Assembly: GCF_029227855.1 (NCBI RefSeq) | Contig: NZ_CP074356.1 | Source: Escherichia coli | GTDB taxonomy: Bacteria; Pseudomonadota; Gammaproteobacteria; Enterobacterales; Enterobacteriaceae | Length of the DNA: 64,000 bases | Reading direction: 5' to 3' (one strand) | Shown: positions 1 through 64,000 of the stretch, piece by piece | Position numbering within the stretch: the first letter of the stretch is position 1 | Layout: every line of letters starts with the position of its first letter | Notes under the pieces: model-generated | Told to the model about the DNA's origin: nothing | The model's input: the letters and a program-made list of their open reading frames with translations, nothing else | The model's database searches: none | Program-made: the position numbers and the translations under genes

Positions 1-1
1 G

Positions 2-307
2 GTCGGCCTGCAGTTGGATTGTCGAGAACTGCCCGATTATCTACCGCTGTATCTGGAGTACTTAAGCGTACTACCGGACGATCAGGCGAAAGAAGGCTTG
101 CTCAACGTTGCGCCGATCCTCGCCCTGCTTGGCGGACGCTTAAAACAACGCGAGGCACCGTGGTACGCGTTATTTGACACCCTGTTGCAACTGGCAGGAA
201 GTACACTTTCAAGTGACAGTGTCACAAAACAGGTGAACAGTGAGGAGCGCGATGACACCCGCCAGGCTGGATGCGGTGTGGGAAGAGGAACAGGTGAAGT
301 TTATTGA
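2..307 (+). CDS. narW: Nitrate reductase 2 assembly chaperone NarW, 3' portion (5' end lies outside window); upstream frame terminates at 307
   Basis: Open frame from window edge with NarJ/NarW-like sequence (LPDYLPLYLEYLSVLPDD...); immediately upstream of narV. See finding on 3' frame discontinuity. Confidence 0.75.
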   Translation, partial: VGLQLDCRELPDYLPLYLEYLSVLPDDQAKEGLLNVAPILALLGGRLKQREAPWYALFDTLLQLAGSTLSSDSVTKQVNSEERDDTRQAGCGVGRGTGEVY

Positions 308-412
308 AGATAACGCCACGGCGTGTGACAGCTCGCCGCTTAATCAATATCAGCGACGCTTTAGCCAGAATGTCGCGCCGCAGTATGTCGACATCAGTGC
401 GGGAGGTGGGAA

Positions 413-1093
413 ATGATTCAGTATCTGAACGTCTTTTTTTATGATATCTACCCGTACATTTGTGCGACAGTGTTTTTCCTCGGCAGCTGGCTGCGCTACG
501 ACTACGGGCAGTATACCTGGCGCGCCTCCTCGAGTCAGATGCTCGATAAACGCGGGATGGTGATATGGTCGAATCTGTTCCATATCGGCATTTTGGGGAT
601 TTTCTTCGGGCACCTGTTCGGCATGTTAACGCCGCACTGGATGTACGCGTGGTTTCTGCCGGTGGCGGTAAAACAGCAGATGGCGATGGTGCTCGGTGGT
701 ATTTGCGGTGTATTGACGCTGATTGGCGGCGCAGGACTGCTGTGGCGCAGGCTGACAAATCAGCGCGTGCGTGCCACTTCCACTACGCCGGATATTATCA
801 TCATGATCATTTTGCTGATTCAGTGTCTGCTAGGGCTAAGTACCATACCGTTTTCAGCACAGTATCCTGATGGTAGCGAAATGATGAAGCTGGTGGGTTG
901 GGCGCAAAGCATTGTCACTTTCCGTGGTGGATCGTCAGAAATGCTTAACGGCGTAGCGTTCGTTTTCCGCCTGCATCTGGTGTTGGGAATGACCATCTTC
1001 CTGCTCTTCCCGTTCACCCGACTGGTGCATGTGTGGAGCGCGCCGTTTGAGTACTTTACTCGTCGGTATCAGATTGTGCGCTCGCGGCGATAA
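413..1093 (+). CDS. narV: Respiratory nitrate reductase 2 gamma subunit
   Basis: 226-aa multi-helix membrane protein recognised as NarV/NarI family; ATG start; position after narW. Confidence 0.9.
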
Positions 1094-1171
1094 TTTCACC
1101 CTGGCCGGATAGCCCTTCGCTCTCCGGCCACTTGCAGGCTATGATAGTTCTCCAGTCACAGGAGAACGTTA

Positions 1172-2065
1172 ATGAAACCGCAGGTTTACCACGTCGATGC
1201 TTTTACCTCTCAACCATTTCGCGGCAATTCTGCCGGTGTTGTTTTCCCCGCCGATAATCTCAGTGAAGCGCAAATGCAGCTTATCGCCCGCGAATTAGGT
1301 CATTCCGAAACTGCTTTTCTGCTGCACAGCGACGACAGCGATGTGCGCATCCGCTACTTTACGCCAACAGTTGAAGTGCCGATTTGTGGTCACGCGACGG
1401 TAGCAGCGCATTATGTACGTTCGAAGGTATTAGGTTTGGGAAATTGCACGGTCTGGCAAACATCGCTGGCAGGAAAACACCGCGTGACTATAGAAAAGCA
1501 AAATGATGATTATCGTATTTCGCTGGAACAAGGTACTCCTGGCTTTGAGCTACCACTGACAGGTGAAACACGAGCGGCAATTATCAACGCGCTTCATCTC
1601 ACTGAAGACGATATTCTGCCAGGCTTGCCAATTCAGGTGGCTACCACAGGACACTCAAAAGTGATGATTCCACTGAAGCCGGAAGTGGATATCGACGCCC
1701 TTTCGCCTGACCTTAATGTGCTGACCGCTATCAGCAAACAGATTGGCTGCAATGGTTTCTTCCCGTTCCAGATCCGCCCAGGCAAAAACGAAACCGATGG
1801 TCGCATGTTCTCGCCTGCGATTGGTATTGTGGAAGATCCGGTGACCGGCAATGCCAATGGCCCGATGGGTGCATGGTTGGTACATCACAACGTATTGCCC
1901 CACGATGGCAACGTGTTGCGCGTTAAAGGCCATCAGGGGCGCGCATTGGGGCGTGACGGCGTGATTGAAGTGACGGTGACAATTCGCGATAACCAACCGG
2001 AGAAAGTCACCATTTCTGGCACAGCGGTGATTTTGTTTCATGCCGAATGGGCAATCGAATTCTGA
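1172..2065 (+). CDS. yddE: PhzF-family isomerase-like protein
   Basis: 297-aa ORF with GGAGA RBS 8 nt upstream; sequence recognised as YddE (PhzF superfamily). Confidence 0.9.
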   Translation: MKPQVYHVDAFTSQPFRGNSAGVVFPADNLSEAQMQLIARELGHSETAFLLHSDDSDVRIRYFTPTVEVPICGHATVAAHYVRSKVLGLGNCTVWQTSLAGKHRVTIEKQNDDYRISLEQGTPGFELPLTGETRAAIINALHLTEDDILPGLPIQVATTGHSKVMIPLKPEVDIDALSPDLNVLTAISKQIGCNGFFPFQIRPGKNETDGRMFSPAIGIVEDPVTGNANGPMGAWLVHHNVLPHDGNVLRVKGHQGRALGRDGVIEVTVTIRDNQPEKVTISGTAVILFHAEWAIEF

Positions 2066-2115
2066 AACCGTTGCCTGGTGCGCTTCTCTTATCAGGTCTA
2101 CAACCGAGCTAATGT

Positions 2116-2148
2116 ATGCCGGATAAGGCGTTTACGCCGCATCCGGCA
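2116..2148. repeat. REP (repetitive extragenic palindromic) element
   Basis: gccggataaggcgtttacgccgcatccggca imperfect palindrome typical of E. coli REP units in the yddE-nhoA convergent intergenic region. Confidence 0.6.
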
Positions 2149-2160
2149 ACCTGACATAAA

Positions 2161-3006
2161 TTATTTTCCCGCCTCCGGGTGCGTATCAAACGCCGCCATC
2201 ACCAGCGCTAACTCATCCACAGTAAAGCCATGTTTCACATCATCCACGCCCAGACCAAACTGTTCCTGCATCACGGCATATAACGACGCCACATCTGGTA
2301 GATTTCGCTGTTCCACCGCGTGCCCATTTTCATAATGGGTAAAATGAAAATTGGTCAGCGTTAGCTTGCCGCCGTCCGGCAAATGGCGGCACATCAGCAA
2401 ATGATGGCGAAAATGCGACTGTGGCCAGTGCGCCGACCAGAAATTGCCCATCACATAATCGCTTTGTTGCTGCTCGCAGAGATCAAAACGGTACATCGAC
2501 TGCCAGTGCTGATGATGATTAAACTGCAACACCCAATCATCACCCTCCTGTAACAACCGATACTCTCCGTGTGGCGTGATCTGCACGAGATCGGGAACTA
2601 AACGAATCGGCGCGGTTAGCGTCTGTCCACCGAAACCGACATCAGCAATCCATTTTTCCCCTTCCAGTTCCACCAACAGTAAACGATGGGTGCGCGGCGG
2701 CAATGCTGGCGGATTTGATAACACTACACGACCTAACAAGCTGCGAACGTTAAACCCCAGCTCGCGTAACACCCGCTCAAACACGCCATTCTGCTCAAAA
2801 CAGTAACCGCCACGACGGGCTGTCACCAGTTTCTCTTCCAGCGATTGATCATCAAGCTGTATTTCCCTCGGCAGCAAAACGTCGAGGTTTTCAAATGGAA
2901 TGGTGCAATTGTGTTTCAGGTGCAATGCACGCAGCGTATCAATATTGGCCGCAGCAGCTCCCAACCAGTTAATACGGGCAAAATAGTGATTCAGAATGGG
3001 CGTCAT
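2161..3006 (-). CDS. nhoA: Arylamine N-acetyltransferase (N-hydroxyarylamine O-acetyltransferase)
   Basis: 281-aa ORF recognised as NhoA/NAT family. Confidence 0.9.
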   Translation of the reverse strand: MTPILNHYFARINWLGAAAANIDTLRALHLKHNCTIPFENLDVLLPREIQLDDQSLEEKLVTARRGGYCFEQNGVFERVLRELGFNVRSLLGRVVLSNPPALPPRTHRLLLVELEGEKWIADVGFGGQTLTAPIRLVPDLVQITPHGEYRLLQEGDDWVLQFNHHQHWQSMYRFDLCEQQQSDYVMGNFWSAHWPQSHFRHHLLMCRHLPDGGKLTLTNFHFTHYENGHAVEQRNLPDVASLYAVMQEQFGLGVDDVKHGFTVDELALVMAAFDTHPEAGK

Positions 3007-3180
3007 CAGGCGTTTCCCTTAGTGGTTTTCTCAACTTATAACCTGGAATAGACGCCGCACTGGCTATTTTGTGCGATCGCGGACATGCATCACGTTCGCA
3101 AATCGCCAATCCCGTTAATTTCGTTACTTATTGCGTTACGAGCTACGCTTTTAAAACACCCTTCATAGCGAGGCGATATC

Positions 3181-3750
3181 GTGAGCCAATTCATTCCCGT
3201 CGAATTACACCATGCCAGCCGTCTGTTAAATCATGGCCCAACTGTCATGATCACCAGTTTCGATGAGCAATCCCAGCGGCGTAACATTATGGCAGCAGCC
3301 TGGTCAATGCCGGTGGAGTTTGAACCGCCACGCGTGGCGATTGTGGTAGATAAATCGACATGGACCAGGGAGTTGATTGAACGTAATGGTAAGTTTGGCA
3401 TCGTTATCCCGGGTGTTGCAGCAACTAACTGGACGTGGGCGGTGGGAAGTGTGTCGGGGCGTGATGAAGATAAGTTTAATTGCTATGGTATTCCGGTTGT
3501 GAAAGGTCCGGTGCTTGGTTTGCCGCTGGTCGAGGAAAAATGTCTGGCGTGGATGGAGTGTCGCCTGCTACCTGCAACTTCCGCGCAAGAAAAATACGAT
3601 ACGCTATTTGGCGAAGTGGTATCTGCAGCGGCAGACGCACGAGTATTTGTCGAAGGCCGCTGGCAGTTTGATGATGACAAACTCAATACGTTGCATCATT
3701 TAGGTGCTGGCACGTTTGTTACCAGCGGCAAGCGTGTTACGGCAGGTTAA
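3181..3750 (+). CDS. yddH: Flavin reductase-like domain protein
   Basis: 189-aa ORF recognised as YddH; synteny. Confidence 0.85.
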   Translation: MSQFIPVELHHASRLLNHGPTVMITSFDEQSQRRNIMAAAWSMPVEFEPPRVAIVVDKSTWTRELIERNGKFGIVIPGVAATNWTWAVGSVSGRDEDKFNCYGIPVVKGPVLGLPLVEEKCLAWMECRLLPATSAQEKYDTLFGEVVSAAADARVFVEGRWQFDDDKLNTLHHLGAGTFVTSGKRVTAG

Positions 3751-3753
3751 GCA

Positions 3754-3981
3754 TTACATGCTGTAACCGGGTTTCTTTATCAAAGCCTCCATTTGGGGCT
3801 CGATTTCGGCATCCCAGATAGCTTGCCAAGATTCTGGTTGAATCTGCTGTAGAGAAATGCTTATCGAGCTATCTTTACTGTTCAGATGGCGAATAATAAC
3901 GTCGGTAATATCTGCAGCAAGTGCTGCTTTTTGTTGTTCGTCCAGTTCACGCGGAAAACATTTAATGTCTATGTGCGGCAT
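3754..3981 (-). CDS. pptA: Tautomerase PptA (4-oxalocrotonate tautomerase family)
   Basis: Start at MPHIDIK (N-terminal Pro after Met is the tautomerase catalytic signature); 75 aa; longer ORF-track version adds a non-native N-terminal extension. Confidence 0.85.
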
Positions 3982-4286
3982 GATTGTGCTCCTTTTGAAA
4001 GATGTCAGTAAAATTAACACACGTTGTGAATGTCGTGTGTCCGGTAATGCGTTTTTACGGCAATAATGCCTACTTGAAATTGTACATATTTGTACTACAC
4101 ACTTTTAAATAAAGCGCCAATGAAAACGTTAACTTGCAGAATATATTCTTCGCCAACATGCCATTAAGAAAACATCAAGTTCCCGGCTTGCCAATTTGTT
4201 AACGCCCATTATAGTTATTCTTGCCCTCACTAAAAATTTTCATCCGTAATTACCCCCAATAAAAATCCATTCTGGAGACGCTTAAG

Positions 4287-6263
4287 ATGCAGCTTAATCA
4301 TATCGTTAAAAGTCTGCTAATAACGGGATTATTCACCACCAGTTCTTTACCTCTCCTCGCGGCGGAAGCTCCTAAAGACGCCACCGCAGCCACGCAACAA
4401 GCAAACAATTTACTCTACAACCAGTTGCCGTTTGCCGATAACACTGACTTTACTGATGCCCATAAAGGTTTTATTGCCCCTATCCCTCAAGACGTGATTA
4501 AGGGCGAACAAGGGAATGTTATCTGGGATCCACAACATTACGCTTTTATCAAAGAAGGCGATAAAGCCCCTGATACGGTGAATCCGAGTTTATGGCGTCA
4601 GGCGCAACTGATAAATATCAGCGGGTTATTCGAAGTAACTGAAGGTGTCTATCAGATTCGCAATCTCGATCTATCAAATATGACCATCATTGAAGGCAAA
4701 GAGGGTATTACCGTCGTTGATCCCCTTGTTTCAGCAGAAACAGCCAAAGTGGGTATGGATCTCTATTACAAAAATCGCGGCAAAAAACCGGTAGTGGCGG
4801 TTATCTATACACACAGTCATGTCGATCACTACGGTGGTGTTCGTGGCGTAATTGATGAAGCTGACGTTAAATCAGGCAAAGTTAAAATCTATGCGCCAGC
4901 CGGATTTTTGGAGGAAGCCGTTTCCGAAAACATCATGGCTGGCAATGTTATGAGCCGACGAGCCAGTTATATGTATGGCAACTTATTGAAACCTGATGTT
5001 AAAGGCCAGGTGGGGGCTGGACTGGGAACGACTACTTCAGCAGGAACAGTCACGTTGATTGCTCCTACTAACTACATCACCAAAACCGGACAAAAAGAAA
5101 CTATTGACGGGTTGACTTATGATTTCCTGATGGCGCCAGGTTCTGAAGCGCCTTCTGAAATGCTGTGGTTTATTGAAGAAAAGAAACTGATCGAAACCGC
5201 TGAAGATGTCACGCACACCCTTCATAACACCTATTCGCTGCGTGGGGCTAAAATTCGCCAACCGCTGCCGTGGTCAAAATATATTAATGAAGCTCTCAAT
5301 TTGTGGGGTGATAAAGCCGAGATTATTCTCGCTCAACATCACTGGCCAACCTGGGGCAACGATAACGTGGTCAAACTGCTTAAAAGCCAGCGTGATTTGT
5401 ATCGTTACATCAATGATCAAACTCTGCGCATGGCTAATCAAGGGATGACCCGTGATGAAATTGCCGCAAACTTTAAACTGCCCTCTTCACTGGCTAACAC
5501 CTGGGCGAATCGCGGCTATTACGGTTCGGTAAGTCATGACGTGAAAGCAACTTACGTGCTTTATCTCGGCTGGTTTGATGGTAACCCCGCGACGCTTGAT
5601 GAACTGCCGCCAGAAGAAGGCGCAAAAAAATTCGTCGAGTATATGGGCGGTGCTGATGCCATTTTACAGAAAGCCAAACAGGATTATGACCAGGGTAATT
5701 TCCGCTGGGTTGCCCAAGTTGTTAGTAAGGTGGTGTTTGCCGATCCAAACAACCAGGCAGCGAGAGATCTGGAAGCTGATGCGCTTGAGCAGTTAGGCTA
5801 TCAGGCTGAATCTGGGCCGTGGCGTAATTTCTATCTCACTGGTGCACAGGAATTGCGTAATGGCGTACAAAAATTACCAACACCAAATACTGCCAGCCCA
5901 GACACCGTGCGTGCGATGACGCCGGAGATGTTCTTTGATTATCTTGCCGTCCATATTAATGGTGAGAAAGCGGCAGATGCCAAAACCGTGTTGAATTTCG
6001 ATTTTGGTGAAGATGGCGGCACCTATAAAGTGGAGCTTGAAAATGGTGTTCTCAATCATACCGCTGGTGTAGAGGCTTCGGATGCTGATGCCACTATCAC
6101 TCTGTCTCGTGATGTATTGAACAAAATTGTACTGAAAGAAGAGACGCTGAAAGAAGCCACGGCCAAAGGAGATGTCAAAATTACTGGCAATGAGGAAAAA
6201 CTCAACGAGCTGTTAGGTTATATGGATAATTTTGAATTTTGGTTCAATATAGTGACACCATAA
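4287..6263 (+). CDS. Secreted YjcS/SdsA1-like alkyl (aryl) sulfatase, metallo-beta-lactamase fold
   Basis: 658 aa; N-terminal signal peptide (LLITGLFTTSSLPLLAAEA); THSHVDHYGG metal-binding motif; RBS GGAGA upstream. Accessory relative to the K-12 gene order as remembered. Confidence 0.8.
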   Translation: MQLNHIVKSLLITGLFTTSSLPLLAAEAPKDATAATQQANNLLYNQLPFADNTDFTDAHKGFIAPIPQDVIKGEQGNVIWDPQHYAFIKEGDKAPDTVNPSLWRQAQLINISGLFEVTEGVYQIRNLDLSNMTIIEGKEGITVVDPLVSAETAKVGMDLYYKNRGKKPVVAVIYTHSHVDHYGGVRGVIDEADVKSGKVKIYAPAGFLEEAVSENIMAGNVMSRRASYMYGNLLKPDVKGQVGAGLGTTTSAGTVTLIAPTNYITKTGQKETIDGLTYDFLMAPGSEAPSEMLWFIEEKKLIETAEDVTHTLHNTYSLRGAKIRQPLPWSKYINEALNLWGDKAEIILAQHHWPTWGNDNVVKLLKSQRDLYRYINDQTLRMANQGMTRDEIAANFKLPSSLANTWANRGYYGSVSHDVKATYVLYLGWFDGNPATLDELPPEEGAKKFVEYMGGADAILQKAKQDYDQGNFRWVAQVVSKVVFADPNNQAARDLEADALEQLGYQAESGPWRNFYLTGAQELRNGVQKLPTPNTASPDTVRAMTPEMFFDYLAVHINGEKAADAKTVLNFDFGEDGGTYKVELENGVLNHTAGVEASDADATITLSRDVLNKIVLKEETLKEATAKGDVKITGNEEKLNELLGYMDNFEFWFNIVTP

Positions 6264-6275
6264 ATTTACTGCATA

Positions 6276-6301
6276 CCGGGCAGGTATCCTGCCCTTTTTT
6301 G
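6276..6301 (+). terminator. Rho-independent terminator after sulfatase gene
   Basis: GC stem gggcagg-tat-cctgccc followed by T-run (tttttt). Confidence 0.7.
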
Positions 6302-6309
6302 GTTAAAAA

Positions 6310-7407
6310 ATGGCTGAACGAAGAAAAACTCATCACTCATGGAAAACCCGCCGCAATATGGTTATTCGCGGCATGACGATTAGTTTGCCATGGTTTGCTT
6401 TTATCAATGTCAGTTTTGCATTGATAATTTTGCTGCGCCGTGTTCTGTTTAATGACCTTACTCCACCCTGGTTAAATGAAAAAAGCCTTATACATTCTAT
6501 TGATATATCTGCAACGGGTATTCTGCTGATTTGCAGTGGTTTACTACTCATCCCTCGGCAAAAAACATTACCTATCCAGGTGCTATTAGTTGCCCTGAGC
6601 CTGCTATGGTCATGGTGTAGTTATCACTTTATTGCGTACTGGACGCTGCAGTTTGCTTATCCACTATGTGTATTATTAATGCTTAGTGGCGTTGTCGCAA
6701 TTTATTTCCATACCCCATCATTGCTCGCATTTGTCATTCCCTTATGGTTCACCACTCCAATAGCGAGTCTTATGCTTAATCAACAGATCAATATTCATTT
6801 TGCTGTTGTATGGTGTATTTTTTCACTGGCGCTATATGGTGGGCGACTCATTTTGTTACGTTGGTTTGAAGAAGCATGGGTACAAAACAGTTATAACAAC
6901 CAGTTAATTAATCGCCTTGATGCATTAGCACATCGTGCTCCTTTAACTGGGATAGCAAACCGACGTGCAATGAACAGTATCTTACACGACACGATGGATA
7001 ACGGCGGGTCATTTGCTCTTATTATGCTGGATGTCGATTTTTTTAAACGTTACAACGACACTTACGGGCATCCTGCTGGGGATCGTTGTCTAATACAAGT
7101 TGCCGACGCTCTACAGCGTTCAACTCGCCAGTCGGAGGATGTTGTTGTCCGTTATGGTGGCGAAGAGTTTGCCATCATACTTTTTAATGCAACATTGCCG
7201 GAAGCAGAGACGGTAGCAGCCAGAGTGAAGCAAGAACTTAAACTGGCAGCTATCCCACATCAGGCATCTGCTGTTAATGCATTCGTTACGGTTAGTCAGG
7301 GGATTACCTGTTCTGCTCCCGCAAAAACGGCTGAACAAATTATTTCAGATGCCGACGCTGCGTTATACCGGGCGAAAGAAAGTGGGCGAAATCGATGGGC
7401 TTTATAA
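6310..7407 (+). CDS. Membrane-anchored diguanylate cyclase (GGDEF domain, intact GGEEF active site)
   Basis: 365-aa ORF; N-terminal half has multiple hydrophobic helices, C-terminal half has the RYGGEEF motif. Exact start uncertain (alternative ATG at 6358). Confidence 0.75.
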   Translation: MAERRKTHHSWKTRRNMVIRGMTISLPWFAFINVSFALIILLRRVLFNDLTPPWLNEKSLIHSIDISATGILLICSGLLLIPRQKTLPIQVLLVALSLLWSWCSYHFIAYWTLQFAYPLCVLLMLSGVVAIYFHTPSLLAFVIPLWFTTPIASLMLNQQINIHFAVVWCIFSLALYGGRLILLRWFEEAWVQNSYNNQLINRLDALAHRAPLTGIANRRAMNSILHDTMDNGGSFALIMLDVDFFKRYNDTYGHPAGDRCLIQVADALQRSTRQSEDVVVRYGGEEFAIILFNATLPEAETVAARVKQELKLAAIPHQASAVNAFVTVSQGITCSAPAKTAEQIISDADAALYRAKESGRNRWAL

Positions 7408-7480
7408 GCATTAGGGGACTGGACAGATTACGTCTCTCCTCGCTTAACAAGGGCTGACGGAGGGTAATAATTGTCTATAG

Positions 7481-8032
7481 CTATCTTCTTAGCGATGTCT
7501 TTCTGGTATCACATTGGGTCGGTGCAATTATTTTTCCTTTAATACCCATTATGTTAAGAAATTCAGAAACAGCTGTAATCTCATTGTTTTTTTCATTCGT
7601 CTTGATCTTCCAAGGAATCTGACTGTGCATTATTGAGAACACACTAATAACGTGAATCGCTCCCTTGCGACGACTCTTGTCATAAGAGTACCGGAGCGTT
7701 TTTCCATCAATTGCAATGACGTCTTTATCATCTGAAGAATGGCAGTCAAGCATCCAGTTAATAAAGCACTCATGAAATTTTTCAGGACTGATACAGGATA
7801 CAACTCTGGCAATGGTATCGTGAACAGGAATACCATTATCAAAATCACCATATTGCTTCAAAAAATCGAGATGTGTTTCCCCAAAATCCTCTATATCTTC
7901 CCAGCCTTCTGCACCCGAAATAATGGCACAAATAGTCAACAGTAGAATATCCGATAATTTATGTTCCACTTTCCAGGCTTGTCTGTAATCGGGGGTAATA
8001 GAAATATGTTCCATCAATTTTTTAAATTCCAT
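7481..8032 (-). pseudogene. Truncated H-repeat-associated (ISAs1-family) transposase, N-terminal 5' fragment
   Basis: 183-aa ORF about 85 percent identical over roughly 170 aa to the N-terminus of the intact H-rpt ORF at 14075..15211, then diverges and terminates; shared upstream flank as well. Confidence 0.8.
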
Positions 8033-8617
8033 TTTGTTCTCCTTAATTATGTAAGGAGTATTTGATCATGTATAAGCAATAAAAAACAGCTTTAGGTAAT
8101 GAGGAATATCTCAATTTTTAAACATAAAATGCGAATTATTTAGTACAAAAAAGCAGCGTTACGTGATCTTTCCGTGGATCGTCAAATTGTTCGAGAGAAA
8201 ATACCAACATGATGGATTTTACTGTAAAAGTAATGTCGTAGTTTAAAAACTCATCATCCGGTAAAGCCTTGTGGGGCGTGGGCTTTCATACTTTTACCCT
8301 GATGTCTGCTATACGCCGGACACCCTTTACGTAGCATTCGGAATTCACCCGTAAATTTATCACGGCGGTATCACGAAACCTCCGGTTCTGATGCCGCTTA
8401 GGACTAACGACACGTCAACACAGGTTCGGGTTTATTCATTTCACTGTATCTCATATAATCTGAGCACTCCCCCTGCGCTCGCTACTATGACTCTTTACCA
8501 CAGCAACCGGGGTTGTTTGGGATCGGCTTTCAACAGCAGATCCCGGTGGCTATTGCAAGTAAGTCTACTTTCCACATCAGTGTTACTGACACAGAAAATA
8601 ATGAGTTATGATCCTTG

Positions 8618-9103
8618 TCATATTTTTAATATAGCCCCATGAGCTATAGGATCAAAACCTTCTAACCATGAGGTGTTTTTATCGAATAATGCACCTGTTA
8701 TATTTATATCGCCATATCTATCACATAATAAATTAGCGCCACATAAGTCAGCACCAGAAAAATTTGAATCTTTAACGTCTGCATTGCAAAAGGTTGAATT
8801 AGTTAATATAGCACCCTCAAAGTTTGCACCTATTGACCTTGAATTACTAAAGTCACTTCCAGTGAAATCTGAGTTATTAAGAATAGCGTTCATCAGAGCC
8901 GCATTGCGAAAGACAGCATTTCTAGTTGATGTATGTTGAATCATTACATTTCTTAAATGGGAATTTTCAAATTTCGCCCCATCAAGACAATAACCATTGA
9001 GGATGGCACGATGTAGATCCATCCCGCTAAAATCATATCCAGCAAGAGTGGTACTATCTATATCAAGAAATTTATTGGTTATTAAAAACGCGATTCTTAT
9101 CAT
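8618..9103 (-). CDS. Pentapeptide-repeat protein, predicted Rhs immunity protein (positional equivalent of K-12 ydcD)
   Basis: 161 aa; about 20 consecutive A(D/N)(L/F)xx-type pentapeptide repeats ([15 protein letters not shown] ... [15 protein letters not shown]); start codon overlaps the rhs stop in ATGA arrangement; AT-rich. Confidence 0.8.
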
Positions 9104-12100
9104 CTATTCCCCCAATCATCTAACTCCGGAAAAATTTGGCTAAACGGATATAGTGGTGCCGATAATGGACGCGTACCTGGCCGCTCAGGAGGAAGTTTAT
9201 CACATAACAGACCCGCAACCATCCTGTGATTACCATTAACAATCACATTCCCATCCATATCAACCGGTGGTGCTCCACTACCATCTTCCAGCATTTGTAC
9301 GTAGTGAGCTACTACGGGTACTGAGACTTTTTGTTGTACTGTCAACAAGGGACTGTTGGCCACAACCATCCTGATGTTTTCAGGTGTCGCAGGTAAACAT
9401 TTAGTCTTCTCTTGACTAAAGGTATCATCCCACAATTTTGTTAAACCCATCACTGCCTGTTGTCTGTATTTATCCATGGGGTCAGCAATCAACCAAGATG
9501 GACCTGACTGCTCTATGGAATCTTCTCCGGAGAGACCCAACGGATCTATCTTAGTAGTTGGATTCAATGGATACTGATACAGGTTCCATGCACCTCTTAG
9601 CCCAATGGGATCCTGGGTGATATACCGCCCCTGCAACGGGTCATAGTACCGGTTGCGGTTATAGTACAGCCCCGACTCCTCATCATACTGCTGCCCCGGC
9701 AGACGGTACGGCTGTTGCAGTTGCTGCGCGCTGGTTTCGCCCAGCAGGTTTCCCCACTCGTCATACTCCCCCTGCCACGCCGTTTCCCCTACCGGGCTGA
9801 TGAGCGCCTGCGGCAGCCCCCGGTGGTCGCAGTGGTAAAGATGAAGTGTCCTCTCCGGGATGTATTCCGCCTCCATCTGGTTTTTCATCTGTTCCGCCGT
9901 CAGCCCGCACTGCTGAAGCCATGCCTCACTCTCCGCACTCACCGCACCCGCGCGCAGTTCCCGCTCCAGCCTCCCCAGCATCACCGACAGCTCCGCCGGT
10001 AGCGTCACCCCCGTGTCCTCCTGCAACACCTCCGCCAGACTCCGGTGCCGCGCCTTCGCCTGTTCACCATTCTCTGTTTCGATTCTGATGAGCGGCGTGA
10101 AGCTCCCCGGCTGGTATACCGTCTGGATACGCGTGGTGCCGGTCTGTACCGTCGTCAGCCTGTCACCGTCCCACCCGTACCAGGTCTCCTCCGGTTTACG
10201 CGACAGCGACATCCACCCCGTCAGGTCACGCTCCCGCCGCCACACCCGTTTCCCCGTCCGGCGGCCCAGCGGGTCATAGAGGTAGCGGCTCTCCACCTGT
10301 GGTTCGCCGTGCTGTATCCGCGTGTAGAACACCAGGCGGTGCTGGCTGTCGTAATGGTAGTGGTGGGTCCGCTCGTCGTGCATCCGGATAACCCCTTCCG
10401 GGATACGATCCGTCTTCTCCGCCAGCCTGCCGTATTCATCGTGGCGGTAGACATAGTGCGCATCCTCCGCGATGCGGTTATCCGGCCACGCCGTGAAGGT
10501 GCTGTCCGGGTGCAGTTCCGGGTCCGGCAGCCGGTTTCCTGCCGGGTCCGTCGCATACGGGATATCGATATCCAGGTTCGCCGCCGTGGTGTGAACGCCC
10601 GTCAGTCTTCCCGTGTCGCTGTAACGGTACTTCCGGCTCTCCTGCGGGCCGCTGATGCGCACCAGTTGCCCGTTATCGTTCCACGTATACTCACGGTCAA
10701 GCTGCGGAAGGTTCAGGTGCCTGCTCCGGAGCTGCCCTGTGAGGGTGTACGCCATGGCCTGTTCGTACCCCGCTGTACTGCCCGCCCCGCCGAAGCTGCG
10801 GGCCGTCTCACGGTGCAGCCGGTCCCGCGTGTACTCGACCAGCGGCGTTCCGCCCAGCTTCATCCCCGCAAGATAACCGCTGCCATACGTCAGCCACTCC
10901 ACCGGCGGCAGACCGTCCGGCTCCTGACGGGTCGCCAGCCCCTGTTCGCTGTAGACGTGCCTCGTCTCATGCTCCCACAGCATCTCCCCCGTCTCCTGGT
11001 TCTCCACCGTCTGCCGTTCGCCCGTCAGGCGGCCTTTATCGTCATAGCCGTAGTGGACCGCCACACGGTGGCCTTCGCTCAGGTGGCTGATTTCTGTCAG
11101 CCAGCCGTGGTCGTCATACTGCCACTGCTCCGCCGGGTCGCCGTTCACCGTCCGGTGCGTGATGCGCCCGGCGTCATCGTAGTACCACTGCGTGACCTGC
11201 CCCTCATCCTCGCTGCGGATGAGCTGCCCTGTGGCGCTGTACCGGTAACGCTGTGTCCTGCCGTCAAAGCCGCGCTGCTCCGTCAGCCTGTCCACCGGGT
11301 CATACCGGAACGTGGACTGGCTGCCGTTCTCGTTGGTCAGCACGGTGATGCGCCCGGCGGCGTCATACTCCATGCTGCGCGTCAGTCCGCCCTGCGTGGT
11401 GCTGACGGCCTTTCCCCACGCATCATACTGTGTCTCACTCCGGCTGCCGTTCGGGGCAATGATAGCGGTGAGGTCGCCTGCGGCGCTGTACTCATAACGG
11501 GTTTCACGTCCCTGCGCATCCTTCTGACTGACCAGTTGACCACGCGGGTTATAACTGCTGTAAGTGCTGATGCCTTCCTCCCGGTGAACCGCCGTCCTCT
11601 GACCGTACCGGTCGTATTCATACCGCGTCGTGTACCCTGAACAGTCCGTAAATGCCTGAAGCTGACCGTACCGGTTTCGCGTTATTCTCCGCCTCACCCC
11701 GGTTCCGTCTTCCACCGCACAGGGCAGGCCACTGCGGGAAGAATCATAAAACCAGCGCGTAATGTTACCGTTGCGCGAGACCTCTTCCGCCAGCCTGCCC
11801 TGACGGTCATATTTCCGGCTGCGGCGCAGCCCGTCCGGGTACGTCACTGACGTCAGTTGCAACTGGTTGTTGTAACCATACCGTACCGTCCTGCCGTCCG
11901 GCAGTATCACTGAAGTCAGCTTTCCCGACGCCATATGCAGCCGGTACTCCGTCCGCCGTCCCGCCGCATCCGTCTGCGCCTTCAGCCTCCCCGCCTCATC
12001 ATACTCGCTGCGGGTGATGCTCCCGTCCCCATGCTCCTTCTTCACCACCCGCTTCAGGCCGCCCTCGCCCTCCGTGTACAGCACCTCCCGCCGGTTCAGG

Positions 12101-13311
12101 CTGTCCGTGATGGTCACGCGGTCCTGCCCGTACTCAAAGCGGTAGTCCAGCCCCTCCGGGTTGACCTGCTCCGTCACCCGACCGGTATCATCATACCGGT
12201 AGCGGCTCTCCGGCCTCCCCGCATAATGGTGCGCCACCATCCGCCCGGCGTGCTCCGCATCATAAGTAAACCCGCGCACCTGCGTCCCGCTGCGGTCATA
12301 CACCGCCCGCAGTTCTCCGCTGGCCGTGTACGTGTAGCGCGCCAGCGGCGCAGTCGGCAGTTCATCCAGGTATGCCAGGTCGTGTGTCAGCCATACCGCC
12401 TCCAGCCGGATACCGTTATCGGCACCGTACTCTGTACCGGTGGGCAGCGTGTCGGGGAAAACCTGAGAAGAGGAAACAGAACGGGGACTGGCCGGAGAAG
12501 ATAAAGAAGAGGCGCGCTGTTTACGGAAGGCTTTCGCCCGCTGCGCCTGTGTGGTCAGCGCCAGATGAAAACGGCGGCCCGCGCCGTCCGTCACCCCCGT
12601 CACCGCGCCCGCCGCTTCCCCCTCTGCCGCCCGGTGGAAGGCCAGCGTCCGCCCGAAGCTGTCCACCACGCCCGTCAGCACCCGGTATGCGGGCGGCTCC
12701 GGCGGCAGCACCTCGTCCGCCTCCGGCACCCGCTCCGGCCAGCCGAGTATCCACCACGGCCCCTGAAGGCTGTTTGTCGCCAGGTACACATGCGGGCTTA
12801 AGCGGAGACTCTCCGGCAGCACCTGCCAGAGCGCGCTTAGCGGCTGCGAACTGTGCTGCTCCGCCACCCCGCCCCTTGCCAGCCAGAACGACTCGCTGCG
12901 GCTGTAGCTTATCTCGCCGGGAAACAGCGGCTCAAAGTGAATGCTCCTGCCGCCACTGTCGTTGAGTATCAGTTCCCGCTCATGAACCTGTAAGCGGATA
13001 TCGAAGGGCGCTTTCCAGCCGGGACCAAACACCCCCACCGGCGCGGGTGTTCTGGTCCGGTAGCTGCTGTAGGCGCGGGAAAGAATAAACGGCAACGGGC
13101 CGGGCAGCGCAAGATCCGTCTCGCCCGGCAGCACCTTCGCACCCAGTAGCGGGTTCACCGGGTTACCCTTCTGCTCCTCCACCGGGCTGTTGGGACACAC
13201 CGAGCAGGCCACTCCCGTCGGCGCACCTATCAGCACCCCCGCTGAACCCTGCACAATATCCAGTCCCTTGCGGGTCATATCGCCCTGTCGCGCCGCCGGT
13301 TTTCCGCTCAT
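9100..13311 (-). CDS. Rhs polymorphic toxin, full length (PAAR-like N-terminus, YD-repeat core, variable C-terminal tip with ParB-like motif)
   Basis: 1403 aa; N-terminus [11 protein letters not shown]; long GC-rich YD-repeat core; core-end DPxGL motif (..DPIGL..KIDPLGL) followed by an AT-rich roughly 143-aa tip (about 9100..9531). Confidence 0.9.
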
Positions 13312-13731
13312 GGTTTATTCCTTAAATTATTTATGGTTTTATTCTGAGTGCAATCCATACTGATTCATAACCAGTGAATAAGATTTCCCCGAATAATCTA
13401 TATAAATTAGCGAAGTCCTCTTCACTAATTAACCGTAAAATCCCGTACCAATGAAATATAAAAATAACCACCCACACAAATTTATTGCAAATATTATTCA
13501 TTATTGTATATACATCATTCACTGAACGTTCTCAAACTGCATACCTTAGAACCATCAATTAAAGCCACAACAAAAAAATCGATTACTTTATGTCGCATGA
13601 CAAATATGAATTACATATTAATCAACCTTAAAAACAATCATCTCTTATAATTAACAGCATACCATGAGAAACACAAAATCAATTTACCATGCATACCAGG
13701 AGCATAATTAACCTCTCACCGCAGGGCGAAA

Positions 13732-14097
13732 TCATGAAGGCCCGCAGCCAGCAAGGATTAGAGAAAGGTATTCATTCTTACGTCCTGCCCGCTTTTGCTT
13801 GCGTTTAATACCCGCTTTAAAGCTATTCTCTGCGGTCAGTAAATTCATCGCGATATGTCGACAAACTGCCAGATTTTCTCCCGCTTCTCCACGAACAATC
13901 TGGCATTCATCTTCCCGCATCCCCATATCAAGTCGCCAGTGCAGTTGATTTTCTACCGACCAGTGTGCTCGTGTTGCTTCCAGGAGTTCTTTCGCCGTAA
14001 GCGTCACCGAACTTATGTAGTAGCGAAGAATACACTTCTCTGATTTCACCGCTGTTTCTCCTTCCAGGGCAAGATTACGAAAGCCCGCTCCCCGCAA
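13732..14097 (-). pseudogene. H-repeat (ISAs1-family) transposase C-terminal fragment, diverged copy
   Basis: 121-aa ORF whose C-terminal 95 aa align to the C-terminus of the intact H-rpt protein (HWxVENxLHWRLD motif). Confidence 0.65.
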
Positions 14098-15211
14098 GGA
14101 CTGACGCCAGATAGTTTCTGTCCATGGCTGCTTTTCGCATCTTACGTCTTAACCCTGCCTTGAATACCTTATCATTCGTTAAAATATTAATAGCGATGTG
14201 CCGTATCCCTGAAAATAATTCTGCGGCGTTTCCTCTTCCTATTTTGCAGTCGTCTTCATTCATTACCACGTCCAGACGCCAGTGCAGCTTATTCTCCACG
14301 TGCCAGTGGTTTCGGATTGCTGTGGCGAACTTCTCTGCGGTTAAATCAGCAGAACTGATATAATATCTGACCGTCATTTCTGGCTCTTTCTTTTGTTCTG
14401 CTATTATTGACCGAAAGGAGACTGCCACGCATAATTTCTTCAGTCCTTTCCATTCAAACATTAAATCAATAAGTTCATCAGGGACATCACAAACAATGTG
14501 AAGACGGATTTCTTCTCTGCCGTGACTCTTTTCACTAATTGCGTAACTGTCATGCTCTGGATTATTTAATTCTTTCAGTGGGAATTTTTCCTCAAAGGCT
14601 TTATTTAGCCGCCCCTGGTTTCCTTTTACAGCGAATAAATAATCACCTCCCTGTTTTTGTATCTTCTCTGCAATATCTTTCTGGCAACCCATCGCATCAG
14701 TTGTGATGATTTTTCCTTTAATATCCAGCATGTTAAGAAGTTCAGGGATAGCTGTAATTTCATTTGATTTCTCATCCGTCCTGATCTGTCCGATGACCAG
14801 ACTGTGCATTGTTGAGAACGCACTAATGACATGAATCGCTCCCTTGCGGCGACTCTTGTCATAAGGATGCCGGAGTGTTTTTCCATCAATTGCGATGACG
14901 TCTTTATCAGCTGAAGAATGGCAGTCACGCATCCAGTTAATAAAGCACTCGTGAAATTTTGCAGGACTGATACAGGATACAACTCTGGCAATGGTATCGT
15001 GAACAGGAATACCATTTTCAAAATCACCATATTGCTTCAAAAAATCGAGATGTGTTTCCCCAAAATCCTCTATATCTTCCCAGCATTCTGCACCAAAAAT
15101 AACGGCACAAATAGTCAACAGTAGAATATCCGACAATTTATGTTCCACTTTCCAGGCTTGTCTGTAATCGGGGATAATAGAAATATGTTCCATCAATTTT
15201 TTAAGTTCCAT
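14075..15211 (-). CDS. H-repeat-associated protein / ISAs1-family transposase (intact)
   Basis: 378 aa, recognised as E. coli H-rpt (YdcC/YhhI-like) protein. Confidence 0.9.
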
Positions 15212-15487
15212 TTTGTTCTCCTTAATTATGTAAGGAGTATTTGATCATGTATACGCAATAAAAAACAGCTTTAGGTAATAAGGAATATCTCAATTTTTAA
15301 ACATAAAATGCGAATTATTTAGTACAAAAAGTGAACTTCTGATGATCTTTCCCTGCCCATTGGGTTCATTAAGATCAAGAATAATGGGAATATGCTCAAG
15401 AAGACTTTGAATGTTCACCAGACGTCCTTTTCTAATATATTTAATTATTTGGCGATTAAATTTTAATCAAATCAACAAGGTAAAACC

Positions 15488-15525
15488 AAGATTAAAGTTG
15501 TGATGATAATCACAACTTTAATGAT
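15488..15525 (-). terminator. Hairpin downstream of Rhs copy-2 immunity gene (putative terminator)
   Basis: 14-bp perfect stem attaaagttgtgat/atcacaactttaat with a 4-nt loop; a short U-run follows on the minus strand. Confidence 0.45.
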
Positions 15526-15557
15526 CTTCCCCTGATTCCTCCAGTCCTTTTATTTGG

Positions 15558-15932
15558 TTACTCTAATGGTTTTATTAATTGTAAATTTTTAAATGTCATG
15601 CTTAATAAGCCATCAGAAAAATAAAGAAAAAATTTATATATCCTTTTGTTTTTTAATTTCTTTATATACCCATTACTTATATTACCTGACTTGTGATTAT
15701 CGATTAACTCAGCAGAATCCATAGCGAACACTAAATCATCTACATCAGAAAATTCAACTATCATTTTTTCCCTAATGTTCTCATTTTTATAAATGTCAAT
15801 AAATAACGTCATGTTAAAATGAGATTCTTTGAATGTCGTTTTTACTTCTAACAAAACCCCATCATGCCAGTCAATTGAACTCACAATGTCAAAATCGCTC
15901 ATTATATAATCTCCATTATCCGTTTTAATCAT
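15558..15932 (-). CDS. Predicted immunity protein for Rhs copy-2 toxin (hypothetical, AT-rich)
   Basis: Start chosen at MIKTDNGDY so that ATG overlaps the toxin stop (ATGA coupling); very AT-rich; no recognisable domain. Longer alternative start at 15965. Confidence 0.6.
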
Positions 15933-18900
15933 GGAGTAACAACGTTTGCAGGTATTGACCACCAAAGAGGTGGTGCAAGTGAAGGTATAAATCGAATCAC
16001 TCTATATATAACATACCCTGCGCCAATTGTAGCACCAGTTGCAAGAGCCGCATCAGTAGTTGATAGCCCAGAGGTTTTGCATGACAGATCTTTACTTGGT
16101 TCTGGCTCGAAACCATATTTTTTTGCACATTTCTTAATGCTATTTGGTGCTGATGAGTAATCCTCACCATGGGACATACCTCCAAATTCCCCCATTACAC
16201 CACTCCCATTTTTACACTCCCAATGCAAATGTCTTCCGTCACCAACAGCATCGCCATCTATTCGGATTCGACAACCTTTACCACAGTCCTTCCATTTTCC
16301 TGAAGTATGAGCTAATCCCAATGGATCAATCCATTGCACAGGATTGTTCATAACATAACTGTACGGGTTTATTCCCCCCGCCAGCCCTATCGGGTCCTGG
16401 ATGATATACCGCCCCTGCAACGGATCGTAGTACCGGTGACGGTTATAATACAGCCCCGACTCCTCATCGTGTTGCTGCCCTGGCAGACGGTACGGCTGGT
16501 GCAGGTGATGCGGGTTTTCCTCATTCAGCAGGTTCCCCACTCATCATACTCCCCGCTCCACGCCGTATTGCCGTCTTCGCTGATGAGCGCCAGCGGCAGG
16601 CCCCGGTGGTCGCAGTGGTAAAGATGAACTTTTCGCGCCGGTGTGTATTCCGGCTCCACCTGTCTGGCCAGTTGCTCCACCGTCAGCCCGCACTGCGCAA
16701 GCCACGCCCGGCTTTCGTTACTCACGCGGTCTGCCCGGATTTCTCCCTCCAGCCTGTCCAGCAGCCGCACCAGTTCAGCCGGGAACACCACACCGTGCCC
16801 GTCCTCACTCCCTTCCGACTGTAACTTCTCCGCCAGGCTGCGGCGCTGCGCTTTCTCCCGTTCGCCGTTCTCTGTTTCGATGCGGATGAGTGGCGTGAAG
16901 CTTCCCGGCTCGTATACCGTCTGGATACGTGTGGTGTCAGTCTGCACCGTCGTCAGCCTGTCGCCGTCCCACCCGTACCATGTCTCCTCCGGTTTACGCG
17001 ACAGCGACATCCACCCCGTCAGGTCACGCTCCCGCCGCCATACCCGTTTCGCCATTCGCCGTCCCAGCGGGTCGTAGAGGTAGCGGCTCTCGACCAGTGG
17101 CTCGCCATGCTGTATCCGCGTGTAGAACACCAGGCGGTGCTGGCTGTCGTAGTGGTAGTGGTGGGTCCGCTCGTCGTCCGTCCGTATCACACCCGCCGGG
17201 ATGCGGTCCGTCTTCTCTGTCAGCCTGCCGTATTCATCGTGGCGGTAGACATAGTGCGCATCCTCCGCGATGCGGTTATCCGGCCACGCCGTGAGTGTAC
17301 TGTCCGGGTGCAGCTCCGGGTCCGGCAGCCGGTTGCCCGCCGGGTCCGTGGCATACGGGATGCGGATGTCCAGGTCCGGTGCGAGGGTGCGTACACTCGC
17401 CAGCCTGCCCGTGGCACTGTAGCCGTATTCCCGCGTCTGTCGCGGGCCGCTGATGCGCACAAGGTCGCCGTTGTCATTCCACCCGTAGTCACGGTCATAC
17501 ACCAGGCTGTTCAGGTGCTGGCTCTGTAACTGGCCTGCAGGGGTGTATGTGCTGGTCAGTTCGTATGCGGCATTACTGCCTGCCATGCTGCCAAAGCTGC
17601 GCACCGTCTCCCGGTGCAGCCTGTCCCGCGTATACTCGACCCGCGGCGTCCCGCCCAGCTTCATTCCCGCCAGGTAACCGCTGCCATAGGTCAGCCACTC
17701 CACCGGCGGCAGGCTGTCCGGCGTGACGCGGTTTGCCAGCCCCTGTTCGTTGTATGCCTGTTTCGTCTCATGCTGCCACAGCAGTTCCCCCGTCTCCGGG
17801 TTCTTCACCGTCTGGCGCTCACTGGTCAGACGGCCTTTATCGTCATAGCCGTAGTGGACCGCCACACGGTGGCCTTCACTGGTATGGCTGAGGGTGGTTA
17901 ACCACCCGTGCTCATCATACTGCCACTGCTCTGCCGGGTCGCCGTTCACCGTCCGGTGCGTGATGCGGTCTGCTTCATCGTAGTACCACTGCGTGACCTG
18001 CCCCTCATCCTCGCTGCGGATGAGCTGCCCTGTGGCGCTGTACCGGTAACGCTGTGTCCTGCCATCAAAGCCGCGCTGCTCCGTCAGGCGGTCCAGCACA
18101 TCGTAGGTAAATTCACTCCGGCTGCCGTTCTCGTTGGTCAGCGTGGTGACACGTCCTGCCGCGTCATACTCCATACTGCGCGTCAGCCCGCCCTGCGTGG
18201 TGCTGACCGCTTTTCCCCACGCATCGTACTGTGTCTCGCTCCGGTTGCCGTCCGGGGTGATAACGGCAGTCAGGTCGCCTGCGGCGTTGTACTCATACTG
18301 CGTTTCACGGCCCTGTGCGTCTTTCACCGAGGTTAACCGGCCACGGTTGTCATAGCGGCGGTAACGGCTGATACCTTCCTCGCGGTGGACCGCCGTCATC
18401 TGACCAAAGCGGTCGTATTCATAGCGGGTCTGGTAGCCCGAGCAGTCGGTGAACGCCAGCAACTGACCGTAGCGGCTCCAGGTCATCTGCCGGGTGCTGC
18501 CCGTCGCATCCATTGTCGTCGCCGGTAACTCACTGTACGCGTCATCGTAGCGGTAGCGTACTGTCTCCCCGCTGCGCGATGTCTCCGTTACCAGCCTGCC
18601 CGGTTCATCATATGCCCGGCGGCTCTCCAGCCCGTCCGGGGACACCACTGCCGTCACCTGGTTCCCGTCGTTATAGTAAAATTTCGTCTCCCGCCCGTCC
18701 GGTGTGGTGATGTCCGTGATATCGCCTGACACCACATTCAGACCGTACTCTGTCCGCCGTCCCGCCGCGTCCGTCTGCGCCGTAAGCCTTCCTGCCGCGT
18801 CATACCCACTGTGCGTGGCGCTGCCGTCCGCCAGTTCTTTTTTCACCACCCGCCTCAGCCCGGCCCCGCCTTCTGTATGCAGCACCTCACGCCGGTTCAG

Positions 18901-20088
18901 GCTGTCCGTGACGGTGATGCGGTCCTGCTCATACTGGTAGCGGTAACTCAGGCCTGCCGGGTTCAGCTGCTCCACCACCCGCCCCGCATCGTCGTAGCGG
19001 TAGCGCATCTCCGGCCTTCCCGCGTAACGGTGCGCCACCATCCGGCCCGGGTGCTGCGCGTCATACGTGAAAGCGCGCACCTGCGTATTGCTGCGGTCAT
19101 ATACCGCCAGCAGTTCACCGGCTTCCGTATACGTGTACCGCGCCAGTGGCGCACCGGGCAGATTCTCCGGGTATGCCGGGTCATGCATCAGCCACACCGC
19201 TGAAAGACGGATGCCCCTGTCGGGGCCGTATTCCGTACCGGGCAGTGTGTCGGGGAACGCTGAGGCTGAGAGAGGGCGGGAACGGTCAGAAGAAGATAGC
19301 GAAGAGGTGCGGGCCTCTTCCGCCCGCTGCGCCTGCGTGGTCAGCACCAGACGGAACTTCCGCCCGGCACCGTCCGTCACGCCGGTGATTTCCCCGGCCA
19401 GGTCACCGGCGGCCTCACGCCGGTACGTCAGCGTCTGCCCGAAGCGGTCCGCCAGCCCGGTAAGCACCCGGTACGGCGGCAGCGGCGCTGGCAGTACGTC
19501 CTCAGTGCCCGGCACCCGCTCTGACCACCCCAGTATCCACCACGGTCCCTGTGCGCTGTTGGTCGCCAGGTAAAGATGCGGGCTTAACCGGATATCCGGC
19601 GGCAGCGACGGCCACAGCCGTGCCAGCGTGTGGCCGTCCGGCTGCGCTGCCTTACCACCGCGAACCAGCCACATTGACTCGCTGCGGCTGTACACCGCCT
19701 CCCCCGGCAGCAGCGGCTCAAAGTGAATGCTCCGCCCGCCGTTGTCGTTGAGTATCAGTCCGTCATCACGTATCTGTAAGCGGATATCAGAAGGCGCTTT
19801 CCAGCCGGGGCCAAAAATCCCCACCGGCGCAGGCGTCTTCGTCCGGTAGCTGCTGTAGGTGCGGGAGAGAATGAACGGCAGCGGGCCGGGCAGCGCAAGG
19901 TCCGTCTCGCCGGGCAGCACCTTCGCCCCCAGCAGCGGATTTACCGGGTTGCCCGAAGTCATCCCGCCCGGACACACCGAGCACGCCACGCCGGTGGACG
20001 CGCCAATTCTTACACCTGCCGAACCCTGGACAATGGGACCGCCATACTGAGTCATATCTCCCTGACGCGCCGCTGGTTTTCCGCTCAT
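15929..20088 (-). pseudogene. Rhs polymorphic toxin copy 2, interrupted by a 1-nt frameshift between core (16525..20088) and DPxGL/toxin tip (15929..16540)
   Basis: 1187-aa core ORF ends ..EYDEWGTC while a separate 203-aa ORF carries the core end ([38 protein letters not shown]) and a Cys/His-rich tip. Rhs copy 1 has tttcccca where copy 2 has ttcccca (around 16531..16539). Confidence 0.8.
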
Positions 20089-20154
20089 GATTCAATTCCT
20101 TCTTCTGTTTATTTTTAATGCTTGTTTGTTACTGAATACCGAACAGGTACGGGA

Positions 20155-22263
20155 TCAGTACTCTCTCATATCCGGCGTATCCTGCTTTTCATCAGGGGTC
20201 TTCGGTGGGGATTTCGAGGCTGCACAGTTCCAGTTAATCAACAGTGAGTCACCATTAACCTGCTCCTTACCCTGCAAATGAATTTTTGTGCCGTTGAGAA
20301 AAATTTGTCCGTCCTTAGTCAGCACCAGCCTTGCCTTACCACAGCAGAGTTCCAGATGCTCACCGGCGGAGTAAATCGCGGTCTGCCCGGTATCATCCTT
20401 TTTCGTTTTACCAACGGTGAAGGTAACGTTATTTCCGACTTTGACGTCATAACCCAGCCCGACCATCAACGACTTATGCAAACCGATCTGCGAGGACTGC
20501 ATCAGGGCCACCGAGGTGTTCATAATGCCACCTACCGTCGTCTGATACGCCACGCCCACGGTCAGCGCACGAACAAGTCCAATCGTTTCCACCTGAACAG
20601 AGCCCACTTTAATGATCTGGTTACTGCCCACCGTCTCTATCTGGTTAACGCCCACCGTCTGTATCTGATTGTTGGTAACCGCAATCACCTGATTGTTGCC
20701 GATGGTCTCAGCATGGCTGTTTATCACATCCGTGGTTCGGTTATTCAGCACCTCAGTGTTCATGTTCTTCTGCGCGTGGATGTAGACCTGTTCTTTCCCT
20801 GTCGCATCGTCAAACTTCAGTTCATTAAACCCGCTGCCCTTATAGGTTTTCGAACGAATGGTCATCTGCGTCTTTGTTCCCGGCAGGCTGCCGGGGGTGC
20901 GGTTTTCCTGGTGGTAGGTACGCCCCATAATAATCGGCTGGTCCGGATCGCCGTTGAGGAAGTCCACAATGACTTCCTGACCCACACGCGGTATCGCCAG
21001 GTTGCCAAAGCCGGTGCCTGCCCACGCCTGTGCCACACGGATCCAGCATGAACTGTCCTGGTTTGACGGGTTATAGCGGTCCCAGTTAAATTTCACCCGC
21101 ACGCGGCCATGTTCATCACAGAAGATTTCTTCTCCTGCCGGTCCCGTCACGACGGCGCTCTGCGGGCCGTCCACCAGCGGTTTCAGCAACGGCTGTGGCC
21201 GCCATGTTCTGTCTGCCGGTATTACCGCAAAGTGGTTATTCAGCGTGGTACCTGAACCCCTGCGTCCCGGCACCGCCTGCGGCTGCTCGCCGTGCAGTTC
21301 ACTTGCCACCACCTGCCATTCCCGGTTCAGGTTCGCCTGCGGATGCCCCGTCAGCGCAATTCGCCGTCCCGGCCATATCTCCGGCGAACGGCTTGTTCCG
21401 CGCGCCACTTCTGCGTTGTTTCGCCAGCCATCCATCTGCCAGCAGGCAAAGTTCTGCCCGTGGGCACCCTTGAAACGTCCGGGGTAGTCATACACTTCAT
21501 ACTGTGTGCGCTGGTAATCCTGGTGCTGGCCTTCCTGATCAAAACGCCCTGCCCAGCCGGGTCGTTTAAAGGTGTAGTCTTTGGTCACCACGGAAGATGG
21601 GCGGATTTGTGCGCTGTAGCGGAACTGGCTGATGCATAGGGTGCTCACCTCGGTACGGGTGTTCGGATTCCAGGGGATCTCAAAGGACTCCGGCAGATAA
21701 CGCACGGTGTCGCACAGGACCAGGCTCTGGTCGGTACTTTTTTGCGCGTGCTCCTCATAAAAGAAGATGCCTTCCTCCGCCGCCATCCGGCACAGGAAAT
21801 CGTAATCGGTTTCGCCGTACTGGACACAAAACTCACGGGAAGGATGCGGCTCGCTGAACAGCGGACTCCACTCGGTCACCCCGTTTTCTTTCAGGATCGT
21901 CGCGAGTATGCTTTCGATGTCCTCATTCTGGAAGATACGGAAGTTCTGGCGCAGCCCTGTGCGCCACAGCGGTGGGCACACCTTCATGCTGTACAGCATC
22001 TGGTTTTTGTCGTTCTCCCCCAGTTCAAACCAGGTCACCACACCTTTCACCCGGCGCTGTACGTCATCGCCCTGCCATACCGTCAGGTAGGCCATTTTGT
22101 CCAGCACCTGCGCAAATTCAAGGGAGAGAAACTGCTGGCTGACCAGAGAGAGATCGAGGGAAAAGAGCGAAGAGAGTGACTGGTTCAGATGAAAGGAGAC
22201 CACCGCAAACGCGTCCGGTGGCAGGCCGTCCACTTCCAGCGTGAAACGTAATCCGGTTGACAT
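20155..22263 (-). CDS. vgrG: Type VI secretion spike protein VgrG
   Basis: Start taken at MSTGLRFTLEVDG with GGAGG RBS (702 aa); recognised VgrG gp27/gp5-like sequence including repetitive beta-helix segment (VGVNQIETVGSNQIIKVGSVQVETIG); 66 nt upstream of the Rhs copy-2 start. Confidence 0.9.
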   Translation of the reverse strand: MSTGLRFTLEVDGLPPDAFAVVSFHLNQSLSSLFSLDLSLVSQQFLSLEFAQVLDKMAYLTVWQGDDVQRRVKGVVTWFELGENDKNQMLYSMKVCPPLWRTGLRQNFRIFQNEDIESILATILKENGVTEWSPLFSEPHPSREFCVQYGETDYDFLCRMAAEEGIFFYEEHAQKSTDQSLVLCDTVRYLPESFEIPWNPNTRTEVSTLCISQFRYSAQIRPSSVVTKDYTFKRPGWAGRFDQEGQHQDYQRTQYEVYDYPGRFKGAHGQNFACWQMDGWRNNAEVARGTSRSPEIWPGRRIALTGHPQANLNREWQVVASELHGEQPQAVPGRRGSGTTLNNHFAVIPADRTWRPQPLLKPLVDGPQSAVVTGPAGEEIFCDEHGRVRVKFNWDRYNPSNQDSSCWIRVAQAWAGTGFGNLAIPRVGQEVIVDFLNGDPDQPIIMGRTYHQENRTPGSLPGTKTQMTIRSKTYKGSGFNELKFDDATGKEQVYIHAQKNMNTEVLNNRTTDVINSHAETIGNNQVIAVTNNQIQTVGVNQIETVGSNQIIKVGSVQVETIGLVRALTVGVAYQTTVGGIMNTSVALMQSSQIGLHKSLMVGLGYDVKVGNNVTFTVGKTKKDDTGQTAIYSAGEHLELCCGKARLVLTKDGQIFLNGTKIHLQGKEQVNGDSLLINWNCAASKSPPKTPDEKQDTPDMREY

Positions 22264-23369
22264 AGCAACCTCCGTGAAAATGAATAATAATCCGCACATA
22301 TTGCATGTACAACATGTCGGGCGGATGAGATAAGCGAGTCGACATCTGGCGTTACCGGGGAATATCAAAAAAATGTCATGGTTATGTGATGATTTAGTCT
22401 GGGATTTTACTTCAGAGAAACGGGTGTCTGTTTAGTCAACAAAATAATCACAAACGCAACGGATGGGTTCTCGACGTTATTCACGACAGGCTCGTACATT
22501 ACAGCGAGTAATAAAAACCTGATATGCAAAGTCAAACCAATATTCATAATGTCTTTTTATTCACAACAATAAATAATTCAATAACAATCATTGAAATGAA
22601 TGATGGTTTGTATAAGGAATATACGCTACCGCCCCACCCTGATAACATGATCTGCACATTGCCATCTTAACGTCGTTAAACACTGGCTTAATAGTGGATA
22701 TTTAAAATTAGGAATTTATTAAATTCACCTGATGAATATCATAAGCAAATAGCATAGAAAATAATGACAACTCCCCCGAGGGGACCATTTCCAAAGCACT
22801 GCACCACCACCTGGTGCCCGGATGATCTTGCTTCAGTGGTAAGAGTACCTGATTCATTGTTCCCAAAATGGTGTTTTCCCGGGCCCCTCCAATAATGTGC
22901 AACTCTCACGTGATAATCTATTGATTAGGTTATATTAAGAATCAATATTTGAAATACATCCATTTTCTTGAATAAATCAACATGTTTATTTATCAATTGC
23001 TGTTTTAGCTCTGACTCATCAAGCTCTCCATATTTGTCCTACAGATAATCGCGAATAAATACAGAGAACGCCATTTATCCTTTTAGCATACCTGCCGGAT
23101 ATTTTTATTTGTATTAATATTAATTGCATCTCCAACTCCGGGCATATCCATCATTAAAAACATTTTGAGATTATAGAATGCCTGTGATAACAACTGAAAC
23201 ATCTGCACAATGTGAATAGTTAGTTTCTTTTCAGAGGAAATGAAATAGACAAGCTGAATGAAAGGGAGAGTGATATAAATTAAAAAAATAACATGAATCT
23301 AATTAATTACGTCCATCATTGTGGATAAAGTTACTGAATAATAAATAACATAATCTTCTGGTATCCCAC

Positions 23370-23987
23370 TCAAATAATTTCATTCCTTTTTAATACTTCT
23401 TGTAATTTCGGTAACTGACATACAGCTTCAGCGATCGCGCTGATATTCTGCGCATTATCGTGAAACCATTCATGCCCCGGCCCCCATGTGCGCATGGTGC
23501 AGAGATAACAGTCCACCAGCGTTAGTTGCTCGCCAAAGGCATAAGGTTCAGCGGTCAATTGTGAATTCAGCCAGATATAAAGCGATTTACGATATTCAAT
23601 AACATTCTTCTTTAACTGTTCGGGTGCGTCAGGAGCCCAACGCTCAGGGTAATCGGCGAAAGTGAATGTTGGATAGACATTAGCAACCAGCCAGACCAAT
23701 AGCCGTTGAAACTGCTGACGTTCGGCGCGCCCAACCGGTGGCGCAAGGTCCGGGCGACGATCGAGAACCATCAATGCAATCGCCGCTGTCTCCGTCATAA
23801 TCTCGTCATTTTCCAGCGCCAGTGTCGGAATCTGACACAACGGGTTCAGGGTTTTCAATAACTCGCGTGAAGTTCCCTCGTGGTCAAAACCACTGACATC
23901 AACGAACTGATAAGGAATATCAGCCAGTGTTAGCATCAGCTCACTGATTGTAGAGCCCCATCCGGGTACGCCATACACCTTAATCAT
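23370..23987 (-). CDS. yncG: Glutathione S-transferase-like protein
   Basis: 205-aa ORF recognised as YncG (GST fold). Confidence 0.85.
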   Translation of the reverse strand: MIKVYGVPGWGSTISELMLTLADIPYQFVDVSGFDHEGTSRELLKTLNPLCQIPTLALENDEIMTETAAIALMVLDRRPDLAPPVGRAERQQFQRLLVWLVANVYPTFTFADYPERWAPDAPEQLKKNVIEYRKSLYIWLNSQLTAEPYAFGEQLTLVDCYLCTMRTWGPGHEWFHDNAQNISAIAEAVCQLPKLQEVLKRNEII

Positions 23988-24253
23988 ATGCCCCTCACAA
24001 TCTTTTAAAGATTAAGTGTAGGACAGTACACAGGTTAACCAGCAAAAGGATTTGTCATTTTTTCGTCAGTTGTATTATTCCCCTTCAGGATTGTAAGGGG
24101 ATGTTTTGCATCGTTTATCGATAACGGGTAGGATGCTGCGCCGATAGTTTTATACCCATAAAGAATAATGGTGATAACTATCATCGCCAGGATGAATAAA
24201 CATTGTTCATGGCAACTTATATGACTTTTTCATTAAAGCAATCAGGGAGAGCA

Positions 24254-25753
24254 ATGAGTAAACACGACACCGACACTTCAGATCAACACGCCGCGAAACG
24301 CCGCTGGCTTAATGCCCACGAAGAGGGGTATCACAAAGCGATGGGCAATCGCCAGGTGCAGATGATCGCCATTGGCGGCGCGATTGGCACCGGCTTGTTT
24401 TTAGGTGCAGGAGCCCGACTGCAAATGGCGGGGCCAGCACTGGCACTGGTCTATTTAATCTGCGGCCTGTTTTCATTTTTTATTCTGCGTGCATTGGGTG
24501 AGCTGGTGCTACACCGCCCTTCCAGTGGCAGTTTTGTCTCTTATGCCCGTGAGTTTTTAGGAGAGAAAGCCGCTTACGTTGCAGGCTGGATGTACTTCAT
24601 CAACTGGGCGATGACGGGGATTGTCGATATTACCGCCGTTGCACTGTATATGCATTACTGGGGCGCATTTGGTGGTGTACCGCAGTGGGTCTTTGCGCTC
24701 GCTGCACTTACCATCGTTGGCACCATGAATATGATCGGTGTGAAATGGTTTGCGGAGATGGAGTTCTGGTTTGCGCTTATTAAAGTGCTCGCCATTGTGA
24801 CCTTTTTGGTCGTGGGTACAGTGTTCCTCGGTAGTGGTCAGCCGCTGGATGGCAACACCACTGGCTTTCATTTAATCACCGATAATGGCGGCTTCTTCCC
24901 CCACGGTTTGCTGCCTGCGCTGGTGTTGATTCAGGGCGTAGTGTTTGCTTTTGCCTCCATTGAAATGGTGGGTACAGCTGCCGGAGAATGTAAAGATCCG
25001 CAGACCATGGTGCCTAAAGCGATTAACAGTGTGATTTGGCGTATTGGCCTGTTTTACGTCGGCTCCGTGGTGTTGCTGGTTATGTTATTGCCGTGGAGCG
25101 CGTATCAGGCGGGGCAAAGTCCGTTCGTGACGTTTTTCTCTAAACTGGGTGTGCCGTACATCGGCAGCATTATGAACATTGTGGTGCTGACCGCTGCCCT
25201 CTCCAGCCTGAACTCAGGTCTGTACTGCACCGGACGTATTCTGCGCTCGATGGCGATGGGCGGTTCCGCACCGAGTTTTATGGCGAAAATGAGTCGTCAG
25301 CATGTGCCGTATGCCGGAATTCTGGCGACACTGGTTGTGTATGTCGTCGGCGTATTCCTCAACTATCTGGTGCCGTCGCGCGTATTTGAGATTGTGTTGA
25401 ACTTCGCGTCGCTGGGAATCATCGCTTCATGGGCGTTTATCATCGTGTGCCAGATGCGCCTGCGTAAAGCGATTAAAGAAGGCAAAGCAGCGGATGTCAG
25501 TTTTAAACTGCCTGGCGCGCCCTTCACTTCCTGGCTGACATTACTGTTTTTGCTGAGCGTCCTGGTGCTGATGGCGTTCGATTACCCGAACGGGACTTAT
25601 ACTATCGCGGCGCTGCCGATTATCGGTATTCTGCTGGTTATAGGCTGGTTTGGTGTGCGCAAACGCGTTGCTGAAATTCACAGCACTGCGCCAGTCGTCG
25701 AGGAAGATGAAGAACAACAGGAAATTGTGTTTAAGCCTGAAACGGCGAGTTAA
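24254..25753 (+). CDS. ansP: L-asparagine permease (APC family amino acid transporter)
   Basis: Start at MSKHDTD gives 499 aa; multi-helix APC transporter sequence. Confidence 0.9.
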   Translation: MSKHDTDTSDQHAAKRRWLNAHEEGYHKAMGNRQVQMIAIGGAIGTGLFLGAGARLQMAGPALALVYLICGLFSFFILRALGELVLHRPSSGSFVSYAREFLGEKAAYVAGWMYFINWAMTGIVDITAVALYMHYWGAFGGVPQWVFALAALTIVGTMNMIGVKWFAEMEFWFALIKVLAIVTFLVVGTVFLGSGQPLDGNTTGFHLITDNGGFFPHGLLPALVLIQGVVFAFASIEMVGTAAGECKDPQTMVPKAINSVIWRIGLFYVGSVVLLVMLLPWSAYQAGQSPFVTFFSKLGVPYIGSIMNIVVLTAALSSLNSGLYCTGRILRSMAMGGSAPSFMAKMSRQHVPYAGILATLVVYVVGVFLNYLVPSRVFEIVLNFASLGIIASWAFIIVCQMRLRKAIKEGKAADVSFKLPGAPFTSWLTLLFLLSVLVLMAFDYPNGTYTIAALPIIGILLVIGWFGVRKRVAEIHSTAPVVEEDEEQQEIVFKPETAS

Positions 25754-25865
25754 TTGCAAAATTGCCCGGCTACGTGCCGGGCAAATTCAAATTACTGACG
25801 AAGGTGCCGGATACGGCGTGATAAAAGTCAGGCAAGTCTCTCCGTTTTCACCCTCGCCATATCTA

Positions 25866-26927
25866 TTACAGCGCAATACGAATCACATCGTCCGGCTGGG
25901 TAGCTTCCTGCTGTTTAGTGGATTTTTGCTTCACACTGACATACAGCGTTTTACCATCGGCAGACAGCGCCAGGCTGTTCGGATGAGTCGGCGTATCGAA
26001 CGTTTTCACCACTTTATAGCTTTTCGCGTCAATCACACTGACTTTACCTGCCTGACGATGCGTTACATAGGCTTCATTACGCGCCGGGTTAAACAGCACA
26101 GCCAGTGATTCCGGTGCCGCAACCTTCGCCAGAATATTGCCATTACGGGTATCGACCACTAACACTTCTGCCGCTTTAGAATCGGTGATAAATGCACGCT
26201 GCCTGGCGGTATCAAGGCTAATGTTGATAAAGAAGTGCTCTTTGCCGTCATCCAGCAGCTTTTTACGGCTGAGGATTTTATTGTCGGCGGTGTCGATGGT
26301 AATCAATTCGCCGTCAGCGTTAGTGGTGTAAAGACGTTTGCCTTTGCTATCCAGCGCCAGACCGGTACTCATTTTACCGGTGTTCTGGATGGCGGTTTTC
26401 AGTTTGATATTCTCGCCATCAACGACCCAAATCACGCTCTCTTTACCAATACCACTGATGTAAACGGTGTTCGTGGCATCGTCTGCCACCAGCTCACGCG
26501 GTTGCAGCGGGCGCACCTCTTCAGTGCGCTTACGATCATCCAGCACCAGACGGCCTTTCACTTCGCCCGTTTTGGCATCTATCGCCGTGACCGCGCTGTT
26601 TACTGTGTTACCAAACCACAACGTCTGAGTCGTGTTATTGATGGTGGCACCAAACGGCTTGAGATCGTTATGGATCGCCTGCGTCACTTCCAGAGTGACC
26701 GGATCAAGACGATAAACCACGCCGCCTTTATCCAGTTTGCGACTTTGCGAAGTGGCGAGCCACAGCGCGTTTTCTTGCTGGCTATAAGCCATTTCGTAGG
26801 CACCTTTACCTACCGCTTTACGCAGCATTTCTTCTGCGGCCTGCGTACTGAATGATGAAGCAACAAGCAATGAACCTAACAGTAATGAACCACGCAGGCG
26901 CGATGAAAACAGATGACGTAAATGCAT
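25866..26927 (-). CDS. yncE: Periplasmic beta-propeller protein YncE
   Basis: 353 aa with signal peptide; recognised as YncE. Confidence 0.85.
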   Translation of the reverse strand: MHLRHLFSSRLRGSLLLGSLLVASSFSTQAAEEMLRKAVGKGAYEMAYSQQENALWLATSQSRKLDKGGVVYRLDPVTLEVTQAIHNDLKPFGATINNTTQTLWFGNTVNSAVTAIDAKTGEVKGRLVLDDRKRTEEVRPLQPRELVADDATNTVYISGIGKESVIWVVDGENIKLKTAIQNTGKMSTGLALDSKGKRLYTTNADGELITIDTADNKILSRKKLLDDGKEHFFINISLDTARQRAFITDSKAAEVLVVDTRNGNILAKVAAPESLAVLFNPARNEAYVTHRQAGKVSVIDAKSYKVVKTFDTPTHPNSLALSADGKTLYVSVKQKSTKQQEATQPDDVIRIAL

Positions 26928-27168
26928 GACGACTCCCTTTGATGAACCGATATTTGTGCTGCTTCACAATGCTTCGCTAAGCGTAATCATCGTTACGCTC
27001 TTGTTATAAATGGGAATGGTAATCATTATTTTCTCAAATGTGGAGCATTTCTTGCCGTTACGACTACAATTTTCTCAATTACTTAACGTATCGTGCCGTT
27101 TCGTTTTCCATAAATTTACAATTTTATTACCATAGCGGCGTTTTCCCATTCTTAACCTGGCTTTTTTC

Positions 27169-29271
27169 ATGAAGATTTTTTCCGTCCGACAGACCGTTTT
27201 GCCCGCACTGCTTGTCCTTTCCCCTGTTGTTTTTGCCGCTGATGAACAGACCATGATTGTCAGTGCCGCGCCGCAGGTGGTTTCAGAACTGGATACCCCA
27301 GCAGCCGTGAGCGTGGTGAATGGCGAGGAGATGCGTCTGGCAACACCGCGCATTAACTTGTCTGAATCACTGACCGGCGTGCCTGGTTTGCAGGTACAAA
27401 ACCGGCAGAACTATGCGCAAGATTTACAGCTGTCGATTCGCGGATTTGGCTCCCGCTCCACTTACGGAATTCGCGGTATTCGCCTGTATGTTGACGGTAT
27501 TCCCGCTACCATGCCCGACGGACAAGGGCAGACATCCAATATCGATTTAAGCAGTGTGCAAAATGTGGAAGTGCTGCGTGGCCCCTTCTCTGCCCTGTAT
27601 GGCAACGCGTCTGGCGGTGTAATGAATGTCACCACCCAGACCGGACAACAGCCACCAACCATTGAAGCCAGTAGTTATTACGGCAGTTTTGGCAGCTGGC
27701 GCTATGGGCTGAAAGCAACGGGCGCAACGGGAGACGGCACACAGCCCGGCGATGTCGATTACACCGTCTCAACCACGCGTTTTACGACCCACGGCTATCG
27801 TGACCATAGTGGCGCACAGAAAAATTTAGCCAATGCCAAACTGGGCGTACGCATTGATGACGCCAGCAAATTAAGCCTGATTTTCAATAGTGTGGATATC
27901 AAAGCAGATGACCCAGGTGGGCTAACCAAAGCAGAATGGAAGGCGAATCCGCAACAAGCGCCACGCGCTGAACAGTACGACACGCGAAAAACCATCAAGC
28001 AAACTCAGGCTGGGTTGCGCTATGAACGTAGCCTGAGCGCACAAGATGATATGAGTGTGATGATGTATGCCGGGGAGCGAGAAACGACCCAGTACCAGTC
28101 AATCCCGATGGCACCACAACTTAACCCGTCGCATGCGGGCGGCGTGATTACTCTGCAACGCCATTATCAGGGGATAGACAGCCGCTGGACACACCGTGGC
28201 GAGCTGGGCGTTCCGGTCACGTTCACTACTGGCCTGAACTACGAAAACATGAGTGAAAACCGCAAGGGCTACAATAACTTCCGCCTGAATAGCGGCGTGC
28301 CGGAATACGGGCAAAAAGGTGAGTTGCGCCGCGACGAACGCAATCTGATGTGGAACGTCGATCCCTATTTACAGACGCAGTGGCAGCTGAGCGAAAAACT
28401 GTCGCTGGATGCTGGCGTGCGCTACAGCTCCGTGTGGTTTGATTCCAACGACCATTACGTTACTCCGGGTAACGGCGATGACAGCGGTGATGCCAGTTAT
28501 CACAAATGGCTACCTGCCGGTTCGTTAAAATATGCAATGACCGATGCCTGGAATATCTATCTGGCAGCCGGGCGAGGTTTTGAAACGCCGACGATTAATG
28601 AGCTGTCTTATCGTGATGACGGTCAAAGCGGTATGAACTTTGGTTTAAAACCATCCACCAACGATACAATTGAGATCGGCAGTAAAACGCGTATTGGTGA
28701 TGGGCTGCTTAGTCTCGCATTGTTCCAGACCGACACCGATGATGAAATTGTTGTCGATAGCAGTAGCGGTGGGCGTACGACTTACAAAAATGCCGGAAAG
28801 ACCCGTCGCCAAGGCGCTGAACTGGCATGGGATCAACGTTTCGCGGGAGATTTTCGCGTAAAAGCGTCCTGGACCTGGCTTGATGCGACCTATCGCAGCA
28901 ATGTTTGCAATGAACAGGATTGTAACGGTAACCGGATGCCAGGGATCGCCCGTAATATGGGCTTTGCGTCGATAGGTTATGTACCGGAAGATGGCTGGTA
29001 TGCAGGTACGGAAGCGCGTTACATGGGCGATATTATGGCAGATGATGAAAATACGGCAAAAGCGCCGTCTTATACTCTCGTCGGCTTATTCACCGGGTAT
29101 AAATACAATTACCACAATTTAACTGTGGATTTATTTGGTCGTGTCGATAATTTATTCGATAAAGAATACGTTGGTTCTGTCATTGTCAATGAGTCAAACG
29201 GGCGATATTACGAACCTGCGCCCGGGCGAAATTATGGTGTGGGCATGAATATTGTGTGGCGATTTGAGTAA
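27169..29271 (+). CDS. yncD: TonB-dependent outer membrane receptor
   Basis: 700 aa; signal peptide, TonB box region, C-terminal aromatic residue (..IVWRFE). Confidence 0.9.
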   Translation: MKIFSVRQTVLPALLVLSPVVFAADEQTMIVSAAPQVVSELDTPAAVSVVNGEEMRLATPRINLSESLTGVPGLQVQNRQNYAQDLQLSIRGFGSRSTYGIRGIRLYVDGIPATMPDGQGQTSNIDLSSVQNVEVLRGPFSALYGNASGGVMNVTTQTGQQPPTIEASSYYGSFGSWRYGLKATGATGDGTQPGDVDYTVSTTRFTTHGYRDHSGAQKNLANAKLGVRIDDASKLSLIFNSVDIKADDPGGLTKAEWKANPQQAPRAEQYDTRKTIKQTQAGLRYERSLSAQDDMSVMMYAGERETTQYQSIPMAPQLNPSHAGGVITLQRHYQGIDSRWTHRGELGVPVTFTTGLNYENMSENRKGYNNFRLNSGVPEYGQKGELRRDERNLMWNVDPYLQTQWQLSEKLSLDAGVRYSSVWFDSNDHYVTPGNGDDSGDASYHKWLPAGSLKYAMTDAWNIYLAAGRGFETPTINELSYRDDGQSGMNFGLKPSTNDTIEIGSKTRIGDGLLSLALFQTDTDDEIVVDSSSGGRTTYKNAGKTRRQGAELAWDQRFAGDFRVKASWTWLDATYRSNVCNEQDCNGNRMPGIARNMGFASIGYVPEDGWYAGTEARYMGDIMADDENTAKAPSYTLVGLFTGYKYNYHNLTVDLFGRVDNLFDKEYVGSVIVNESNGRYYEPAPGRNYGVGMNIVWRFE

Positions 29272-29280
29272 TTACCTTGA

Positions 29281-29310
29281 TGCCCGGTATTTGCCGGGCA
29301 TTTAATTTAA
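29281..29310 (+). terminator. Putative intrinsic terminator after yncD
   Basis: Hairpin gcccgg-tatttg-ccgggc followed by a T-rich tract (atttaattt). Confidence 0.45.
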
Positions 29311-29972
29311 CGATTGTATTGCTGGTATAGAATAGCAATATTCTGTTGCATAATTTCAGCAAGACAATGTCTGCATCCCTCTTTGTCTTTTGCTTTTAGC
29401 GTGGCGAGTAATAGATGATAGTTTTCTATACGCTCCCGTAATTCCGCTGGATTAATCGCTTCATAGAGATAATGTAAACCAGGTCCCATCCTGACCCACA
29501 GTTGCTCAATCATCTCACACAGGATGGGCATATTTGAACGATGATAAATCGCTAAGCGAAATAGCCTGTTCGCATTAATGATTTGTTCCATGTCGCCCTT
29601 TTCTTGCGCCTGCTGTAATTTATCGAGCAATTCCTCGAGTTCCGCCAGGTCTTGCGGGGTGAGGTTTTCAACAGCCAGAGTAACTGCCATTAATTCCAGC
29701 TCGTAACGGATCCGATTGATTTCGTCTAATTGACGTTTCCCCACTTCCGGAACTGTAAATGCTTGCGCTGGTGCGACAGAAAGCGCATTCACCGAAACCA
29801 GACGTAATAATGCTTCACGCACAGGTGTAATACTCATACCTAATTGCTCTGCCAGATTTTTAGTAATCAGGCGTGCGCCAGGTTTTAGTGCGCCAATACA
29901 AAGCTGATGTTTCAGATCGTTCTCAACCTGCAGAGTCAAACTGACATGTTTCATTTTTTCCGTTCCAGGCAT
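29307..29972 (-). CDS. mcbR: GntR/FadR-family transcriptional regulator McbR
   Basis: Start at MPGTEK gives 221 aa; N-terminal winged-HTH then FCD domain. Confidence 0.85.
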   Translation of the reverse strand: MPGTEKMKHVSLTLQVENDLKHQLCIGALKPGARLITKNLAEQLGMSITPVREALLRLVSVNALSVAPAQAFTVPEVGKRQLDEINRIRYELELMAVTLAVENLTPQDLAELEELLDKLQQAQEKGDMEQIINANRLFRLAIYHRSNMPILCEMIEQLWVRMGPGLHYLYEAINPAELRERIENYHLLLATLKAKDKEGCRHCLAEIMQQNIAILYQQYNR

Positions 29973-30169
29973 TTTAATTCCTTCGCGTGTTTTCTGTCCA
30001 ACCCTGCCTGCATGGCAGAAGGAGTTCACCTGGTGTATTAAAGTGAATAATCATAAACCACTCACCTTTGTTGTTATTAGCAGCAGAACAATGACGTGGT
30101 TAGTTAATTAAAGCTGAAAATAAGCTTTTTGCCTGGATTTTTATGGCGGCTTACGCCGCCGTTGAAACT

Positions 30170-31207
30170 TTAATCATCACCCGCCACGCGGATCACCACT
30201 TTGCCGAAGTTTTTACCCTTCAGCAGGCCGATAAACGTCTGTGGCGCATTCTCTAAACCATCAGTAATTTCTTCGCGGTAGTGGATTTTATCCTCTTTCA
30301 CCCATTGCCCCATCTCCTTCTGAAACTCATGGATGCGGTGACCATAATCCTGAGCGATAATAAATCCTTGCAAGCGAATACGTTTTTTCAGCACTGTAGC
30401 CATCAACAGAGGTAAACGATCCGGACCGAGTGGTAGCTCTGGTGCGTTATAGCTGCTCACTAAGCCACAAACGGGAATGCGCGCAGATGTATTAAGTAAC
30501 GGTAGCACTGCATCAAATACCTTACCGCCCACGTTTTCATAATAGATATCAATACCTTTTGGGCACGCTTTCGCCAGTTGTTCGGCAAAATCATCCGCGT
30601 GATGGTCAAGACAAACATCGAAGCCCTGCACCTCAGTAGCATGGCGGCATTTTTCCGCGCCACCGGCCACCCCAACCACTCTACAACCTTTAAGTTTGCC
30701 GATTTGACCCACCGTCGCCCCTACTGGTCCTGTCGCCGCAGCTACCACCAGCGTTTCGCCCTCTTTAGGCTGGCCGATATCCAGTAGGCCCATATAAGCA
30801 GTAAAGCCTGGCATCCCCAGCACACCCAGCGACCACGATGGATTTTGCGGATGATCGCCAAGTTTCACCAAATCATCACCACTGGATATGTCATAGTCCT
30901 GCCATCCACTGTAGCCCAGCACCCAGTCGCCAGGCTGGTAATCAGGATGATTCGACTCCACGACACGGCTCACCGTACCGCCGACCATCACGCCGCCAAT
31001 ATCAACCGGCGGTGAATAAGATGGCTCATCGCTCATACGTCCACGCATATACGGGTCCAGTGACAAATAAACTGTGCGCAGTAACACCTGTCCTTCACCC
31101 GGTGTGGCGACATCATCTTCTTCAAGACGAAAATTCTCCGGAACCGGCGCGCCATGCGGACGCGAGGCCAGAACCCAACGTCGATTACGCTGCTTTTGTT
31201 GCCCCAT
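30170..31207 (-). CDS. curA: NADPH-dependent curcumin/dihydrocurcumin reductase (MDR family)
   Basis: Start at MGQQKQ gives 345 aa; medium-chain dehydrogenase/reductase sequence. Confidence 0.85.
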   Translation of the reverse strand: MGQQKQRNRRWVLASRPHGAPVPENFRLEEDDVATPGEGQVLLRTVYLSLDPYMRGRMSDEPSYSPPVDIGGVMVGGTVSRVVESNHPDYQPGDWVLGYSGWQDYDISSGDDLVKLGDHPQNPSWSLGVLGMPGFTAYMGLLDIGQPKEGETLVVAAATGPVGATVGQIGKLKGCRVVGVAGGAEKCRHATEVQGFDVCLDHHADDFAEQLAKACPKGIDIYYENVGGKVFDAVLPLLNTSARIPVCGLVSSYNAPELPLGPDRLPLLMATVLKKRIRLQGFIIAQDYGHRIHEFQKEMGQWVKEDKIHYREEITDGLENAPQTFIGLLKGKNFGKVVIRVAGDD

Positions 31208-31387
31208 AATGCTCTCCTGTGCTTTTGGCATGAATCCATCAATAGTAGCAGGCTCACAGGAATGGTTTTGTTTGCAGCCGTCACATCCCCTCTGCAACAC
31301 GCAATAATTTCATCGAGGAATCCGTTGCTTCGGGCTGTTTTCGATAGTATTGATAACGTCATCATCATTATTTAATCGAGGCCAAAC

Positions 31388-31906
31388 ATGTCCATCCGTT
31401 TTGCCCGCAAAGCCGACTGTGCTGCCATTGCGGAAATTTATAACCACGCCGTGTTGTATACGGCGGCTATCTGGAATGACCAAACGGTGGATGCAGATAA
31501 CCGCATTGCCTGGTTCGAAGCGCGGACTTTAGCAGGTTATCCAGTGCTGGTGAGCGAGGAAAACGGCGTAGTGACGGGATATGCCTCGTTTGGCGACTGG
31601 CGTAGTTTCGATGGTTTTCGCCATACCGTGGAACATTCGGTTTATGTCCATCCCGATCATCAGGGCAAAGGTCTGGGGCGTAAATTGTTAAGCCGATTGA
31701 TTGATGAAGCGCGGGATTGCGGGAAGCATGTCATGGTCGCCGGGATCGAATCGCAAAACCAGGCTTCGCTGCATCTCCACCAGTCGCTGGGATTTGTCGT
31801 CACCGCGCAAATGCCGCAGGTAGGCACTAAATTTGGTCGTTGGCTGGATCTGACATTTATGCAGTTGCAACTCGACGAGCGCACTGAACCGGACGCGATT
31901 GGATGA
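31388..31906 (+). CDS. mnaT: GNAT-family L-amino acid N-acyltransferase
   Basis: 172 aa; GNAT fold motifs; overlaps ydcZ start by 4 nt. Confidence 0.85.
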   Translation: MSIRFARKADCAAIAEIYNHAVLYTAAIWNDQTVDADNRIAWFEARTLAGYPVLVSEENGVVTGYASFGDWRSFDGFRHTVEHSVYVHPDHQGKGLGRKLLSRLIDEARDCGKHVMVAGIESQNQASLHLHQSLGFVVTAQMPQVGTKFGRWLDLTFMQLQLDERTEPDAIG

Positions 31907-32352
31907 ATCAGTCGCTCACCCTTGCTTTTTTGATTGCCGCCGGAATTGGTCTGGTAGTCCAGAACACGCTGATGGTGCGCATCACCCAGACCTCCTCTAC
32001 CATTCTCATCGCCATGTTGCTGAACTCACTGGTGGGGATTGTGCTATTCGTCTCCATTTTATGGTTTAAACAAGGGATGGCAGGGTTTGGCGAACTGGTT
32101 TCCAGCGTGCGTTGGTGGACACTGATTCCTGGCTTGCTGGGATCATTTTTTGTCTTTGCCAGTATCAGCGGATATCAAAACGTTGGCGCGGCAACGACCA
32201 TTGCAGTACTGGTCGCCAGTCAGTTGATTGGAGGGCTGGCGCTGGATATTTTGCGTAGCCATGGTGTGCCGCTGCGGGCGCTAATCGGCCCAATTTGTGG
32301 CGCGATTTTACTCGTGGTTGGCGCCTGGCTGGTGGCCAGGCGCACATTTTAA
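31903..32352 (+). CDS. ydcZ: Inner membrane protein YdcZ (DMT-like)
   Basis: 149-aa hydrophobic ORF; synteny. Confidence 0.8.
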   Translation: MNQSLTLAFLIAAGIGLVVQNTLMVRITQTSSTILIAMLLNSLVGIVLFVSILWFKQGMAGFGELVSSVRWWTLIPGLLGSFFVFASISGYQNVGAATTIAVLVASQLIGGLALDILRSHGVPLRALIGPICGAILLVVGAWLVARRTF

Positions 32353-32586
32353 TCAGAGGATGGTGCCACCTTTGGTTAACTGTTCGTGGCGCGCTTCCAT
32401 ATCTTCTTTATGTTTGCGACCGTGATGGGCGATCGCTGTGCGCAGACGCTGCTGCTGGGTATAGCGTTCTTCCCGACTTAACTCCGCATCATCGCTCAGG
32501 GCGATTAATAATTCGTTCATATGGGCAATGACGCTCTCTTCAATCGCGGCATCCACGCGCGCGATGACTTCATCCAGATGCGACAT
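32353..32586 (-). CDS. ydcY: Small protein YdcY
   Basis: 77-aa ORF; synteny. Confidence 0.75.
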   Translation of the reverse strand: MSHLDEVIARVDAAIEESVIAHMNELLIALSDDAELSREERYTQQQRLRTAIAHHGRKHKEDMEARHEQLTKGGTIL

Positions 32587-32671
32587 ACTTTCTCCTTAGC
32601 CACTTGTGAAATTTATCGATTCATCCAAATGATATAAGTCTGCGTGGTGCCGTCAAGCCAGTGAGTAAGAT

Positions 32672-32845
32672 TTAAAACAGTGAAAACAACAGCGCCACCG
32701 GGAAACTCATCGGCCATGTTGCCCCCACCAGAAAGGCGCTTAAGAAACGGATGCGTTTCTTATCGTGAGAAAGAAACCAGGTGATAAGAAATGAGATTGC
32801 TGCCATAACCGCATAAAAAACAAGCATATGTTGATAGAGAGACAT
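32672..32845 (-). CDS. ortT: Orphan small membrane toxin OrtT (YdcX)
   Basis: 57 aa starting MSLYQHMLVFYAV..; single hydrophobic helix. Confidence 0.75.
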   Translation of the reverse strand: MSLYQHMLVFYAVMAAISFLITWFLSHDKKRIRFLSAFLVGATWPMSFPVALLFSLF

Positions 32846-33039
32846 GTACGGGCGTCCAGCCAGATGAATAAAACGCGCGCAAATATGCGTCATTTTTTGA
32901 CGTACATCAAGTTTTTTAACCGGTTTGAGAAAAAAACATCAAACAGCAACTTGCCCTTATCCATCTTCAGAATGAGTATTATTGCGGATTTTCTTAACCC
33001 GTACTATACACATAGGGGCAATGATAAAAGGTGGCAAAA

Positions 33040-33135
33040 ATGAATGTTTCCAGTAGAACTGTAGTACTGATAAATGTCTTTGCTGCTGTTGGTTTGTTTA
33101 CTCTTATCTCTATGAGATTTGGCTGGTTTATTTGA
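33040..33135 (+). CDS. yncL: Small membrane protein YncL
   Basis: 31-aa ORF MNVSSRTVVLINVFAAVGLFTLISMRFGWFI with RBS aaaggtgg; below ORF-track length cut-off. Confidence 0.7.
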   Translation: MNVSSRTVVLINVFAAVGLFTLISMRFGWFI

Positions 33136-33157
33136 TGTAGTGATTTTGCACGCAGCA

Positions 33158-33192
33158 CGTACTGTCAGAGAAATCAGTGCTCTGACAGTACG
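33158..33192. repeat. Perfect 13-bp inverted repeat (hairpin) between yncL and patD
   Basis: cgtactgtcagag-aaatcagtg-ctctgacagtacg; no U-run follows, so not a canonical terminator. Confidence 0.5.
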
Positions 33193-33231
33193 CAAGATCT
33201 TCTCATACTCTTACGATCTGCAATATTATCC

Positions 33232-34656
33232 TTAATGTTTAACCATGACGTGGCGGACGACGGTGTAATCCTCCAGCCCATAAAGTGACATATCCTTGCC
33301 GTAACCAGAAAGTTTCTGCCCACCGTGCGGCATTTCACTTACCAGCATGAAATGGGTATTGACCCAGGTACAACCATATTGCAGCCGCGCGCTGACGCGA
33401 TGCGCCCTGCCCACATCTTTCGTCCATACCGAGGATGCAAGTCCGTACTGGCTGTCATTTGCCCAGTTTACCACCTGTTCTTCATTGTCGAAGAGCGTAA
33501 CACTCACTACTGGACCAAATACCTCTTTTTGCACGATGGCATCGTCCTGTAATGCGCCAGCCAGTAGCGTCGGCGCATAGTAATAGCCATTACCCTTGCG
33601 CTTTTCACCGCCAGTGATCACTTTGATGTGCCCTGTCGCTTTCGCCTCTTCTACCGCCTTGCTGACGCGTTCGAGATGCGCCAGCGAACTTAAAGGTCCA
33701 AGCTCCGTAGAGTCGTCATCCGGCGCACCCGATTTTAACGTTGCCACTGCAGCACCAAGTTTTTCCACCAGCGTATCGTAAATGCCTTTTTGCGCATAGA
33801 TCCGACAAGCCGCTGTACAATCCTGTCCGGCATTGTAATAGCCAAAAGTACGTACACCTTCGACCACCGCTTCAATATCCGCATCATCAAAAACTATCAC
33901 TGGCGCTTTGCCACCAAGTTCCATATGAGTACGCTTTATGGACGGCGCAGTATGGCTGATGATGTGTTCCCCAGTGGCGATAGAGCCCGTCAGCGACACC
34001 ATCCGCACTTTAGGATGTCCGGTCAGCGGATCGCCCACCGTTTTGCCTCTGCCAAACAGTACGTTAATCACGCCTGCCGGGAAGATATCTTTCGCCAGCT
34101 CTGCCAACTTCAACGCGGTCAGCGGGGTAATTTCTGATGGTTTAAGCACTACGCAGTTTCCTGCCGCCAGCGCCGGAGCCAGTTTCCACGCGGCCATCAT
34201 CAGCGGATAATTCCACGGTGCGATCGAAGCCACGACCCCCAACGGATCGCGACGGATCATCGAAGTATGACCTTTAAGATATTCACCTGCCGCCAGACCA
34301 TTCAGACAGCGCGCCGCACCAGCGAAAAAGCGAAAAACATCGACAATCGCCGGGATTTCATCATTGAACGCACTATGCAGCGGTTTGCCACAATTACGGG
34401 ACTCCAGTTCGGCAAAAACCTGACCATTTTCTTCGATAACATCAGCCAGTTTCAGCAGACATTCCGCACGCACTTTCGGCGTGGTTTGCCCCCATTCGGC
34501 AAATGCTGCATCTGCCGCGCGCACAGCAGCATCGACCTGCTCTGCGGATGCCTCGGCAATCTCCAGTAAAACGTCCCCCGTTGCCGGATTATAGACAGGC
34601 TGTTTTTCCCCTTCGCCGCTAACCAGTTCTCCGTTAATCAGTAAATTATGTTGCAT
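33232..34656 (-). CDS. patD: Gamma-aminobutyraldehyde dehydrogenase
   Basis: 474-aa aldehyde dehydrogenase family sequence. Confidence 0.9.
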
Positions 34657-34677
34657 AGCATATTCCTGTATCAGTGG

Positions 34678-35472
34678 TTATTGACCATTGTCGCCTTCGC
34701 GGGTTAGCCACCAGGCCCCCAGGATCGGCAAGGTTGTTACCAACATAACCAGCAGTGCCACCACGTTGGTTACCGGTACATCACGCGGTCGCCCAAGCTG
34801 ATTGAGCAACCACAACGGTAACGTTCGTTCATGACCTGCCGTAAAGGTCGTCACGATGATTTCATCGAACGACAAGGCAAACGCCAGCATTCCTCCTGCC
34901 AGTAGCGCCGAACTGAGATTCGGCAACACTACGTAGCGGAAGGTTTGCCAGCCATTGGCCCCAAGATCCATTGATGCCTCAACCAGACTCCACGAGGTGC
35001 GGCGAAAACGGGCGATGACATTGTTAAACACCACCACTACGCAAAAAGTCGCATGGCCGACCACGATGGTGAAAAATCCCGGCTCCAGATTGATGGTTTT
35101 AAAGGCGGTTAATAGCACCAGACCAGTGACAATGCCCGGCAGCGCAATGGGCAGCAGCAGTAACAGCGAAATGGCATTTTTGCCGAAAAAGTCTCGTCGC
35201 CACAGCGCAGCAGCTGCCAGCGTCCCTAACACCAGCGCGATTAATGTCGCCAGCGCTGCCACTTTAAGTGACAGTGTCACTGCATCAAGAATATCACTAC
35301 GCTGTGCTGCCACGCTAAACCAGCGCAGCGTCAGGCCTTGCGGTGGAAAACTAAACGCCGCATCTTCAGTGTTAAACGCATAGGCGGCGATAATCAGGAT
35401 GGGAAAATGTAGGAAAACCACGCCGCCCCAGGCCGCCAGTTTGAGGAAAAACGGTGCGCGTTCAGAGTGCAT
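34678..35472 (-). CDS. ydcV: ABC transporter permease
   Basis: 264-aa membrane permease; operon position. Confidence 0.85.
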
Positions 35473-36403
35473 CGAACGCTCCCAGACGTTTCACGAACGC
35501 CAGGTACAGTGCGATAAGAACAATCGGCACCAGGGTGAATGCCGCCGCCATCGGCATATTGCCAATCGCTCCCTGCTGGGAATAAACCATATTGCCGATA
35601 AAATATCCTGGAGGGCCAACCAGCTGAGGAACAATAAAATCGCCCAGTGTGAGTGAAAAGGTAAAGATAGAGCCAGCGGCAATACCAGGGATTGCCAGCG
35701 GCAGCACCACATAGCGAAAGGTTTGCCGTGGACGCGCGCCAAGATCAGCCGACGCCTGCAACAATGACAGCGGCAAACGCTCAAGCGCCGCCTGCACGGG
35801 CAGGATCATGAACGGCAACCAGATATAGAGAAACACCAGAAAGCGCCCCAGCCCGGAAGTTGACAGCGTATTGCCGCCCACCGCAGGTAATGTAAGGAAC
35901 GCAGTCAGCAGTGGTTCCAGCCCAAGATGTTGTAAAAACCACTGAGCCACGCCATCTTTTGCCAGCAATAACGTCCAGGCATAGGCTTTAACAATGTAGC
36001 TCGCCCACATCGGCAACATTACCGCAATATAAAAAAACGCTTTCATTTTCCCGCTGGTATAGCGCGCCATATACCACGCCATTGGAAAAGCCAGAATGGC
36101 GCTGGCGATAGTGACTGCCACAGCCATGGTCAGCGTGCGGAGAATGATGTCGTAATTCGCTGGATTAAACAGCGCACGGATATTCGCCAGCGTCAGTTCC
36201 GGCGTTACCGACATGGTGAAATCGTCAAAAGTATAAAAGCCCTGCCATAACAGCGTTAACAGCGAGCCGAAATAGACAATGCCAAACCACATTAGCGGGC
36301 CAAGCAGTAGCAAAAATAGCCCCAGTCCTGGTTTTCGCCAGAAAAAGCCGGATATCTTTCCAACTCCTGGACGTGAAGGTGATTGCAATACGTTCATCGC
36401 CAT
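35462..36403 (-). CDS. ydcU: ABC transporter permease
   Basis: 313-aa membrane permease; overlaps ydcV start. Confidence 0.85.
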
Positions 36404-37417
36404 TCACCTCTCCTCAACCAGCGATACCATCACATCACGCGACCAGGAAACCATCACCTGTTGTCCGGGCGTGAGCGTGGCGGGCAGTTCTTCGCCTGTC
36501 ATATTGGCCTGACTCACAAGCAGTTTTTCACCGCCGCTCAATTTCAGTTCAAAACGAGTTGCCGCGCCCTGATATTGCACCGCCTGGATCGTGCCATTGG
36601 CCTGCAGTTCACCAGGGGTGTTGAGGCGGATATGTTCCGGTCGCAGGGCGAAGCTTCCCGTCATGCCACAAAGTTTCTCTGCCATCAGTCCATCAAAAAC
36701 ATTCGATGTACCAACGAACCCGGCAACAAACGGCGTGCGCGGGCGCATATAGAGATCACGCGGGGAATCGACCTGCTCAATGCGTCCATTATTGAAAACC
36801 GCCACACGATCGGACATCGATAACGCTTCGCCCTGATCGTGGGTAACGAAGATAAAAGTGATACCGAGAGACTGTTGCAGCTTTTTCAGTTCCAGTTGCA
36901 TCTGCTCACGCAATTTGAGATCCAGTGCGCCGAGCGGTTCATCCAGCAATAACACACGCGGTTCGTTCACCAGTGCTCTGGCGATGGCGACTCGCTGGCG
37001 CTGACCACCAGAAAGTTGTGACGGTTTGCGTTGCTGTACAAACCCCAACGCCACTTTCTCCAGCGCCTCTTGCGCCATTGCGTGTCGCTGCTTTTTATTC
37101 ACGCCTTTGACCATCAGCCCATAGGCGACATTGTCAAGAATCGACATATGCGGAAATAGTGCGTAGTCCTGGAAGACAGTATTCACGTCCCGCTCCCACG
37201 GTGGCAGATTGCTGGCGGGTTTACCAAAGATAGAGATAGCCCCGCCGGAAAGCTGTTCGAAGCCAGCAATCAGGCGCAGGCAGGTGGTTTTGCCGGAGCC
37301 GGACGGCCCCAGCATAGAGAAGAACTCACCATCTTTTATCGCAATACTGACGCCATCTACTGCGCGCACGTCACCGTACAACCGCGAGACGTTGTCAAAC
37401 TCCACTGCGTACGTCAT
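36404..37417 (-). CDS. ydcT: ABC transporter ATP-binding protein
   Basis: 337 aa; Walker A GPSGSGKTT, signature LSGGQRQR. Confidence 0.9.
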   Translation of the reverse strand: MTYAVEFDNVSRLYGDVRAVDGVSIAIKDGEFFSMLGPSGSGKTTCLRLIAGFEQLSGGAISIFGKPASNLPPWERDVNTVFQDYALFPHMSILDNVAYGLMVKGVNKKQRHAMAQEALEKVALGFVQQRKPSQLSGGQRQRVAIARALVNEPRVLLLDEPLGALDLKLREQMQLELKKLQQSLGITFIFVTHDQGEALSMSDRVAVFNNGRIEQVDSPRDLYMRPRTPFVAGFVGTSNVFDGLMAEKLCGMTGSFALRPEHIRLNTPGELQANGTIQAVQYQGAATRFELKLSGGEKLLVSQANMTGEELPATLTPGQQVMVSWSRDVMVSLVEER

Positions 37418-37434
37418 AAAACACCCCAGCGAAG

Positions 37435-38580
37435 TTAGCGACCGCCCATAATGGCAATGTAATCCTGCGTCCAGCGACTGTAGGGAACAAACTTGCCCCC
37501 TTCTGCTATAGGTGTTTTCCAGAAGGCGATTTTATCGAAATAGTTAAAACCGTTTGTTTCACACCCTTTCTCGCCTAATAACGGACTGGCTTTACACCCT
37601 TCCGGCACTACCGGTAACGAGCCAAACCAGGCCGCCACATCGCCCTGCACTTTTGGCGTTAATGACCAGTTCATCCATTTGTAGGCGCAAACCGGATGTT
37701 TCGCTTCACTATGTAGCATGGTGGTGTCAGCCCAACCGGTAACGCCCTCTTTCGGGAATACGGTCGCGACAGGCTGGCCTTCGGCTTTCAGGGCGTTGGC
37801 CTGATAGGGCCATGCACTGGAAGCAACCACACCCTCGTTTTTGAAATCGCTCATTTGCACGGTAGTGTCATGCCAGTAGCGATGGATCAAACTATGTTGA
37901 TCGCGCAGCACTTTCAGCACCGCCTGGTACTGTTCTTCGGTGAGTTGATACGGATCGCTGATGCCCAACTGCGGCTGAGTGGCTTTAACGAACAACGCAG
38001 CGTCCGCAATGTAGATAGGGCCATCATAAGCCTGAACGCGGCCTTTATTGCTCTTGCCGTCCGGCAGATTCTGCTCAACAAAAACCACTTGCCAGCTATC
38101 CGGCGGCGTCGGGAAGGTTTTAGTGTTGTACATCAGCAGGTTCGGTCCCCATTGGTAAGGTGTGCCGTAAACTTTGCCGCCAACGTTAAACCAGTCGCCT
38201 TTAACCACGCGCGGATCGAGCGCTTTCCAGTTGGGAATCAAGGCGGTATTAATCGGCTGCACGCGTTTGCCCATAATCAAACGCAGCGAGGCATCGCCAG
38301 ATGCCGTAACCAGATCGTAACCCCCTTTGGTCATCAGACTGACCATTTCATCGGAAGTCGCGGCGGTTTTCACATTCACCGCGCAGCCTGTCTCTTTTTC
38401 GAATTGCGTTACCCAGTCGTATTGTTTATCAGTTTGTCCGCGTTCGATGTATCCCGGCCAGGCGATAATATCCAGTCGCCCTTCCGGTTTATCTAAATTG
38501 GTAGGCGGTTCGGCGGCGTGAGCGGTCATTATTGTCATGGTGAGCGCACACAGGCTGCTGCGGGCAAATGTCTTGCTCAT
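37435..38580 (-). CDS. ydcS: Periplasmic substrate-binding protein (polyamine-type) of ABC transporter
   Basis: 381 aa with signal peptide. Confidence 0.85.
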   Translation of the reverse strand: MSKTFARSSLCALTMTIMTAHAAEPPTNLDKPEGRLDIIAWPGYIERGQTDKQYDWVTQFEKETGCAVNVKTAATSDEMVSLMTKGGYDLVTASGDASLRLIMGKRVQPINTALIPNWKALDPRVVKGDWFNVGGKVYGTPYQWGPNLLMYNTKTFPTPPDSWQVVFVEQNLPDGKSNKGRVQAYDGPIYIADAALFVKATQPQLGISDPYQLTEEQYQAVLKVLRDQHSLIHRYWHDTTVQMSDFKNEGVVASSAWPYQANALKAEGQPVATVFPKEGVTGWADTTMLHSEAKHPVCAYKWMNWSLTPKVQGDVAAWFGSLPVVPEGCKASPLLGEKGCETNGFNYFDKIAFWKTPIAEGGKFVPYSRWTQDYIAIMGGR

Positions 38581-38824
38581 AAGGTCTTACTCCTGTCGTA
38601 ATTAATTGTTCAGCCGCCGTGCCGTAAAAATATCTCCTTGTTTAACCATAGACGGCGGCTTGCAGGCACACCTTCGCCCCTGAGAAAATTTAATCAGGTT
38701 GTGAGCTACCGCGCATTATGCCGTCTGTAAGGTTATCTTCTGGAGTATAGACAAGGAGTTAGGAAATATGACTGCTATTCGAAATTCATATTACTTAACC
38801 TGAGAGGAATTAAATTAAACGCTA

Positions 38825-40231
38825 TTACAGTCGTTCTTGAATAAGTTTGCCTAATTGTTTAACCGCCTGTTCTTCGCGCTCGCCCCACTGCCACGCGGTA
38901 TTAAAACGGAAAAAACGTGACCAGTTTTCACCGGTAGAAAACATTTTACCCGGCGCAATACTGATATGATGCGCCAGTGCCTCCAGGCTTAATTCGCCCG
39001 CATCTAACGGCGCGGGGAGCTCCAGCCAGAGAAAATAACCGCTGTCATTATGATGAATTTTCACTTCCGCAGGCAGATAACGCAGCAGTGCCTGCCAGGC
39101 ACGTTGTTTACGCTCCGCAAGCTGGCGACGCAAGCGACGAAGATGGGCGTCGTATCGGCGCGTGGAAAGGTAATCCACCAGTGCAAGCTGCATCGGTGAG
39201 CTGGTGGAAAGCGTACTCATCAACTGCAAGCGTTGAATTTTACGGGCATGTTTTCCGGCGGCGACCCAACCAATACGAAAACCAGGCACCAGACATTTCG
39301 AAAACGAAGAGCAATACAAAACGCCATCGTGGCGATCCCACGCTTTCGCAGGCAGCGGTTTTTCCCGTCCAAAATAAAGTTCGCTGTACACGTCATCTTC
39401 AATCAGCGTTACGTTGTACTGATTGAGCAACGCTACCAGACTCGCTTTTTTCTGCGGCGTTAAGGTAAATCCGAGTGGATTCTGGCTATTAGTCATCAGC
39501 CAGCACGCTTTCACCGGATACTCCTGCAACGCCAGTTCCAGCGCCTTGAGATCAATCCCTTCTTTAACGTCCGTCGCCACCGATAACGCCTTCAGCCGTA
39601 ACCGCTCCAGCGCCTGCAACGCGCCGTAGAAACAAGGATTCTCAACTATCACCCAATCGCCCGGTTCAGTTACCGCTTGCAAACTGAGGTTTAATGCCTC
39701 TAACGCCCCGGCGGTAATGACAATTTCATCAGGAGAGATAGTGATGCCCTGTAAGGCATAGCGACGAGCAATAGCCTGACGCAGTTCTGCGTTTCCTGGC
39801 GGTAAGTTTTCAATCACGCTCATCGCCGTGGCGGTTTTGCTTACCTGCGCCAACGAGCGGTTGAGTTGTTGAAGCGGAAACAGTCGCGGGTCGGGAAAGG
39901 CCGAGGCAAACGGAACTACCGACGGATCGCGACTGGCCTGCAACATATCAAAAATATAGGTGTTGATATCGACTGCTTCATCTCGAGTGACAGGAATGAC
40001 TGGCGCTTTCGGCATTTTTATTGCCTGTGGCGCAACGTAATAACCCGATTGCGGTCGAGCGATAATATGTCCCTGACTTTCGAGCAACTGATAGGCATGG
40101 CTGACAGTCATAAAGCTCATGCCAGAAAGCGCCACCTGGTCACGCAACGAAGGCAAACGATCGCCAGGTTGCCAGATACCCGACGCAATCTGCTCGCGTA
40201 ATTGTTCTGCAAGCTGCTGGTATTTTTTCAT
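38825..40231 (-). CDS. ydcR: MocR-family regulator (GntR HTH fused to aminotransferase-like domain)
   Basis: 468 aa; N-terminal HTH, C-terminal PLP-fold domain. Confidence 0.85.
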   Translation of the reverse strand: MKKYQQLAEQLREQIASGIWQPGDRLPSLRDQVALSGMSFMTVSHAYQLLESQGHIIARPQSGYYVAPQAIKMPKAPVIPVTRDEAVDINTYIFDMLQASRDPSVVPFASAFPDPRLFPLQQLNRSLAQVSKTATAMSVIENLPPGNAELRQAIARRYALQGITISPDEIVITAGALEALNLSLQAVTEPGDWVIVENPCFYGALQALERLRLKALSVATDVKEGIDLKALELALQEYPVKACWLMTNSQNPLGFTLTPQKKASLVALLNQYNVTLIEDDVYSELYFGREKPLPAKAWDRHDGVLYCSSFSKCLVPGFRIGWVAAGKHARKIQRLQLMSTLSTSSPMQLALVDYLSTRRYDAHLRRLRRQLAERKQRAWQALLRYLPAEVKIHHNDSGYFLWLELPAPLDAGELSLEALAHHISIAPGKMFSTGENWSRFFRFNTAWQWGEREEQAVKQLGKLIQERL

Positions 40232-40309
40232 TATCGAATCGTAATTATGTGCAGATGATTCGGCAGTCTATATCAGTTGTTAAAAATGACAACTTTTCGT
40301 TAACTGTAA

Positions 40310-40726
<417 letters not shown>

Positions 40727-40771
40727 AATTTCGACTGTCTCTCGCATGTCATTAACCTTTTTAATTGGCGA

Positions 40772-40948
40772 TTAACTCAAACCGAGTTGCTTCAGGATTG
40801 CTTTACGCAATGGTTCTTTTATCTCATCACTGGGGTGACGCGGCATGACACTGCGTCGCCCTTGAAACCTGAGTTTCAAATGGTTGCTGCCATTCGCTAC
40901 ATCGACGCCCTGAGATTCGAGCCAACGTCTGAACTCGCTTTGTTTCAC
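40772..40948 (-). CDS. hicA: Toxin HicA (mRNA interferase)
   Basis: Hand-translated 58-aa ORF MKQSEFRRWLESQGVDVANGSNHLKLRFQGRRSVMPRHPSDEIKEPLRKAILKQLGLS with GTG start; below ORF-track cut-off. Confidence 0.8.
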   Translation of the reverse strand: MKQSEFRRWLESQGVDVANGSNHLKLRFQGRRSVMPRHPSDEIKEPLRKAILKQLGLS

Positions 40949-41169
40949 ATCGCCTCCCTGCCGCTGAGTATATCAACAAAGTAAACATTAGTGTTTACCT
41001 CCGTGTGTAATTTGCTCGAAAATAGCACTAAATCGCCGCAACGGCAGAATGCAATGCAAAATCAGGAAGGAAGATTCCAGAATTTCTTTGCGCTAATTTG
41101 CAAAACTGAATAATAACCTCAAGAAACTATCGGCATCATAGCGGCAAAAGGTGAGAAAAAGGTGGCGGG

Positions 41170-41400
41170 ATGTTTACGAAGGCGTTATCGGTTGTCTTAT
41201 TAACGTGTGCGCTGTTCTCAGGACAACTCATGGCAGGGCACAAAGGACATGAATTTATGTGGGTAAAGAATGTGGATCATCAGCTACGTCATGAAGCGGA
41301 CAGCGATGAATTGCGTGCCGTGGCGGAAGAGTCGGCGGAAGGTTTGCGCGAGCATTTTTACTGGCAAAAATCGCGCAAACCAGAAGCGGGACAACGTTGA
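41170..41400 (+). CDS. yncJ: Small secreted protein YncJ
   Basis: 76 aa with signal peptide. Confidence 0.8.
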   Translation: MFTKALSVVLLTCALFSGQLMAGHKGHEFMWVKNVDHQLRHEADSDELRAVAEESAEGLREHFYWQKSRKPEAGQR

Positions 41401-41410
41401 GTCATTTATT

Positions 41411-41440
41411 GCCGGATGCGGCGTGACGCCTTACCCGGCC
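41411..41440. repeat. REP element
   Basis: gccggatgcggcgtgacgccttacccggcc matches the E. coli REP consensus. Confidence 0.65.
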
Positions 41441-41491
41441 AACAATATCATGCAGATTCAATAAGTTGTGAGTAACCAGAAAACTGGCGTT

Positions 41492-43495
41492 TTACCCTTT
41501 TCGCTTCGGCAATGTTTTCAGCAGCTCATCCGGACTTACGGAGGCGACAACACTTCCCGGTAACGGCATTTTCAGAATGTGATTTTTAATTTTGCCGATG
41601 ACGTGCATCTCGCATGGGCGGCAATCAAACTTTAGCGTTAATACTTCATCGCCGTTAACCAGTTGCATTGGCGTCGCCTTCCAGCTTTTGATATTGCCTT
41701 TCGCCTGTTTCGGGCACAGATTGAAGGCAAAGCGCAAACAATGCTTAGTGATCATCACCGGGACTTCGCCCTTCTCTTCATGTGCCTCATACGCCGCGTC
41801 AATCAGCTGCACACCGTAGCGATGATAAAATTCACGCGCTTTCTGGTTGTATACGTTCGCGAGGAAACTCAGATGCGTTTGCGGATAAACCGGCGCAGGA
41901 TCAGCAACCGGTTTACGGCTGCCCCGCTGGTAACCGGCAAGACGTGCAGCATCCAGCATGTCGGCGGCTTCACGGCGGAACTGGTTTAACAGACTGTTTG
42001 GTACAAACAGCGCACCCGGCAAATTAATTTGCACATCGCGGGCGTAATAGATGGTTTGCCCCAGTTTTGCCAGACCATCCTTTAGATTGTTCATTGCTTT
42101 TTCGGCGTTATTGGCTTCGTCGAACTGCCCATCCAGCGTATGCGTGATGCTGACACCCTCTTCACTGGTGAGGGTCAGAATCAGTTGTTCCTGCCAGCCG
42201 CCCAGTTCAATGTCTACCGCCACCCGACGTTCGCTGGAGGTTTTTGTCAGTGCCTGCTGCCAGTTATGATCAAGATTACGGTTTAGTGGGTGATGCGGGC
42301 GAATTTTGTGCAACTCTGCTGGCATTTCATTGGGCCAGACGCGGTACTGATTTTCTCCGGTTTTCTCGACCGTATTGGCACGAAAGCCGACGACTTCACG
42401 TTTAATCATCACGTTCAGGCCATCGCCATTTGCCAGTGGTTCGGAAACGGCAACATCGAGATGATCTTTCGCCACTTTCAATACTTCACCCACCGGCAGG
42501 CCGATAAATTTCGGCGAATCGAACGCGCCAATATCGCCTTTACGGGCATTCACAAAATAATCTGTGCTACCACGGTGGAAAGTCTTTTCCGTCGATGGAA
42601 CAAAGAAATGTTCAGTACGACCTGATGAAGCACGCGTCAGATCGCCACGTTCTTCAATAATGGCATCCAGCATCTGGCGATAATGGGCGGTGATATTCTT
42701 CACGTAGCTCATATCTTTGTAACGCCCTTCAATCTTGAAGGAGCGTACGCCAGCATCAATCAGCGCGCCGAGGTTGGCAGTCTGATCGTTATCTTTCATC
42801 GACAGCAGATGTTTTTCATAGGAAACCACCCGCCCCTGATCGTCTTTCAATGTGTATGGCAAACGGCACGCCTGCGAGCAATCGCCACGGTTGGCGCTAC
42901 GCCCTGTTTGCGCATGAGAAATGTAGCACTGACCCGAATAGGCCACGCACAGTGCGCCATGAATAAAGAATTCAATGGTCGCGTCCGTGGCCTGGTGAAT
43001 CGCGCGGATCTGCTCAAGATTCAGCTCTCGCGCCAGCACAATCTGCGTGAAGCCAACATCAGAGAGGAACTTCGCTTTTTCTACTGTACGAATGTCGCAC
43101 TGCGTACTGGCGTGCAGTTCAATCGGCGGAATATCAAGTTCCAGAATCCCCATATCCTGAACAATCAGCGCATCGACGCCGGTCTGGTAGAGGTCAGTAA
43201 TCAGCCGTTGCGCGGGTTCCAGCTCATCATCATGCAAAATTGTGTTAAGCGTGACGAAAATTTTTGCACCATAACGATGGGCAAACGGCACCAGCTCGGC
43301 AATATCTTTCAGGCTATTACTGGCATTATGACGGGCACCAAAACCAGGGCCGCCGATATAAACAGCATCGGCACCGTGCAAAATAGCTTCGCGGGCAATG
43401 GCGGCATCGCGTGCCGGACTTAACAGTTCAAGACGATGAGAAGATACGGTCACTTTCTTATCCAGTAGCTGAAAAATGGCGGCTATTTTAGCCAC
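41492..43495 (-). CDS. rlhA: Peptidase U32-family protein (RlhA/YdcP)
   Basis: 667-aa ORF as tracked (non-ATG start); U32 family sequence; true start may be about 14 codons downstream. Confidence 0.8.
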   Translation of the reverse strand: MAKIAAIFQLLDKKVTVSSHRLELLSPARDAAIAREAILHGADAVYIGGPGFGARHNASNSLKDIAELVPFAHRYGAKIFVTLNTILHDDELEPAQRLITDLYQTGVDALIVQDMGILELDIPPIELHASTQCDIRTVEKAKFLSDVGFTQIVLARELNLEQIRAIHQATDATIEFFIHGALCVAYSGQCYISHAQTGRSANRGDCSQACRLPYTLKDDQGRVVSYEKHLLSMKDNDQTANLGALIDAGVRSFKIEGRYKDMSYVKNITAHYRQMLDAIIEERGDLTRASSGRTEHFFVPSTEKTFHRGSTDYFVNARKGDIGAFDSPKFIGLPVGEVLKVAKDHLDVAVSEPLANGDGLNVMIKREVVGFRANTVEKTGENQYRVWPNEMPAELHKIRPHHPLNRNLDHNWQQALTKTSSERRVAVDIELGGWQEQLILTLTSEEGVSITHTLDGQFDEANNAEKAMNNLKDGLAKLGQTIYYARDVQINLPGALFVPNSLLNQFRREAADMLDAARLAGYQRGSRKPVADPAPVYPQTHLSFLANVYNQKAREFYHRYGVQLIDAAYEAHEEKGEVPVMITKHCLRFAFNLCPKQAKGNIKSWKATPMQLVNGDEVLTLKFDCRPCEMHVIGKIKNHILKMPLPGSVVASVSPDELLKTLPKRKG

Positions 43496-43525
43496 AAGCG
43501 CGACGTTGCGAAATAGTTTTCCCGC

Positions 43526-44062
43526 TTAACTGCGCGGGTAATGGATGAGGGAATGAAAATGTACGGTTTGCTCCCCTCCATTACGATAGACATGCGTGAC
43601 GTCTGCAGCAAATCGAGCGCCGTCCCCACAATTAAGGCTCTGCCATTCACCATCAACGCACAGATCAAGTTGTCCATCAATGACGACAACATGTTCGATT
43701 ACCCCCTTCTCATGGGGCGTCGATTCGCTTATTGCACCGGGTGCCATCTGAATCGAGAAGTGTTCAAAGCAGAGTTGTGGATCATAAGGAAACAGCGAAG
43801 TGATCACCATCGCCTGCTGTTGCGGATCATAAACTGAAGGCGTAGCGGACTGAGGCGGAGAAATAAATGTCGAAAATGGCACGTTCAACCCGGTGGCTAT
43901 TTTCCATAATGTCGCGACCGTCGGGCTGGATTCATTACGCTCAATCTGCCCTAACATCGCTTTAGAAACGCCCGTCGCTTCTGCCAGTCGCGAAAGACTC
44001 CAGCCGCGCTGCTGACGTAGTTGTTTAAGTGTGGTGGATAAAAAGCGAGCGAGATTTTCCAT
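43526..44062 (-). CDS. ydcN: XRE-family HTH regulator with cupin domain
   Basis: 178 aa; N-terminal HTH; divergent from ydcO. Confidence 0.85.
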   Translation of the reverse strand: MENLARFLSTTLKQLRQQRGWSLSRLAEATGVSKAMLGQIERNESSPTVATLWKIATGLNVPFSTFISPPQSATPSVYDPQQQAMVITSLFPYDPQLCFEHFSIQMAPGAISESTPHEKGVIEHVVVIDGQLDLCVDGEWQSLNCGDGARFAADVTHVYRNGGEQTVHFHSLIHYPRS

Positions 44063-44153
44063 GCGACTCCTCCGGCAAAACGTAAGTTTATCACTTGTGC
44101 GTTATAACGGACAAATGCTACGGTGCCTGTATGCTATAACGCACGAGGTGACT

Positions 44154-45326
44154 ATGCGTCTGTTTTCTATTCCTCCGCCCACGCTACTTGCGGGGTTTCT
44201 GGCGGTATTAATTGGCTACGCCAGTTCAGCGGCAATAATCTGGCAAGCAGCGATTGTCGCCGGAGCCACCACTGCACAAATCTCTGGCTGGATGACGGCG
44301 CTGGGGTTGGCAATGGGCGTCAGTACGCTGGCTCTGACATTATGGTATCGCGTACCTGTTCTCACCGCATGGTCAACGCCTGGCGCGGCTTTGTTGGTCA
44401 CCGGATTACAGGGACTAACACTTAACGAAGCCATCGGCGTTTTTATTGTCACCAACGCGTTAATAGTCCTCTGCGGCATAACGGGACTCTTTGCTCGTCT
44501 GATGCGCATTATTCCGCACTCGCTTGCGGCGGCAATGCTTGCCGGGATTTTATTACGCTTTGGTTTACAGGCGTTTGCCAGTCTGGATGGTCAATCTACG
44601 TTGTGTGGAAGTATGTTGCTGGCATGGCTGGCAGCCAAGGCCGTTGCGCCGCGCTATGCGGTAATTGCCGCGATGATTATTGGGATCGTCATCGTTATCG
44701 CGCAAGGTGACGTTGTCACAAATGATGTTGTCTTTAAACCCGTTCTCCCCACTTATATTACCCCTGATTTTGCGTTTGCTCACAGCCTGAGCGTTGCACT
44801 CCCCCTTTTTCTGGTGACGATGGCATCGCAAAACGCACCGGGTATCGCAGCAATGAAAGCCGCCGGATATTCGGCTCCTGTTTCGCCATTAATTGTATTT
44901 ACTGGATTACTGGCACTGGTTTTTTCCCCTTTCGGCGTTTATTCCGTCGGTATTGCGGCAATCACCGCGGCTATTTGCCAAAGCCCGGAAGCGCATCCGG
45001 ATAAAGATCAACGTTGGCTGGCCGCTGCCGTTGCAGGCATTTTCTATTTGCTCGCAGGTCTGTTTGGTAGTGCCATTACCGGGATGATGGCTGCCCTGCC
45101 CGTAAGTTGGATCCAGATGCTGGCAGGTCTGGCGCTGTTGAGTACCATTGGCGGCAGTTTGTATCAGGCGCTGCATAATGAGCGTGAGCGCGACGCGGCG
45201 GTGGTGGCATTTCTGGTAACGGCAAGTGGATTGACGCTGTTCGGGATTGGTTCTGCGTTTTGGGGATTAATTGCCGGAGGCGTTTGTTACGTGGTGTTGA
45301 ATTTAATCGCTAACAGAAACCGATAA
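44154..45326 (+). CDS. ydcO: BenE-family membrane transporter
   Basis: Start at MRLFSIPPPT gives 390 aa; highly hydrophobic. Confidence 0.8.
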   Translation: MRLFSIPPPTLLAGFLAVLIGYASSAAIIWQAAIVAGATTAQISGWMTALGLAMGVSTLALTLWYRVPVLTAWSTPGAALLVTGLQGLTLNEAIGVFIVTNALIVLCGITGLFARLMRIIPHSLAAAMLAGILLRFGLQAFASLDGQSTLCGSMLLAWLAAKAVAPRYAVIAAMIIGIVIVIAQGDVVTNDVVFKPVLPTYITPDFAFAHSLSVALPLFLVTMASQNAPGIAAMKAAGYSAPVSPLIVFTGLLALVFSPFGVYSVGIAAITAAICQSPEAHPDKDQRWLAAAVAGIFYLLAGLFGSAITGMMAALPVSWIQMLAGLALLSTIGGSLYQALHNERERDAAVVAFLVTASGLTLFGIGSAFWGLIAGGVCYVVLNLIANRNR

Positions 45327-45352
45327 TAAAAAGCGCCATCTAACGATGGCGC
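45326..45352 (-). terminator. Intrinsic terminator for ydcL (between convergent ydcO and ydcL)
   Basis: Hairpin gcgccatc-taac-gatggcgc followed on the minus strand by a U-run. Confidence 0.6.
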
Positions 45353-45360
45353 GTCTGGAA

Positions 45361-46029
45361 CTACTTTTTGTTAACGTCAAACATGGTGGCATCGGTCGCC
45401 ATGTCATCAATAACTTGTTTAATATTTTCGAAAGCCATTGGCGTACTTTCGTTATTCAGGTCTTTACCTTCGCCCTGACGAACGACTTTGATAACCGGTT
45501 TATTAGTCGCTGCATCAATCAGCTCACCTTCAAAATAGAGGCGAGTATCCATGGTACGGTGGCCTGTAGCCATTTGCGTCCCCGCAACCACTAATGCAAC
45601 AGGAACCACTTCATAGAATTGCAGCCCTTCTTTGCTGGTATCTACACCGGTAATGGCCCCACGGAAAATCAGACTATGCGGCCCAGCGGTGGTAACCAGT
45701 GGTTTACGCTGCGCTATCGCTTCTTTCATTTCGGTGTTGGTATAGTTCAAAATTTTATCCAGAACTTTCTGCCCTACCTGGGTAGAAGGTTTCGGTACCG
45801 GATAATAAGTGATTGGGTTCCAGACGATGCTGTCATATTTGCTTTGATCAAAACTTGGGTCTACCCAACGTAAAACAGGTTTACCTGTTGCCGAGGTTGT
45901 TTCTTTTAAATCAGAGTAATTGTTTAAAAAACCAGAATATTTATCTGGCTGGGTGATTTTAGAGGCACAACCAGACAGAGCCAACAAGCCGCATAAAGCT
46001 GCAACTTTCGCAAATGATGTGGTACGCAT
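45361..46029 (-). CDS. ydcL: Lipoprotein YdcL
   Basis: 222 aa; lipobox LALSGC. Confidence 0.85.
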   Translation of the reverse strand: MRTTSFAKVAALCGLLALSGCASKITQPDKYSGFLNNYSDLKETTSATGKPVLRWVDPSFDQSKYDSIVWNPITYYPVPKPSTQVGQKVLDKILNYTNTEMKEAIAQRKPLVTTAGPHSLIFRGAITGVDTSKEGLQFYEVVPVALVVAGTQMATGHRTMDTRLYFEGELIDAATNKPVIKVVRQGEGKDLNNESTPMAFENIKQVIDDMATDATMFDVNKK

Positions 46030-46331
46030 GAATAGTTTCCTGAGATGATTATATTACTTTCTAAGTTATAGCAAAAAGCGCCGCTTCGTGTTGTGGCAAA
46101 AAAAGTGTTGGTGAAAATAAATTTTTTAGCCCCTTTTCAGACGACATAGTCAATGCCGAAAAAGGGGCTAAGTCAATCATCAGTAGTTAAATTTCAGTAA
46201 GTTAAGCGGCTAAAAAACTTCGACTACTGTGATTAATTTCACATCCCTTCGATAAAAAATATGCTTACCGAAAAGAAGAACAGTAAACCATCTCAGCGTG
46301 GGGAATTTTCACGCGCTTTGTTCTTACCGGA

Positions 46332-46925
46332 TCATTTTTTACGTGCCAGCATCGTGGCGAAACGCAGTTTAATACGATTACCGTTGGCGTCGGTGCGGTG
46401 CAGCTCGCCGACGTCTTCATTGTATTTCACCATCTCCCAGCCTTCGTAATATCGACGTAATTCCCCCTCTTTGAAGGCAAACGGGAAGCCGACGGTACAT
46501 GGATAATCAGCGGTATCCATCGCCGCCACAATCAGGTTGTAACCGCCAGGTTTAGTGCAACGTTGCATATTGGCAATCAGCCCTGGGATGGTTTTAGCCT
46601 CAAGGAACATCAGCACCACAGTCGAAAGAATAAAATCGTACTGTCCATCAAATGTGAGGTTATTCAGATCAACGACCCGGGTGTGTAAATTATCCAGATT
46701 TTCAATGGACTTAATGCGCTCGACGTTGGCGATACTCATGGCATTTTTATCCCATGCGTCAACATCATAACCATTGGCTGCCAGGTAAAGACTGTTACGA
46801 CCATTGCCACAGCCCAGATCCAGCGTTTTACCCGGTTTAACCACTTTCACCGCTTCCAGTACTTCAGAGTGTGTGCGGGTTAATTCATATTTATCAGTAA
46901 AATAGTTTTCGTCACGAATGATCAT
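46332..46925 (-). CDS. tehB: Tellurite methyltransferase
   Basis: 197-aa SAM-dependent methyltransferase ([10 protein letters not shown]). Confidence 0.9.
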
Positions 46926-47914
46926 TCTTTGTCCTCTGCTTTCATTAAAACGGCGCGCTCGGTTCTGACTAACAATTTTCCCTGCATCAGAAGCGCAAAA
47001 GTACGGATGAGCAGTATTGCAATAATAAAATTGGTAAAGATAAACAGCGGCACCGCCAGCGTATGGAAAAATCCATTATCGCTGCCACTCCCCAGATGCA
47101 AACCGGTGGTTGCCAGTGCAGATACGCCGAACGAGAAACTCCAGAATGAAGCATTAAATGGCTGGGAGAGATACCATGGCATCAGACGTAGCATAAACAG
47201 CAGTTGCAGCAGTCCATAACCGAAAAGCATTTTCGCCAGCGTGTCACCCTCGCCGCCGTTGACGCTCAGCCAGGCACTACAGGCCACCAGCGCAGGAGCG
47301 AGCTGAATGCCGAGTGATGTCCGCAGCGCCGTGGGTAATTCTCCCGAACTGCGCAGACGCTGCAAGATCACAGGTTCAAGGCTTAGCCATGAGAAAACGC
47401 CTGCGCCTAAAAACACCAGACCGGCGTCGGTGTAGCCCAACGCACCACAGGCCATTGCGCTGATAAAGTTGTTGGCAACTGTCGGCAGATACAGTCCAGG
47501 CGTGGTAGCTTCTTCAGGGTGAGATCCGCGCCATAATCCCGCAGTTTGCCATGCGGCATAAGCCAGTTGCACCACGACACCAAAACTGAACAGGCACACC
47601 GCCAGTGGGCGAAACCACGGAACAAAACCAATCGCCACCAGCATCGTCGTTGCCGGAAACAAACTCACAAAACTACTCAGCACTGGATGGCGCACTTCCG
47701 CCAGCACGCTATGCGGAAAGCGTATGAGTCGGGTAATAAATGCGCTAGTTAATAATCCCCAGATGATCATCGCCAGAATCACCAGCCCATCCCCTAACCA
47801 GTGGCTGACCTGCCAAACCTGGCTGGCATAGCGCCAGGCAAATCCCATCCCTATCGTCCCCAACACAATACCAAAGTAGCCTGCCGGCAAATTGAGCACT
47901 TTATCGCTCTGCAT
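46922..47914 (-). CDS. tehA: Tellurite resistance membrane protein TehA
   Basis: Start at MQSDKVLNL gives 330 aa; 4-nt overlap with tehB. Confidence 0.85.
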
Positions 47915-48037
47915 CTTCTTACTCATTTTGTTTAATTTATAAAGTATATTTGAAATGCATTTTATGGAATTTTCTCGAGCATAGCCAGAGCCGCAGAATT
48001 TGCTACGGTTATAGTAAGTCACCTGTGGGAAAACGCT

Positions 48038-49018
48038 ATGCGCAAATATCGTCTAAGTGAAGAACAGCGAGCCTTTAGTTATCAGGAAGATGGCACTAAA
48101 AAAAGTGTGTTATTACGGCAGATTATCGCCATTAGCGATTTTAACGATGTGATAGCAGGAACCGCTGGCGGCTGGATCGATCGCGAAACGGTGTTAGCAC
48201 AGGAAGGAAATTGCTGGATTTACAACCAGAATGCTATTGCGTTCGGCGGAACGGTGATTTCCGGTAATACGCGTATCACCGGCACCAGCATGCTGTGGGG
48301 AGAGGTTTACGCAACGGATAACGTCTGGATCGATAATAGTGAAATCAGCCAGGGTGCATATATAAGTGACAGTGTCACCATTCATGACTCATTAGTTTAC
48401 GGGCAATGTAGAATATTTGGTCACGCCTTAATTGATCAACATTCTATGATCGTCGCCGCACAAGGCTTAACGCCCGACCATCAACTCCTGCTCCAAATTT
48501 ATGATCGCGCAAGGGTTAGCGCCTCGCGTATTGTCCACCAGGCACAAATTTATGGCGATGCCGTCGTCCGGTATGCTTTTATTGAACATCGCGCCGAAGT
48601 TTTTGATTTTGCCAGCGTTGAAGGTAATGAAGAGAACAACGTCTGGCTATGCGATTGCGCTAAAGTCTACGGTCACGCGCAGGTGAAAGCTGGCATAGAA
48701 GAAGATGCCATTCCGACGATTCATTACAGTTCGCAGGTGGCGGAATATGCCATTGTGGAAGGTAATTGTGTGTTAAAACATCATGTCTTGATTGGCGGAA
48801 ATGCCGTGGTATGTGGCGGACCGATTCTGCTCGACGAGCACGTTGTCATACAAGGTGAGAGCCGTATTACAGGTGCGGTGATAATTGAAAACCATGTGGA
48901 GTTAACCGACCACGCCGTCGTTGAAGCCTTTGATGGCGACACGGTTCATGTCCGTGGTCCAAAAGTCATTAACGGCGAGGAACGCATTACTCGAACGCCA
49001 CTGGCAGGGTTATTGTGA
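48038..49018 (+). CDS. ydcK: Hexapeptide-repeat (left-handed beta-helix) protein YdcK
   Basis: 326 aa with repetitive hexapeptide pattern. Confidence 0.85.
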
Positions 49019-49549
49019 ATCGATAATAAGCGCGTATAAGTTCACATCATCATAGGCATCATTCAGGAACTCAGCCTGTTTCAGGCAACCTTCAAGGATA
49101 AAACCATTGCGCAAAGCGACCTGGTTGCTTTGCGCATTGTCCACCCGACATTTGATCACGAAGCGTCTAAGTTCACCAGACTGAGCGTAATGATGAATCA
49201 ATGCCTGCAGCGCCTGAGAAATGATCCCCTGCCCCTGATGAGATTCGTCCAGCCAGTAGCCGATTTCAGCGGTTTTATTCAGTGGTTCAATACGATTAAA
49301 CGAGATAACGCCGATAAGTTCATCTTCTTTGAAAATCATGAACATTTTGGCATATCCGCGTTGATGCAACATTACATTGCCCTGCACCGTTTTTCGCGTG
49401 TCCTCTTCACTTTGAACAAACTGCGGCCAGTTTAGCGACTGCTGTAACCAGGTTTTATTTTTACAGATTAACTGATAAAGAGGTGTGACGTGATTTTCTG
49501 CAACAGCATGTAATTCAAGTGATTCGCTTACTTTTATCGTTTCAGTCAT
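49010..49549 (-). CDS. rimL: Ribosomal protein L7/L12 serine acetyltransferase
   Basis: Start at MTETIKV gives 179 aa; GNAT. Confidence 0.85.
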
Positions 49550-49604
49550 CTTATCTCCAGTCACTCCATGCAGTTGTTAATAAATATCCTCCGGCATAGC
49601 CGGA

Positions 49605-50320
49605 GGTTTTTCAAATGCGCCTATAAGGCTCTCTTACCAGCCGCGCCCTAACAGGCGCACACGATCTGACATTTGCATCCAACTTCGTTACTTACGGCCC
49701 GTAAACGGGCTGCCCGGATAGGGAATCGATAACTGCTCTCCCATTTTATCCTCTTCAAGCTGGTGCTTTGTGTAATCCTGTATCTTCGCCGTGTTCTTAC
49801 CCACTGTATCGACGTAGTACCCTCTGCACCAGAACTCCCTGTTCCTGTATTTGAATTTCAAATCACCAAACTGCTCGTAAAGCATCAGACTGCTTTTCCC
49901 TTTCAGATATCCCATAAACCCGGATACGCTCATTTTAGGCGGGATCTCCACAAGCATATGGATATGATCTGCACAGCATTCAGCTTCCAGAATCCGTACG
50001 CTTTTCCACTCACACAGCTTTCTCAAAATACTGCCTATTGCTCTACGCTTCTCTCTGTAGAACACCTGTCTTCGGTATTTTGGCGCAAAAACTATGTGAT
50101 ATTTACAGTTCCATCGGGTGTGCGCTAAGCTCTTTTCGTTCCCCATTGGGACCCCCTTTTGATTTCTTGTTTGACACTTGCAGTTGCCAGACCGCAAGGT
50201 GTTTTAACAAATCAAAAGGGGTTTTAATAACAGGCTCAAAGCTGAAAGCTTTCCGGAACCCCCAGCCTAGCTGGGGGTTTTCTGTGCACAAAAAAGCCGC
50301 CTGGCTGGCGGCTTAGGAAA
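49605..50320 (-). mobile_element. IS200 insertion sequence (IS200/IS605 family)
   Basis: About 0.71 kb element with 459-bp tnpA, perfect palindrome near the tnpA-proximal end (aacccccagcctagctgggggtt, about 50260..50283) and a second hairpin; boundaries approximate. Confidence 0.75.
49688..50146 (-). CDS. tnpA: IS200 Y1 (HUH) transposase TnpA
   Basis: 152 aa starting MGNEKSLAHTRWNCKYHIVFAPKYRR; catalytic HxH (DHIHMLVEIPP) and Tyr region; near-identical to IS200 TnpA as remembered. Confidence 0.9.
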   Translation of the reverse strand: MGNEKSLAHTRWNCKYHIVFAPKYRRQVFYREKRRAIGSILRKLCEWKSVRILEAECCADHIHMLVEIPPKMSVSGFMGYLKGKSSLMLYEQFGDLKFKYRNREFWCRGYYVDTVGKNTAKIQDYTKHQLEEDKMGEQLSIPYPGSPFTGRK

Positions 50321-50322
50321 GT

Positions 50323-50547
50323 TTACACCTCTTTGACGCTCTCCTGCTGCAGGATTTTGAGCATCTCATCTTTTAACTGTAGCTTTTGTTTTTTCATGCG
50401 GACCACTTCCGCATTGTACCCTCGACCGTCGGAACCTTCCTTTCTGGCAATTTCATGATCAAGTTTATTGTGTTTATCGAACAAGGACATAAAGCGAGGA
50501 TTTTCGTTTTTCAGACGGGATATTAAATCTCGATATTCTGGAAACAT
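50323..50547 (-). CDS. ydcH: Small protein YdcH (DUF465)
   Basis: 74 aa from the second in-frame Met; synteny. Confidence 0.75.
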   Translation of the reverse strand: MFPEYRDLISRLKNENPRFMSLFDKHNKLDHEIARKEGSDGRGYNAEVVRMKKQKLQLKDEMLKILQQESVKEV

Positions 50548-50686
50548 ACGCACTCCCTGTTAGTGGCTGACAAGGTGTATCTGAAATACACACCATCAGA
50601 TTACTCATTTAACTTAGGGAAAAATGCGAGCGGGATCGTGTTTAACCAGACGGCACCTCCCGAAGAAGGTGCCGAAGAAAAAACGA

Positions 50687-52342
50687 CTAACTCATCACGC
50701 GGTCGTCAACATACTGACGTTTATCCGGCGCTGGCGGGAAATACTGATACAGCCATGTTTCACTGATAGCGTCCCCCTGACAACGCAGATACATCCGCAT
50801 ATCGACCGGATCAGTGGAGTCCGAAGTCGGATACCAGTCAAACTGAATACGATAACCATCAATTGGTTCAATATAGAGAATTTCGATTTGCTTCGCTTCC
50901 CCACTGGAAAGCGTAATCACCGGCTCAATGCCTTTTGGCGCGGCAGCTTTCAGATCACCACCAACGAAATCGACGGCAAAACGACGCGCCCATTTTTCGG
51001 GATAGTGTTCACCTGGAGCCCAACCTTCCGGGAAACCGCCCATGCCGGTACGCGTCGCCATAACGCGCGCTAATGGGCAATGAACAGGCGGTTGCGCGCT
51101 CCAGTACAAACGATACTGGAATGCAAACTCATCACCCGCTTTTACAGCTTTTTCTGGCTGCCAGAAGCAGACAATGTTATCCAGCGTTTCACCCGTAGTA
51201 GGGATTTCCATCAGGCCGATGGTGCCCTTACCCCACTTGTTACGCGGCTCCACCCACAGACTTGGGCGTTTGTTATACCAGCCCATAATGTCCTGATAAT
51301 GAGAGAAATCACGATCCAGTTGCAATAAACCAAACCCTTTCGGGTTGTTGTCGGTGTAAGCATTGAACTGCAATTTTTGCGGATTGTTCAGCGGACGACA
51401 AATCCACTCGCCATTGCCCCGCCACATGGACAGACGATCTGAGTCATGGATTTGCGGATGAATGGTGTCGCACATCCGACGTTCATTAGTACCGCAGCTG
51501 AACATGCTGGTCATCGGCGCAATGCCCAGCTGTTTAATGTCTTTGCGCGCATACAGGTGATTTTCCACATCCATAATCACCTGACTTTTCTCACAATGGA
51601 TAGTGAACTTATAGGCACCAGTAATGCTGGCGCTATCGAGCAACGCATAAACGGTAAAGGTGGTTGCCCCCGGTTTTACCGTATCAAACCAGAAGGCAGT
51701 AAAGTCGGGGAACTCTTCTTTACTGTCGGTGTAAGTGTCGATCGCCAGGCCGCGAGCCGACAAACCGTATTGATATGTATCATCAACCGCGCGGAAATAA
51801 CTCGCGCCGAGGAATGATACGACATCACGGCGCGCCAGTTCGGGGGCTTTAAACACGCGAAAACCGGCAAAACCGAGATCGCTTTGCCCTTCTAATTGTT
51901 TGGTATCAACACCCGCATCGTTGTATTTGAACAACTCCGGGCGAAAGTGAATTTCACGCGCCAGATGTGTTGCGGGATCAACAGAAAACATACGAACGCG
52001 GCGGCGGAATCCCATTCCCATATGGAAGAACTGAGCGTCTAGTTGACGGTTCTCAACGTTATGCCAGAGCGATTTTTCGGCGTCGTATTGAATACTGTTA
52101 TAAGCCTGCGGCGTCATTGTCGCCAGCGTGTCAGGTAACGGACGAGGCGCACCACGCCACGCGGTTTGCGCTAAGTCGTGCGCCATTGACTGTAGAATGG
52201 AGAAGTCAAAACGTTGGGTTTGCCCGTCGGCAATATCAGAATCTGCCGCGAATGCCGCCTGAGAAAAAAGAGAAGCAATGCCGCTGGTACCGCACACGGC
52301 GGCCATAGCCATTGAACCTTTAATAAATCGTCTACGATCCAT
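50687..52342 (-). CDS. opgD: Glucans biosynthesis protein D (periplasmic, Tat signal)
   Basis: 551 aa; twin-arginine signal [10 protein letters not shown]. Confidence 0.9.
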
Positions 52343-52566
52343 ACCTGAAAGTGAGTCCTTCTGGTGTTGTGAATGGTCCCGCGCTGGTCGTTTTCAGCGG
52401 CAAGAAAGTGCTTATTTATGACCGCTCACTCTAGACAATATTTATTAATAATCCAATTGTTGAACTGAGAGAATATGCATAAATCGGCAATTTTTTTATG
52501 TCGATGGGATGAGCCTGATTCGTTTGTAAAATCAGGCAAATTTTTGCAAAGGCGGATGGTCAGAAT

Positions 52567-53910
52567 TTAAAGCAAACCACAGCGACGTTTACTGCGTTCT
52601 TCCGCTTCCTGATAAAGCTGGAACTCATCCAAAACCGGGCAGCCCAACGCCTGCTCAAATGCTTCGCGACTGGCATTACCGTGACTGCGTGCCTGCGTTT
52701 CATTACCCAGATTTGACTGGAAGATCCCCGCCGCGCTAACAGGCAAGAAATCTTCATAGGTAATGGGTTGCGCCACTACCCAACCACGTTCAATTAAGGG
52801 CTGTGGATCGTCTCCGGGATGAATCGCCTGACGATGCGCCTCACCTGAAGGCGTCAGACGGTACCGGAACCATGCCAACCCTTGCTGACGCATTAAAAAC
52901 TCACTGTCAGGAAAAGTGCGGAAGGTTTCCTGTAAATGCATTTGGTGAGTGAGATTATCCTGCCCGGTTCCAGCGTTCCGCAGTAGATCATCATACAGTT
53001 GTCGTCCTTTCGGCGTTAATGCCACGCCACGCTGCTCTATTTCACCAAAGCGCGCGGTATGCGTGCCCTGTTTCTGCCCTGCAAACAACACCGTCTCTTC
53101 CAGTGCTTTAAAACTGGTCTGGCGTAGTAAAATGGGTACATCGCGGCGCGGCGGCCCTTCGATCAGAATTTTGGGTTCAATTCCGCATTCAGGCATCATC
53201 GACTGCACCCGGTCAATATCCAGCGTGCGTGGCGTCAGGTGGTTGATATGGCATCCAGGAAAACAGACCACATCAGCAATCAGCCGATGTTCGTTATGCA
53301 AGGCGCGATAGGTTACTTCATCCACCGTTGCTGACTGGTGCCAGCGAAACGTTTCCAGGGCTTCCTGCACAAATTCCTGTGCCTGTGTTTCGTTAAAACC
53401 GCCCCGCTGCTCATACTCCTCTAACAGTTGTCGACAACGTGGGGTGAAGATATCGCGCTGACGCAGAATCTCCGCCGCTTTCTGGCGCAAAAATTCGTTC
53501 TCGATAAGCTCAAGGCGGAGTAATGAGGTAAAAATGCGGAAGGGATTATGCGCCAGAGAAGCATCATCAATGGGCCGAAATGCTGTGGAATGTACCGGCA
53601 CTCCCGCCTGCGAGAGATCGTAATAGCTCACCGGGTACATCCCCATAATGGCAAACATCCGCCGAAGAGTAGCAAGCTCTTGTGCAGTCCCAACGCGAAT
53701 TGCCCCATGACGTTCAACATTCAGTCGCGCCAGCTCGTCTGCATTTACCATTTTTTCGTGCAGTTGAGGATTGTTTTCCAGCACAGCCAGATTCACATCA
53801 GCTACCAGTTCCTGCAGCGTGCCGTACTGCGGAACTTCTTGCTGGTACATGGCTGACATTGCCTGCGAAAACTGTTCCCGAATCTCATCCGCCGTGATGC
53901 TGTTCGCCAT
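52567..53910 (-). CDS. ydcJ: DUF1338-family protein YdcJ
   Basis: 447-aa ORF; synteny. Confidence 0.85.
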   Translation of the reverse strand: MANSITADEIREQFSQAMSAMYQQEVPQYGTLQELVADVNLAVLENNPQLHEKMVNADELARLNVERHGAIRVGTAQELATLRRMFAIMGMYPVSYYDLSQAGVPVHSTAFRPIDDASLAHNPFRIFTSLLRLELIENEFLRQKAAEILRQRDIFTPRCRQLLEEYEQRGGFNETQAQEFVQEALETFRWHQSATVDEVTYRALHNEHRLIADVVCFPGCHINHLTPRTLDIDRVQSMMPECGIEPKILIEGPPRRDVPILLRQTSFKALEETVLFAGQKQGTHTARFGEIEQRGVALTPKGRQLYDDLLRNAGTGQDNLTHQMHLQETFRTFPDSEFLMRQQGLAWFRYRLTPSGEAHRQAIHPGDDPQPLIERGWVVAQPITYEDFLPVSAAGIFQSNLGNETQARSHGNASREAFEQALGCPVLDEFQLYQEAEERSKRRCGLL

Positions 53911-54126
53911 AGTGTCTGCCTCCAGTGGTCAGTAATCTGGAGTGTAGGTAACCGCATTCACTCCGGCGGGAAGAATTTACAAACTGTGATCTCGCCGCGA
54001 AAACATCAATATTATCCATTTTGCTGTAACATAATTACTTTAATTGTTAATAATATTTTGCAATCAAGTTATCATAATCAAACAACTTCACTTGTCAGCG
54101 ACACCGCTTCGTTTTTAACATCGCTT

Positions 54127-55050
54127 ATGGAAAAAAATAGTCTGTTTAGTCAGCGCATCCGTTTGCGCCACCTTCATACATTCGTAGCTGTCGCACAACA
54201 AGGAACTTTGGGGCGCGCGGCTGAAACCCTTAATTTGAGTCAACCTGCGCTCTCTAAGACATTGAATGAACTGGAGCAGCTGACGGGCGCTCGCTTGTTT
54301 GAGCGTGGTCGTCAGGGGGCGCAACTTACCTTACCCGGCGAACAATTTTTAACGCATGCAGTCAGAGTTCTTGACGCCATCAACACTGCTGGACAGTCGC
54401 TTCATCGTAAAGAAGGTCTTAATAATGATGTCGTCAGGGTTGGTGCACTACCGACCGCGGCACTGGGGATATTACCTTCGGTTATAGGTCAGTTTCATCA
54501 GCAACAAAAAGAGACGACCTTGCAAGTTGCGACAATGAGTAACCCTATGATTCTTTCGGGTTTAAAAACCGGGGAAATCGATATCGGCATTGGTCGGATG
54601 TCAGATCCTGAACTGATGACCGGACTTAATTACGAACTGCTGTTTCTTGAATCGCTGAAGCTGGTTGTCCGCCCTAATCACCCGCTACTTCAGGAAAACG
54701 TAACGCTAAGCCGGGTGCTGGAATGGCCGGTCGTTGTATCACCAGAAGGCACTGCGCCACGCCAGCATTCAGATGCATTAGTGCAGAGCCAGGGATGTAA
54801 AATTCCTTCGGGTTGTATCGAAACGCTGTCTGCTTCGCTATCTCGTCAACTTACGGTTGAATACGACTACGTGTGGTTTGTCCCTTCTGGCGCTGTAAAA
54901 GACGACCTGCGTCATGCCACGCTGGTGGCCCTGCCTGTTCCGGGACATGGTGCAGGCGAACCGATTGGAATACTGACCCGCGTAGATGCAACGTTCTCTT
55001 CTGGTTGCCAGTTGATGATTAACGCTATTCGAAAATCAATGCCGTTCTGA
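54127..55050 (+). CDS. ydcI: LysR-family transcriptional regulator
   Basis: Start at MEKNSLF gives 307 aa; N-terminal HTH. Confidence 0.85.
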   Translation: MEKNSLFSQRIRLRHLHTFVAVAQQGTLGRAAETLNLSQPALSKTLNELEQLTGARLFERGRQGAQLTLPGEQFLTHAVRVLDAINTAGQSLHRKEGLNNDVVRVGALPTAALGILPSVIGQFHQQQKETTLQVATMSNPMILSGLKTGEIDIGIGRMSDPELMTGLNYELLFLESLKLVVRPNHPLLQENVTLSRVLEWPVVVSPEGTAPRQHSDALVQSQGCKIPSGCIETLSASLSRQLTVEYDYVWFVPSGAVKDDLRHATLVALPVPGHGAGEPIGILTRVDATFSSGCQLMINAIRKSMPF

Positions 55051-55088
55051 AAGGTGAAGGGATCTGTCGATCCCTTCCTTGAACATTT

Positions 55089-56729
55089 TCACACCGTAGC
55101 GAAACTAACTGGTTCACCCGCTCCGCGAGGTACTGCCGACACGGAATGTTTGTTCAGACGGAATACGTCCACCGCCTCAGTTAATCGTGCAGCCTGTTCT
55201 TCAAGGGACACCGCCGCCGCTGAGGCCTCTTCTACCAGAGAAGCATTCTGTTGCGTCACCTTATCCATTTCAGAAATCGCCTGGCTAACCTGCGTTATGC
55301 CTCTACTTTGTTCATCCGAGGCGGCGGCGATTTCCTGCATGATATGTGTGACACTCGCGACGGCATCAACAATAGTGCTCATGGTTTTACCTGCCGTTGC
55401 CACCTCATCCGATCCCAGGTCAATTAATCTGACTGATTCACTGATCAAGCCTTCAATCTCTTTCGCCGCCTGAGCGCTGCGGCTTGCGAGTGTCCGTACT
55501 TCGCTGGCGACAACGGCAAATCCACGTCCTTGCTCACCCGCTCGCGCGGCTTCAACGGCAGCATTCAGTGCCAGAATATTCGTCTGGAAAGCAATACTGT
55601 TGATGACGGAAGTGATCTCGGAAATTTTCTTCGAACTCGTGGAGATAGCGCCCATCGTTTTTACTACACCGGAAACCGTCTGCCCGCCATCGCTGGCTTT
55701 AATAGAAGCCTCTTGCGCCAGTTTGCTGGCATGATGCGCGTTATCCGCATTCTGTTTCACCGTCGCAGTGAGTTGCTCCATGCTGGCGGCAGTTTGTTCG
55801 ATTGCCGCCGCTTGTTCTTCGGTGCGAGATGAAAGGTCCGCATTGCCAGCGGAAATTTCGCTGGTGCCACGATAAATCTCTTCCGCACCCTGTCGAACAG
55901 TCCCTACTGTCATCCCCAGTGAATGCTGCATTTGCTGTAAATGACGACTTAAGCGACCGATTTCATTACGACTCGCCGGTTCATCATTCATCGTCAGATC
56001 GCCACTGGCGATTTTTTCAATTCGTTGTGCGGCATGTTGCAGTGGACGAATGACGATCCGACGTAGCACTATAAATGTTATCAGCGTCATGACCAGGGCA
56101 AGCACAAACGCGCCAATCATGAACATCCCACCCAGGCGGGTGCGCTGATGGGCCAGTTCCGCCAGTTGGTTGGCTCTGGTGCTACGTATCTTAACGGCTT
56201 TGCTCAAAATATCGGTATAAGCATTATCCAGCGGTCGGATCTGCTCACTTTCATGATTGATAATCGCTTCAAACATGCCATTTTTGGCATATTTCAACAT
56301 CGGTTGCATACCCGTGATATAAGCCTGGAAGCGTTGATTTAATTCAGTGTCGAGGGCTTCATCAGCAGGTGTTTTCACCGACCGATTCTGATAAGCACGA
56401 TAACCTTGCTGCGACTGTTTAATCTCCGATTCGGCTTGCGCAATATTTCGCTTCATTGCTTCCATTTCCGCAATACGACTCGCAGCACCGGCCTGAATCA
56501 TATTGATCCGGGCTGAACGCAAAAAATCTGAACTGTTCGCTAACCCGGTCCGAATCTCAATCTCCGCAGTAACATCACGCTGATCGCGATCGGCCTGCCA
56601 AAGGAAATAGCCGGCCAGGGCTGAACTTAATGCGAATAGAACTAAGATACCGCCAAGAATGCAGGCAAATAACGGAACCAGCCTGATGTGATGCAAAAAA
56701 CCTAATCGCTGTGAGGGAGTTGTATTCAT
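55089..56729 (-). CDS. trg: Methyl-accepting chemotaxis protein III (ribose/galactose sensor)
   Basis: 546 aa; two TM segments, HAMP, MCP signalling domain. Confidence 0.9.
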
Positions 56730-56994
56730 TACCGTTGTCTCTCTTCCAGGTTTACTCCTGATAGAAAGTCATCGGCACTTGACGGTAATTTCTTACGACC
56801 AAAAACCTCTTTGCGTCACATTTTTACAACAATTATGGCAGAGAAGAATAATGCCATTGGAATGAAGAGAGTAACGAATGATTAAACTGGCTAAACCGAA
56901 TGACGAAAAATTCTGGAAAACAGCACGCAATTTCGTGAAGTGATTATTTTCGTCCCTAAGGAAACCTCATAGGATGCCTGCGGGTGCCTGAGAC

Positions 56995-57069
56995 TTTCTG
57001 TTTTCAGGCTAACCGGGAATCAGAAAGACGAAGGCCCCGACCGATATTTCTATCAACCGAGGCCAACGA

Positions 57070-57075
<6 letters not shown>
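56995..57075 (-). ncRNA. sokB: sokB antisense RNA (approximate position, inferred from hok/sok architecture)
   Basis: Not delimited from sequence; placed opposite the mokB translation initiation region by analogy with hok/sok loci. Confidence 0.3.
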
Positions 57076-57277
<202 letters not shown>

Positions 57278-57348
57278 GGGCAAGCGCGGGGATTTTCCCC
57301 GCGCATCTGACTAGCAGATTCATTTTCTCATGGCACCCCTTTTACACT

Positions 57349-57522
57349 TCAGTTAGTGCATGTTTTTTTCGATGCACTAATAGAACCATCATTACAGACA
57401 AATTTGCCGCCTGCCGTACAGTGTGAGATCCCCCCTTTCGAACCAGAACAGGGTTTGCGCCCGGCATCGGCATAAAAGGAAACAAGCGTTCCCATAAACA
57501 AGATAAGTGCCAGTTTTTTCAT
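57349..57522 (-). CDS. ydcA: Small secreted protein YdcA
   Basis: Hand-translated 57 aa MKKLALILFMGTLVSFYADAGRKPCSGSKGGISHCTAGGKFVCNDGSISASKKTCTN. Confidence 0.75.
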   Translation of the reverse strand: MKKLALILFMGTLVSFYADAGRKPCSGSKGGISHCTAGGKFVCNDGSISASKKTCTN

Positions 57523-57692
57523 ATAACCTCCATGGTTTATCGAATCTTATGTTCGATTTGAACGTTATACGCTGGTTTATTTTGATACCGTTGATGAGAT
57601 CAAAGATCGGGTGAATTGATTAAAGATAAGCCAGATGGACGTATGGATAAGGATTATGGTTTTATTTGTCATACAAATAAATATAATAGGCG

Positions 57693-57756
57693 CTTCCGAT
57701 GTAGACCCGTATTCTTCGCCTGTACCACGGGTCGGTTTTAGTACAGGCGTTTTCTT
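57693..57756 (+). ncRNA. rydC: Hfq-dependent small RNA RydC
   Basis: Sequence cttccgatgtagacccgtattcttcgcctgtaccacgggtcggttttagtacaggcgttttctt matches RydC as remembered, with terminal hairpin and U-run. Confidence 0.8.
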
Positions 57757-57766
57757 TAAATATCCT

Positions 57767-58297
57767 TCAGGAACGTTTACGCGGCATCATGCGTAGAAGT
57801 GTGTTGTCCTTCCAGAAATAGTGGTGTGCCAGTGCAGCCGCAGCGTGCAACCCGATGACAAAATATCCCAGATTCGCCAGCATTTCATGCCACGACTTTA
57901 AGCTATCAACCCGTTCGAAATTGGTCTCTGATGCATAAGGCATCGTCAAACCAAACGCAAACCACGGGTTGCCTCGGTTATACATCATCACCAAACCAAT
58001 CACTGGCAGCGCAATAAACAGGAGATAAATCACCAAATGTCCCAAATGCGCCAGTCCCGTCATCATCGGTTTTGGCTTAGGTATAATCGGCGGGGTTGGG
58101 TATTTCAGCCTTAACAAAAGACGAACGACCATCAGCACGAGAATTGATATGCCACAGGAAACATGAATCATGTTGATGAGTGGCCGATCGCTACGTGGGA
58201 AGAAACCCCGAAACTCCATTGCGCAATACGCTGCAATAACCAGCAAAAAGACCAGCCAGTGAATGCTGATTTGTAACCTTGAGTATTTATTTCCCAT
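57767..58297 (-). CDS. cybB: Cytochrome b561
   Basis: Start at MGNKYS gives 176 aa; four hydrophobic helices with conserved His. Confidence 0.85.
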   Translation of the reverse strand: MGNKYSRLQISIHWLVFLLVIAAYCAMEFRGFFPRSDRPLINMIHVSCGISILVLMVVRLLLRLKYPTPPIIPKPKPMMTGLAHLGHLVIYLLFIALPVIGLVMMYNRGNPWFAFGLTMPYASETNFERVDSLKSWHEMLANLGYFVIGLHAAAALAHHYFWKDNTLLRMMPRKRS

Positions 58298-58485
58298 AAC
58301 ATTTCCTGCTTTAACATAATTTGCCGTTAACATAACGAGCTTTTCTTAAAATTTCATTAAATATTGTTCACCCGTTTTCAGTACGTTACGTTTCACGGCA
58401 AGAATGTAGATTGCCCATCCCGCCATCGTGGTCTAAGCCTGGAAAGGATCAATTTTCATCCGAACGTTCCTGACAGGAGAAGACC

Positions 58486-59487
58486 ATGAGTAAAGTTGGT
58501 ATTAATGGTTTTGGTCGTATCGGTCGACTGGTGTTGCGTCGATTACTTGAAGTCAAAAGCAACATAGACATTGTTGCTATTAATGATCTCACTTCCCCAA
58601 AAATTCTCGCCTACCTGTTGAAACATGATTCAAACTACGGACCGTTCCCCTGGAGCGTTGATTTTACGGAAGATTCACTTATCGTTGATGGAAAAAGTAT
58701 CGCGGTTTACGCCGAAAAAGAGGCTAAAAATATTCCGTGGAAAGCGAAAGGCGCAGAAATCATTGTCGAATGTACTGGCTTTTATACCTCCGCCGAGAAA
58801 TCGCAGGCGCATCTTGATGCTGGTGCGAAGAAGGTGTTGATTTCCGCCCCTGCCGGTGAAATGAAAACCATCGTTTATAACGTCAATGACGACACACTGG
58901 ATGGCAACGACACCATTGTTTCCGTGGCGTCATGCACCACTAATTGTCTTGCACCGATGGCCAAAGCCTTGCACGACAGTTTCGGAATAGAAGTCGGCAC
59001 GATGACGACCATTCATGCCTATACCGGCACTCAGTCACTGGTGGATGGCCCGCGTGGTAAAGATCTACGCGCTTCACGTGCAGCGGCAGAAAATATCATT
59101 CCCCACACTACGGGGGCGGCAAAAGCCATTGGTCTGGTGATCCCAGAACTGAGCGGCAAACTGAAAGGTCATGCACAACGCGTACCCGTGAAAACCGGTT
59201 CGGTGACTGAACTGGTGTCTATTCTTGGAAAAAAAGTGACTGCCGAAGAGGTGAACAACGCGCTTAAAAACGCGACAAACAATAACGAGTCATTTGGTTA
59301 TACCGATGAAGAAATAGTCTCTTCCGATATCATTGGCAGCCATTTCGGTTCGGTGTTTGATGCCACGCAAACCGAAATTACCGCCGTGGGCGATTTACAG
59401 CTGGTGAAAACGGTCGCCTGGTATGATAACGAATATGGCTTCGTCACGCAGCTTATTCGCACCCTCGAAAAATTCGCTAAACTCTGA
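58486..59487 (+). CDS. gapC: Glyceraldehyde-3-phosphate dehydrogenase C, apparently intact
   Basis: Uninterrupted 333-aa GAPDH ([18 protein letters not shown] active-site Cys). Confidence 0.85.
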
Positions 59488-59496
59488 CGCACACAG

Positions 59497-59517
59497 GCGG
59501 AGGAAAAACCTCCGCCT
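59497..59517. terminator. Hairpin between convergent gapC and aldA (putative bidirectional terminator)
   Basis: ggcggagg-aaaaa-cctccgcc perfect stem-loop. Confidence 0.5.
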
Positions 59518-59527
59518 CTTCCACTCA

Positions 59528-60967
59528 TTAAGACTGTAAATAAACCACCTGGGTCTGCAGATATTCATGCAGGCCATGTTTACCATCTGCGCCGCCAATA
59601 CCGGATTTACGCCATCCGGCGTGGAATCCTTGCATAGCTTCGAAGTTTTCACGGTTGATGTAAGTTTCACCAAACTTCAGCCCTTTAATGGCTTTCATCG
59701 CGACGTTCAGATTTTGGGTATAGATTGATGAGGTCAGGCCGTAATCACTGTCATTAGCCATTGCGATAGCCTCTTCCAGCGTGTCAAATGCGACCACTGG
59801 CAGCACCGGGCCAAAGGTTTCCTCGTGCATAATCGACATATCCTGGCGAACATCCAGCAGCAATGTCGGCGGATAATAATATCCTTTCCCCTCTACCGCT
59901 TTGCCACCCAACGCCACTCTCGCCCCTTCTTCTACTGCGCGCGCCACTTTTTGCTCGACCCTTTCCAGCGCCGCGGCGTTAATCAACGGCCCCATCGCAA
60001 TGTCGTTGCGTTCAGCGGGGTTACCAAATTGAACCGCCTGCAACGCTTCACCCAGCCGATTGACGAACTGATCATAAATGCCTTTCTGTACATAAACACG
60101 TTCTGCACAGTTACACACTTGCCCACTATTAATGACGCGTGAATCAACGATGGCTTTGACTGCCAGTTCAAGATCGGCATCGTCCATTACGATAGCCGGT
60201 GCTTTACCCCCCAGTTCCAGGCACACTTTGGTGATGTTTTTCGCCGCAGTCGCCATAATCTTTTCACCTGCAGAGACGCTGCCTGTCATACTGACCATTG
60301 CGACCTTTGGGTTACCCGCCAGTTCTTGCCCAACGGTTTCACCACGCCCCAGAACAAGGTTAAACACGCCGCGCGGAAGGCCTATTTCATCGACGATTTT
60401 GGCGAATGCAATCGCATTGTTTGGCGTAAATTCACTGGGTTTAATGACGATGGTATTACCGGTCAAAAGAGCGGGAGCCATTTTGCGGGCAATGAGGAAG
60501 AACGGGAAGTTCCACGGCAGAATGCCGGTAGTCACGCCAAGCGCACGTTTGAACAGAAGAATATTTTCTCCTGGACGATCGCTTTGAATAATCTCGCCTT
60601 CATAACGCCGTGCCCACTCCGCCATGTAATCGATATAGTCCGCAGTAAAAGCCACTTCGACTTCAGCCAGCTGCTGGATCTTGCCCCCTTCTTCAACAAT
60701 CAGCGCACTGATTTCGCTGGCGCGTTTGCGGATCCCGGCGGAGATTTTGCGCAACCAACTGGCGCGTTCAATAGCAGGCAACGCTTCCCATTCTGGTTGT
60801 GCACGTTCTGCTGCATCGATTGCCTTACGGGCATCCTCGGCCTGACCATCGGGAATGCGGGAAATGACAGCCTCTGTAGCAGGGTTTACCACATCAATCC
60901 ATGCGTCTCCACGCCAGGTAACAAACTGTCCATCAATATACATAGGATGTTGAACGGGTACTGACAT
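59528..60967 (-). CDS. aldA: Lactaldehyde dehydrogenase
   Basis: 479-aa aldehyde dehydrogenase. Confidence 0.9.
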   Translation of the reverse strand: MSVPVQHPMYIDGQFVTWRGDAWIDVVNPATEAVISRIPDGQAEDARKAIDAAERAQPEWEALPAIERASWLRKISAGIRKRASEISALIVEEGGKIQQLAEVEVAFTADYIDYMAEWARRYEGEIIQSDRPGENILLFKRALGVTTGILPWNFPFFLIARKMAPALLTGNTIVIKPSEFTPNNAIAFAKIVDEIGLPRGVFNLVLGRGETVGQELAGNPKVAMVSMTGSVSAGEKIMATAAKNITKVCLELGGKAPAIVMDDADLELAVKAIVDSRVINSGQVCNCAERVYVQKGIYDQFVNRLGEALQAVQFGNPAERNDIAMGPLINAAALERVEQKVARAVEEGARVALGGKAVEGKGYYYPPTLLLDVRQDMSIMHEETFGPVLPVVAFDTLEEAIAMANDSDYGLTSSIYTQNLNVAMKAIKGLKFGETYINRENFEAMQGFHAGWRKSGIGGADGKHGLHEYLQTQVVYLQS

Positions 60968-61163
60968 GAGCGGCTCCTGTGATTTATATGTTTGTTTTTG
61001 GTAAATACATTGTTAATTAACATCAATCATCAGAGAGACGGCATCATGAAAGGACAATTCTGTGAAGGGCTTCATAAAAACAAGTGTAAAAGGAATAAGA
61101 GGCAGAAATAAAAGGCAGGAGTTATGCCCGTTTGCAAACAAGTGGTTCACAAACGGGCAATTT

Positions 61164-61964
61164 TTAACGTAACGAGCGACTTTCCATCGCCTCGATGAGC
61201 ACCGCATCGTGTTTCAGAGTTTGCCATGCATGGATGACTTCTGCCGGAAAATCAACGTGAACGATAAAATCTCGCCCGCGGGGACCGTAGCCATCGCTAT
61301 CATCGCGTAAACGCGGCAGCTCGCCAGTGAGTAGTGAGAGATAACGCTCAACCGGCCATAATCCTTGCAACGGATTAACAAAGATTACACTGTCTGCGTT
61401 ATTTCCTAACTGAGGAACGAATCCGGGATAACTTAACCAGCGTGGTGCATCGGGATTGTCCCCAGTCATACGGCGGAACGTCGCCATCGTGCGCCGCTGC
61501 ATGGTGGGGTCCTGAACAACGATAGCCGTATGAACTCGTTCTACGGCCTGATTCAATAGCGCGATGCTAAAGCGTGCGTTTTCACCGCAGTTTGTTGACT
61601 GGTCTTCAATCCAGATTTTTTCATGCGGAATGTGCCAGAACTGATGAGCGATATCCGCCAGGATGGTCGCTTCTGCTCTGCCAGTGGTGCGGATAGTGTT
61701 GTAGTGCAGATGCTGTGCGATGGCGCTATACAAAAAAGTTGTCGAGTGACCGATACCACCACTAATCAGTAAAGGAATTTGCTGATCGCGGGCAATCTTA
61801 CATGCCGCATCTATAGTCGGCATAACCGCATTGCCTGCAAGGATCACGCAATCGGCCTGATACGGCATCTCACCGGAGAAATCATCCTGCGCCAGCCACT
61901 GACCGATAACATTTATGGCATCTATGGTTGCCGGCGAAAGCGTCGGAAACGGGGTAATGTTCAT
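61164..61964 (-). CDS. ydcF: DUF218 domain protein YdcF
   Basis: 266-aa ORF; synteny. Confidence 0.85.
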
Positions 61965-62232
61965 GGTTCCTCCTTATCGTTCCCTTAAGAATACTGCGTG
62001 AGATAATAATGAGAAGCGGAGCACTCTGAAAGGAGGAAGTCGTATGTCCTTAACCGCCACTCCGAAAGCCTGACATATCTTTTAAGGAAATGCTGTAGAT
62101 AAACATTATTCATCTTGCAGCAGAGAATTGTATTTTTCTGAATTCCTGAATTTTTACCCTTACCGTTTTAGAATTAATAAACCCGGCGCTAGATGCTTAC
62201 CGGGTTTTAGATTTATCAGGCAAATAGCAGGG

Positions 62233-64000
62233 TTAACCGCTAATCTGCTCCATCGCCTGCAAAATACGCTTATCCGAAATCGGATAAGGCGTACCCAGTC
62301 GTTGAGCGAAGTAGCTGACGCGCAGCTCTTCTATCATCCAGCGGATCTCTTTCACGTCTTCATCCTCACGACGTGCAGGCGGTAGTTTGTTGAACCATTG
62401 CTGCCACGCCTGCTGGACGTTTTCGACTTTCAGCATCTGAGCACGGTCACGATGCGGATCAACCGCCAGTTTTTCCAGTCGTTTTTCAATCGCCTGCAAA
62501 TAACGCAGCGTGTCGCCCAGCCGTTTAAAACCGTTACCAGTGACAAAACCGCGATACACCAGCCCGCCCATCTGCGCTTTAATGTCAGAAAGCCCCAGCG
62601 CCATGGTCATATCCACCCGCCCTTTCAGACGTTTATTGATATTGAACACCGCAGTGAGGATTTGCTCGACCTGCTTCGCAATATCCACCACCGTGTCGTT
62701 CAGTTCAGCACGGACTTTTTCATGCAGCGCAGCAAAACCTTCTTCCGTCCAGACCGGGCCACCATTGGCATCGATCAGTTGATCCACACCGCAGGAGATA
62801 CAGTCGTCGATCAGCTCCAGCACTTTGCCATACGGGTTAAAGTAAAGTCCCAGCTTGGCTTTGTTTGGTAACTTCTCATGCAAATACTTGATCGGCGATG
62901 GAATATTCAGCAGCAGTAGACGGCGAAGACCGTTCCACATTGCCTGTTTTTGCTCCAGCGGGTTATCAAACAGTTTGATCGCCACACTGTCGCGCTCATC
63001 CACCAACGCTGGCCACGCCTTCACTTTGTAGTTGCCACGCTTCTGTTCGTAGCTTTCCGGCAGTTGCCCAAAACTCCAGATATGTAAGCCGCTCTGCTCG
63101 ATACCGTCATCCGCCACCGCAGACAGCGTTTCCTGCACTTTGCCTTTCAGCGCATCTTTCAGATCTTGTAGAGAGCGCCCTTCTTTTAGCTTCTTGTTTT
63201 TGTCATCCACCACGCGGAAGGTGATTTTCAGGTGATCAGGCACCTGATCCCAGTGCCAGTCTTCGCGGTCAACGGTAACGCCGGTCATCCGCCGTAACTC
63301 GCGCTCAAGGCTGTCGAGCAACGGTAACTCCAGCGGTGTGACGCGGCCTAAAAACGCTTCGGCGTAGTTTGGCGCGGGCACAAAATTACGGCGTACCGGT
63401 TTCGGCAACGATTTAATCAGTGCGATGATCAGTTCACGACGCAGGCCGGGGATTTGCCATTCAAACCCGCTCTCTTCTACCTGATTAAGCAGCGGCAGCG
63501 GAATATGCACGGTCACACCGTCCGCGTCCGCGCCGGGCTCAAACTGATAGCTCAAACGCAGCTTGAGATTGCCCTGATGCCAGAAGTTCGGATAATCCAG
63601 CTTGCTGATTTTTTCCGCCCCTTCTTTGATCAACATGCTCTTTTCAAAGTTGAGCAAATCAGGCGTTTCGCGGCTGACTTTTTTCCACCAGCTATCGAAG
63701 TGACGAGCGGAGATTACATCGTGGCTGATGCGCTGGTCGTAGAACTCAAACAGCGTTTCGTCATCAACCAGAATATCGCGGCGACGTGATTTGTGCTCCA
63801 GCTCTTCCACTTCGGCCCGTAGTTTCAGGTTTTCACGGAAGAATGCGTGACGCGTCTGCCAGTCACCTTCCACCAGCGCGTGGCGAATAAAGAGTTCACG
63901 ACATAACGCCGGATCGATCTGGCTGTAGTTGACCTTGCGCGCGGCAACAATCGGCAAGCCATAAACAGTGACTTTTTCCGTTGCCATCACCGCGCCCTGC
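62233..64000 (-). CDS. hrpA: ATP-dependent RNA helicase HrpA, C-terminal portion (5' end outside window)
   Basis: Open frame running to window edge; C-terminal HrpA-like sequence ending ..ILQAMEQISG. Confidence 0.85.
   Translation of the reverse strand, partial: QGAVMATEKVTVYGLPIVAARKVNYSQIDPALCRELFIRHALVEGDWQTRHAFFRENLKLRAEVEELEHKSRRRDILVDDETLFEFYDQRISHDVISARHFDSWWKKVSRETPDLLNFEKSMLIKEGAEKISKLDYPNFWHQGNLKLRLSYQFEPGADADGVTVHIPLPLLNQVEESGFEWQIPGLRRELIIALIKSLPKPVRRNFVPAPNYAEAFLGRVTPLELPLLDSLERELRRMTGVTVDREDWHWDQVPDHLKITFRVVDDKNKKLKEGRSLQDLKDALKGKVQETLSAVADDGIEQSGLHIWSFGQLPESYEQKRGNYKVKAWPALVDERDSVAIKLFDNPLEQKQAMWNGLRRLLLLNIPSPIKYLHEKLPNKAKLGLYFNPYGKVLELIDDCISCGVDQLIDANGGPVWTEEGFAALHEKVRAELNDTVVDIAKQVEQILTAVFNINKRLKGRVDMTMALGLSDIKAQMGGLVYRGFVTGNGFKRLGDTLRYLQAIEKRLEKLAVDPHRDRAQMLKVENVQQAWQQWFNKLPPARREDEDVKEIRWMIEELRVSYFAQRLGTPYPISDKRILQAMEQISG

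Follow-up and report, generated by a model that had tools for sequence, protein, structure and literature searches.

The classical RfaH operons are rfb (O-antigen, JUMPStart/ops), waa, hly, kps, and tra. [quoted passage not shown] 2022, PMC9765446). In the sci1 T6SS of EAEC two sites, ops1 and ops2, act through RfaH, and mutation of ops or of rfaH lowers the T6SS activity; ops elements were also reported in the T6SS clusters of many enterobacteria (bioRxiv 10.1101/2025.02.08.637259).

We analyzed the interval between yncG and vgrG (positions 22264–23369) in a 64-kb stretch of Escherichia coli DNA, referred to below as the window. The features described lie on the minus strand unless stated otherwise. 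Read in this direction, the 1.1-kb interval is a mosaic of three parts, i.e., a unit composed of yncH, a spacer, and a "GC patch", a leader of about 500 bp, and the ribosome-binding site of vgrG; its boundaries, composition, and gene positions were observed directly. We consider it probable that three statements hold together: the interval is such a mosaic, the AT-rich leader upstream of vgrG belongs to a known kind of E. coli leader (ops-bearing, H-NS-bound in K-12, and governed by the RfaH/H-NS mechanism outlined below), and the patch is devoid of function.

The ops element, GGCGGTAGCGTA, was found by motif search at 22622–22633; it is carried by the sense (non-template) strand and precedes the ATG of vgrG by 370 nt. 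It agrees with the ops consensus GGCGGTAGCGTG at 11 of 12 positions, conforms to the pattern GGCGGTAGnnTG, and includes the GGTAGNNT core, the sole departure being A instead of G at position 12. Within the window it is the only match with at most one mismatch located in an intergenic leader (0.29 per window are expected by chance). No annotated CDS covers it, and the short ORFs overlapping it are not conserved across lineages. The sequence match, the untranslated sense-strand leader, and the long, acquired, AT-rich operon downstream are all those of an ops site.

The element forms the 3' end of a 37-bp block, GTGCAGATCATGTTATCAGGGTGGGGCGGTAGCGTAT (22621–22657), which is the best-conserved part of the leader and is present in a single copy in the window. 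The block occurs in 4738 of 5426 E. coli genomes and heads at least six different T6SS cargo cassettes, part of the evidence for its conservation being circular, as the pattern used for the metagenome scan fixed GCGGTAGC. A literature search for the block sequence returned no paper containing it. The block is also present in one Citrobacter MAG.

The closest counterpart is the c1882 locus of uropathogenic E. coli CFT073, found at the same place in the chromosome, past ansP and yncG. The 37-bp block differs there at only two positions, and a base-by-base check showed that the ops 12-mer (CFT073 positions 1715753–1715764) is identical and likewise closes the conserved block on its 3' side. In both genomes ops lies on the sense strand of an AT-rich untranslated leader, at a distance from the first T6SS gene of 313 bp in CFT073 and 370 bp here; in LF82 the 12-mer is likewise 313 bp from the PAAR start. 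The CFT073 locus is bound by H-NS, whereas here H-NS binding is known from the K-12 ortholog. The two loci differ in their cargo (PAAR-vgrG-DUF2169 in CFT073 and vgrG-rhs here), and their leaders are unrelated downstream of the block. Moreover, yncH and the patch are missing from CFT073, where yncG is a pseudogene. RfaH binding was measured at the CFT073 locus, whereas the present lineage is known from its sequence.

In K-12, the spacer between yncH and rhsE is 97.7% identical over 1039 bp, including yncH, the patch (whose K-12 copy carries a 1-bp deletion), the block, and ops. However, the leader has lost its final ~64 bp there, vgrG is gone altogether, rhsE has lost its 5' part, and the K-12 ops leader now runs into a truncated pseudogene. 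The rfb operon, like ours, is long, horizontally acquired, and H-NS-bound, with an ops on the non-template strand of its 5' leader. In K-12 the distance from the rfb copy, GGCGGTAGCGTG, to rfbB is 76 nt; ops is much farther from the first gene here, and position 12 is A and not G. Upstream of ops, the 25–27 nt of the two loci are not significantly similar (58% of shuffles reach or exceed the observed score). This alignment and the Rfam search (no family at E ≤ 10, and hence no curated JUMPstart model matching the block) place the block outside the 39-bp JUMPStart element and the Rfam JUMPstart family. Finally, ops in EAEC sci1 is intergenic within the main structural cluster, whereas here it lies in the 5' leader preceding an orphan vgrG-rhs island. 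The earlier note on this DNA, prepared from the letters alone, had passed over the ops site, which is the one feature of the interval with a known mechanism.

Two further conserved elements precede the block and together with it make up a module of about 130 bp. A −10-like hexamer, TAAGAT (22664–22669; TATGAT in the B2-type copies), corresponds to the invariant alignment columns CGxTAxGAT and lies 6 nt before the block (7 nt in the cusS-locus copies); it is a candidate −10 element of a putative promoter whose transcripts would carry ops at about +25 to +36. Further upstream there is an AT box, GTGAATTTAATAAATTCC (22701–22718), recognized in alignments and by nhmmer profile matches. The consensus RNA structure of the module (RNAalifold) amounted to −6.8 kcal/mol with no compensatory pairs. 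By eye, no sigma-54 site (TGGCA...), Fur box/GATC, or PhoP box conserved across lineages was found near the block. Coding readings of the block were discarded as well: the sense ORF (MAMCRSCYQGG...) is not conserved between lineages, a stop interrupts the 37-aa ORF in LF82, and the antisense 48-aa ORF (22524–22670) is flanked by stops in strain 40EC.

It is unlikely that the 37-bp block is primarily the core promoter/operator of the cargo operon (TTATCA-16-TATATT), or a homology anchor for cassette swapping, and not an RfaH site. A promoter scan did report TTATCA-16-TATATT at 22618–22645, over ops itself, with 9 of 12 positions matched; however, the putative −10 varies between lineages (TATATT, TATTTA, TTTACA, and TATCAG), and conservation is highest in the "spacer", GGGTGGGGCGGTAGCG, contrary to what a promoter would show. 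Similarity between the cargo lineages stops right after the block, as would be expected at a recombination or cassette boundary, but the 64-kb window holds no second copy of the block, direct or inverted, as an att site or a terminal inverted repeat would need. The ops element by itself does not account for the 25 conserved bases that precede it, which, in the above comparison, were not similar to the rfb JUMPStart. Against this stands the published RfaH ChIP signal over the identical 12-mer at the orthologous CFT073 locus, and the roles of promoter/operator or anchor are in any case compatible with ops function.

The conservation of the ops block, its placement, and its identity to the RfaH ChIP site are observations, and by analogy with CFT073 we infer that RfaH acts at this copy of the leader too. 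According to the mechanism that we propose, the AT-rich DNA of the leader would be coated by H-NS (and StpA), so that initiation is silenced and elongation hindered. RNA polymerase starting upstream of 22633, from a promoter that we would place there, would transcribe GGCGGTAGCGTA with this sequence on the non-template strand, pause at ops, and load RfaH. The modified polymerase would resist H-NS- and Rho-dependent termination and could read through the long vgrG-rhs-immunity array. [quoted passage not shown]

As regards H-NS, genomic SELEX revealed an H-NS site and an RpoD-holoenzyme site in the K-12 yncH>rhsE spacer (PMC3946193), and K-12 yncH is flagged as H-NS-bound with a high signal of 85.5 (PMC9765446, Data set S1). 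These published K-12 data, in which both yncH and the yncH–rhsE spacer are H-NS-bound, together with a leader that travels with vgrG (see below), support the proposal of the earlier note that the interval is a horizontally acquired, probably H-NS-silenced promoter region. The AT-richness and the patchy distribution of the locus, with H-NS occupancy taken from the K-12 literature, are also those of xenogeneic H-NS-silenced DNA.

Sites of other regulators were considered too. An RpoN gSELEX peak was reported for "yncH>ydcD" at 1527534 (PMC8743547). A gSELEX peak of the RpoS family at 1528272 lies outside the interval. Presumably, judging by gene positions (e.g., of xthA and pspA), the coordinates of the RpoN set belong to the older MG1655 system; under it, the RpoN peak falls in the 3' part of rhsE, beyond the interval, and it was rejected as a site of the latter. 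There is also a weak FlhDC gSELEX peak at 1525236 (intensity 11, no motif listed), about 60 bp past the yncH stop.

The gene order around the interval was established from the ORF list and the RefSeq annotation. The vgrG gene, encoding a T6SS Vgr family protein (20155–22263; annotation of the 100%-identical record NZ_AP045174.1), is the first in a minus-strand run of about 14 kb, followed by rhs (frameshifted), a small ORF, ISAs1, a second rhs (frameshifted), and a gene for a pentapeptide-repeat protein. Both rhs genes are annotated as frameshifted pseudogenes in this strain, so the vgrG-rhs operon may be decaying. The annotated start of vgrG is the ATG at 22263, preceded, 5 nt upstream, by the Shine-Dalgarno sequence GGAGG (22269–22273), read from the sequence and kept in the cusS-locus copies. 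The TTG at 22368, which ends the maximal ORF, was rejected as the start in view of the RefSeq annotation, and the leader therefore reaches 105 bp beyond the left edge of the span delimited earlier (22369–23369). On the opposite side, yncG (glutathione S-transferase family; 23370–23987) constitutes a conserved flank of the cargo hotspot. Of 5426 E. coli genomes, 3539–3836 have the interval, and alternative cargo occurs in other genomes.

The GC content of the interval equals 35.6%, compared with 50.2% for the whole window and 55.6% for vgrG (34.6% in the span 22369–23369), in agreement with the strong AT-richness noticed earlier. The description of this DNA as non-coding has to be narrowed, given the YncH-family CDS at 23083–23298. 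No tRNA or tmRNA was found by scanning 22000–23600, Rfam yielded no match at E ≤ 1 over 2.5 kb, and over 201 bp at E ≤ 10 there were chance-level matches only (fstAT, a snoRNA, and a viral IRES).

The portable vgrG leader (22264–22768; 36% GC) is ~80% identical to that of another vgrG locus, cusS-vgrG-DcrB-rhs, and in the alignment this homology begins directly after the patch. The similarity to the leader of the cusS-adjoining vgrG indicates that the leader moves with vgrG. Just before the Shine-Dalgarno sequence, a stem-loop (22290–22326) is followed by the U-rich tract UUAUUAUUCAUUUU (the whole element spans 22276–22326; MFE −17 kcal/mol, z = −2.38), and 4 of 200 shuffles folded as well. 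The counterpart at the cusS locus is shorter, and its fold is not significant (z = −0.35). The terminator scan left the element unflagged; it could be an attenuator or a terminator-like element. Shimada et al. predicted a promoter for the yncH>rhsE spacer (PMC3946193), which we located in the present sequence at 22508–22535 as a sigma-70 promoter-like site (TTGACT, 16-nt spacer, TATTAC; the spacer has 17 nt in K-12). This promoter cannot feed ops, as it lies downstream of it. The fold of the 402-nt putative UTR gave z = −0.71.

The part of the mosaic next to yncG is lineage-specific and comprises the patch, a spacer, and yncH. The patch (22769–22905, no strand assigned) stops exactly at the start of the ~500-bp leader (22264–22768). 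It had been described as GC-rich, and a segment of ~120–137 bp does rise above its surroundings (54.2% GC at 22766–22885 and 52.6% at 22769–22905); nevertheless, this is ordinary E. coli composition when set against 120-bp windows taken across the 64 kb (mean GC 0.50, sd 0.085), and the anomaly of the interval is its AT-rich flanks rather than the patch. The patch is present, as a single copy, in 3571 of 5426 E. coli genomes, and none of the 30 RefSeq matches listed has an annotation under it. The two small ORFs mentioned previously, of 64 aa (minus strand, 22708–22902) and 43 aa (plus strand, 22764–22895), are in the ORF list, and a third one, of 56 aa (minus strand, 22739–22909), overlaps them.

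The BLAST search suggested in the earlier note for the patch and its small ORFs gave matches in E. coli only. Searches of real plasmids (blastn, distant mode) found no copy of the patch, six-frame tblastn against all fetched loci detected orthologs only, and none of four ORF sequences occurs among 15 billion catalogued proteins. In a collection of 5.8 billion protein clusters, a search for relatives turned up only six gene calls, all sporadic (four bearing the label E. coli, the other two being ENA entries), with no homolog outside E. coli. These searches (blastn against genomes and plasmids, tblastn, and protein clusters) revealed no donor, i.e., no match past orthologs. Forty-nine sampled copies of the patch are split about 24 to 25 by a polymorphic 1-bp G indel, which changes the frame, and IS3 interrupts the patch in at least one genome, IS1/IS3 elsewhere replacing the surrounding DNA. 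The patch is most likely a lineage-specific spacer or relic without a function of its own; that it is a relic of an integrated element, as had been suggested, is plausible but unproven.

It is unlikely that the patch is a small RNA, or an intrinsic terminator ending a yncG-yncH unit, with the hairpin at 22772–22784 and a U-rich tail insulating the vgrG leader. The palindrome TCCCC-NNN-GGGGA at 22772–22784, pointed out earlier as conspicuous, is flagged by a terminator scan as TCCCCTCGGGGGA followed by GTTGTCATTA; it sits exactly at the junction with the portable leader and is invariant among the sampled haplotypes, bar one low-coverage contig. However, chance alone yields such a site (0.8 ± 0.8 in shuffles, against one observed), the stem comprises only 5 bp and is followed by a discontinuous U tract, and the z-score of the fold equals +0.41, so the palindrome does not stand out after all. 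The folds of the whole patch (z-scores of +0.96 and −0.50 for the two strands) and the lack of an Rfam match speak against a small RNA as well. Moreover, the K-12 Term-seq supplements, searched by coordinate, contain no 3' end in 1527200–1527499, although low expression could hide one.

That the patch encodes a small protein of about 56–71 aa, on the minus strand and co-oriented with yncH and vgrG, is very improbable: two overlapping stop-free frames of 61–73 codons are kept in 12 of 12 haplotypes, long stop-free frames remain in both indel states, and gene callers occasionally call the ORF (the six clusters), but the frame is broken by the 1-bp indel in about half of the copies, the substitutions, inspected by eye, show no synonymous bias, the ORFs have neither a Pfam match nor a homolog outside E. 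coli, none of the listed RefSeq matches annotates them, the ORF is absent from the searched supplementary file of an E. coli small-ORF ribosome-profiling study, and IS3 interrupts the patch in at least one genome, as mentioned above.

The patch had also been proposed to be yncH, which was not borne out. The yncH gene (YncH family, DUF5445; Pfam E = 5.5e-40), an ORF restricted to Escherichia, is placed by RefSeq at 23083–23298, about 180–200 bp from the patch, and at the corresponding position in K-12; as a result of a 1-bp deletion with respect to the K-12 gene, its annotated start in this strain is ATT. At E ≤ 1, Pfam gave nothing for any of the three patch ORFs, and DUF5445 matches only the ORF at 23083–23298. 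The yncH annotation should stay off the patch, and the latter requires no follow-up for annotation. Between the two lies an AT-rich spacer (22906–23082, no strand assigned; computed GC content of 30%), and IS1 and IS3 insertions of other genomes fall both in this spacer and in the patch. The block of yncH and the patch is present or absent as one unit and abuts the mobile leader. Neither yncH nor the patch nor the 37-bp block occurs at yncG in the species of Citrobacter, Leclercia, Enterobacter, Pseudocitrobacter, and Klebsiella that were compared.

Within the 5' part of yncH, nhmmer indicated a possible decayed second AT box followed by GTGCAGATG...GTTATCAC, without ops (23210–23250). Against the profile of lineages d/e/f this match has E = 0.0063 in the 1.1-kb interval and a window-wide E = 5.5, which is not significant; pairwise comparison with lineage f gave z = 4.3. 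This similarity weakly suggests that a second, decayed copy of the module may be present inside yncH.

At the yncG hotspot the module heads vgrG-rhs, PAAR-vgrG-DUF2169, effector-lipoprotein-vgrG-DcrB, ISAs1-rhs, and arrays of small ORFs to which no function is assigned, and it heads the cusS-vgrG island as well. A wider, tentative reading, which we would sooner expect to fail than to hold, is that the ~130-bp module (AT box, −10-like hexamer, 25-nt stretch, and ops) is a portable "RfaH adaptor" and at the same time an upstream homology arm, yncH and the patch being a displaced older module and cargo. If this is true, the presence of the module ahead of every alternative cassette of the yncG hotspot and of the cusS island would mean that all orphan T6SS effector islands of E. 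coli are under one H-NS/RfaH switch. The module would then serve also as the upstream arm for cassette exchange, and the present cassette would have displaced an older module with its cargo, of which yncH and the patch are what is left.

Since RfaH control of T6SS genes and of this very site in CFT073 has already been published, the advance is incremental. The useful result is that the leader of an orphan vgrG-rhs island bears the same ops that recruits RfaH at the orthologous CFT073 locus, and that the same conserved block is found in the truncated K-12 remnant and in the cusS-linked island. The 37-bp block thus offers a simple sequence marker for the starts of such islands, and it may be predicted that orphan T6SS effector islands would be expressed only under two conditions together, namely, release of initiation from H-NS silencing and availability of RfaH.

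The gene assignments used here come from the RefSeq annotation of NZ_AP045174.1, which is 100% identical to the window across the region between yncG (23370-23987, minus strand) and vgrG (20155-22263, minus strand), and the window is oriented in reverse of the K-12 gene order. The interval proper spans 22264-23369 (1106 bp), as the annotated ATG of vgrG lies at 22263, preceded by a GGAGG Shine-Dalgarno sequence; the earlier note had set the left edge at 22369, where the maximal ORF ends, and this edge does not hold. Its description of the interval as AT-rich was confirmed (35.6% GC vs 50.2% for the whole window), and vgrG itself has 55.6% GC. On the minus strand, vgrG is followed by a frameshifted rhs, a small ORF, ISAs1, a second frameshifted rhs, and a pentapeptide-repeat gene. 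Both RHS core genes (15929-20088 and 9101-13311, with ISAs1 transposase genes between them) are annotated as frameshifted pseudogenes, and GGCGGGAGCGTG is found in each of them, at 10227 and 17025, because the Rhs core is repeated.

A second match to the interval exists in many genomes and corresponds to the leader of a different vgrG, within cusS–vgrG–DcrB–rhs or within the same island behind IS1. Identity in the alignment to this second locus is about 80%, and it extends from the vgrG start to about 22768, directly adjoining the hairpin of the patch (the segment at about 22766-22885 that the earlier note had called GC-rich). The segment 22264-22768 is therefore a portable leader moving with vgrG, while 22769-23369 (patch, AT spacer, and yncH) is particular to the yncG locus. 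In LF82, CFT073, and several metagenome contigs, the leader module lies about 200 bp after yncG, and the patch-spacer-yncH segment is missing; one further E. coli lineage lacks this segment together with yncG. At the other end of the island, sulfatase and GGDEF genes are present in the window (4288-7408). In a divergent "E. coli" (L005, 6619-9532), these genes come directly after yncG (GGDEF, then sulfatase), with neither yncH nor T6SS cargo, and the sulfatase/GGDEF genes of the window therefore mark the far edge of the insertion hotspot. In strain GN4143 (L003), the leader of the cusS/ybdF-side vgrG has an IS1 directly upstream.

The portable leader contains a 37-bp block, GTGCAGATCATGTTATCAGGGTGGGGCGGTAGCGTAT (22621-22657, minus strand, a single occurrence in the window), which was found in 4738 of the 5426 genomes, each having one to three sites. 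It is nearly invariant, and its flanks have diverged past alignability. The distance from the block to the first ORF downstream is about 60-370 bp in at least six different cargo sets, i.e., vgrG–rhs; vgrG–DcrB–PAAR-rhs; PAAR–vgrG–DUF2169 or other genes; a 189-aa protein, a lipoprotein, vgrG, and DcrB; ISAs1 followed by rhs; and a small-ORF array of unassigned function. Every alternative cassette except the cusS one occupies the same site, 3' of yncG or ansP. Also conserved are a −10-like hexamer, TAAGAT (22664-22669) or TATGAT, 6-7 nt upstream of the block, and an AT box, AATTTAATAnATTCC, about 45 nt upstream of it; together these elements make up a module of about 130 bp. It should be stressed that the pattern used in the metagenome scan fixed many bases of the block and module, so the invariance among those matches is partly built in; loci retrieved by synteny or BLAST (L003, L004, L014, L017-L021) gave the same conservation picture. 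No covariation was detected in the module by RNAalifold, and it is therefore conserved as primary sequence, consistent with an element that is read as single-stranded non-template DNA. Two ORFs overlapping the block, a 48-aa antisense one (22524-22670, plus strand) and a 37-aa sense one (22544-22657, minus strand; a "putative membrane protein" in some GenBank records), are not open in all lineages and are probably spurious.

The 3' end of the block is GGCGGTAGCGTA (22622-22633, sense strand, i.e., minus), which matches the consensus of ops, the 12-nt recruitment site of the anti-terminator RfaH (GGCGGTAGCGTG), at 11 of 12 positions. The identical 12-mer is present in CFT073 at 1715753-1715764, 313 bp upstream of c1882, where it is listed among eight bona fide sites of RfaH loading, with an RfaH ChIP signal in the Δhns ΔstpA background and none in ΔrfaH; in the wild type, this locus is H-NS-bound and its initiation silenced (Hustmyer et al. 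2022, PMC9765446). The CFT073 sequence confirmed that this site is the 3' end of the same block, located 3' of a yncG pseudogene and 5' of PAAR–vgrG, and in LF82 the 12-mer lies at an equal distance (313 bp) from the PAAR start. According to a 2025 preprint, the activity of the EAEC sci1 T6SS needs rfaH and two ops sites, and ops is reported from T6SS clusters of many enterobacteria (bioRxiv 10.1101/2025.02.08.637259). The cusS-locus copies (L017, L018, and metagenome lineage b) carry the variant AGCGGTAGCATA, off consensus at positions 1, 10, and 12. A classical JUMPStart extending beyond ops was rejected: the genuine rfb JUMPStart of K-12 is located 76 nt upstream of rfbB, but its upstream half resembles the block no more than expected by chance (58% of shuffles equal or exceed its score), and no Rfam model matched the block.

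As for the patch, it reaches 54.2% GC at 22766-22885 and 52.6% at 22769-22905, and the rest of the interval 33.2%. The contrast with the flanks thus stands, but the patch is not GC-rich in absolute terms; it is conspicuous only because its flanks are AT-rich, its own composition being ordinary for E. coli. The palindrome (22772-22784) and overlapping small ORFs, three in number, are indeed present. The patch is single-copy and occurs in 3571 of 5426 complete E. coli genomes; no annotation lay under it in the 30 matches listed, and no match was found on a true plasmid, the sole "plasmid" match being a 4.8-Mb record. In other E. coli, an IS3 is inserted inside the patch in one genome, and the region is replaced by IS1 copies in another (loci L146 and L147); with such insertions in patch and spacer, this region readily accepts insertions, which speaks to the dispensability of the patch. 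When all retrieved loci were compared in six frames, only orthologues emerged. These negative results, and those given below for a small protein and a small RNA, point to a lineage-specific spacer, or to a relic of something past recognition, and the patch itself is of little interest.

Regarding a small protein, 49 sampled copies fall into two groups of about equal size according to a 1-bp G indel: in the K-12-type state the two minus-strand frames are fused into 66-71 codons, and in the window-type state they overlap but are separate. None of the four ORF sequences looked up was present among 15 billion catalogued proteins, a search for relatives yielded just six scattered gene calls (four of them under the E. 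coli label), and a small-ORF ribosome-profiling supplement for K-12 had no entry at the patch. The suggestion of a small RNA was not borne out, as there was no Rfam match, neither strand gave a fold more stable than that of shuffled sequence (z = +0.96 and −0.50; palindrome, +0.41), the one terminator-like match equals chance expectation, and K-12 Term-seq supplements list no 3' end within 1527200-1527499. Finally, the patch is not yncH: RefSeq places a YncH-family CDS at 23083-23298 (minus strand), the equivalent of its K-12 position, and Pfam DUF5445 matches that ORF (E = 5.5e-40) and none of the patch ORFs.

The annotated ATT start of yncH results from a 1-bp deletion, relative to K-12, in the T run near the K-12 start (window 23290-23300). 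YncH relatives were found only in Escherichia and Shigella, and among the best 120 of 157 matches identity is at least 83% and the N-termini of E. coli entries are uneven (62 to 100 aa). Given the ATT start and these N-termini, the true start, and perhaps also the coding status, of yncH is in doubt. Its 5' part (23210-23250) bears a likeness to the leader module's AT box, with GTGCAGATG...GTTATCAC coming next (23200-23208 onward); E is 0.006 when the interval alone is searched, z is 4.3 against a single lineage, and window-wide the likeness is not significant. On sequence likeness, the segment could conceivably be an older copy of the module, now decayed and lacking ops.

The proposal that the region is silenced by H-NS is supported for its K-12 orthologue. 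In the K-12 spacer between yncH and rhsE, 97.7% identical to the interval, genomic SELEX located one site each for the RpoD holoenzyme and for H-NS (PMC3946193), and K-12 yncH is flagged as H-NS-bound with a signal of 85.5 (Data set S1, PMC9765446). The promoter predicted for this spacer, TTGACT-17-TATTAC (PMC3946193), falls at 22508-22535, with a 16-nt spacer here, downstream of ops; a promoter-scan match, TTATCA-16-TATATT, overlaps ops. If TAAGAT (22664-22669) were the −10 element, ops would be set at about +25 to +36. A K-12 3'-end mapping study (PMC7815308, file 2) has an entry at 1526823 (minus strand; about window 23414, plus strand), inside yncG and antisense to it close to the stop codon; taken as a 3' end, it would imply some transcription that leaves the AT-rich interval against the orientation of vgrG. 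Directly before the vgrG Shine-Dalgarno sequence there is a stable stem-loop with a U-rich tail, UUAUUAUUCAUUUU (22276-22326, minus strand; −17 kcal/mol, z = −2.38), which by resemblance may be an attenuator or intrinsic terminator. It is shorter in the cusS-locus copies and, in K-12, has gone with the deletion that took vgrG and joined the ops leader to a truncated rhsE.

As both rhs genes are frameshifted here and rhsE is truncated in K-12, the copies of these two strains may be decaying. The interval is the leader of a T6SS auxiliary operon with an ops site within it, by analogy with K-12 an H-NS-bound one, and leaders of this kind are already known. Most likely, the AT-rich interval would be coated by H-NS (with StpA), and polymerase started upstream of 22633 would pause at ops and be loaded with RfaH, enabling read-through of the ~14-kb vgrG–rhs array.

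Follow-up and report, generated by a model that had tools for sequence, protein, structure and literature searches.

The perfect inverted repeat located between the convergent genes yncL and patD of E. coli is probably the 3′-terminal stem-loop of the short, σS-driven yncL mRNA, the end of which would be set by trimming after Rho-dependent termination further downstream. The hairpin, the position of the 3′ end, the Rho-sensitive region downstream of it and the covariation of the stem are established here or in published data. The repeat was analyzed within a DNA stretch of 64,000 nucleotides, which is referred to as the window. Positions are given for this window unless coordinates of strain MG1655 are indicated.

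The inverted repeat and its flanking genes

The inverted repeat spans the positions 33158 to 33192 and was determined to be CGTACTGTCAGAG-AAATCAGTG-CTCTGACAGTACG on the + strand. The repeat finder returned arms of 13 nt with a complementarity of 100%, located at 33158..33170 (5′ arm) and 33180..33192 (3′ arm), which enclose a loop of 9 nt (33171..33179). Seven of the 13 base pairs of the stem are G-C pairs. The stem is not lengthened by the flanking bases A33157 and C33193, and its local context on the + strand is GCAGCA upstream and CAAGATC downstream. A perfect inverted repeat with a 13-bp stem between yncL and patD had already been described for this position by the first-pass annotation, and every detail of this description was found to hold.

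The gene yncL (33040..33135, + strand) encodes a stress-response membrane protein of 31 aa (MNVSS...GWFI). It was identified as an open reading frame, by the RefSeq annotation of matching genomes and by the Pfam family PF28073 (YncL), which was found on orthologues. The gene patD (33232..34656, − strand), which is convergent with yncL, codes for a gamma-aminobutyraldehyde dehydrogenase according to the RefSeq annotation of matching genomes. Both gene calls agree with RefSeq, in which E. coli genomes with an identical or nearly identical sequence are annotated in this way. The stem starts 22 nt past the yncL stop codon, and 39 nt separate it from the stop codon of patD. In the gene arrangement of the window, the hairpin is the only terminator-like structure after patD.

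Perfect short-spacer inverted repeats of at least 13 bp were found at only two places in the 64-kb window (33158-33192 and 15491-15522). The number expected by chance is about 0.02 per window, roughly estimated as 64,000 positions × ~18 loop sizes × 4^-13. The second of these repeats has the sequence ATTAAAGTTGTGAT-nnnn-ATCACAACTTTAAT and contains TGTGA-N6-TCACA, the core of the CRP-binding consensus.

Folding of the RNA in a 51-nt context resulted in −21.6 kcal/mol for the + strand (z = −4.4; 0 of 200 dinucleotide shuffles as stable) and −22.5 kcal/mol for the − strand (z = −3.6; 1 of 200 shuffles as stable). No T-run could be found after the stem on either strand (CAAGATCTTC on the + strand and TGCTGCGTGC on the − strand). 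The tail right after the stem is CAAGAUCUUC on the + strand and UGCUGCGUGC on the − strand, with three U within the 9 nt past the stem on the yncL strand, and the sequence upstream of the stem holds no A-tract. The hairpin was not called as a terminator in a scan for promoter and terminator patterns. Both the reading of the two tails and the negative scan confirm the earlier observation that the palindrome is not followed by a U-run on either strand. A promoter-like match (9/12) at 33182-33209 was at chance level, with 3 such matches found and 1.9 expected.

The only terminator-like pattern called nearby was ACGCGCGCAAATATGCGT followed by CATTTTTTGA at 32873-32899 on the + strand, where it overlaps with the beginning of ortT (32720-32893), a gene of the − strand. 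The reverse complement of this stretch is the sequence of a weak orphan 3′ end, which was listed at MG1655 position 1517357 (+) by Adams et al. (2021).

Published transcript ends and Rho-dependent termination

In the Term-seq analysis of MG1655 by Adams et al. (2021; eLife, PMC7815308, supplementary file 1), a 3′ end was mapped to position 1517039 on the minus strand, where yncL is encoded. The 61-mer reported around this position (PMC7815308) is TTTGCACGCAGCACGTACTGTCAGAGAAATCAGTGCTCTGACAGTACGCAAGATCATCTCA, i.e. TTTGCACGCAGCACGTACTGTCAGAGAAATCAGTGCTCTGACAGTACGCA[A]GATCATCTCA, with the bracketed A as the 3′ end. The 3′ end is found at position 51 of each 61-mer, as was verified on the sgrS row of the same table. 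The yncL transcript ends with ...CUCUGACAGUACGCAA-3′ at CA[A], which is 3 nt past the last paired base and outside any U-run. The equivalent of this 3′ end in the window, placed with the published 61-mer, is position 33195 on the + strand.

The 3′ end was covered by 75,265 reads in LB at an OD of 0.4 and by 536,300 reads at an OD of 2.0 (PMC7815308). The coordinate occurs three times in the file, which comprises three condition sheets. In the table it was classified as 'antisense to patD' (PMC7815308). This label apparently reflects an annotation gap, with yncL not having been considered for the classification.

A σS-dependent yncL transcript was described for Salmonella, in which it had originally been listed as a discrete sRNA under the name STnc1110 (PMC5437024). 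For E. coli, the promoter region of yncL/ortT stood out with a strong peak when genomic SELEX was carried out with the RpoS holoenzyme (PMC5493296). This σS promoter signal fits the 7-fold higher count of the yncL 3′ end in stationary phase. In addition, the sRNAs RprA and KilS were reported to contact yncL.

Downstream of the hairpin, a Rho-termination region peaks at MG1655 position 1516753 on the minus strand, 286 nt downstream of the yncL 3′ end, with a Rho score of 16.6 and p = 5e-21 (PMC7815308, supplementary file 2). The reads upstream and downstream of this region were 220 and 9 without bicyclomycin and 106 and 72 with bicyclomycin, respectively (PMC7815308); these values refer to 800-nt windows, from which it does not follow that the majority of the polymerases runs past the hairpin, and pervasive antisense transcription also rises with bicyclomycin. 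Without the inhibitor, about 4% of the coverage goes on downstream of the peak (9/220).

Transferred to the window, the untranslated read-through antisense to the 3′ end of patD comprises positions 33196..33481 (+ strand) up to the Rho-region peak, which was placed by its offset from 33195, assuming that patD has no indels compared to K-12. This read-through is richer in C than in G throughout. The C/G ratio on the yncL strand was found to be between 1.1 and 1.7 in each 80-nt window from 33196 to 33755, i.e. for more than 500 nt past the hairpin.

For the patD strand, no 3′ end was found in the Term-seq tables searched, and neither gene is named in the TERMITe supplements. In the 'excludome' list, patD-yncL is one of the convergent gene pairs whose transcripts overlap in 50% or more of the 58 RNA-seq data sets of MG1655 (PMC12288877). 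A 3′ end at the hairpin is mapped for the yncL strand, and the overlap of the pair is based on a coverage criterion.

Conservation, covariation and replacement of the hairpin

A 59-nt query centred on the hairpin had matches in 5,411 of the 5,426 complete genomes of E. coli, at one locus in each. That a median of 2 'places' was counted is most likely due to the palindrome, which can be matched by the query on both strands. Within the 64-kb window no further exact copy of the arms was found, only three matches with 2 mismatches, and the region 32500-33800 gave no Rfam match at E-values up to 10.

The variation within E. coli was determined from an alignment of complete genomes sampled across the identity range. 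Inside the hairpin it was restricted to the loop, for which the alleles AAATCAGTG, AAATCAACT and AAAACAACT were found, and both arms were unchanged in all sampled genomes. The AACT loop alleles add one or two pairs to the stem. The immediate flanks vary as well, with polymorphisms at 33193 (C/T) and 33200 (T/A). One arm mismatch each was observed in three low-coverage metagenome contigs (L158, L173 and L140).

For the comparison across genera, yncL copies were collected by a PatD-based scan of species-representative genomes and by screening metagenome contigs with a degenerate DNA pattern based on the N-terminus of YncL. The resulting set contained 126 copies with 18 protein variants and 44 distinct 3′ regions. 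The lineage names Salmonella and Klebsiella are putative for this set, being guessed from neighbouring genes, accession style and abundance. A stable hairpin past the yncL stop codon could be identified in all 126 copies. It starts about 11 to 42 nt downstream of the stop codon, mostly at 20-35 nt. Homologous hairpins with the core GGCAGAGAG...CTCTCTGCC were found in E. coli, a divergent Escherichia lineage, Citrobacter, one related lineage and putative Salmonella.

An alignment of 28 distinct yncL 3′ regions with a helix of 15 pairs was used for the analysis of covariation. In this alignment 84.8% of the cells were paired, compared to 34-51% with the partner column slid by 1-3 positions. Compensatory changes, in which both sides are altered, were detected in 9 of the 15 pairs. 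At pair 36-59, for example, 17 sequences have G-C, 11 have U-A and none has a broken pair; at pair 30-65, C-G was found 11 times and G-C 10 times. The covariation score was matched by none of 500 shuffles, and an 8-pair core of the same helix was found independently by RNAalifold. The two arms at 33158..33170 and 33180..33192 are partners in this covariation. Regarding the question which strand's RNA is selected, 16 G-U cells were counted versus 21 A-C cells.

The loop ranges between 4 and 9 nt across the genera. Its sequence is unconstrained and unrelated between E. coli and the other genera, and the length of the stem varies too. Just 5′ of the stem a short motif is located, which is GCAGC in the window (33152..33156, + strand). 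It lies outside of the helix and corresponds to the alignment columns 23-27, which hold G, C, a variable base (A, G or T), G and C in all 28 regions from several genera, so that four of the five positions are invariant. The sequence conservation of this motif and of the core helix GGCAGAGAG/CTCTCTGCC is higher than structural need alone would demand.

At the orthologous position of other lineages, different states of a terminator were found. The very common variant taken as Klebsiella carries a bidirectional intrinsic terminator of textbook form, AAAAAAGCAGCC-loop-GGCTGCTTTTTT, with the structure A6-stem-T6. Putative Salmonella has the homologous stem in an extended form, which is followed by CTATTTTTT (T6), and in Escherichia and Citrobacter the stem is present without a U-run. 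Since true terminators occur at the orthologous position, it is a transcript-end position throughout the family. Judged from its sequence, the E. coli hairpin appears to be derived from an intrinsic terminator by loss of the U-tract.

Of the 5,415 E. coli genomes with a match, 1,177 lack a single match that spans the junction between yncL and patD. In ET450, the split-match genome that was examined for its insert, an AT-rich segment of 1.3 kb with a gene for a CatB-related O-acetyltransferase is located between the hairpin and the patD stop codon. The hairpin is still found 22 nt past yncL in this genome, and patD has a hairpin of its own, which is followed by ATCGTTTT. The same 1.3-kb segment was identified in 12 further yncL-bearing loci. 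In Citrobacter, an MFS transporter gene and a gene of the AraC family part yncL from patD, and the hairpin remains with yncL. Since the hairpin is kept next to yncL even with other genes in between, it is ascribed to this gene. The short yncL-patD arrangement of the window is shared by the putative Salmonella lineage, for which reason the inserts of ET450 and Citrobacter look like insertions at a recurrent site. The patD orthologues of E. albertii and of several, not all, of the genera sampled possess their own terminator-like hairpin with a subsequent T-run.

The insert of ET450 (33205-33241 in the window; L001, 4313-5660) is flanked by the imperfect direct repeat CTTAATRTTTA. An integron-cassette origin (attC/GTTRRRY) of the CatB-like insert was rejected, as the junctions were unconvincing and neither an integrase nor a clear attC-like site was found by eye. 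In a second split-match genome, an IS1 insertion accounts for the split. In the K-12 derivative LAM_HS, a laboratory strain, IS1A is located between ortT and patD (L002, 2248-2945). No yncL is annotated at this locus, and the best match to the query starts just before the patD stop codon (~33224).

Origin of the yncL 3′ end

For E. coli, Dar and Sorek (2018) described Rho-dependent transcripts with precise steady-state 3′ ends directly after stable stem-loops (PMC6061677). This class is characterized by the lack of a U-rich tail and of an upstream A-tract, together with a mild excess of C over G downstream, and 24% of the stem-loops are REP elements (PMC6061677). The ends are made by PNPase and RNase II, which trim the transcripts from diffuse Rho sites located downstream (PMC6061677). 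The yncL hairpin resembles the class in having a sharp 3′ end just past a stem without U-tail or A-tract, a bicyclomycin-sensitive read-through with C > G downstream and, like about 76% of the class, no REP identity, with the dependence on exonucleases being drawn by analogy. It differs in that its stem forms a perfect palindrome of 13 bp, which a convergent gene has in common with yncL.

Following this class, RNA polymerase on yncL would run past the hairpin, since no U-tract is found after the stem, and would enter untranslated C-rich RNA antisense to patD, where Rho would release it within a few hundred nucleotides. The tail would then be trimmed back to the base of the 13-bp helix by the 3′-to-5′ exonucleases PNPase and RNase II. 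This trimming, proposed for yncL by comparison with the other members of the class, may leave the sharp and abundant 3′ end 3 nt past the stem, and the helix would protect the yncL mRNA. Like a canonical intrinsic terminator, the yncL hairpin is located at a gene end, and its stem-loop has the usual size and energy. In contrast to such a terminator, the yncL 3′ end lies at CAA and not in a U-run, and the termination downstream is Rho-sensitive, as measured in 800-nt windows. The hairpin probably also serves as the 3′ end structure of patD, since the perfect palindrome is located 39 nt past the patD stop codon and forms an equally stable hairpin in the convergent transcript.

It is possible, although rather unlikely, that the hairpin itself stops the polymerase. 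It would then be a U-tract-less bidirectional terminator of yncL and patD, at which head-on collisions take place, and Rho would be a back-up. Bidirectional terminators of convergent genes were described by SEnd-seq (Ju et al., 2019) and in a collision model (Wang et al., 2022/2023). The yncL hairpin is similar to them, as it is located between convergent genes and symmetric, folding equally well on both strands. The terminators of Wang et al. are likewise unlike intrinsic ones, and their stem-loop fixes the position of the collision (bioRxiv 10.1101/2022.10.23.513370). Furthermore, the reported overlap of the patD and yncL transcripts would be expected if both end just past a shared hairpin, and the true intrinsic terminators at the orthologous position in other genera are in line with a stop at this site. 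However, these terminators are described as Rho-independent, whereas a strong bicyclomycin-sensitive region follows just downstream of the hairpin on the yncL strand. Collisions should also be rare, since patD appears to be weakly expressed where the yncL 3′ end is abundant, as judged from the lack of a patD 3′ end in the Term-seq tables searched. In addition, Citrobacter, in which another gene lies convergent to yncL, shows the same degree of conservation of the hairpin. An excludon, in which a leaky hairpin lets stationary-phase yncL transcription invade patD in antisense and lowers patD by interference or RNase III, with Rho setting the reach, is improbable. Antisense read-through into patD is detectable and limited by Rho, the pair is contained in the published 'excludome' list, and the abundance of the yncL mRNA was reported to be altered in RNase mutants. 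On the other hand, the excludon call is a coverage threshold, which any shared hairpin would satisfy, and the link between yncL transcription and patD levels is conjecture. Moreover, the hairpin is kept where patD is not the neighbour, and only the small fraction of coverage mentioned above continues without bicyclomycin.

The palindrome could also act at the level of the DNA as a site for a dimeric protein, for example through the LexA-box-like TACTGTCAGAGAAATCAGTG at 33160-33179 (CTG-N10-CAG). Its perfect symmetry and the TACTGT and ACAGTA contained in the arms agree with such a function, which was nevertheless considered very unlikely. The full arms are 9 bp apart, which is not the spacing of any LexA site. 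A match to TACTGT-N8-ACAGTA with 2 mismatches, composed of arm and loop, is provided by the GTG loop allele only; the allele AAATCAACT destroys the CAG in many E. coli genomes, and the match is missing in other genera. At the same stringency, the LexA-like pattern occurs 26 times in the window, compared to 15 matches expected by chance. The LexA box TACTGT...ACAGTA was rejected because of this wrong spacing and the allele-specific match. A palindromic operator in general was rejected as well, as neither the sequence nor the spacing of the half-sites is fixed. A dimeric operator is disfavoured because both would stay constant in it, whereas here the half-sites vary by paired substitutions across genera with a spacer of 4-9 nt. 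From the aligned sequences, this combination of paired substitutions and a free loop is the signature of a selected RNA helix and not of a fixed-spacing operator. No literature match ties a DNA-binding factor to the hairpin; the RpoS SELEX peak belongs to the yncL/ortT promoter region. Next to no probability was assigned to a chance palindrome or a functionless relic of a repeat or a mobile element (REP/BIME, IS end or integron attC-like). An indel polymorphism and an IS1 insertion about 20-50 bp away in some strains would suit a remnant. REP/BIME elements resemble the yncL hairpin as extragenic palindromes between convergent genes that can block 3′ exonucleases. The hairpin, however, occurs in a single copy, at the 3′ region of yncL only, and does not show the REP consensus, and REP/BIME membership was rejected on account of the one locus per genome. 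Its presence in nearly all complete E. coli genomes, the lack of an Rfam match and of further exact arm copies in the window, the covariation across genera, the mapped RNA 3′ end and the low chance count all argue against a chance or remnant origin.

The 3′-terminal stem-loop of the yncL mRNA accounts for one of the two functions that had been suggested by the first-pass annotation. An RNA processing or stability element is supported by the in-vivo 3′ end 3 nt past the stem, the Rho-dependent termination downstream and the compensatory substitutions, and a protein-binding site is contradicted by the paired changes of the arms and the spacer of 4-9 nt. The same annotation had named, as an outcome against its reading, that Term-seq would show the repeat to be simply the 3′ end of the yncL or patD transcript with no regulatory role. 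This is largely what was found, as the hairpin is the 3′ end of the yncL transcript and no evidence for a regulatory role beyond the transcript end was obtained, yet it cannot be classed as a canonical terminator with a U-tract.

The loss of the U-tract in Escherichia and Citrobacter might in principle be adaptive. The hairpin would then be a leaky terminator, and a factor reading the core GGCAGAGAG/CTCTCTGCC and the 5′ motif, either a protein or an sRNA (RprA or KilS, for example), would set the amount of yncL antisense transcription into patD. This is a highly doubtful reading; if it were true, a stress-induced small-protein gene would be coupled to putrescine catabolism. As the 3′-terminal stem-loop of the yncL mRNA, the hairpin is a further case of a class already described in E. 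coli and opens no new biological question.

For the annotation of E. coli, the 3′ end at MG1655 position 1517039 belongs to the yncL mRNA as its primary 3′ end and is not merely antisense to patD. With the hairpin as its end, the transcript is about 150-200 nt long and is the same as the Salmonella 'sRNA' STnc1110. Within the family, the position represents a natural series with A-tract, stem and U-tract in putative Klebsiella, stem and U-tract in putative Salmonella and the stem only in Escherichia and Citrobacter. This series could help to study the decay of intrinsic terminators into Rho-dependent 3′ ends.

Follow-up and report, generated by a model that had tools for sequence, protein, structure and literature searches.

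Background

The target of IS608 in Helicobacter pylori is the tetranucleotide TTAC, and that of ISDra2 is a specific pentanucleotide. In IS608 there is base pairing between the tetranucleotide of the cleavage site and the four bases that lie 5' of the foot of the hairpin (summarised in PMC6006769). The expression of IS200 is kept very low, the antisense RNA art200 and Hfq being among the factors according to published work on this element, and in Salmonella IS200 a terminator is located at nt 12–34 and an element sequestering the Shine-Dalgarno sequence at nt 69–138, with art200 as an RNA of 90 nt whose 5' ends lie at nt 153/154 of the element (PMC4513863). The left hairpin of IS200 is reported to stop about 85% of the incoming transcripts (PMC5435999). 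In Yersinia a copy of IS1541 is found between pheL and pheA, which is the position of an attenuator-terminator (PMC3082878), and a preprint from 2025–26 reports that 40% of 20,314 IS200-family copies have a terminator external to the element, upstream of its ORF, and reads this outside terminator as damping the expression of the transposase.

The DNA analysed here, a stretch of 64,000 nt from Escherichia coli (hereafter the window), contains an element that is almost certainly an intact 711-bp IS200 copy of the E. coli IS200C type (IS200/IS605 family) with the T-tract of the ydcH terminator as its target. The element is of a known kind and this very copy is already annotated: the window DNA is 100% identical to the corresponding locus of E. 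coli JNEC-KY178, which in RefSeq carries the PGAP product 'IS200/IS605-like element IS200C family transposase'. The isoform name IS200C is taken from this PGAP label of the identical locus and not from an ISfinder alignment, and is used here as a putative assignment. Wider interest attaches only to the tight association between IS200-type elements and intrinsic terminators.

The IS200 copy between rimL and ydcH

When the window was compared base by base with K-12, where the rimL-ydcH interval is an empty site with 62 nt between the genes, the inserted length was found to be 711 bp, and the alignment to this empty site together with the same ends at three other host sites places the complete element at 49579..50289 on the minus strand. 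The preliminary description had recognised an IS200 of about 0.71 kb, absent from K-12, between the two genes, and with all IS200 hallmarks present in the 711-bp insertion and the K-12 interval unoccupied this is borne out; of the interval that it gave, 49605–50320, the length was right but both ends were displaced when aligned to the empty site. The start at 49605 lies inside the right-end hairpin (49588–49606) and loses 26 bp of the element, most of that hairpin included, and the end at 50320 lies 31 bp past the left tip (50289) and takes in host DNA with the ydcH terminator. With the corrected limits the ydcH terminator is host DNA and the right-end hairpin is part of the element.

The IS200 copy, ydcH and rimL all have one orientation, on the minus strand. 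The upstream neighbour is ydcH (DUF465; 50323..50547, minus strand), whose stop codon is found 33 nt from the left tip of the element, and the downstream neighbour is rimL (49010..49549, minus strand), encoding the GNAT acetyltransferase of ribosomal protein L7/L12, with its ATG 29 nt from the right tip. The copy had been described as lying upstream of rimL, as it does, and immediately after the ydcH stop, although it is situated 33 nt downstream of it and past the terminator. This intrinsic terminator (AAGCCGCCAGCCAGGCGGCTT followed by TTTT; 50290..50314, minus strand), identified by DNA folding and a terminator scan, is host DNA that is unchanged in K-12, and consists of a stem-loop at 50294–50314 and a T-tract at 50290–50293, the last T of which abuts the tip of the IS. 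It was left whole by the insertion, with the hairpin and six Ts kept.

In its own orientation the element begins with GTGCACAGAAAA and ends with GGAGGATATTTATT. The left junction reads ...GGCGGCTTTTTT (host) followed by GTGCACAGAAAACCCCCAGCTAGGCTGGGGG... (element) and the right junction ...CCTCCGGCTATGCCGGAGGATATTTATT (element) followed by AACAACTGC... (host). There is a 2-nt AA/TT ambiguity at the limits, the alternative placement being 49581–50291, and TT flanks the filled site on both sides and occurs a single time in the empty one, a pattern that is the same at the opgD-ydcH site described below. The comparison of filled and empty sites would fit either an insertion with no duplication (711 bp, the host target ending in TT and the element in TATT) or one with a 2-bp TT duplication (709 bp). 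The former would correspond to the behaviour of the IS608 paradigm, and a clear target duplication does not appear to be present at this copy.

Head-to-tail tandems of IS1541 are present in Y. pestis NCTC5923 (at about 348, 3115 and 2042 of the stretches L102, L103 and L105, respectively), reading ...GGAGGATATTTATT followed directly by GTGCCCAGAAAA... at the junction. This junction, in which the right end is joined to the left end, is the expected circle-junction sequence, and the tandems show that the element's own TATT end can be used as a target. As an arbiter of the TT ambiguity they were considered and rejected, as both boundary placements yield one and the same string.

Structured ends and regulatory region

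The palindrome AACCCCCAGCTAGGCTGGGGGTT at the left end (IS nt 11–33; 50257..50279, minus strand) was predicted by both RNA and DNA folds and is found only once in the 64-kb window, with no occurrence expected by chance. According to its published function it serves both as the subterminal hairpin that TnpA binds on single-stranded DNA and as a bidirectional terminator against incoming transcription (PMC4513863, PMC5435999). Further in, a long stem-loop in the 5'UTR (IS nt 69–137; 50153..50221, minus strand) buries the ribosome-binding site AAAGGGGG in the RNA fold; the left 160 nt fold with -61.5 kcal/mol (z = -4.4) and none of 200 shuffled sequences did as well. These two structures, which match positions 12–34 and 69–138 of Salmonella IS200 (PMC4513863), are the palindrome and the second hairpin that had been noticed in the preliminary description at the tnpA-proximal end.

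Rfam RF01405 (STnc490) is matched along its entire model at 50156..50279 on the minus strand (145.2 bits, gathering score 56, E = 5.6e-31). The match identifies the regulatory left end of IS200 and is read as a region marker only. The Rfam model matches the tnpA-sense (5'UTR) strand and the published STnc490/art200 is antisense to the UTR (PMC4513863), so the strand of the hit is not to be taken as the strand of the sRNA. When the published coordinates are transferred, art200 is predicted, by homology only, at about 50138..50227 on the plus strand.

Directly 5' of the left-end hairpin a comparison of tip variants points to GAAAA (50278..50282, minus strand) as a putative guide for a T-rich target. 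This motif precedes the left hairpin in most tip variants of different taxa, the bases 5' of it being variable, and the right-end hairpin is preceded by GAAAAA. By analogy with IS608, a pairing of the A-run guide GAAAA with a T-run target would be the natural reading.

The right-end subterminal hairpin CCTCCGGCTATGCCGGAGG (49588..49606, minus strand; DNA fold -10 kcal/mol, z = -3.2) was also detected by the terminator scan. Like the left hairpin CCCCCAGCTAGGCTGGGGG it is built of an 8-bp stem and a 3-nt loop, the two differences in the stem being compensatory. The tail ATATTTATT (49579..49587, minus strand) is defined by the junctions at four different host sites, and the TATT at the end of the element is presumed to be the right cleavage site. 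No terminal inverted repeats were found when the left end was compared with the reverse complement of the right, 8 of the 30 terminal bases matching.

The transposase and its variant residue

The gene tnpA (49688..50146, minus strand) encodes a Y1 (HUH) transposase of 152 aa with matches to Pfam PF01797 (Y1_Tnp; E = 9.7e-37, 126 bits, cut-off 23) and to the NCBIfam equivalog NF033573 (transpos_IS200; E = 2.1e-42, 144 bits, cut-off 55). In an alignment to IS608 TnpA (2a6m; E = 1.5e-18) H61 and H63 fall on H64 and H66, Y125 on Y127 and Q129 on Q131, the roles of these residues in IS608 TnpA, Y127 as the catalytic one among them, being assumed here. The alignment places the HUH codons, H61-I62-H63, at 49958–49966 and the codon of the catalytic Tyr125 at 49772–49774, all on the minus strand. 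The element carries tnpA alone, since the other ORFs inside it are short overlaps with no family match, and in 711 bp with only such ORFs there is no room for a TnpB of about 400 aa.

A near identity to IS200 TnpA had been proposed from the outset, and besides the family matches it is supported by the common E. coli IS200C protein WP_000526135.1, from which the protein is one residue off. The sole difference is I126T, codon 126 (49769–49771, minus strand) being ACA for Thr where the consensus has Ile. At this position Ile is found in IS608, in two Sulfolobus (archaeal) structures, in IS1541, in a Vibrio homologue and in the common IS200C. Among about 15 billion proteins the exact T126 protein was found elsewhere on a single metagenome contig of 757 bp. 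Apart from this contig, the IS200 subtype together with I126T is present in 1 of the 5,426 complete genomes of E. coli.

Being located beside the nucleophile Tyr125, the substitution may impair the TnpA of this copy. If the transposase were crippled by it, the complete copy would be a passenger moved only in trans by the other copies of the genome, for which there are 24 matching places in JNEC-KY178. That residue 126 directly follows the nucleophile and is Ile in all compared relatives, solved structures included, speaks for such a passenger, as does the near absence of the exact variant from the 15 billion proteins, but the exchange of Ile for Thr, on a helix, is moderate and a single recent neutral mutation would give the same picture, and we consider a crippled transposase possible but rather unlikely. 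With its ends whole the copy could be mobilised in trans. We infer that it is still mobile, and the circumstances that bear on this are the near-identical copies at different sites, the 24 matching places in JNEC-KY178 and a site that is empty in nearly all other genomes.

Occupation of the ydcH-rimL site in E. coli

Of the 5,426 complete E. coli genomes at least 2,041 contain a near-full-length IS200, and the number of matching places in a single genome reaches 36. Junction-specific searches for an IS200 at the exact position of the window recovered the right junction in 20 of the 5,426 (about 0.4%), whereas 14 had the left junction. The occupied sites are of the window type (1 genome), of an avian-strain type whose IS200 has an IS3 element in its left tip (5 genomes), of the '746' type (4 genomes, plus SCU-109, which has IS100 inside IS200, and AF40) and of the 'Z0117EC0005' type (8 genomes).

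Between the window and the 746 type the elements differ at 31 of 711 positions (4.4%) and the flanks at 4–5 of 600, and a 746-type element (1 nt different) is also found in the background of the Z0117EC0005 group, where the rimL flank differs at 18–21 of 600. Such diverged elements in near-identical flanks imply that insertion at the ydcH-rimL site is recurrent, and on the simplest reading the sequences reflect at least two insertions, and probably three or four, that took place independently at one nucleotide. The presence of an IS200 here is therefore by itself prone to homoplasy and a weak lineage marker. In the preliminary description the copy had been regarded as a useful marker because IS200 transposes rarely, a view weakened by the comparison of the rimL-ydcH interval across related genomes, in which the same nucleotide is filled in about 20 of the 5,426 complete genomes by elements that have diverged within near-identical flanks. 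Subtype together with I126T offers informative and specific characters; presence or absence of IS200 at the site is unfit for lineage typing when used alone.

A single ancient insertion inherited by descent, which would make occupancy of the ydcH-rimL site a clean lineage marker, would agree with the small proportion of filled sites (about 0.4% of the complete genomes) and with the very low transposition frequency of IS200 in the laboratory (PMC4513863). It is nevertheless very improbable, as it would have to accommodate elements of the window and 746 types that are 4.4% apart within 600-nt flanks only 4–5 positions apart, a 746-type element with 1 nt changed next to a rimL flank 18–21 positions apart, the occupation of the neighbouring opgD-ydcH hairpin and of the lpdA terminator in other strains, and as many as 36 matching places in a genome. 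To date the event, close relatives without the insertion were looked for, and the next-best genomes were only 98.8% identical over 12 kb. Their alignment is split into four pieces that add up to the same total length, as expected if an IS200 sits at opgD-ydcH, an arrangement that was verified for EC556 and UPEC69.

This second IS200 site, between opgD and ydcH and just after a hairpin, is located at 50643/50644 (minus-strand context GGTGCCGTCTGGTT followed by AAACACG) and is empty in the window. It is filled in EC556, EC571, EC581 and UPEC69 and, judging by the match pattern, in many other genomes with 17–30 IS200 places. All E. coli sites examined (the ydcH terminator, the hairpin downstream of opgD and the lpdA terminator) are found just after a hairpin, with the IS co-oriented with the upstream gene.

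In isolate AF40 (NZ_OZ547043.1; stretch L130, 1995–2453) there is a single IS200 and ydcH is absent. The left flank of this IS200 is that of the opgD side (...GTCTGGTT) and the right flank that of the rimL side (AACAACTGC), the equivalents in the window being 50643/50644 and 49578/49579. The arrangement would be the expected product of recombination between two co-oriented IS200 copies at the hot-spots flanking ydcH.

Nested insertions were seen in two of the occupied types. In strain 64.1 (L007, 244–1499) an IS3-family element is situated in the extreme left tip of the IS200, a feature of five poultry strains, and in SCU-109 (L129, 2354–4155) IS100 (IS21 family) lies between tnpA and the right end. 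That such insertions are tolerated suggests that the site is selectively cheap.

Association with intrinsic terminators

With the 19-nt left hairpin CCCCCAGCTAGGCTGGGGG as query one genome per species was scanned, giving at least 120 stretches (L008–L127). The exact 19-mer is common to distant phyla, with occurrences in Proteobacteria, Bacillota, Desulfovibrionaceae, Elusimicrobia and Saccharibacteria, which argues for a wide horizontal spread; the taxa include Y. pestis (IS1541), Vibrio, Brenneria, Oxalobacter and Mailhella/Desulfovibrio. In MAGs of Ruminococcus and Eubacteriales the same 19-mer is followed by ATGCTTATT or TATTTCTT (L037, L092–L100; L034, L090, L091, L096, L097), and there it looks like a right-end hairpin or the hairpin of another IS200/IS605 element rather than the left end of an IS200.

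A flank was regarded as terminator-like when a hairpin of -8 kcal/mol or stronger was found directly before a tail with at least four T in six positions. Among the 97 unique host flanks, from 18 taxa, 94% were terminator-like (hairpin and T-tract); for positions drawn at random from the same loci the value was 0.7%, and for random positions that end in TTTT or TTTTT it was 17–18%. The difference between flanks and controls is highly significant (Mann-Whitney p about 1e-49) and the pattern is found in nearly every taxon. The last host bases are TT at 96 of the 97 sites and TTTT at 62 of them. A strict detector for terminators with a perfect stem recognised 58 of the 97 flanks, missing mostly imperfect hairpins, and was abandoned for the folding-energy criterion. 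The idea that the host terminator mimics the right end of the IS at a fixed distance was likewise rejected, the distance from stem to insertion being spread over 0–9 nt.

As a tentative proposal, in which our confidence is low, elements of the IS200 group would actively select intrinsic terminators, landing at the end of the T-tract and co-oriented with the terminated gene, by pairing of GAAAA with the T-run, the target hairpin possibly exposing single-stranded DNA. The association could also partly reflect the survival of harmless insertions rather than a choice of target. If active selection is true, it would be a mechanistic targeting rule and not survivorship, accounting for recurrent sites such as the ydcH terminator, and paired insertions at terminators would explain the deletion of the gene between them, as with ydcH in AF40. 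Given target choice, the association could help in predicting hot-spots of insertion and deletions mediated by IS elements. In the literature searched, which had the older IS200/IS1541 papers and the main family review outside its scope, no explicit terminator-targeting rule was found beyond the statistical association of the preprint cited above, and such a rule may already have been described.

Proposed transposition, repression and effect on rimL

Judging from the IS200/IS605 family, the copy would transpose by 'peel and paste', in which a dimer of the Y1/HUH TnpA would bind the subterminal hairpins on one strand. It would make its cuts immediately 5' of the left tip, where the host TT ends, and at the right end behind the terminal TATT. 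Excision would give a single-stranded circle, which would re-insert into single-stranded DNA on the 3' side of a short target that is not duplicated, the target in this case being, on the proposed scheme, the T-tract of the ydcH intrinsic terminator. As IS200-type elements are nearly always found at terminator T-tracts, the same position would be filled independently in several lineages.

Repression of the copy would, from published IS200 work, involve the terminator hairpin of the left end, art200 and Hfq. Three terminator-like structures are found before rimL, namely the ydcH terminator, the left hairpin of the IS200 and the right hairpin followed by ATATTTATT (this last one in the terminator scan as well). 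The native sequence left upstream of the rimL ATG is 29 nt, and no consensus sigma-70 promoter was found when positions 49400–50700 were scanned. It is plausible that the insertion alters the expression of rimL.

Comparison with known elements

IS200C copies found elsewhere on the chromosome in other strains are 2–8 nt away from the IS200 copy of the window, those of UPEC69 and EC556 only 2–3 nt, and at three other host sites the copies have the same two ends. That it would instead be a truncated or decayed, immobile remnant or another member of the IS200/IS605 family, the case that the preliminary description had named against itself, is extremely unlikely and, with regard to the cis elements of a remnant, already refuted: the coordinates first given implied that the right-end hairpin was missing, and I126T adjoins the catalytic tyrosine, but both ends are complete and shared with the copies at the three other sites, the full-length ORF retains HUH and Tyr and matches the IS200 group, only 2–3 nt separate the element from the IS200C of UPEC69 and EC556, and 711 bp leave no space for tnpB.

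With the founding element, IS200 of Salmonella enterica, and with IS200C it shares the size class of 707–711 bp and a single gene for a Y1 transposase of 152 aa, as well as the left terminator hairpin, the stem-loop sequestering the Shine-Dalgarno sequence and the art200/STnc490 region. The right-end hairpin is also present in these elements and inverted repeats are absent. The published Salmonella IS200 differs in being 707 bp, with a numbering of the left tip that is offset by 1 nt (PMC4513863), while the common E. coli IS200C differs in having Ile126 in TnpA where Thr126 is found here.

IS1541 of Yersinia pestis and Y. pseudotuberculosis has the same architecture, with an identical 19-nt left-end hairpin, right-end hairpin and tail, and all of its 24 unique flanks examined have a hairpin and a T-tract upstream. 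It differs at the level of sequence, the DNA identity being 87.3% and TnpA being identical to that of the copy described here at 143 of 152 residues, and its left tip is GTGCCCAG compared with GTGCACAG in this copy. IS608 (Helicobacter pylori) and ISDra2 belong to the same Y1/HUH fold family, have subterminal hairpins and insert 3' of a short target without duplication. In contrast to the IS200 copy, however, both of them carry tnpB and have specific targets, whereas here tnpB is lacking and the insertion follows a run of T with TT at its end, which is usually a terminator tail.

Follow-up and report, generated by a model that had tools for sequence, protein, structure and literature searches.

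The gapC locus of Escherichia coli raises the question of whether a strain in which the gene is uninterrupted has a second functional glyceraldehyde-3-phosphate dehydrogenase (GAPDH), and of whether such a strain or K-12 is the exception. In K-12 MG1655, gapC (b4493, formerly gapC_1/gapC_2) is annotated as a pseudogene, and in the K-12 derivative DH1 the gene carries the PGAP remark 'frameshifted; internal stop'. The stretch of E. coli DNA analysed here, 64,000 nucleotides in length (hereafter the window), contains at this locus an ORF that begins with ATG and encodes 333 amino acids followed by a stop codon, with no internal stop, as seen in both the ORF list and the sequence itself (Table 1). 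The original prediction for this ORF was that it is an uninterrupted gapC with the hallmarks of GAPDH, that K-12 gapC is a pseudogene disrupted by a frameshift or a stop, and that the strain may retain a functional second GAPDH.

Table 1. Features of the window discussed in the text, in window coordinates
Feature	Position	Strand	Basis
gapC ORF	58486..59487	+	ORF list; sequence reading
gapC codon 39, AAA (Lys); TAA in K-12	58600..58602	+	alignment; allele-specific 31-mer probes
Catalytic Cys150 codon, TGC	58933..58935	+	motif position (SCTTNC)
Catalytic His177 codon, CAT	59014..59016	+	motif position
A7 run, codons 248-250, gene nt 744-750; A6 in K-12 (1-bp deletion, frameshift)	59229..59235	+	alignment
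Shine-Dalgarno-like AGGAG, 6 nt before the gapC ATG	58475..58479	+	sequence reading; function inferred
Divergent cybB-gapC intergenic region, 188 bp, presumed gapC promoter region	58298..58485	.	94.7% identical to K-12 (alignment)
cybB (cytochrome b561 / superoxide oxidase)	57767..58297	-	ORF; annotation in JNEC-KY178, K-12
aldA (aldehyde dehydrogenase A, 479 aa, intact)	59528..60967	-	ORF; annotation in JNEC-KY178, K-12
GC-rich 9-bp hairpin (GGCGGAGGA / loop AAAAC / CCTCCGCC region) between gapC and aldA	59495..59517	.	
sRNA RydC	57693-57756	+	Rfam, gathering level; position as K-12 map predicts
sok antitoxin RNA of hokB locus	56982-57133	+	Rfam, gathering level; position as K-12 map predicts
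Hfq-binding sRNA STnc490	50156-50279	-	Rfam, gathering level
Truncated ISAs1-type transposase ORF	7484-8032	-	
group-II-D1D4-2 (group II intron 5' domain model), 48 bits vs gathering 36	8442-8550	-	Rfam
Pentapeptide-repeat ORF	8621-9103	-	
RHS core protein, 1403 aa	9103-13311	-	
Full ISAs1 transposase	14078-15211	-	

Profile searches establish that the ORF is a real gene and not a chance ORF: the protein matches the NCBIfam model for type I GAPDH, TIGR01534, with E=6.8e-134 and 446.2 bits, above the curated equivalog cut-off of 367.2, and contains both Pfam GAPDH domains, that is, the N-terminal NAD-binding Rossmann domain (Gp_dh_N, 122.7 bits) and the C-terminal catalytic domain (Gp_dh_C, 195.8 bits). 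The TIGR01534 match extends over protein residues 3-325 and over positions 1-330 of the 330-position profile. The NAD-binding motif NGFGRIGR occupies residues 7-14 and the catalytic Cys150 is in place, so that the uninterrupted 333-residue frame and the GAPDH hallmarks both stand as originally described; to these can be added the catalytic His177 and, in the sequence AINDL at residues 31-35, the NAD-preferring residue Asp34. The window gene is 100% identical to a CDS annotated 'gap' (WP_000048645.1) in the clinical isolate JNEC-KY178, and an identical protein occurs on at least 1000 publicly available contigs, under the name 'MULTISPECIES: type I glyceraldehyde-3-phosphate dehydrogenase [Enterobacteriaceae]'.

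According to one alternative, the window GapC has the GAPDH fold and acts on another substrate or with another cofactor, being similar to Epd (GapB), NADP-dependent or coupled to ArsJ. The GAPDH family does have specialised paralogues, and several of the corresponding models match GapC at sub-threshold level; however, every specialised model is far below its cut-off, whereas the generic type I model passes. GapC scores 307 bits against a cut-off of 450 for the ArsJ-associated GAPDH model and 279.9 against 539 and 277.4 against 530.55 for the two erythrose-4-phosphate dehydrogenase models (PRK13535 / TIGR01532), and thus falls outside erythrose-4-phosphate dehydrogenase, just as, with 302.4 bits against 662, it falls outside the GapA-type family PRK15425. 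The preference of Asp34 for NAD, and the lack of an arsJ gene adjoining gapC, further argue against a specialised activity. The kinetics published for a nearly identical protein were obtained with glyceraldehyde-3-phosphate and NAD+ (PMC8615399). We consider a different substrate or cofactor extremely unlikely, and retain the reading of the gene as encoding a type I GAPDH.

The nearly identical protein is that of the PDB 7C5F series (about 14 entries, including 7C5F, 7C5G, 7C5H and 7C7K), which matches the window GapC over the full 333 residues with 725 bits. The 7C5F chain and the window GapC are identical at 330 of 333 residues, and the three substitutions, I29V, N262Q and N265T, are natural polymorphisms among intact gapC alleles. 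The corresponding paper calls the protein 'EcGAPDH1' and reports NADH-forming oxidation of glyceraldehyde-3-phosphate with a Km of 0.73 mM, under the unusual assay conditions of 50 deg C and pH 10, abolition of activity by the substitution C150A, an approximately 8000-fold drop in activity with H177A, and capture of the thioacyl intermediate (PMC8615399). By sequence identity alone, EcGAPDH1 is GapC; the available passages of the paper give neither the name gapC nor the source strain. An assignment of EcGAPDH1 to GapA was considered and rejected: GapC is 47% identical to K-12 GapA, and GapA has PDB entries of its own (1S7C, 1DC3, 1GAD). If the window enzyme works as its 330/333-identical counterpart does, Cys150 would attack glyceraldehyde-3-phosphate to give a thiohemiacetal, a hydride would pass to NAD+ with His177 as the base, and inorganic phosphate would attack the thioacyl intermediate, releasing 1,3-bisphosphoglycerate.

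The pattern of substitution among gapC alleles provides a second line of evidence for function. For 11 intact alleles, we find a mean dS of 0.107 (with values up to 0.2), a mean dN of 0.0042 and a mean dN/dS of 0.039. A dN/dS of about 0.04 indicates strong, long-term purifying selection on the GapC protein. We conclude that the window gene is, with high probability, an ordinary intact E. coli gapC allele, that is, a chromosomal paralogue of gapA whose product is a type I GAPDH with phosphorylating, NAD-dependent activity.

The pairwise alignment with the K-12 gapC region that had been proposed as a check shows that K-12 does not have the same intact ORF. The global alignment contains 40 mismatches and one gap, with 96.0% identity. 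Two of the differences are lesions in K-12, both absent from the window gene: codon 39, AAA in the window, is a TAA stop in K-12 (TAA39), and the run of seven A residues at codons 248-250 has lost one residue, shifting the frame. Because it carries both TAA39 and the 1-bp deletion in the A run, K-12 makes no full-length GapC. The stop aside, only four missense differences separate the two sequences. The statement that K-12 gapC is a pseudogene by frameshift or stop is therefore correct, both in the annotation of b4493 and in the sequence, with the refinement that K-12 has lesions of both types. Given that the K-12 lesions are verified, and that a 330/333-identical protein is reported to be active (PMC8615399), the proposal that the strain may retain a functional second GAPDH gains support, at the level of sequence comparison.

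In principle, a broken gene could appear intact through an error of sequencing or assembly, for example a miscall in the A7 homopolymer: some sequencing chemistries are prone to errors in homopolymers, and it is in a homopolymer that K-12 has its frameshift. Against this, the identical sequence is present in an independent complete genome and the exact protein recurs on the large set of public contigs cited above; all 10 of the intact alleles sampled from other genomes keep the frame through the run, in most cases as an unchanged A7; and the wild-type codon 39 is independent of any homopolymer. The chance that intactness is artefactual is, in our estimate, vanishingly small, and we take the gapC frame in the window to be real. 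Two of the sampled intact alleles differ in or near the run. In strain AR_0017, gene nt 741-751 read GGAAAGAAAG, with a synonymous G that breaks the A7 run, and this allele should, because its A run is interrupted, be less prone to a K-12-type frameshift. In strain 104 the change, from GGA to GCA (G248A), immediately precedes the run.

The position of the gene identifies it as the orthologue of K-12 gapC. The window gapC sits between cybB, which is divergent, and aldA, which is convergent, the order aldA-gapC-cybB being the same in K-12; farther out are rydC, ydcA, hokB/sok and trg on one side and ydcF and hrpA on the other. This position relative to aldA and cybB, together with 95-100% identity to the single-copy locus of other genomes, marks the gene as E. 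coli gapC. From position 14065 to position 64000 the window is 99.988% identical to the JNEC-KY178 sequence (6 mismatches in 49,936 bp). In a comparison of the locus with K-12, identity is 95.9% for gapC, 98.2% for aldA, 97.7% for cybB and 95.7% for hrpA. We rejected the idea that gapC is unusually divergent, as it might be after a recent lateral transfer or recombination event, since its identity to K-12 is within the range of those three genes. Mobility of gapC through 'plasmid' copies was likewise rejected: the five matches in the plasmid collection are records of 4.8-4.9 Mb or of 250-385 kb. The gapC-bearing PLSDB 'plasmid' records in question, NZ_CP141089.1, NZ_OL790696.1 and NZ_CP134663.1 (4.8-4.9 Mb) and NZ_CP141085.1 and CP054253.1 (250-385 kb), are probably chromosomes, or pieces of them, that were labelled wrongly.

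Downstream, the hairpin between gapC and aldA folds as RNA with -18.2 kcal/mol (z=-4.71), a stability reached by none of 200 shuffled sequences. A consensus terminator scan did not call this hairpin, its U-tract being weak or unclear. The hairpin is a probable terminator shared by the convergent genes gapC and aldA.

The frequency of intact and broken alleles determines which state of gapC is the exception. A megablast search finds the gapC locus, in single copy, in 5417 of 5426 complete E. coli genomes. A 31-mer specific for TAA39 matches 1154 of the 5426, and a 31-mer specific for AAA39 matches 3711, so that AAA39 has at least 3711 carriers. Together the two probes cover 4865 of the 5417 genomes, and the shortfall of about 550 results at least partly from flanking SNPs; the O157:H7-type allele, for example, has two SNPs inside the codon-39 probe and yet has AAA at codon 39. 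A probe for the A6 frameshift matches 1050 of the 5426 genomes. The share of genomes without the frameshift was derived from this count in combination with the megablast span lengths. Of 12 non-frameshift loci sampled over the range of identity, 10 are annotated as intact, one has the TAA39 stop only and one is cut at an IS1 element. These results put the share of complete E. coli genomes with an intact gene at roughly three quarters, and that with a K-12-type dead copy at roughly one fifth, in a genome collection biased to laboratory K-12 derivatives and clinical isolates. Since an intact gapC is what most genomes have, the window strain is typical and K-12 is the exception. The allele itself is of a minority type, with 112 of the 5417 genomes at 99% nucleotide identity or higher.

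The locus cut at an IS1 element belongs to strain SCPM-O-B-7615 (NZ_CP144926.1; positions 3001-5178 of locus L015), in which the 3' four fifths of gapC, together with the 3' end of aldA, are missing and IS1A stands in their place; a stub of 198 bp is what is left of gapC. This event is an independent route to gapC loss. In strain 2015C-3108 (NZ_CP027307.1; positions 1344-1602 of locus L007), gapC is intact and the adjoining aldA is annotated as frameshifted.

The distribution of the K-12 lesions bears on their origin. When TAA39 carriers are sampled at even spacing, approximately two thirds prove to be human, animal, water or food isolates, and all five of the non-laboratory carriers that were checked, from a Virginia opossum, raw-milk cheese, cattle dung, beach water and sheep, have gapC annotated 'frameshifted; internal stop'. 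The stop-only member of the 12-locus sample, a pig isolate, has TAA39 and keeps A7. The existence of a stop-only isolate, together with the finding of TAA39 in more genomes than the frameshift (1154 vs. 1050), suggests, as the most likely order of decay within the lineage, a codon-39 nonsense mutation followed by a 1-bp slippage deletion in the A7 run. Both lesions occur in wild isolates, so that the pseudogene is no product of laboratory domestication; K-12 inherited an allele that is natural to its lineage. A secondary source implies that gapC was lost through laboratory domestication, an impression that the wild occurrence of both lesions corrects. The lineage pattern of the lesions is well supported. 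A wider proposal strikes us as unlikely when taken as a whole: the K-12 pseudogene would be the result of an ancient decay in two natural steps that became fixed throughout a large lineage of wild strains, GapC would have a conditional role (for instance under sigma-S-dependent, nutrient-poor or out-of-host conditions) for which this lineage has no further need, and the loss might even be adaptive there. The adaptive or niche-linked reading within this proposal is speculation.

An intact reading frame could nevertheless be effectively silent in the window strain: a cryptic gene with no physiological part, in which a lesion is merely yet to come. About a fifth of E. coli genomes, those of wild isolates included, belong to strains that live without gapC, and GapA is the established glycolytic GAPDH. 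The promoter region could also be read in this way. A sigma-70 consensus scan found no match strictly inside the cybB-gapC intergenic region, the nearest match being at 58291-58320 (+) and overlapping the start of cybB; the result fits a sigma-S-type gapC promoter, without demonstrating one. Read from an ATG farther upstream, the cybB ORF spans 57767-58333 (-) and 188 aa, while all annotated genomes start the gene 36 nt later (531 bp/176 aa), and the extended ORF is overlapped by the same match, the sole sigma-70-like match that faces gapC.

Evidence for expression and selection weighs against a silent gene. The primary study on environmental expression of gapC is reportedly that of Espinosa-Urgel and Kolter in 1998. 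A secondary source describes gapC as intact in environmental isolates, as expressed preferentially in fresh water and as having environment-specific promoter activity (PMC2949598), and a review cites the same environmental-expression study for an adaptive role of gapC in aquatic survival (PMC1796617). In EPEC, the gapC transcript is detected and falls in a csrA mutant (PMC6333774). Even for the K-12 pseudogene, gapC-1/gapC-2 transcript levels are lower upon inactivation of rpoS (PMC2759082), and one of the ChIP peaks of sigma-S has been attributed to gapC_1/cybB (PMC4447067). A dN/dS of about 0.04 at dS values up to 0.2, finally, is the signature of long-term purifying selection on the protein. 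We regard a silent gapC as very unlikely, and infer instead that the window allele is expressed and active in the window strain, with a role that is presumably conditional (in stationary phase, under carbon limitation or outside the host), bulk glycolysis being carried by GapA.

Elsewhere, the window contains features that are separate from gapC. Positions 1-14064, unlike the remaining 50 kb, are not colinear with JNEC-KY178; this segment has narV-like, PhzF-like and nhoA-like genes, an alkyl sulfatase gene and a GGDEF/MASE5 gene, after which come the truncated transposase, pentapeptide-repeat and RHS core ORFs listed in Table 1, with the full ISAs1 transposase beyond them, and it looks like a variable RHS/ISAs1 island. 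The group-II-D1D4-2 match is located downstream of the RHS core, with the truncated ISAs1 ORF on one side of it and the pentapeptide-repeat gene on the other; the ORF list contains no reverse-transcriptase ORF adjoining it, and it may be an intron fragment. A second RHS core gene, beside a T6SS Vgr gene, carries a frameshift annotation in JNEC-KY178 (positions 1865-6024 of locus L016, equivalent to window positions ~15929-20088).

Taken together, the evidence points to a simple account in which the window strain, like about three quarters of sequenced E. coli, would keep gapC under purifying selection, and K-12 and its natural relatives would have inherited a dead copy. That gapC can be intact is already known: the intact gene is documented as the E. 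coli norm, and the enzyme has been purified, assayed and crystallised. The original prediction, in setting the strain against K-12, missed the point that an intact gapC is usual in E. coli and that the exception is K-12. Beyond correct annotation, the intactness of gapC in one more strain matters little. For strains with the gene, an intact gapC means a second catalytically competent GAPDH, and K-12 metabolic models and gapA essentiality results may therefore not transfer to them. As a near-universal E. coli marker gapC is also useful in its own right, and it serves as the species marker in a urine qPCR assay that refers to UniProt P58072 and Hidalgo et al. 1996 (PMC10614358).

Comparison with known systems places the window gene as follows. 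Epd (GapB), the erythrose-4-phosphate dehydrogenase, is a GAPDH-family paralogue in the same genome, and the window GapC is far below the cut-offs of both models for that enzyme. GapA (b1779), the main glycolytic GAPDH, shares with GapC the fold, the motif SCTTNCLAP and the NAD-dependent phosphorylating chemistry, but differs from it in more than half of the sequence (47% identity) and in its family model, PRK15425, whose cut-off the window GapC does not reach. GapA entries are absent among the 60 PDB matches listed for the window GapC, and most of the better-scoring matches (e.g. 3k73, 4qx6) are presumably GAPDHs of Firmicutes such as Staphylococcus and Streptococcus. The K-12 pseudogene (b4493) occupies the orthologous locus with the same neighbours, and differs in its two lesions, which K-12 alone of the two has. 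The closest counterpart is E. coli GapC as already described, P58072 of O157:H7, WP_000048645.1 and, in crystals, the 'EcGAPDH1' of the 7C5F series: it is the same gene at the same locus, with the same Cys150 and His177, and the window protein differs from the crystallised enzyme in allele only, having I29, N262 and N265 where that enzyme has V, Q and T.
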